Shown here: piece after piece, positions 1 to 20,000 of the stretch | How the letters are laid out: every line of letters starts with the position of its first letter | Position numbering within the stretch: the first letter of the stretch is position 1 | Source: Malassezia furfur | Lineage: Eukaryota | Reading direction: 5' to 3' (one strand) | DNA length: 20,000 nt | NCBI GenBank assembly: GCA_052055015.1 | Contig: JBQJIT010000011.1 | Notes under the pieces: generated by a model | The model's database searches: none | What the model saw: the letters and a program-made list of their open reading frames with translations, nothing else | What the model was told of the DNA's origin: nothing | Program-made: the position numbers and the translations under genes

Positions 1-119
1 TGCCGAATGGGCGCCCGTGCGCCGGTACGCTGACGTGGCACGGGCGCACGTACGAGATGGGCGTGCTTGATCCAGCTACAGACCTGACGTATCCCCCCCG
101 CCCCGACGTAGCGCACTGA
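1..119 (+). CDS. Possible 3' end of an upstream gene (partial, unknown product)
   Basis: The frame starting at nt 3 is open from the window edge (PNGRPCAGTLTWHGRTYEMGVLDPATDLTYPPRPDVAH) to TGA at 117-119. No family recognised. Confidence 0.35.
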   Translation, partial: PNGRPCAGTLTWHGRTYEMGVLDPATDLTYPPRPDVAH

Positions 120-434
120 TGCTTGCCTGCTTGTAGGCCGTAACGCCGTACTTCCAGTGGGCCTCGTCGCCCCGCGTGCACGGTCCCTGCGCGCGCCGCC
201 GCACTTTGCGCGCGTGGGCGGCGCCGAGGCCGCGCGCCGTCCAGCGGTGGAGTGCGGTGCTGCATGGTAGAGTTTATGTACCCCTGCGCAGATTTCTGGC
301 ACCCGACCCATTTGGGCCAATCGCCGCGTGGCCTGCGCGCGGGGCGTGTGCACGGCGAGCCAACCGCGGAGCGGCGCCAGACTGTCATTGTCGGGCGCCA
401 CCTTGCCTGTTTCCCACCTGCTGGGGTCTTCGCG

Positions 435-3400
435 ATGGGCGATTCCGAGGAGCGCGGTCGCCTGGAGCAGATCCGCGCGGCGAAGCGCGCCTTGCGCAAG
501 TTCCAGCAGCGCCGTGAGCAGGAGCGCGGGAAGCGTGCGTCGCGCACGCTGCGCGCGTCGGTGGTCCTGCAAGGCGGTGCGACGCCGACGCTGCTCACGC
601 AGTCGTTCAAGGCGTCCAATACAGCGACGTCGTCCGCGCGCGAGTCAGCGCAGCGCGCGACAGACGCGAGCCGCCGGCGGCATTCGCGCACCCAGTCGAT
701 GCTATCGGACGCAAGCGCAGCCGATGGACGACGCAGCTCGGTGCGCCTGTCGCAGGCGATGCCGCCCCCCAGCGCAGGCGCGGGGGGCAAGCGCCGCAGC
801 GTGCACGTTCGCAACCCGTCCGTGTCGCTCGGCGCCCAGCTGCCGCCGCCTGCGGGCCGGCGGCCCATGAGCATGATCTTCTCGCACCAACCGTCGTCGT
901 CGCTGCAGGGCAGCTCGGCGTCGGCGCAGCGCGACTCGGTGCCGCGCATGTCGATGGCCGATGTGCCCAAGCGGCGGAGCCGGCACTCGCGCCAGCTGAG
1001 CATCTCGACGCGGCGCGAGAGTTTCGAGGTGATGAGCGGGCGCAACCTGGGCGCCGGCACCCGCACGAGTCAACGTGCGTCGCACGCGGGTCGTGCGTCG
1101 GTGCGCTTCTCGGCCCTCGAGGCGGCCTCGGTGCTGTTCCATGCAGGCATGGCACAGAAACCGCTGCCACCCGTGCCGCAGGAGTGGCGCGCGGGCCTCT
1201 GGGACGGCGACACCGACGAGGGCCAGGACCGCGAGAGCGCCCTCGAGAAGCTCGAAGGGCGCGGCGCGGCGCGCGATACGACGCCGCCCGCGGCGCGGCG
1301 TGCGCGCCCGCCATCGTGGCTGCAGCCCAAGCCCGAGGCGACGCACAGCTCGCCGCCCGCCCTCGGCTCGCCGTGGGACGCCGCGCCGCCGAGCGCGCCG
1401 GCCGCGCCCGTCGAAGAGAGCCTCGACACGCTTGTCGAGGAGGACGAGGACGAAAGCGGCTCACGCACGCATGCCCAGGCGGCCGCGCGCACCGAGCCGT
1501 GCGGCACGCCCGCCGATGCCGTCGAGGCGCTCGTTGCCGAGGCCAAACGCCGGCAGCATGGCGCGGCCGACACTGTGGCCGAGGCAGACACGTCGACGGA
1601 GTCGAGTCGTGCGTTGCGCCCGCTGCGTCTGAGCAGCCTGAATGCGAGCGGCACACCGCTGCTCGGCACGACGCAGCGCGCGAGTGCTGCGATGCCGAAA
1701 GCCGTGCGCCGTGCGTCCAACATTTACTACAAGCCGGCGCAAGCGGCGCAGGCGCAGGCGGCGCAAGCGACGCAGGCGGACGCCGCCGCGCCGCGCGGCC
1801 ACCATGCGCCGAGCACACGCAGTGCCCAGTCCTCCAACACCTCGTGGCCCCTCACGGACGCGGCGGGCAGTGCGCTGTTTAGCCCCCGCTCGGCGGCGTC
1901 CGACTCGCCCGGTGCGACGAGCATCGAGTCGAGCGACCACACACCGAAGCGCGCGGCGCGGCCGGCGCCGCCCGCGCCCGAGCCCGTGCTGGCGCGCGTG
2001 CAGTCAGAGCTGCACGCGGAGCGCGAGCGCCACCTGCACGAGATCACCGAGCTGCAGCGCGAGGTCGAAGAGGTGCGGCATGTCATGGGCGCGCAGCTGG
2101 CTGGCGTCGCCGGTGCGCGCGACGCGGCCGAGGCGCGCGTCGCGGCGCTCGAGGCGGACACGGCGCAGCTGCGTGAGCGGCTCGAAGAGGCCGAGGGCGT
2201 GCGCGACATGTATGCGGACGATGTCGAAGGCTGGCGGCGGCGGTGCAGCGACCTGGAGCAGACGATCCGCACGCAGCAGCTGCGCTTCAAGCAGGAGCAG
2301 TCGTGGCGCAATGCTGCGATGAAGCGGATGCAGGCGCTGTCGAACCGGCTCAAGACGCACGAGGGCTCGTTTGACTCGACGTCCAGCTCGCAGCTCGGCC
2401 CGCTGAGCAGCGTGTCGAGTGTGTCGTCCACGAGCCTCGCGGACGGCACCTTTGACGGCGTGCCCGAGCTTCCGACGCTGCCCGAGATGCCCTCGGAAGA
2501 GGAGCTTGGCGACTGGTCGACACACGTCGCGCGGCAGCTCTCCAAGCAGGCGCCCGAGGCCGCCGCGCCGCCACAGGACCTCGCGCCCGAGACGGTGCAC
2601 CTGCTCGCGGACATGCGGCAGCAGATCATGGGCCTCTATGCGGAGCTCAAGCTCGAGCAGTCGAACCACGAGCTGACGCGCTCGCAGCTGCGCGACGCGC
2701 AGCAGGCGCATGCCGTGCAGCCCGACGCGTTGGCAGGGGTGGCTTCGCCCGTCACCACCTTTACGCCCGCAGACGTGTCGCAGACGCCCAGCGCTGCATC
2801 GAGCGCCGCGCCGAGCGTCTCGACGCCGCGCTCGCGTGCCTCGTCCGCGTCGCGGCGCCGGCGCCAGGCGTTCCTGCGCGACGACGGCACGAGTGGCTCA
2901 CAGAGCACCACACGCTCGTACACCTCGTCGATCGATCCCGCGGAGACCACCGCCGACGTGCTCTTTGCGTCGCACGGCAAGAACCCGTCGCTCGTGGGCC
3001 TCGGCCTCGGGCCGCCCCCGCGCCGCACCGCGGCCGCCGAGCGCTGGGACTCGGTCGATGCGACGCCGCGTCCAGACGCCGTGCGCGCGACGCGCGACGA
3101 GCCGGCATGGCCCGAGACGAGCCAGGACACTTCGTGGCTCGATGACGACTCGCCGTGGGCCAGTCAGGAGGAGGCTGCGCAGCCGCACGAGACGCCGCGC
3201 CCGTCGACGGTGCAGGCCGACGCCGCAGCGGCCGCCGCAGCGTCCATTCCGGAGCCGACGCCCGCCGCACCCGCCGCGCCCGCCGAGACGGCACCTACGC
3301 GGCTCGTCTCGGCGCCCCTGCCGCCGCGCACTGCGCCCGAGCCGGGCAAGCGCGCGTCGTCCGCCGCAGGGCCACGGGTCCCGAGTGTGTCGGCGGCGCA

Positions 3401-4787
3401 TGCAGTGCGCACGTCGATCGATGCGCTGTTTGGTCCGGCGTCGGTCGATACGCCGCTGCTGTTTGGAGCCAACGAGGAGCCAGCCGAGGCGGAGCCTGCT
3501 GCGCCCGCCCAGTTCGCTGAGCCATGGTCGGCGCCCACCGAGGCCGCCGAGCCAGCCGAGCCCTGCTCGACCGGCGCCGAGCCAGCCGAGCCCTGGTCGA
3601 CCGGCGCCGAGCCGTGGTCAGCCCCCGAGGATGACTGGCTGAAGCCCGCCGAGTCTGCCGCGCCTGTGGCGCCCGATGCCCCCCCGCCTGCCGCGGCCGG
3701 CTGGCCAGCCGATGCAACACACGACCCATCTACGACTTCATCTACCGCCGATGCCCCTGCCTCCAACTCGTACGACGGCACCGCCATCGAAATTCCCGCG
3801 GACCTTACGCAGACGGCCATGCAAAAGAGCCCTGACCTCGAGACCGGCGGCGAGACCGGCGACGAGAGCGCATGGGTCGACGAGGAGGACACGCCGACGA
3901 CGCCCACCTTCCCCCGCCCCGAGTTCATCCCCGAGTGGAGCTTTGAGCAGGCCATGTTTGAAGCGGCACAGGACGTGCGTGTCTACGAACTGTCCGGCCG
4001 CAAGCCGTGCAGCAAGCAGTCGCGGCGCGGCGCGGCGCGTGTGCGTCCGCCGCCCGTGGAAGACTTCTTTGGGATCCTGAACGCGACCGAGCTCAGGCCC
4101 GCGTTGCCACTGCCGAGCTATGCGCTGGACATGCCGCCGGTCGACCTTGCCAAGCTTCAGGCCGCGCCGCCGGTGCGAACCTCGGTGCTGCGTGCGCAGC
4201 CAGCGCGCGGCGTCGCACGCACAGCGCAGGCAATGCTGGGCCGCAGTGCGTATGTCGACGAGGCGGCGCCGGCGCCGTTCAAGGCGGCAACCGCTCCGGC
4301 GACCTCTGTGGCGATCCCCTTCTCCGACTCGGTGTACGACCCATACGAACCGCCCGTGGTCGAGGAGGAGCGCGTCACGGAGCAGAGCCCGTTTATGACG
4401 CAAATGTTCGCCTCGGTCAAGTCGCCGTGGCTCGCGAGCGAGAAGCCGATCGCCGCGGACGACTGCGAGGCGCAGCTCACGTCGTCACCCGAGATCCCGA
4501 TCACGAGTCCGTATACCTCGCCTCCGAGCGACGCGCTCGCATCCGCCTCGCCGTGGCCCACGACGCCACGCACCTCGACCATGGACCGTCTCGCGCCGTC
4601 GATCCCCCCGCCCAGCACCCCTGTGCCGCGCAGCCCCGACGTGCGCCTCGCGTCGCCCAACAGCGCAGGGCAGCGATTCATCCGCCGCGACACCCAGACG
4701 CGGATCCCTGTCCCCACGCCCGTGTGGCGCTTAAACTTTTCCCAGACCACTGCGACGCACGAGGCGCGCCCCTGCTTTACGATTTGA
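435..4787 (+). CDS. Large (~1450 aa) Ser/Pro/Ala-rich, mostly disordered protein with central coiled coil; candidate GM130/Bug1-like golgin
   Basis: Uninterrupted 4.3-kb ORF with C/G-ending codon bias. Likely start is ATG 435 (MGDSEERGRLEQ...). Heptad-rich segments at ~1980-2360 (LARVQSELHAERERHLHEITELQREVEEVR...LRERLEEAE) and ~2590-2710. The CDS is well supported; the function is inference. Confidence 0.85.
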   Translation: MGDSEERGRLEQIRAAKRALRKFQQRREQERGKRASRTLRASVVLQGGATPTLLTQSFKASNTATSSARESAQRATDASRRRHSRTQSMLSDASAADGRRSSVRLSQAMPPPSAGAGGKRRSVHVRNPSVSLGAQLPPPAGRRPMSMIFSHQPSSSLQGSSASAQRDSVPRMSMADVPKRRSRHSRQLSISTRRESFEVMSGRNLGAGTRTSQRASHAGRASVRFSALEAASVLFHAGMAQKPLPPVPQEWRAGLWDGDTDEGQDRESALEKLEGRGAARDTTPPAARRARPPSWLQPKPEATHSSPPALGSPWDAAPPSAPAAPVEESLDTLVEEDEDESGSRTHAQAAARTEPCGTPADAVEALVAEAKRRQHGAADTVAEADTSTESSRALRPLRLSSLNASGTPLLGTTQRASAAMPKAVRRASNIYYKPAQAAQAQAAQATQADAAAPRGHHAPSTRSAQSSNTSWPLTDAAGSALFSPRSAASDSPGATSIESSDHTPKRAARPAPPAPEPVLARVQSELHAERERHLHEITELQREVEEVRHVMGAQLAGVAGARDAAEARVAALEADTAQLRERLEEAEGVRDMYADDVEGWRRRCSDLEQTIRTQQLRFKQEQSWRNAAMKRMQALSNRLKTHEGSFDSTSSSQLGPLSSVSSVSSTSLADGTFDGVPELPTLPEMPSEEELGDWSTHVARQLSKQAPEAAAPPQDLAPETVHLLADMRQQIMGLYAELKLEQSNHELTRSQLRDAQQAHAVQPDALAGVASPVTTFTPADVSQTPSAASSAAPSVSTPRSRASSASRRRRQAFLRDDGTSGSQSTTRSYTSSIDPAETTADVLFASHGKNPSLVGLGLGPPPRRTAAAERWDSVDATPRPDAVRATRDEPAWPETSQDTSWLDDDSPWASQEEAAQPHETPRPSTVQADAAAAAAASIPEPTPAAPAAPAETAPTRLVSAPLPPRTAPEPGKRASSAAGPRVPSVSAAHAVRTSIDALFGPASVDTPLLFGANEEPAEAEPAAPAQFAEPWSAPTEAAEPAEPCSTGAEPAEPWSTGAEPWSAPEDDWLKPAESAAPVAPDAPPPAAAGWPADATHDPSTTSSTADAPASNSYDGTAIEIPADLTQTAMQKSPDLETGGETGDESAWVDEEDTPTTPTFPRPEFIPEWSFEQAMFEAAQDVRVYELSGRKPCSKQSRRGAARVRPPPVEDFFGILNATELRPALPLPSYALDMPPVDLAKLQAAPPVRTSVLRAQPARGVARTAQAMLGRSAYVDEAAPAPFKAATAPATSVAIPFSDSVYDPYEPPVVEEERVTEQSPFMTQMFASVKSPWLASEKPIAADDCEAQLTSSPEIPITSPYTSPPSDALASASPWPTTPRTSTMDRLAPSIPPPSTPVPRSPDVRLASPNSAGQRFIRRDTQTRIPVPTPVWRLNFSQTTATHEARPCFTI
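3545..3613 (+). repeat. Coding 30-bp tandem repeat, ~2.3 copies (AEPAEP[C/W]STG)
   Basis: CGCCGAGCCAGCCGAGCCCTG(C/G)TCGACCGG at 3545-3574 and 3575-3604 (1 mismatch), then partial CGCCGAGCC at 3605-3613. Confidence 0.85.
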
Positions 4788-4802
4788 CGTAGCCTAACGA
4801 AT

Positions 4803-4843
4803 GCACAGACCACGTGGAGGCGCCCGCCCCGCGACCAGATAAG
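4803..4843 (+). promoter_or_regulatory. Conserved upstream element of peptidase copy 1 (GCACAGACCACGTGGAGG with E-box, plus GATAAG)
   Basis: The 18-mer at 4803-4820 is identical to 6821-6838 and contains palindromic CCACGTGG. GATAAG at 4838-4843. ATG at 4863. Confidence 0.55.
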
Positions 4844-4862
4844 GCGTTTGCTGCGCGTGACC

Positions 4863-6806
4863 ATGGCCGCAAAGCTCGAGCTGCCCGACCGCGCACCGAC
4901 GAGCGCGCCGCCGCCGCGCCGCCGCGCCGCCGCACGCTACCTGATCGCCGGAGTGGCTCTGGCGTTGTATGTATATGCAACGTGTGTGCGCACGCACGCG
5001 TCTGCAACGTGGCTCGCGCAGGTGCTGGACGACGTCGAGGGCCCACACGGCGTGTGTCCGCAGGTGGCCGAGTACGACCCGACCGATGCGCTCCAGGGGC
5101 GCGACCTTGTGCGCCCGTCGGTACGTGCGTCCGTGGAGCGCCTCAGCCACGCCGTCCAGATCGATACGTCTGTCAGCGACGGCTGGAAGGACCCAGACGA
5201 GGACCCCGCGCCGTGGAAGATCTTTACGCCCTACGCAGAGTGGTTTGAGCGCAGCTTCCCCACCGTGCACGCACGCGACAGCCCCGTGCGCCGCGAGAAG
5301 ATCCACCAGCACGGCCTGCTCTACACGTGGCCCGGCTCGGACCCATCGCTGAAGCCGCTGCTGATCACCGCACACCAGGACGTGGTGCCGGTGGACGGCT
5401 CGACGCTCGACGACTGGGTCTACCCACCGTTCTCGGGTCACGTTGACCTCGAGAACCAGACCGTATGGGGCCGTGGCGCGATCGACTGCAAGAACTGGCT
5501 CCATGGCTCTATGGCGGCAGTCGAGTCGCTGCTGCTCAGCGGCTGGACGCCGCGCCGCACGGTGCTCTTTGCGTACGGGTTTGACGAGGAGTCGAGCGGG
5601 CAGCAGGGCGCACAGCACATTGGCCGCTACCTGCAGGAGCGGTACGGCGACGACAGCATCGCAATGCTGGTCGACGAGGGCACACCCGTGTACTCGGTGT
5701 CGGATCCCGAGTCGTTTGGCGCACCCATTGCGGCACCGGCCGTCACCGAAAAGGGCATGCTTAACGTCGAGATGGAAGTGCGCAGCAAGGGCGGGCACTC
5801 GTCCATGCCCCCGCCGCACACCTCGATCGGTCTCCTGTCGCGCATCCTGACAATGCTCGAAGACCATCCGTTCCCGGACAAGATCGAGGAGAAGTCCAAG
5901 GCGCACATCCAGTTTCTCCAGTGCATGCGCGACCACCCTGAGATGCCTGACACGCTGCGGCACGCGCTGTACAAGCTCGAGTACGCCGAGCGCGCGCTCG
6001 ACAACCGCTTCGCGGCGGGTGCCACGGGCGTTCTGCCGCTGACCGAACGTGTGTTTTTGCATCTCGCGCCGCGTGCACTGAAGCACAGCCGTGTGGACAA
6101 GGCGCGTCAGGGCGTGCTCGACGTGCTCGACTACAACATGCTGTCCCTGCTCAAGACGACCCAGGCGGAAGATGTGATCCACGGCGGCGTCAAGGTGAAC
6201 GCGCTGCCGGAGTCGGCTACGGCGCTCATTAACCACCGCATCGCGACCTACTCGCGCATTGCTGACGTCGAGCACCGCTACAAGCGTCTGCTCACGCCGC
6301 TGGCCGAAGAGCTAGGCCTGTCGCTGACCGCGTTCGGCGAGGAACTCGTGCCGCACACCAACGCGTCCATCGGCTCACTCGTCATCGGTCGTGGCTCGTG
6401 GATTGTTGATACGCGCGACCCGTCGCCGTTCGAGGGGCCGGATGCGGGGCCCTGGCGCCTGCTCTCGAGCGTCATCCGCCAGACGTGGCACCTCGACGAG
6501 CCGCGTCACGAGCTTGGCAAGAGCATGTCCGAGAAGCCGCGCGTCTCGAAACAACACCAGCATCCCGTGCGTGTGACGCCCAACGTAATGTTCGCCATCA
6601 CCGACACGCACTGGTACAAGGCGCTGACCAACCAGGTGTTCCGCTTCGCCTCCTTGTCTGTGCACCCCGACCTGACGGGGATGTCGATGTTCCACACGAT
6701 GCACACGGTCAACGAGCACGTCTCGATCGATGCCATTGTCAAGGCCGTCGACTTTTACACGAACCTCCTCATCGCCGCCGACCACGAGACGATCGAGCAT
6801 TGGTAG
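4863..6806 (+). CDS. CPS1: M20 family Gly-Xaa carboxypeptidase (carboxypeptidase S-like), copy 1, 647 aa
   Basis: Short N-terminal tail plus TM helix (YLIAGVALALYVYA). M20 metal/catalytic motifs AHQDVVP, WGRGAIDCK, GFDEE, VDEG, GGHSSMPP, GGVKVNALPE, HTVNEH. Confidence 0.93.
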   Translation: MAAKLELPDRAPTSAPPPRRRAAARYLIAGVALALYVYATCVRTHASATWLAQVLDDVEGPHGVCPQVAEYDPTDALQGRDLVRPSVRASVERLSHAVQIDTSVSDGWKDPDEDPAPWKIFTPYAEWFERSFPTVHARDSPVRREKIHQHGLLYTWPGSDPSLKPLLITAHQDVVPVDGSTLDDWVYPPFSGHVDLENQTVWGRGAIDCKNWLHGSMAAVESLLLSGWTPRRTVLFAYGFDEESSGQQGAQHIGRYLQERYGDDSIAMLVDEGTPVYSVSDPESFGAPIAAPAVTEKGMLNVEMEVRSKGGHSSMPPPHTSIGLLSRILTMLEDHPFPDKIEEKSKAHIQFLQCMRDHPEMPDTLRHALYKLEYAERALDNRFAAGATGVLPLTERVFLHLAPRALKHSRVDKARQGVLDVLDYNMLSLLKTTQAEDVIHGGVKVNALPESATALINHRIATYSRIADVEHRYKRLLTPLAEELGLSLTAFGEELVPHTNASIGSLVIGRGSWIVDTRDPSPFEGPDAGPWRLLSSVIRQTWHLDEPRHELGKSMSEKPRVSKQHQHPVRVTPNVMFAITDTHWYKALTNQVFRFASLSVHPDLTGMSMFHTMHTVNEHVSIDAIVKAVDFYTNLLIAADHETIEHW

Positions 6807-6820
6807 AGTCCATAGCCGTC

Positions 6821-6853
6821 GCACAGACCACGTGGAGGAAGACGCGCGATAAC
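6821..6853 (+). promoter_or_regulatory. Conserved upstream element of peptidase copy 2 (GCACAGACCACGTGGAGG, plus GATAAC)
   Basis: Exact 18-bp match to 4803-4820. GATAA at 6848-6852. ATG at 6888. Confidence 0.55.
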
Positions 6854-6887
6854 GCCGGGCGCTAATCTTAATCCTGTTCTCGCCGTC

Positions 6888-8828
6888 ATGTCCGACAAAG
6901 AGCAACTCCCGCTCGCTGTAAGCTCTCGGCCTCGCGCGCGCCCCGCCCGTAGGTGGCTTCGCTTGTTAGGGCTCGTGTTCCTCGCTACGCAGGTCTGGCT
7001 GCTCTACTTGCGTGCGACGCCGTCGTCTACGTGGCTTCCCCACGTTCTTGAACACACCGACGACGCCCGCGGTGTGTGCCCGCAAGTTACCGAGTACGAC
7101 CCAACGGACGCGCTCAACGGACGCAAGATCCAGCAGCCCACTGTACGCAAGTCCGTGGAGCGGCTCCGTGATGCGGTCCGCGTCGACACCACCGTCGGCG
7201 ATACATGGGCGGATCCGAGCGATGACCCCGAAACCTGGCGCGCGTTTAGCGAGTTTGCCAAGGTATTGGAAAAAAGCTTCCCGGCTATCCATGATAATGC
7301 GAGTCTACTGCAGCGCGAGATTGTGCATGAGCACGGCCTGCTCTACACCTGGCCGGGCTCGGACCCCAGCCTGAAGCCGCTGCTCCTGATGGCCCACCAG
7401 GACGTGGTGCCCGTCGACCCAACCACACGGAGCGAGTGGCAATTTCCGCCCTTCTCGGGGTACATTGACACCGAGAACCAGACGGTGTGGGGCCGCGGCT
7501 CCGTGGACTGCAAACTGTGGCTCCTTGGCACCATGTCGGCGGTCGAGTCGCTGCTCGAGAGCGGTTGGGAGCCGCGCCGCACGATCCTGCTTGCGTACGG
7601 CTTTGACGAAGAGGCAAGTGGGACTCAGGGTGCGCAGCAGATCGCCAAGTACCTGCACAAACGCTACGGAGATGACAGCGTCTCCATGATCGTCGACGAG
7701 GGTATGCCAGTGTACTCGGCGTACGACGCTGAAGCGTTTGGCGCCCCGATCGCGGCTCCCGCCGTGGACGAGAAGGGTGCTTTGGATGTGCGTGTTGAGG
7801 TGCGAAGCAAGGGCGGTCACTCGTCGATGCCTCCGCCGCACACCTCGATTGGGTTGCTGTCCAAGTTGGTGACGGTCCTCGAAGAGCATCCATTCCCGGA
7901 CAAGCTGGAGGAGCGCTCCAAGGCCCAGATTCGTTTCTTCCAATGCATGCGTGACCACCCGCTAGTGCCCAAGCCGATGCGCCTGGCCCTGGAGGAGCTC
8001 GAGTATGCCGAGCGCGCTCTCGAAAGCGACTTTGTGCGCACGCATGGGTCCAAGCTGCCTCTCCACGAACGTCTTTTTGTCCAACTTGCGCCGGCTTCGT
8101 TGCTGCAAAGCCGCCTGAAGCGCGCACGCCAACACGTTCTGGATGTCCTGAGCCCTGCGGTGCGTTTGATGCTCAAGACAACGCAGGCGGCCGATATTGT
8201 GCAGGGCGGTGTCAAGGTGAATGCCCTGCCCGAGTCGGCCTATGCGATCATGAACCATCGCATCGCAACCTACTCGAGCGTTAACGAGACCAAGGAACGG
8301 TATAAAAAGCTACTTACGCCCGTTGCCGAGGAGATGGGGCTGTCGATGACTGCCTTTGGCGAAGAGCTTTTGCCCTTGACCAACACGTCGGTCGGGTCAC
8401 TGGTAATCAGCAACGGGCCGTCGTACCTCGAAGTGGTCGATGTGTCGCCATTCGAGGGCAAGGAGGCCGGTGCGTTCCGCCTCTTGGCGAGCGTCATTCG
8501 TCAGACGTGGCATCTGGATGAGCCGCGCAGGACAATGGACGACGACTTGCACCGTGCGAGCAGCACCAAGCAAAAGCACGGCGAATCCATCCGCGTCACG
8601 CCCACGACCATGTTTGCCAATACGGACACGCACTGGTACAAGATGCTGACGCGCAACATTTTCCGTTTTGGCCCGGCTACGCTGCACCGTGATCTCACGG
8701 GGCTGACGATGCTGCACACGATCCACACCGTGAACGAACACGTCTCGTTTGACGCAATCGCGAAGGCGGTCGAGTTCTACACGAACCTGATTGTCGCTGT
8801 GGACTATGAGGATGTAAACAAGATGTAG
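6888..8828 (+). CDS. CPS1: M20 family Gly-Xaa carboxypeptidase, copy 2, 646 aa
   Basis: Colinear paralogue of copy 1. TM helix LLGLVFLATQVWLLYL. Motifs AHQDVVP, GRGSVDCK, FDEE, DEG, GGHSS, NTDT, HTVNEH intact. Confidence 0.93.
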   Translation: MSDKEQLPLAVSSRPRARPARRWLRLLGLVFLATQVWLLYLRATPSSTWLPHVLEHTDDARGVCPQVTEYDPTDALNGRKIQQPTVRKSVERLRDAVRVDTTVGDTWADPSDDPETWRAFSEFAKVLEKSFPAIHDNASLLQREIVHEHGLLYTWPGSDPSLKPLLLMAHQDVVPVDPTTRSEWQFPPFSGYIDTENQTVWGRGSVDCKLWLLGTMSAVESLLESGWEPRRTILLAYGFDEEASGTQGAQQIAKYLHKRYGDDSVSMIVDEGMPVYSAYDAEAFGAPIAAPAVDEKGALDVRVEVRSKGGHSSMPPPHTSIGLLSKLVTVLEEHPFPDKLEERSKAQIRFFQCMRDHPLVPKPMRLALEELEYAERALESDFVRTHGSKLPLHERLFVQLAPASLLQSRLKRARQHVLDVLSPAVRLMLKTTQAADIVQGGVKVNALPESAYAIMNHRIATYSSVNETKERYKKLLTPVAEEMGLSMTAFGEELLPLTNTSVGSLVISNGPSYLEVVDVSPFEGKEAGAFRLLASVIRQTWHLDEPRRTMDDDLHRASSTKQKHGESIRVTPTTMFANTDTHWYKMLTRNIFRFGPATLHRDLTGLTMLHTIHTVNEHVSFDAIAKAVEFYTNLIVAVDYEDVNKM

Positions 8829-9034
8829 ACATAGAGAGCTACATTTTCCTGCATCTCTCCATGCCGTGCCATTGAGATTGCACATTGCGCCTGGCTCCAC
8901 CGGCATTGGGCGCTTTTAATTCGCGCACCCAAGATTTTATCGAAGCAATATTGGGGTGTAAGATTATGCACGGACCAGACGAAAATAGTCATTCATGATA
9001 AGATGCCGCGAACGCACCTTGCAAAGTGCTCATC

Positions 9035-10975
9035 ATGTCGATAAAGGGCGAACTGCCGCTCGCAGTACACCCAAAGTATCGCACGCGTAGGACTAGGAAA
9101 TGGTCTACGATTCTTGCCGTAGTCATCGGAACGTTCCAGTTATGGATGCTCTGGACACGTTGGATCAACTCGTCTTTGTGGCTTCCAAACCTTTTGGAAA
9201 CAGCTAGTGAGACGCATTCGGTCTGCCCTCAAGTTCCAGAGTATGACCCCAAGAATGCACTTGGTGGCCGCAAAATCGAGCTACCGACCATCCGCGAGGC
9301 CGTTGATCGGTTGAGTCAGGCGGTACAGTTGGACACGGCGACGCATGACGACTGGGTGGATCCTAATGATGACCCCGAGCCGTGGCGCAAGTTTAATGCA
9401 TTTGCTAACTTCCTTGAAAAGACATTTCTAGCCGTCCATGCGCATGAAAGTCCTTTGAAACGCGAGTTCGTCCACCAGCATGGCCTACTTTACATTTGGC
9501 CCGGTTCGGATGCGTCACTGAAGCCGCTGGTTCTCACGGCGCACCAGGACGTGGTGCCCATTGACCCGACCACGCTTCACGATTGGATTTTCCCGCCCTT
9601 CTCTGGATACATTGACCTCGAGAACCAGACAGTCTGGGGCCGCGGCTCATACGACTGTAAAGTACGCGTGCTGGGTATCTTGTCCGCGGCCGAGTCGCTG
9701 CTTCGGAGCGACTGGTCTCCGCGCCGGACCATTATCTTTGCGTATGGATTTGATGAAGAGATTGGTGGCAAGCAGGGTGCGCAGTATATCGGGAAGCGCC
9801 TCGAAGAGCTCTACGGTGTCAACGGGATTGCGATGCTGGTCGACGAAGGTATGCCAGTCTATTCGGCCCATGATGTCGAGTCGTTCGGGGCGCCGATTGC
9901 GGCTCCCGCGGTGAGTGAGAAGGGTGCACTGAATGTGCGCATTGAGGTGCGCAGCAAGGGCGGTCACTCGTCGATGCCACCGGCGCATACGTCCATCAGC
10001 CTTTTGTCCAAGCTTGTGACCATCTTGGAAGACCATCCTTTCCCTGACAAGATCGAGGAAAAATCCAAGGCACAGATTCGGTTCTTGCAGTGCCTGCGTG
10101 ACCATCCGCATGTCTCGGACAGGATGCGCCATGCTTTGATGGAGCTGGAATATGCAGAGCGCTCGCTGGATACCGAATTCCTACGCCTGTACGCCGCCGA
10201 ACTTCCGGTCTACGAGCGACTCTATCTGCGCCTCGCACCGGCTTCTGTAGTACAGAGCCGGCTGGGACGTGCCCGTAAACGTGTGCTGGATCTGCTCAGC
10301 GTCAACACGCGCCTAGTGCTGAAGACGACGCAGGCCGTCGATGTCATCGAAGGCGGTGTTAAGGTGAATGCACTTCCCGAGTCGGCACACGCCATCATCA
10401 ACCACCGCATTGCACCCTACTCGAGCGTGGAGGAGACCAAGGTCCGCTACAAAAAACTGCTTGCGCCTGTCGCCGAGGAGCTGGGCCTTTCGCTCACGGC
10501 GTTTGACGAGGAGCTGATTCCGCACACCAATGCGTCCGTGGGTTCACTGGCACTGAGCAGTGAATCCTGGGAGAGGGAGGTGGCTCACATCTCCGCGTTC
10601 GAGGGAGAGAATGCGGGTCCCTTCCGTCTGTTGTCCAGCGTGATTCGCCAGACATGGCATCTCGACGACCCGCGGCACATTCTTCACGAGGGGGCCGAGA
10701 CCGTGACTACGCCGAAGAAGGCGTCAATGGAGGCCTTGCGTGTGACGCCCAGCATCATGTTTGCCAACACAGATACGCTATGGTACAAGAACCTGACCCT
10801 AAACGTATTCCGCTTCGCTCCTGCGACATTGCACCGCGACCTGACGGGCATCCCAACACTGCACACCACCCATACGGTGAACGAGCACATTCCGATTGAC
10901 TCGATCGTGAAGGCGAACGAGTTCTACGTGAACTTGGTCGTGGCTGCCGACTTCGAGGACCTCGAAAAGGTATAG
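9035..10975 (+). CDS. CPS1: M20 family Gly-Xaa carboxypeptidase, copy 3, 646 aa
   Basis: ATG 9035 (MSIKGELPL) aligns with MSDKEQLPL of copy 2. Motifs AHQDVVP, GRGSYDCK, FDEE, DEG, GGHSS, HTVNEH intact. Confidence 0.92.
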   Translation: MSIKGELPLAVHPKYRTRRTRKWSTILAVVIGTFQLWMLWTRWINSSLWLPNLLETASETHSVCPQVPEYDPKNALGGRKIELPTIREAVDRLSQAVQLDTATHDDWVDPNDDPEPWRKFNAFANFLEKTFLAVHAHESPLKREFVHQHGLLYIWPGSDASLKPLVLTAHQDVVPIDPTTLHDWIFPPFSGYIDLENQTVWGRGSYDCKVRVLGILSAAESLLRSDWSPRRTIIFAYGFDEEIGGKQGAQYIGKRLEELYGVNGIAMLVDEGMPVYSAHDVESFGAPIAAPAVSEKGALNVRIEVRSKGGHSSMPPAHTSISLLSKLVTILEDHPFPDKIEEKSKAQIRFLQCLRDHPHVSDRMRHALMELEYAERSLDTEFLRLYAAELPVYERLYLRLAPASVVQSRLGRARKRVLDLLSVNTRLVLKTTQAVDVIEGGVKVNALPESAHAIINHRIAPYSSVEETKVRYKKLLAPVAEELGLSLTAFDEELIPHTNASVGSLALSSESWEREVAHISAFEGENAGPFRLLSSVIRQTWHLDDPRHILHEGAETVTTPKKASMEALRVTPSIMFANTDTLWYKNLTLNVFRFAPATLHRDLTGIPTLHTTHTVNEHIPIDSIVKANEFYVNLVVAADFEDLEKV

Positions 10976-10990
10976 ATCATAAATACATAA

Positions 10991-13552
10991 CTAGTCACGG
11001 CTCGACGACGACTTCCCCCAGGACTGAATGCCCGGCATGCCCTTCCCTGGGCCACGCGGGGGGTTTTCGTGCCGGACATATTCTGTGCCTGGTTCGTCGT
11101 CAGAACTATCATCACAGTCCGTCCGGCGGACCGTGCGGGCTCGCTTGGACTGCGCCGGGCGGACCAAATCACTCGACTTCTTCTTGAGTCCGCGCAAGGT
11201 AGAGAAGGCGGCGGGCTTGCTAGCCTTGGGCGCCGTTGGCGTAGCGCCGGGCGCGCCAGACGGCGCACTCGCTAGTGGTTCGCCCTCGCTCTTAGATGAC
11301 ACGCGCCGCCGCGCGGTGAAGCTCGTTCGCTTCTTGGGCGCGCGCTGCTCCATGGCGTCCTCCTCCTCCTCGGCATGCTTCTCCGCGGACTCGTCCTGGT
11401 CCACCCTTGGGAGCCGCGAGACGCGCGACACGCGACTACGCTGCGACCCTGTCCGAACGGGCAGCTCAAACTCCTCAATGAAGCTCGATCCGGTCGTGTT
11501 GGAATTGATCGTCTGAGCCGATGCGGTATGTCGCATCGCTGGCGCGCGGGGTAGGGTATCGGACGGCCGCGGGGGCTCATCAGGCGGCGTCGATGCGGAC
11601 GGAACGCCGCGAGGCGGCGATGGCGGTTGTTTCTCAACCACCGGCCCGGAGCGGCGTGATGCACGGCTCGAGCTGCGTGTGCTGCTCGTGCGGGAGGGCG
11701 GTTCGTCGTCGGCCTCCTCGCGCTCCACTTGGCGTTTGGTCTCGGCACTGTGCTGCGACACGCCGAGCGAGCACATCACAGCGGGCGCCGTGGCGGTTGG
11801 CGCATCGAGTGTCTCGAGCTCGTGTGGCTCAAAGAGTCGCGGCACAAAATACACGCGACACGGAATCATCAAAATGATAATCACCGGGAAGCCAATTGCC
11901 GCAATCGTCTGTGAAATGGCAATGGTCATGCCAAAGAAGAGCCATTGGATCCCGACAAACAGCGCGATGGCACGCCGGCGCAGCTGCATTAGCGGCGGAC
12001 GCGCCGACTTGGCCAGGGGAACAGCGCTGCGGTCCTGCAAGAGCGACAATGTACGCAGGATAATCGGGTTGGACTCGATCGATGCCCAGCCGACCACGAG
12101 GAAGACGCCGGCAAAGACGGCGCGCGGCATGGTGCCAAGTGCGACAAGGATCGGGCGCGTCATGGAGCCAATGGTGAGGAGCCCAATCACGAAATGGCTC
12201 AGCCGCTGCTCAACGACACGGGCGATACGGACATGCGCAAAGTGCGTAATGTACAGGAGCGAGGCGTTTCCCGTAACCGAAACACGCCGCACGCCGCGCT
12301 GCTCCTCGTCGACGATGGGTTCCTGTGTGTACACAGCGAGAGAGTCGGTGTGGTAGGGTGCCTGTGGCACCAGTCCGTTGGGCACCGGCAATCCCAAGAT
12401 GCCTGATACAAACGTGGTGCAGCCCAACAGGAAAAAGTCCCAATGGAAACCGGCCGGCTTGGTGATAGGAAATTTGCGCGCCTGTGCCATCACACTCGAC
12501 ACGTTGTGGTCAAAGTAGAACAGGAGCGTGAGCAAAAATCCGAGCGGCGCGCCGACAAACACCCACTGCACTTCGGCGTTCCAAAAATCCACCACCCAGT
12601 CGCGGTCGAGCGTCGGAAAAAAGCTGCGGGTGATGGGCAGGCGCGACACGGCAACATCCTTGAGCGTATGGCCGGGGAAGTTGCTGAAGCCGGTCCAGAA
12701 CAAACACCCAGCGACAAACGCGAGCTGCCCCACGAGGCGGCGCAGCTGGAATGGCAGGTAGGTCGACGCACCCACCATCGTTGCAAAGTAAACCGTGACG
12801 CTAAACAGCACGGCGATCGTCACCGCGAGCCAGCCCGTGGCATTCTCGAGCGGGGCTGGCCCAAACTCACGGTTGAGCAGTTCGATGCCCTTTTGGACAT
12901 AGATCACGCCGACGTACAGGCCGAACGTGTCCGAGATCATGTCAGTCACGAACCGCGTGTAGTCGCATAGGTTAAAGATGGCCGCGAGGAAGTGGAAGCC
13001 GGAGCCCCAGATCAGCATCCAGCATTGCAGGCGCAGGTACTCTTGCCGGTTCAGGTCGTAGTGGTTGTGGGCAATGTCGTACACGGTGTAGTTCATCAGG
13101 TTCGTGAGACCCGTGACGCCCACAAAGGTGAGCGGCTGCACGCTGAACAGCGAGAAGACGATTGCCGCGAGCGCAGACGCGAGGATCACTTCGTTCACGC
13201 CGTAGCTGCCGTCCGTGCGGTCGTACATATCGAGCACATACGCGATGGCTGGCATCAGGTTGATGAAGAAGATCTGCACCACGCTCGCCGCAACGATCGG
13301 TAAGCTGTTTCCGCGCAGTGCATCGGTCCAGTCCGACAGGTAGTAAGGCAGCCGCCGGCGCACGTCCGCCCACATGCCCCGGAACGGGCGGAGCTCGTAC
13401 CAGGCGCTCCGCGCTTCCCACGGCACACTGGTGTCGTCGTGTACGTGCGCGGTATCTTTCCGCATCTGCGGCATGCGCAATGGCCGCAGTCCGCCGGCCC
13501 GGGAGGCGCGCCCTTGGCTTGGGGCGCGCCGCTCCCCCAGTGCGGCGTACAT
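10991..13552 (-). CDS. BOR1: Bor1-type borate exporter / SLC4 (HCO3- transporter family), ~853 aa with long disordered C-terminal tail
   Basis: Family motifs RRRLPYYLSDW, FFINLMPAIAY, QPLTFVGVTG, LFYFDHNVSS, GFHWDFFLLG, NGLVPQAP, VVEQR, AAIGFP and multiple TM helices. Start uncertain: ATG 13552 chosen because more upstream starts overlap RPC17; MPQMRK is an alternative. Confidence 0.92.
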   Translation of the reverse strand: MYAALGERRAPSQGRASRAGGLRPLRMPQMRKDTAHVHDDTSVPWEARSAWYELRPFRGMWADVRRRLPYYLSDWTDALRGNSLPIVAASVVQIFFINLMPAIAYVLDMYDRTDGSYGVNEVILASALAAIVFSLFSVQPLTFVGVTGLTNLMNYTVYDIAHNHYDLNRQEYLRLQCWMLIWGSGFHFLAAIFNLCDYTRFVTDMISDTFGLYVGVIYVQKGIELLNREFGPAPLENATGWLAVTIAVLFSVTVYFATMVGASTYLPFQLRRLVGQLAFVAGCLFWTGFSNFPGHTLKDVAVSRLPITRSFFPTLDRDWVVDFWNAEVQWVFVGAPLGFLLTLLFYFDHNVSSVMAQARKFPITKPAGFHWDFFLLGCTTFVSGILGLPVPNGLVPQAPYHTDSLAVYTQEPIVDEEQRGVRRVSVTGNASLLYITHFAHVRIARVVEQRLSHFVIGLLTIGSMTRPILVALGTMPRAVFAGVFLVVGWASIESNPIILRTLSLLQDRSAVPLAKSARPPLMQLRRRAIALFVGIQWLFFGMTIAISQTIAAIGFPVIIILMIPCRVYFVPRLFEPHELETLDAPTATAPAVMCSLGVSQHSAETKRQVEREEADDEPPSRTSSTRSSSRASRRSGPVVEKQPPSPPRGVPSASTPPDEPPRPSDTLPRAPAMRHTASAQTINSNTTGSSFIEEFELPVRTGSQRSRVSRVSRLPRVDQDESAEKHAEEEEDAMEQRAPKKRTSFTARRRVSSKSEGEPLASAPSGAPGATPTAPKASKPAAFSTLRGLKKKSSDLVRPAQSKRARTVRRTDCDDSSDDEPGTEYVRHENPPRGPGKGMPGIQSWGKSSSSRD

Positions 13553-13604
13553 ACGCGGTGGTAAATACGGAGCGCGTCGCGTACGTAAGCCGATTTCTTC
13601 GACG

Positions 13605-14266
13605 ATGCGCATTGTCAAGACGCGGGCGGCGCTCTTGTCGGATTACGAGGTGCTCCAGCTGCTGCGCGACACCGAGACGCGGCAGCGCGAGGCTGCGCGG
13701 CCGGACAACGAGGATGCAGAGGCGTGGATGAAGGCCGTGCCCCCCAACGTCCGCACCATCCAGTTTGAGGTACGTGCATGCACTAATGCAGACGATTGCG
13801 TCGCTGTCGCAGGCGCATCGGCCGTGTGCGCGGCAAGAGGCGCACCACATCCACGGCTTTCTCAAGGCGGTTGAGGAGAAGGGGTATGCGCCGTCCGACG
13901 CAAAGATCCTGCAGGGCACGCCGGGCCTGACGAAGGCCGAACGGCTGCAGCTGGTCAATCATGCGCCGATGAGCGTCGTAGAACTGCACACGGTACGTGT
14001 GTTCACTGACACAGCTTGTGGAAGAGCTTGGGCAACGCATGTCCGACGAACAGATCGACGACATCTTGCAATGTGTCATGACGCATCTTCCTGCACCGCA
14101 AGCGCAGGTCGAGCCGCTCGAGGTCGAGGCGCAGCCGGTGCTCGACGAGGCGCCGGACACGTACGCCGCGGACGAGATGGCCGTGGACGAGGACGCATTT
14201 CCCGAAGAACACTTTGAACATGAGGGGCCATCTACGGCTGTGGCTGCGGACGATGACGACGACTAA
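13605..14266 (+). CDS. RPC17: RNA polymerase III subunit Rpc17/RPC9 (Rpb4 family), 205 aa; exons 13605-13769, 13792-13992, 14015-14266
   Basis: N-terminal MRIVKTRAALLSDYEVLQLL. The spliced product gives NVRTIQFE|TIASL and LTKAERLQLVNHAPMSVVELHT|LVEELGQRMSDEQIDDIL, the HRDC-like Rpc17 signature. Two 22-nt GT-AG introns join three separate ORF-track frames. Confidence 0.88.
13770..13791 (+). other. 22-nt spliceosomal intron (RPC17 intron 1)
   Basis: GTACGT-GCATGCA-CTAAT-GCAG. Removal restores the conserved reading frame. Confidence 0.85.
13993..14014 (+). other. 22-nt spliceosomal intron (RPC17 intron 2)
   Basis: GTACGT-GTGTTCA-CTGAC-ACAG. Removal joins ELHT to LVEE. Confidence 0.87.
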
Positions 14267-14267
14267 T

Positions 14268-14909
14268 CTATCTCCAATCACCGCCCTTGAACCCGCGCCC
14301 GCGGCTCATGACCGGCAGGATACCAAGCGCACGCGCGCGGCGGATGGCCTTGCCAATATACCGCTGGCTCTTGCGCGTAAGGCCGGTCACGTTGCGGGGC
14401 AGAATCTTGCCCATTTCCGAGACGTACTCCGAGAGCAGTGTCCCGTTTTTGTAGGTGTCATCGGCAAGCGACGGCTTTGCCGGGTTCAGTCCGAGGATAT
14501 GAATAGGGTCTTGCTTCATCGCTTCGCGCTTCGACGGGCCGAGCAGCGGCAGGGCGCGACGGCGCGGCTGGAAGGTCATGTTGCTCGGGTCGAGCGTGTA
14601 CGGGTCGTAGTATTGGCCGTTCTGGAACGTCTTCGTGGGACCGACTTGCTCCTGGCGACGTGCACCGGCCATGGACGGGCGCTGGGCCTGGCCACGAGGC
14701 GAGCGCGGCGTCTGCTTCGGCTGCTCTTTGGGCTGGCTCTCGAGGAAGCTCGCGAGCTGGTCGAGCTTCGCCTGTGCGGAGTCGTCTGCCTGTGGCTTTT
14801 GGGGTCCCTCGTCACTGCTCTTCAGGCGCAATTGCATCAGCGGGGCACGGGCGAGCGGCGCGCGCGCCATGCGCACGCCGGCGACGGCGCTCCAGGTGCT
14901 TCGAAGCAT
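14268..14909 (-). CDS. RSM18: Mitochondrial small ribosomal subunit protein bS18m, 213 aa
   Basis: Arg-rich presequence-like N-terminus (MLRSTWSAVAGVRMARAPLAR). C-terminal S18 domain YKNGTLLSEYVSEMGKILPRNVTGLTRKSQRYIGKAIRRARALGILP. Confidence 0.9.
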   Translation of the reverse strand: MLRSTWSAVAGVRMARAPLARAPLMQLRLKSSDEGPQKPQADDSAQAKLDQLASFLESQPKEQPKQTPRSPRGQAQRPSMAGARRQEQVGPTKTFQNGQYYDPYTLDPSNMTFQPRRRALPLLGPSKREAMKQDPIHILGLNPAKPSLADDTYKNGTLLSEYVSEMGKILPRNVTGLTRKSQRYIGKAIRRARALGILPVMSRGRGFKGGDWR

Positions 14910-14932
14910 GAGCAAAGAGGAGCACCGACGAT

Positions 14933-14942
14933 ATCACGTGAC
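14933..14942. promoter_or_regulatory. ATCACGTGAC (Cbf1/CDEI-type bHLH site) in the 49-bp divergent RSM18/THI6 promoter
   Basis: Matches RTCACGTG on both strands and lies between the two ATGs (14909 on -, 14959 on +). Confidence 0.45.
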
Positions 14943-14958
14943 ACAACCGTGCGCGACG

Positions 14959-16695
14959 ATGCCCGAGTACGGCCTATACCTGGTGACCGGGCGCGAGCTG
15001 CTGCCTGAGGGCGTGTCGTACCTCTCGAGCCTCGAGGAGACGCTGCGTGACGGGCATGTGACGATCGTGCAGATCCGGTACGTCGCGCCGCACTGACACA
15101 GCGAAAAACATGCCGACTACGACGAGTTTCTCCAGATCGCGAAGGATTCGCTCGAAATCTGCGACAAGTATGGCGCGACGATGGTCATCAACGACAGCGT
15201 GGACGTCGCAGCTGCACTTCCCGAGCGTGTCGGGCTGCACATCGGACAGGACGACACTAAACTAGCCGAGGCACGCCAGCGCCTGGGCTCCGGCCGTCTC
15301 ATTGGCATTTCGGTGCACGACGCGGCGCAGGCGCGCGCGGCGCTCGACAGCGACGCGGACTATGCAGGGGTCGGGCCGTGCTGGGGCACTCAGTCCAAGG
15401 CCGGTATCACCAAGGACGATGTCATGATGATCGACGGCGCGCGCGAGACAGTTGCGGCGCTCGCACGTACGCAGCAGGACGCACCGCCCGGCGCGCGGCT
15501 GCGCATGCCGTGTGTGCTGATCGGCGGCATCAACCTGCGTACGGTGCTGCGCACGATGATGGGCGCTTCGTCGCCGCAGAATGCGCCCGACGGATTCGCA
15601 GTGATCTCGGCGATCGTCGCACGCCGCGACCCAGGGCGGGCGGCCGCCGAACTGTACGCGGCGCTCGGTGCATTCCGCGCGGTGCAGGCAGAGCGGGCGT
15701 CGCGCGTTGCGATGTCCTCGCTGACGAACCACGTGCTGCCGAGCCCGTTTGCGTCGCCATCCGAGCTGGTCACGGCGGTGGCGTCCCTGCTGAAGGCACA
15801 CCACACCGTGTACGACCCCACGACGCATACGGAGGACGACACGCACGTCACCATCCCCCGCACGCTGGTGCAGACGATCACGTCGCACGTGTCGTCATAC
15901 TTTAGCGCGAACGTTGCGCTCGCCTTCTCGGCGAGTCCAATCATGAGCCACGAGGCCGAAGAGGCCGAGGCACTGAGCCAGGCGACGCGTGCGCTCGTGC
16001 TCAACATCGGCACGATCAACAGCGAGGCACGTCAAGGCATGGCGGTCGCTGGGCCGGCCGCGAATGCGCGCGGAACGCCCGTGTTGCTGGACCCCGTAGG
16101 CGTCGGTGCGACGCCGTTCCGCTACGAGGTCGCCAACGACATTCTGAATCACACGCAGGTGACGCTCATCAAGGGCAATGCTGCCGAGATCGGCAAACTT
16201 GCGGGGTCGACCGAGGCGCAGGCGCAGGGCGTCGACAGCGTCGGGGCGCTGTCGAGCCCGGCGCACCTCGCGGCGCAGCTTGCGATGCAGGAGGGCGCGC
16301 TGGTGCTCCTTACCGGCGAGGTCGACTACCTAACGAACGGCGAGGTGGTGATCGAGTCGCACTGCGGTACACCGCTGCTTGGCCGTGTGACCGCTACGGG
16401 GTGCTCGCTTGGTGTGATGGTCGCTGCAGGCCTCACGAGTGCGATGCATGTCTATGGGGTGCAGCTCGGCTCCGCGGACGTGCAGCGCATCACGCCGCCG
16501 CGCACACACCGCGAGCTGCTCGTTGGTGCGTTGCTCGGCGTGTTTGCGTTCACGATCGCGGCGGAGCGCGCGGTCAAGGTGCCTGGCGTACGTGGGCCCG
16601 GTACATTCCTGCCTGCGCTGCTTGACGAGATTGCCTTGCTCACGCCCGCGACGCTGCAGACGTACGAGGACCGCGTCAAGGTGTATACAGTGTAG
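14959..16695 (+). CDS. THI6: Bifunctional thiamine-phosphate synthase / hydroxyethylthiazole kinase, 570 aa; exons 14959-15077, 15102-16695
   Basis: ThiE domain: YGLYLVT, VQIR|EK, VINDSVDVA, GLHIGQDD, GVGPCWGTQSK, IGGIN, AVISAI. ThiM domain: ASPIM, LVLNIGT, LLDPVGVGATPFR, IKGNAAEI, TGEVD, TATGCSLG, GPGTFLPALLD. Confidence 0.93.
15078..15101 (+). other. 24-nt spliceosomal intron (THI6), in frame, containing a TGA stop
   Basis: GTACGT-CGCGCCGCA-CTGAC-ACAG. Removal restores the conserved Q-x-R-E-K motif of thiamine-phosphate synthases and removes TGA 15094-15096. Confidence 0.88.
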
Positions 16696-16786
16696 ATAGA
16701 GAGCCTAGTGATTTGCTACCGAGGACGCCTGGCAGGTGGAGGGCAGCGCGTCGCGGCGCGTCGCGTCCACGTGCCAACACCTTCGC

Positions 16787-17411
16787 ATGGACACCGACTA
16801 CTGGAGTGTCGAGGCGATCCTCGCCGAGTCGCAGCGGCTCCCATGCACGTTTAGCGTAGATGTGCCCGGGCTGGGCTACCTGGAGGAGTCTGGCGAGATT
16901 GATGTACGTGTGAGGCTCACACAGATGCACAAGCACACGCGCGTAGAGCTCGTGTATTGGATGGCGCACATGCTCGCCGTATAGTAGGTGCTGCGTGCTC
17001 ACGCAGCGAGATTGTCACGATCCAGATGCCGCGGGCACTTGGCTCGCGCGTGCGGGCGGCGCTGGATGCGAGTCCCACGTCCGTGCAGCTGCACAACCTC
17101 CTGCCGCATTGGTACGCCTTGGCCGTGCGCCTCGCGCGACTGCTCGAGTCGGACGCGCTGTACGCGATGCTGTCCAAGGTACGTGGCGCGCTTACCAGCA
17201 GACCTATGTGGGCCGCATCGCGCGCATCTACGAGCTGGCCGTGCTGCTCTCGCGCACGCCGGCCGACGCCAGCGCACGATCGACGGACGCGGCGCTGACG
17301 CACGACATGCAGGCGTTTATGCAGGGCCTCGACGACAGCGAGCAGGTGCTGCTTACGGCGGGGCGCGCGGCGACGCGCACCATGCAAGAGTTTCTCGCGG
17401 GGAGAGACTAA
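16787..17411 (+). CDS. PSF3: GINS complex subunit Psf3, 185 aa; exons 16787-16903, 16925-16983, 17007-17178, 17202-17411
   Basis: DYWSVEAILAESQRLPCTFSVDVPGLGYLE, RVELVYWMAHMLA, PRALGSRVRAALDASPTSVQL...HWY, TYVGRIARI, FMQGLDDSEQVL match the Psf3 pattern. Three short introns give a 558-nt CDS. Confidence 0.88.
16904..16924 (+). other. 21-nt intron (PSF3 intron 1), in frame and stop-free
   Basis: GTACGT-GTGAGG-CTCAC-ACAG, same architecture as the other introns. Not forced by the reading frame (would encode VRVRLTQ). Confidence 0.72.
16984..17006 (+). other. 23-nt intron (PSF3 intron 2)
   Basis: GTAGGT-GCTGCGTG-CTCAC-GCAG. Removal converts GTA TA|G (stop) to GTA TA|C GAG (V-Y-E) and continues into the Psf3 frame. 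Confidence 0.82.
17179..17201 (+). other. 23-nt intron (PSF3 intron 3) with tandem CAGCAG acceptor
   Basis: GTACGT-GGCGCG-CTTAC-CAGCAG. An acceptor at 17201 gives LSK|TYVGR; an acceptor at 17198 (20-nt intron) adds one Gln. Confidence 0.78.
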
Positions 17412-17418
17412 TTGTACT

Positions 17419-20000
17419 TTACATAGACTCCAAATCGGTCACGAGGCTGTGCAGCTGCGCGAGGCGGTCCTTGCGCGCCTGCACGGGCGACGGCGTGCGG
17501 TGCAGATCGTCGCGCGGCGAACCCGTGCGCGGCGAGTGTGGCACACCGAGGTGCGATGGCTGCGGCGTGGAGGTGCGTGAGAGCGACGTGGAGCGCGTCA
17601 TGGTCTCGCTCAGCTCCGGCGTGGTGACGCGCTGCGAGAGCGACTCGAGCCAGGCGGCGTGGTCGGGCAGGTCGGTGACAAAGTGCGGCTGCGTGTCGTC
17701 CTTGGCACCCGAGGCGCTCCACGACGTGCCCATCAGCCCGTGGTTTGACAGCGAGGAGAGCAGCGAGGTGCTCGTATGCTCGTCGGCCGAGTCGTCGCGC
17801 AGGTCGCGCACCTCGCGCGCATAGTCCTCGCGGCGCAGCAGGTAGGGGCGCAGGAGCTGCTCGTCGATCTTGGCGAGGTGCCCCTCGCGCATGTACGACT
17901 TGAGCACGGCCGGCTGCACGATGAACAGGTTGCCGAGCTGGCGCAGCATCTCGAAGCGGTCCGTCACGACGGGCACCTCGAAGCGCCCGCACACGTCCTG
18001 GTACATGGCAAGGTCCTTGGTGAGCATCAGGCCGCCCGTGGCGCTGACCGTGTACTTTTTGAGGTGCTCGAGCAGCTGCGCGTGGAAGCCGACGCCGATC
18101 TCGAGGAGCAGCGACTCGCGCGTGCGCTCGGGCAGGTAGGCGAACGCCGCGGCCTGCACCGCGTCGAGCACGTCGACGATCGCGAGGCACGGGTCGGTGT
18201 TGAGGCGCGCAAACATCACGTCGTCGTCCTTCGGCGCGTAGTCCGTCTTCTTCTGCGTCGCGAGGCGCGCCGCGAGGAACGCGAGCAGGTTGTCGGTGAA
18301 CTTTTGCAGCAGCGCACCGCACTTGCCCTCGACACGCAGCATGTTGTGGTTGTTGTAGATGAGCGTCTCGCGCCGGATCGTGACGCTCGGCGCAGTGAGC
18401 GGCAGCACGGCCTTTTGCACATAGTGCTGCCACAGCGCCACGAGCTGCTCAACGCGCTGCACAAGCTGCAGCGGGAGCACGTCGGGCGCGGCGTTCGCAC
18501 GCGCGTCGTACGAAAACAGCTGCACGGTCGCCGTCTCGAGCGCGGCCTCCACATACGCCTTGAGGTAGGCGTCGGTGCCGACGCGCAGCAGCGCAAACGT
18601 GTTCTTCGGCACCTCGCTCGCCTGGCCGAGGTCGACGCACCGGCCGAGCGCCTCGGCGTGCCAACGGAGCAGGCGCTCGGCCAGCTCGAGCGAGAGTTCG
18701 CCGCGTGCGTCCGGCGCATCCGACTCGTCGGCCGGCGTCTCCTCCTCGACGGGCGCCGTCGGCTGCGTGCCGCGCGCGCGGTCAACGAGCTTGCGGAACG
18801 ACGACACGTTGGCGTTCGACGGCTCCTTGCCGTACCCGGCGCTGTCGGAGAGCGTCGCAAACGCGACGCTGCTCCCGAACGAGCCCGCCTGGCCGCCGGT
18901 GAACTGGTCGCGCACGCGGCTGAAGATGGTCGCATTCGCGCGGCTCGCCTTGATCGTGTTGCGGTGCCACGTGAAGAAGCGGCCGAGCGCACCGGCGTAC
19001 AGACCGCTCAGCACGCGGCACTCGCGGTCGATGTACTTGACCTGGTCGAGGTACGGGAAAAAGAGCTCCTCGACCGCCTGGTCGAGCATCGCGCCGAGCG
19101 GACTGCCGCCGGCCGCCGCAAGCTGCGCCGCAGAGTACGCAGGGACGCCGAGTGCGCCGCTTGCCTCGGCACGCACGAGGCCGTCGGCGTCGGTGCCTGC
19201 GAGCGGGAAGAGGCTGTCGAGCCCGCCCGTCGCACCAAACGGCCCGCCCGACGTCGTGATGCCGGCGCTGCGCAGGTCGATCGTCTTGAGGTCGTCGACG
19301 AGCTGTAGTGCACTGCTGCGTGTGACGTGCAGCATGCGCAGGAACGCGAGGCCGGCGGTGTCCGCGGTCGGGTCGTGCCGCGCGGTGATTGGTGCGTGCT
19401 CCTGGTCGATGGCGTGCGCGCGCTGCATAATCGCCTCGATAAACGCCTGGACGCTCTGTGCAAAGACGCGCTGCAGGAACGTCTGCATGACCAGCAGCGG
19501 GCTCGGGAACACGGCGGCGATGATCTGCGCCTCGAGCTCGACCGTGCGCCGGATCTCGACAAAGAGCGCATCGAGCGCGGGCTCCTTGCGCGGTGGCAGC
19601 GCATTCGGGTCGGCCACTGCCTCCCACATGGGCGATGACCCAATTTGCTCGGCCTGCACGACCCGGTCCTTGGAGATGAAAAAATCGTGCTGGTTCACAT
19701 AGATCTGGATGCAGCTCACGCCCCCGTTGAAGCTCTGAAGCACCTGCGCAATGTGGAACATCATCTTGGGGTCCGAGCGCCGGTAGTACTTGTCGAAGAG
19801 CTTGAGCATGTCGCGCTCGAACTGCTCGCAGTACGCGTCGACCGCCTCGCGAGTCGCAGCGCTCCCGGGGATGTCGACCTCGCGCGCAATCACAGCGAGG
19901 CGCCGTGCGATCATCGCGGCCTTGAGACGGCCCTCACGCCCGCCGTCCTTGCGCAGCTTGTCGAGGCGCTTGGTGTCGCCGCGCGCAAACATGTAGTAGT
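17419..20000 (-). CDS. SEC10: Exocyst complex component Sec10 (5'-partial; frame is open to the window edge)
   Basis: Helical-rod protein with FNGGVSCIQIYVNQHDFF, IIAAVFP...FLQRVFAQS, LATQKKTDYAPKDDD, EIGVGFHAQLLEHLKKYTVSATGGLMLTKDL, FEMLRQLGNLFIVQP, typical of Sec10. Codons upstream of ATG 19992 read TAC TAC with no stop, so the true start lies outside the window. Confidence 0.92.
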   Translation of the reverse strand, partial: YYMFARGDTKRLDKLRKDGGREGRLKAAMIARRLAVIAREVDIPGSAATREAVDAYCEQFERDMLKLFDKYYRRSDPKMMFHIAQVLQSFNGGVSCIQIYVNQHDFFISKDRVVQAEQIGSSPMWEAVADPNALPPRKEPALDALFVEIRRTVELEAQIIAAVFPSPLLVMQTFLQRVFAQSVQAFIEAIMQRAHAIDQEHAPITARHDPTADTAGLAFLRMLHVTRSSALQLVDDLKTIDLRSAGITTSGGPFGATGGLDSLFPLAGTDADGLVRAEASGALGVPAYSAAQLAAAGGSPLGAMLDQAVEELFFPYLDQVKYIDRECRVLSGLYAGALGRFFTWHRNTIKASRANATIFSRVRDQFTGGQAGSFGSSVAFATLSDSAGYGKEPSNANVSSFRKLVDRARGTQPTAPVEEETPADESDAPDARGELSLELAERLLRWHAEALGRCVDLGQASEVPKNTFALLRVGTDAYLKAYVEAALETATVQLFSYDARANAAPDVLPLQLVQRVEQLVALWQHYVQKAVLPLTAPSVTIRRETLIYNNHNMLRVEGKCGALLQKFTDNLLAFLAARLATQKKTDYAPKDDDVMFARLNTDPCLAIVDVLDAVQAAAFAYLPERTRESLLLEIGVGFHAQLLEHLKKYTVSATGGLMLTKDLAMYQDVCGRFEVPVVTDRFEMLRQLGNLFIVQPAVLKSYMREGHLAKIDEQLLRPYLLRREDYAREVRDLRDDSADEHTSTSLLSSLSNHGLMGTSWSASGAKDDTQPHFVTDLPDHAAWLESLSQRVTTPELSETMTRSTSLSRTSTPQPSHLGVPHSPRTGSPRDDLHRTPSPVQARKDRLAQLHSLVTDLESM

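Follow-up and report, generated by a model that had tools for sequence, protein, structure and literature searches.

Three adjacent genes in the window, the 20,000 nt stretch of Malassezia furfur DNA analysed here, are interrupted by GT...AG segments of 22, 22, 24, 21, 23 and 23 nt. The locus raises the question of whether segments this short are spliceosomal introns and, if they are, how far they differ from introns already described. The positions, lengths and signal layout (GTA(C/G)GT, CTNAY, no polypyrimidine tract) given for them in the original prediction were all confirmed and the six positions were exact. Intron-bearing genes accounted for 3 of about 11 in the window. The six segments are very probably real U2-type GT-AG spliceosomal introns of M. 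furfur housekeeping genes, forming part of the very-short-intron regime of the genus. That the segments are excised from RNA, which nucleotide serves as the branch and which factors take part are inferred from the DNA sequence.

Introns of RPC17 and THI6

RPC17/RPC9 encodes an RNA polymerase III subunit of the Rpb4 family. It lies on the plus strand at 13605..14266, as three exons (13605-13769, 13792-13992 and 14015-14266) encoding 205 aa. The spliced translation was identical at 205/205 residues to the deposited M. furfur protein GLX27_001284 (P0121). The three exons were colinear with positions 1-39, 65-91 and 92-114 of Pfam RNA_pol_Rpb4. Intron 1 (13770..13791, plus strand) is 22 nt long and in phase 0, with the donor GTACGT and the pentamer CTAAT followed by GC and AG. 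If it is retained the frame shifts and a stop is reached at residue 90. Of 16 aligned database proteins, 11 were continuous across this site, three had in-frame insertions of 7-8 aa beginning with V and the remaining two were a deletion and an N-truncated protein. Intron 2 (13993..14014, plus strand) is also 22 nt long and in phase 0, and has GTACGT and CTGAC followed by AC and AG. Positions 91|92 of the Rpb4 Pfam profile are contiguous across its junction. Seven of 16 relatives were continuous here and five entered the intron and then diverged or stopped, while three had in-frame insertions of 6-9 aa and one had a deletion. In this intron a TTCAC overlaps the CTGAC, which begins one base later; it is CTGAC that keeps the 2-nt spacing to the AG.

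THI6 (thiamine-phosphate synthase / hydroxyethylthiazole kinase) lies on the plus strand at 14959..16695. Its two exons (14959-15077 and 15102-16695) encode 570 aa with the Pfam families PF02581 and PF02110, and the spliced product matched deposited M. furfur THI6 (P0291) at 569/570 residues. The single intron (15078..15101, plus strand; 24 nt, phase 2) has GTACGT and CTGAC followed by AC and AG. It contains an in-frame stop and its retention ends the protein at residue 46 of 571. Removal restores the motif VQIR|EK, which was uninterrupted in 10/15 aligned orthologues; the other five were N-terminally truncated or aberrant models at this point.

Introns of PSF3

The GINS subunit gene PSF3 lies on the plus strand at 16787..17411. 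It has four exons (16787-16903, 16925-16983, 17007-17178 and 17202-17411) encoding 185 aa. The spliced protein was identical at 184/185 residues to deposited M. furfur PSF3 (P0138), which has the same exon structure, and exon 1 matched Pfam PSF3_N (E 1.8e-11). Intron 2 (16984..17006, plus strand; 23 nt, phase 2) carries GTAGGT and CTCAC followed by GC and AG. With this intron retained the protein stops at residue 59.

Intron 1 (16904..16924, plus strand; 21 nt, phase 0) carries GTACGT and CTCAC followed by AC and AG. It is in frame and stop-free, so its removal is not required for the frame. Another reading is that the segment is kept, always or sometimes, and codes for seven extra PSF3 residues, leaving five introns and a look-alike. 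Its length, a multiple of three without a stop, allows this reading, and the deposited Malassezia yamatoensis PSF3 has a 7-aa insertion, a read-through, at the same position. The advantage of the spliced form was modest at 7.2 bits (198.8 bits spliced vs 191.6 bits retained, against a profile of 100 PSF3 orthologues). However, the segment is built like the other five, complete with donor, branch motif and anchored AG. No insertion is present here in the orthologue profile, and the deposited M. furfur model excises the segment. In a related Malassezia-like contig (L010; 54.5% G+C, THI6 58% identical) a 25-nt intron lies at the identical position and its removal is needed for the frame. Retention of 16904-16924 is thus improbable and excision is the preferred reading.

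Intron 3 (17179..17201, plus strand; 23 nt, phase 0) carries GTACGT and CTTAC and ends in a tandem CAG-CAG acceptor. The proximal AG is at 17197-17198 and the distal AG at 17200-17201. Splicing to the proximal AG would give a 20-nt intron and an extra glutamine, and both acceptors could be used alternatively as a NAGNAG site. Both keep the frame and, if the CTTAC adenosine is the branch, the proximal AG is reached first. Against the 100 PSF3 orthologues, however, the distal form (23 nt) scored 198.8 bits vs 192.8 bits for the proximal form (20 nt), an advantage of 6 bits. The extra residue is absent from the deposited M. furfur model, which uses the distal AG, from the M. brasiliensis and M. 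yamatoensis models and from L010. At 4 nt, the proximal AG is also closer to the putative branch A than the 5 nt seen in the rest of the introns. Proximal or alternative use is therefore unlikely, if slightly less so than retention of intron 1, and the distal acceptor is taken as the site of intron 3.

The lengths of the six introns modulo 3 are 1, 1, 0, 0, 2 and 2. Removal of five of the six is required because four shift the frame and the 24-nt one carries an in-frame stop, which bears out the earlier count of five introns needed to restore the frame.

Splice signals and their chance expectation

The donor hexamer was GTACGT in 5/6 introns and GTAGGT in 1/6, and the 3' end was CAG in 6/6. 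The branch-like pentamers, identified as sequence motifs only, were in order CTAAT, CTGAC, CTGAC, CTCAC, CTCAC and CTTAC. All six fit CTNAY, with three fitting CTRAY and three CTYAC, as inferred from motifs in six introns. Between the pentamer and the terminal AG there were 2 nt in 5/6 introns (AC three times, GC twice) and 4 nt (CAGC) in 1/6. The putative branch A is accordingly 5 nt from the AG in five introns and 7 nt in one. Spacers of 6-9 nt, rich in G+C, separate the donor hexamer from the pentamer. By inspection of the sequence a pyrimidine tract was absent from all six introns. Donor, branch motif or CAG take up 14 of each intron's 21-24 positions. Assignment to the U2 type is based on the extended GT-AG donor, the candidate branch motif, the restored conserved protein and the positions shared with or absent from orthologues.

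A strict motif, which is post hoc since it was built from the six introns themselves, gave five matches on both strands of the 20 kb and every one was a claimed intron. Under dinucleotide shuffling the mean was 0.004 matches and 0/500 shuffles reached five. A looser generic motif gave nine matches, compared to 3.67 ± 1.9 in shuffles; 3/500 shuffles reached nine.

Comparison with a related contig

The original prediction had proposed comparing intron positions across Malassezia. In L010 four of the six introns were precisely absent and the positions of two were shared. L010 was colinear and uninterrupted at the positions of RPC17 introns 1 and 2, the THI6 intron and PSF3 intron 2, where it reads straight through (LAVY|D...). 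At the positions of PSF3 introns 1 and 3 it has 25-nt introns of like build. Across RPC17, mS18, THI6 and PSF3 the window and L010 had 2/10 intron positions in common. PSF3 of L010 has five introns of 25-26 nt. Their motif-to-AG spacings, read by eye in this very small sample, were 2, 2, 4, 3 and 4 nt.

These comparisons also bear on the reading that sequencing errors or pseudogenes account for the broken frames, with the GT...AG segments arising by coincidence. The same exon structures are on deposit for M. brasiliensis and for independent assemblies of M. furfur, and the positions of the introns are found again in further Malassezia species. One precise motif build is common to all six segments, which is not expected by chance. 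Nothing was found in favour of this reading and its probability is close to nil; it is effectively refuted by the deposited models, the motif statistics and the L010 comparison. Genuine spliceosomal introns in RPC17, THI6 and PSF3, as first proposed, are supported by the deposited proteins, the continuity across junctions and L010. A match to deposited proteins is not independent proof of splicing because those proteins are predictions too.

Proposed splicing of the introns

Each intron is nearly all signal, consisting of a 6-nt donor, a 6-9 nt spacer, CTNAY and an AG 2 nt past the motif. The distance from the 5' G to the branch A would accordingly be 15-18 nt, with the 3' G a further 5 nt on. 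The donor would be read by U1 and U6. The branch motif would be bound by SF1/BBP and then paired with U2. The second step would use the first AG to occur some 5 nt or more beyond the branch A, without a pyrimidine tract.

Such short, tract-free introns might rely on a modified spliceosome, with loss or bypass of U2AF/Mud2 or with U1/U6 co-evolved with the +4 C. The spacing of only 2 nt between branch motif and AG and the lack of a pyrimidine tract point in this direction. So does the +4 C found in most donors of both the window (5/6 introns) and L010 PSF3 (4/5 introns), a base that departs from the one with which U1 classically pairs. Transformed donors are recognised in some lineages, among them Entamoeba with a co-evolved snRNA, but U1 is reported to be unchanged in most lineages with atypical donors (bioRxiv 10.1101/2022.06.08.495308). 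A canonical U2 branch-interacting region and U2AF1/U2AF2 are likewise reported to be kept in Stentor and in myxozoans with a median intron of 22 nt (PMC13644364). A search of the window with Rfam gave 0 matches to snRNA genes. Dependence on a modified spliceosome is therefore rather doubtful and, by analogy with those lineages, would not be required for these introns.

Comparison with known short introns

Very short introns are published for the genus. In Malassezia sympodialis there are 5350 introns, averaging 30 bp, across 4493 genes, and RNA-seq supports 99% of them (Zhu et al. 2017, PMC5389616). At that number the species is not extremely intron-poor, unlike the anchored-type genomes of Irimia and Roy. 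The median intron of Malassezia restricta is 30 bp, and for its annotation the minimum intron length was lowered to 15-20 (min_intron_len 15) (PMC9241646, PMC6473144). Malassezia "very short introns" are also named in a review (PMC7426719). The phenomenon is the same within the genus, with the six introns here (21-24 nt) below the reported mean and median. All six were already included in one or more deposited protein models of M. furfur, so the novelty that had been suggested for them does not stand. The finding is correct but largely ordinary, because the trait is known in the genus and the introns are in public gene models. In the portions of the literature available, no description of Malassezia splice-signal architecture or of a 21-24 nt class for M. 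furfur was found.

In Yarrowia lipolytica the introns lack a pyrimidine tract, and a fixed 2 nt, usually AC, separate the branch motif from the terminal AG; position -5 favours C and position -4 a purine (Irimia and Roy 2008, PMC2483917). The introns here resemble them in the 2-nt anchored spacing of 5/6 and in the missing tract. The fusion of branch and 3' splice site that had been likened to Yarrowia thus agrees with the published spacing. Introns of Y. lipolytica are long (median 204 nt) with a strict ACTAAC, whereas those here are 21-24 nt with a looser pentamer (PMC2483917). More generally, anchored-type genomes are described as having a near-invariant strong branch consensus, WCTRAYN (Irimia and Roy 2008, PMC2483917). 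Any likeness to Yarrowia would be convergent because Yarrowia is an ascomycete.

Trichomonas vaginalis has a class of about 25-nt introns. This species and Giardia lamblia have an anchored branch motif and no pyrimidine tract, as here, but their spacing is 4 nt (ACAC) vs 2 nt and both are extremely intron-poor protists (PMC2483917).

Lineages listed with ultra-short introns are ciliates including Stentor (15-16 nt), microsporidia, dicyemids and myxobolid myxozoans (median 22 nt) (Hadjez et al. 2026, PMC13644364). These lineages and the introns here have in common a length under about 30 nt and a pyrimidine tract that is slight or missing. Their 5' and 3' signals are weak and the putative branch A is weakly conserved, whereas donor, branch motif and acceptor are strong in the window, in place of the reduced signals reported for myxobolids and dicyemids. 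Malassezia is not named in the list of exceptions to the 30-nt intron floor in that source (PMC13644364).

It is possible, though tentative, that M. furfur, and less so the whole genus, has an unrecognised strong-signal ultra-short intron system. Such a system would have a mode of about 22-23 nt, near the lariat floor (15-18 nt from 5' G to branch A and 5 nt from branch A to 3' G), with Yarrowia-type anchoring, a +4C donor with possibly co-evolved U1/U6 and fast turnover of positions in the genus. Six introns in three adjacent genes are too few for a genome-wide 21-24 nt class. Were the system real, its introns would form the shortest class among fungi outside the microsporidia, and would do so in a culturable, transformable yeast suited to minimal-intron tests. 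Should these six be typical of the genome, M. furfur would join the small number of lineages whose introns lie near 22 nt. Its signals are strong and easily mutated, unlike those of ciliates and myxozoans, which would make the smallest distances from 5'SS to branch and from branch to AG directly testable.

Deposited gene models

Gene predictors had been expected to mis-annotate these genes and several public models are indeed wrong. Introns this short have demonstrably damaged public Malassezia gene models, with truncated N-termini, skipped exons and read-through insertions among the deposited THI6, RPC17 and PSF3 proteins. For comparative work on Malassezia genomes the minimum intron length has to be set at about 15-18 nt. 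The GLX27_001280 model of THI6 is cut to 504 aa. Models of both THI6 and RPC17 are wrong in CBS9595, and two deposited PSF3 models are without segments. Public models of relatives contain in-frame read-throughs of 6-9 aa, beginning with V (GTN), exactly at these intron positions.

Structure and Signals of the Six Introns

Six short introns were located in three genes on the plus strand. RPC17 (13605-14266) has two, at 13770-13791 and 13993-14014, each of 22 nt. THI6 (14959-16695) has one of 24 nt at 15078-15101. PSF3 (16787-17411) has three, of 21 nt at 16904-16924 and of 23 nt at both 16984-17006 and 17179-17201. The original prediction had proposed these segments from the sequence alone and its coordinates and lengths are exact in the window sequence.

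The donor hexamer was GTACGT in five introns and GTAGGT in the other. A G+C-rich spacer of 6-9 nt leads from the donor to a CTNAY pentamer, found in all six introns as CTAAT (one), CTGAC (two), CTCAC (two), and CTTAC (one). In five introns the gap between pentamer and terminal AG is exactly two bases, AC or GC, and in PSF3 intron 3 the pentamer is followed directly by CAG-CAG. In RPC17 intron 2 the scripted table took an overlapping TTCAC; CTGAC was read by eye one base downstream and gives the same pentamer-AG spacing as in the other introns. With the A of the pentamer as the presumed branch, the distance back to the 5' G is 15-18 nt in the six introns, and the distance on to the 3' G is 5 nt in five of them and 7 nt in the other. 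No pyrimidine tract was present in any of the six. Donor, branch motif and CAG account for 14 of the 21-24 positions of each intron.

Reading Frame and Encoded Proteins

Removal of the six segments gave three complete proteins. The lengths of the segments modulo 3 are, in order, 1, 1, 0, 0, 2, and 2. There is an in-frame stop within the 24-nt segment of THI6; the 21-nt segment of PSF3 is in frame and open. The lengths and the stop thus bear out the earlier statement that five of the six segments have to be removed for an open frame. U12-type introns, sequencing errors and pseudogenes were considered as readings and rejected.

The deposited proteins used for comparison are predictions themselves, though they come from several assemblies and pipelines. 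The spliced RPC17/RPC9 model of 205 aa was the same, letter for letter, as the deposited M. furfur protein GLX27_001284. Its exons are colinear on the Pfam profile RNA_pol_Rpb4, and since exons 2 and 3 follow the first (positions 1-39) at positions 65-91 and 92-114, the second junction is seamless in the profile. The spliced THI6 model of 570 aa differed at one residue in 570 from the deposited M. furfur "THI6" (P0291), retrieved by cluster look-up. Its junction rebuilds VQIR/EK (slash at the junction). Fifteen orthologues were aligned, among them sequences from Malassezia, Ustilago, Sporisorium, and Coprinopsis; the motif is unbroken in 10, and the other five models are aberrant or truncated at the N-terminus. 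For the spliced PSF3 model of 185 aa the deposited counterpart is an M. furfur "DNA replication protein" (P0138), which is identical at 184 of 185 positions and has the same arrangement of four exons; exon 1 of the model matched Pfam PSF3_N with an E value of 1.8e-11. These matches identify the window, with a G+C content of 65%, as M. furfur nuclear DNA. Public gene models already include all six introns, each in one model or more, and the introns themselves are therefore not new.

Chance Expectation and Rejected Candidates

A strict motif, derived from the six introns and so post hoc, had five matches on both strands of the 20 kb, all of them claimed introns. In dinucleotide-preserving shuffles it had a mean of 0.004 matches, and none of 500 shuffles reached five. 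A looser generic short-intron motif had nine matches compared to 3.67 ± 1.9 in shuffles, with three of 500 shuffles reaching nine. Of the three loose matches beyond the claimed introns, one is nested inside RPC17 intron 2 as an alternative to it and is implausible as a separate intron. The loose match at 6251-6225 on the minus strand was rejected as it is antisense to a peptidase gene. The third, GTGCGT...AAG at 1711-1733 on the plus strand, which sits within a long open frame, was also rejected. GTACGT also occurs at 5121, 13441, 13581, and 16588 on the plus strand and six times on the minus strand; these lack the branch and AG build and were rejected too.

The 21-nt Intron and the Tandem Acceptor of PSF3

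PSF3 intron 1 was assessed with a profile of 100 PSF3 orthologues drawn from the 150 matches listed (P0150-P0289, 160-230 aa). Left out of it were the nearest relatives (P0139-P0149) and proteins with lengths beyond this range. The spliced form scored 198.8 bits compared to 191.6 bits for the retained form. The homologous intron in L010, a metagenome contig from a Malassezia-like relative, is 25 nt long and its removal is therefore required for the frame, which supports 16904-16924 as an intron. The PSF3 of M. yamatoensis has a 7-aa insertion at this site.

PSF3 intron 3 ends at 17196-17201 in a tandem CAG-CAG acceptor of the NAGNAG type, and either AG keeps the frame. The distal acceptor scored 198.8 bits and the proximal 192.8 bits, so homology favors the distal one by 6 bits. 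The extra residue that the proximal acceptor would add was found in no PSF3 orthologue compared. The AG 4 nt past the branch A thus appears to be skipped and the AG at 7 nt used, a single case which hints at a minimum distance of about 5 nt from the branch A to the AG.

Comparison with Relatives

L010 was obtained from a metagenome scan with a THI6 alignment, in which 80 loci were kept. It was the sole Malassezia-like locus among them (THI6 58% identical, G+C content 54.5%); the other 79 had THI6 identities of 46% or less and resemble bacterial thiamine genes. L010 carries the gene neighborhood of the window in a more distant Malassezia-like genome. Its PSF3 gene contains five introns of one build, the removal of which gives a complete PSF3 of 186 aa. 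Two of them, both of 25 nt, are at positions identical to window introns 16904-16924 and 17179-17201. The other three are a 25-nt intron after codon 16, a 26-nt intron at a site lying between those of window introns 2 and 3, and a 26-nt intron in the last exon. PSF3 intron 2 of the window is absent from L010. Both RPC17 introns are absent too, one tblastn match spanning residues 1-152, as is the THI6 intron, where a single match covers residues 3-570. L010 has a 34-nt intron in mS18 at a position without one in the window.

Between window 13605-17411 and L010 3384-7294, ten positions in RPC17, mS18, THI6, and PSF3 are occupied and two are common. Four are found only in the window and four only in L010 (three in PSF3 and the one in mS18). 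Intron positions would by this comparison turn over quickly within the genus Malassezia.

Sixteen deposited RPC17 proteins were aligned at the two intron sites. At the intron 1 site 11 are continuous, three have insertions of 7-8 aa starting with V, one has a deletion, and one is N-terminally truncated. At the intron 2 site seven are continuous, five enter the intron and then diverge or stop, three have insertions of 6-9 aa, and one has a deletion. The insertions and breaks in proteins of other species point to the same introns. In P0131, the RPC17 of a relative, six extra residues (V...Q) stand in frame precisely at the intron 2 site (window 13993-14014). This would correspond to an 18-nt intron in its species.

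The original observation is correct, and there is a high probability that the six introns are real.

Mis-annotation in Public Models

Faulty public models of all three genes agree with the earlier claim that such short introns lead to mis-annotation. Among the M. furfur assemblies, one THI6 model is correct at 570 aa, GLX27_001280 begins at an internal Met and has 504 aa, and CBS9595_000758 of the third assembly has an aberrant N-terminus. The THI6 models of M. yamatoensis and M. caprae are truncated too. Two segments next to the introns are missing from RPC17 model CBS9595_000756. A form of RPC17 retaining intron 2 (P0122) has a database locus of its own, GLX27_001286, next to the spliced GLX27_001284. 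With 196 aa and a frameshifted C-terminus it agrees exactly with the product expected from retention. It may stem from transcripts that keep the intron or be an artefact of annotation. Coding sequence is skipped in two PSF3 models, one of M. furfur (127 aa) and that of M. brasiliensis (175 aa).

Relation to Known Introns and the Spliceosome

The six introns are of a known kind twice over, belonging to the short introns of Malassezia and to the Yarrowia-type introns with an anchored branch-to-AG distance. Irimia and Roy describe this layout for Yarrowia lipolytica, where the motif ends two bases before the AG, position -5 being C and position -4 a purine (PMC2483917). Trichomonas and Giardia are given there with 4 nt from motif to AG, unlike the 2 nt in five of the six window introns (PMC2483917). 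For Malassezia, a review notes "very short introns" in its genes (PMC7426719). The curated M. sympodialis annotation counts 5350 introns, 30 bp long on average and 99% of them supported by RNA-seq (PMC5389616). In M. restricta the median intron is 30 bp, and the minimum length allowed in its annotation was set at 20 and 15 (PMC6473144, PMC9241646). At 21-24 nt the six M. furfur introns fall below the 25-26 nt of the L010 PSF3 introns and the approximately 30 nt of these two species.

In a study of the shortest introns of animals from 2026, the passage on exceptions to the floor of approximately 30 nt names ciliates, microsporidia and dicyemids, and not Malassezia (PMC13644364). The word "intron" is absent from the M. 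furfur hybridization paper, which mentions RNA-seq data of strain CBS14141 (PMC9040865). Neither an analysis of branch points or splice signals in Malassezia nor an intron length class in M. furfur was found in the literature searched; most subscription journals lie outside it, so absence from print is not established. What seems to be undescribed is this signal architecture in Malassezia. A 21-24 nt class in M. furfur, also seemingly undescribed, is possible and cannot be established from six introns at one locus.

Judged by their signals, the six are most likely ordinary U2-type introns that consist of little but signal. The donor would be read by U1 and then U6, and the CTNAY motif by SF1/BBP and then the U2 branch-pairing sequence. 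As acceptor, the AG at 5 nt beyond the branch A would be chosen. That the introns are excised from RNA, which nucleotide forms the branch, and what holds genome-wide are inferences here. The modified spliceosome or reduced U2AF dependence suggested in the original prediction is possible and not required: myxozoans, with a median intron of 22 nt, and Stentor are reported to keep a U2 branch-interacting region of canonical form together with U2AF1/U2AF2 (PMC13644364).

Position +4 of the donor is C in five of the six window introns and in four of the five PSF3 introns of L010 (6652-7241), giving the consensus GTRCGT. Among eukaryotes a C at this position is unusual, and it does not pair with the 5' end of classic U1. 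It is a candidate for snRNA co-evolution. Lineages with transformed donors of this sort are reported to have mostly kept their U1 as it was; the exception is Entamoeba, in which it co-evolved (bioRxiv 10.1101/2022.06.08.495308). An Rfam scan of the window returned no families and there is no snRNA gene in it to compare with the donor.

Other Genes of the Window

The neighboring genes on the minus strand are an HCO3-/borate-type transporter (10994-13642), mitochondrial ribosomal protein S18 (14271-14933), and exocyst Sec10 (17422-19998, continuing past the window end). Each is a single intronless open frame, and the introns are therefore confined to three of approximately 11 window genes. The plus-strand frame at 144-4784 is open for 1547 aa and hit no Pfam family at E ≤ 1e-5. 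It may encode a protein of low complexity or, in DNA of 65% G+C, be open in part by chance. Three tandem paralogous frames on the plus strand, at 4788-6803, 6816-8825, and 9002-10972 (672, 670, and 657 aa from stop to stop), showed no sign of introns. Each matched Peptidase_M20 and M20_dimer, representing a local triplication of a metallopeptidase gene.
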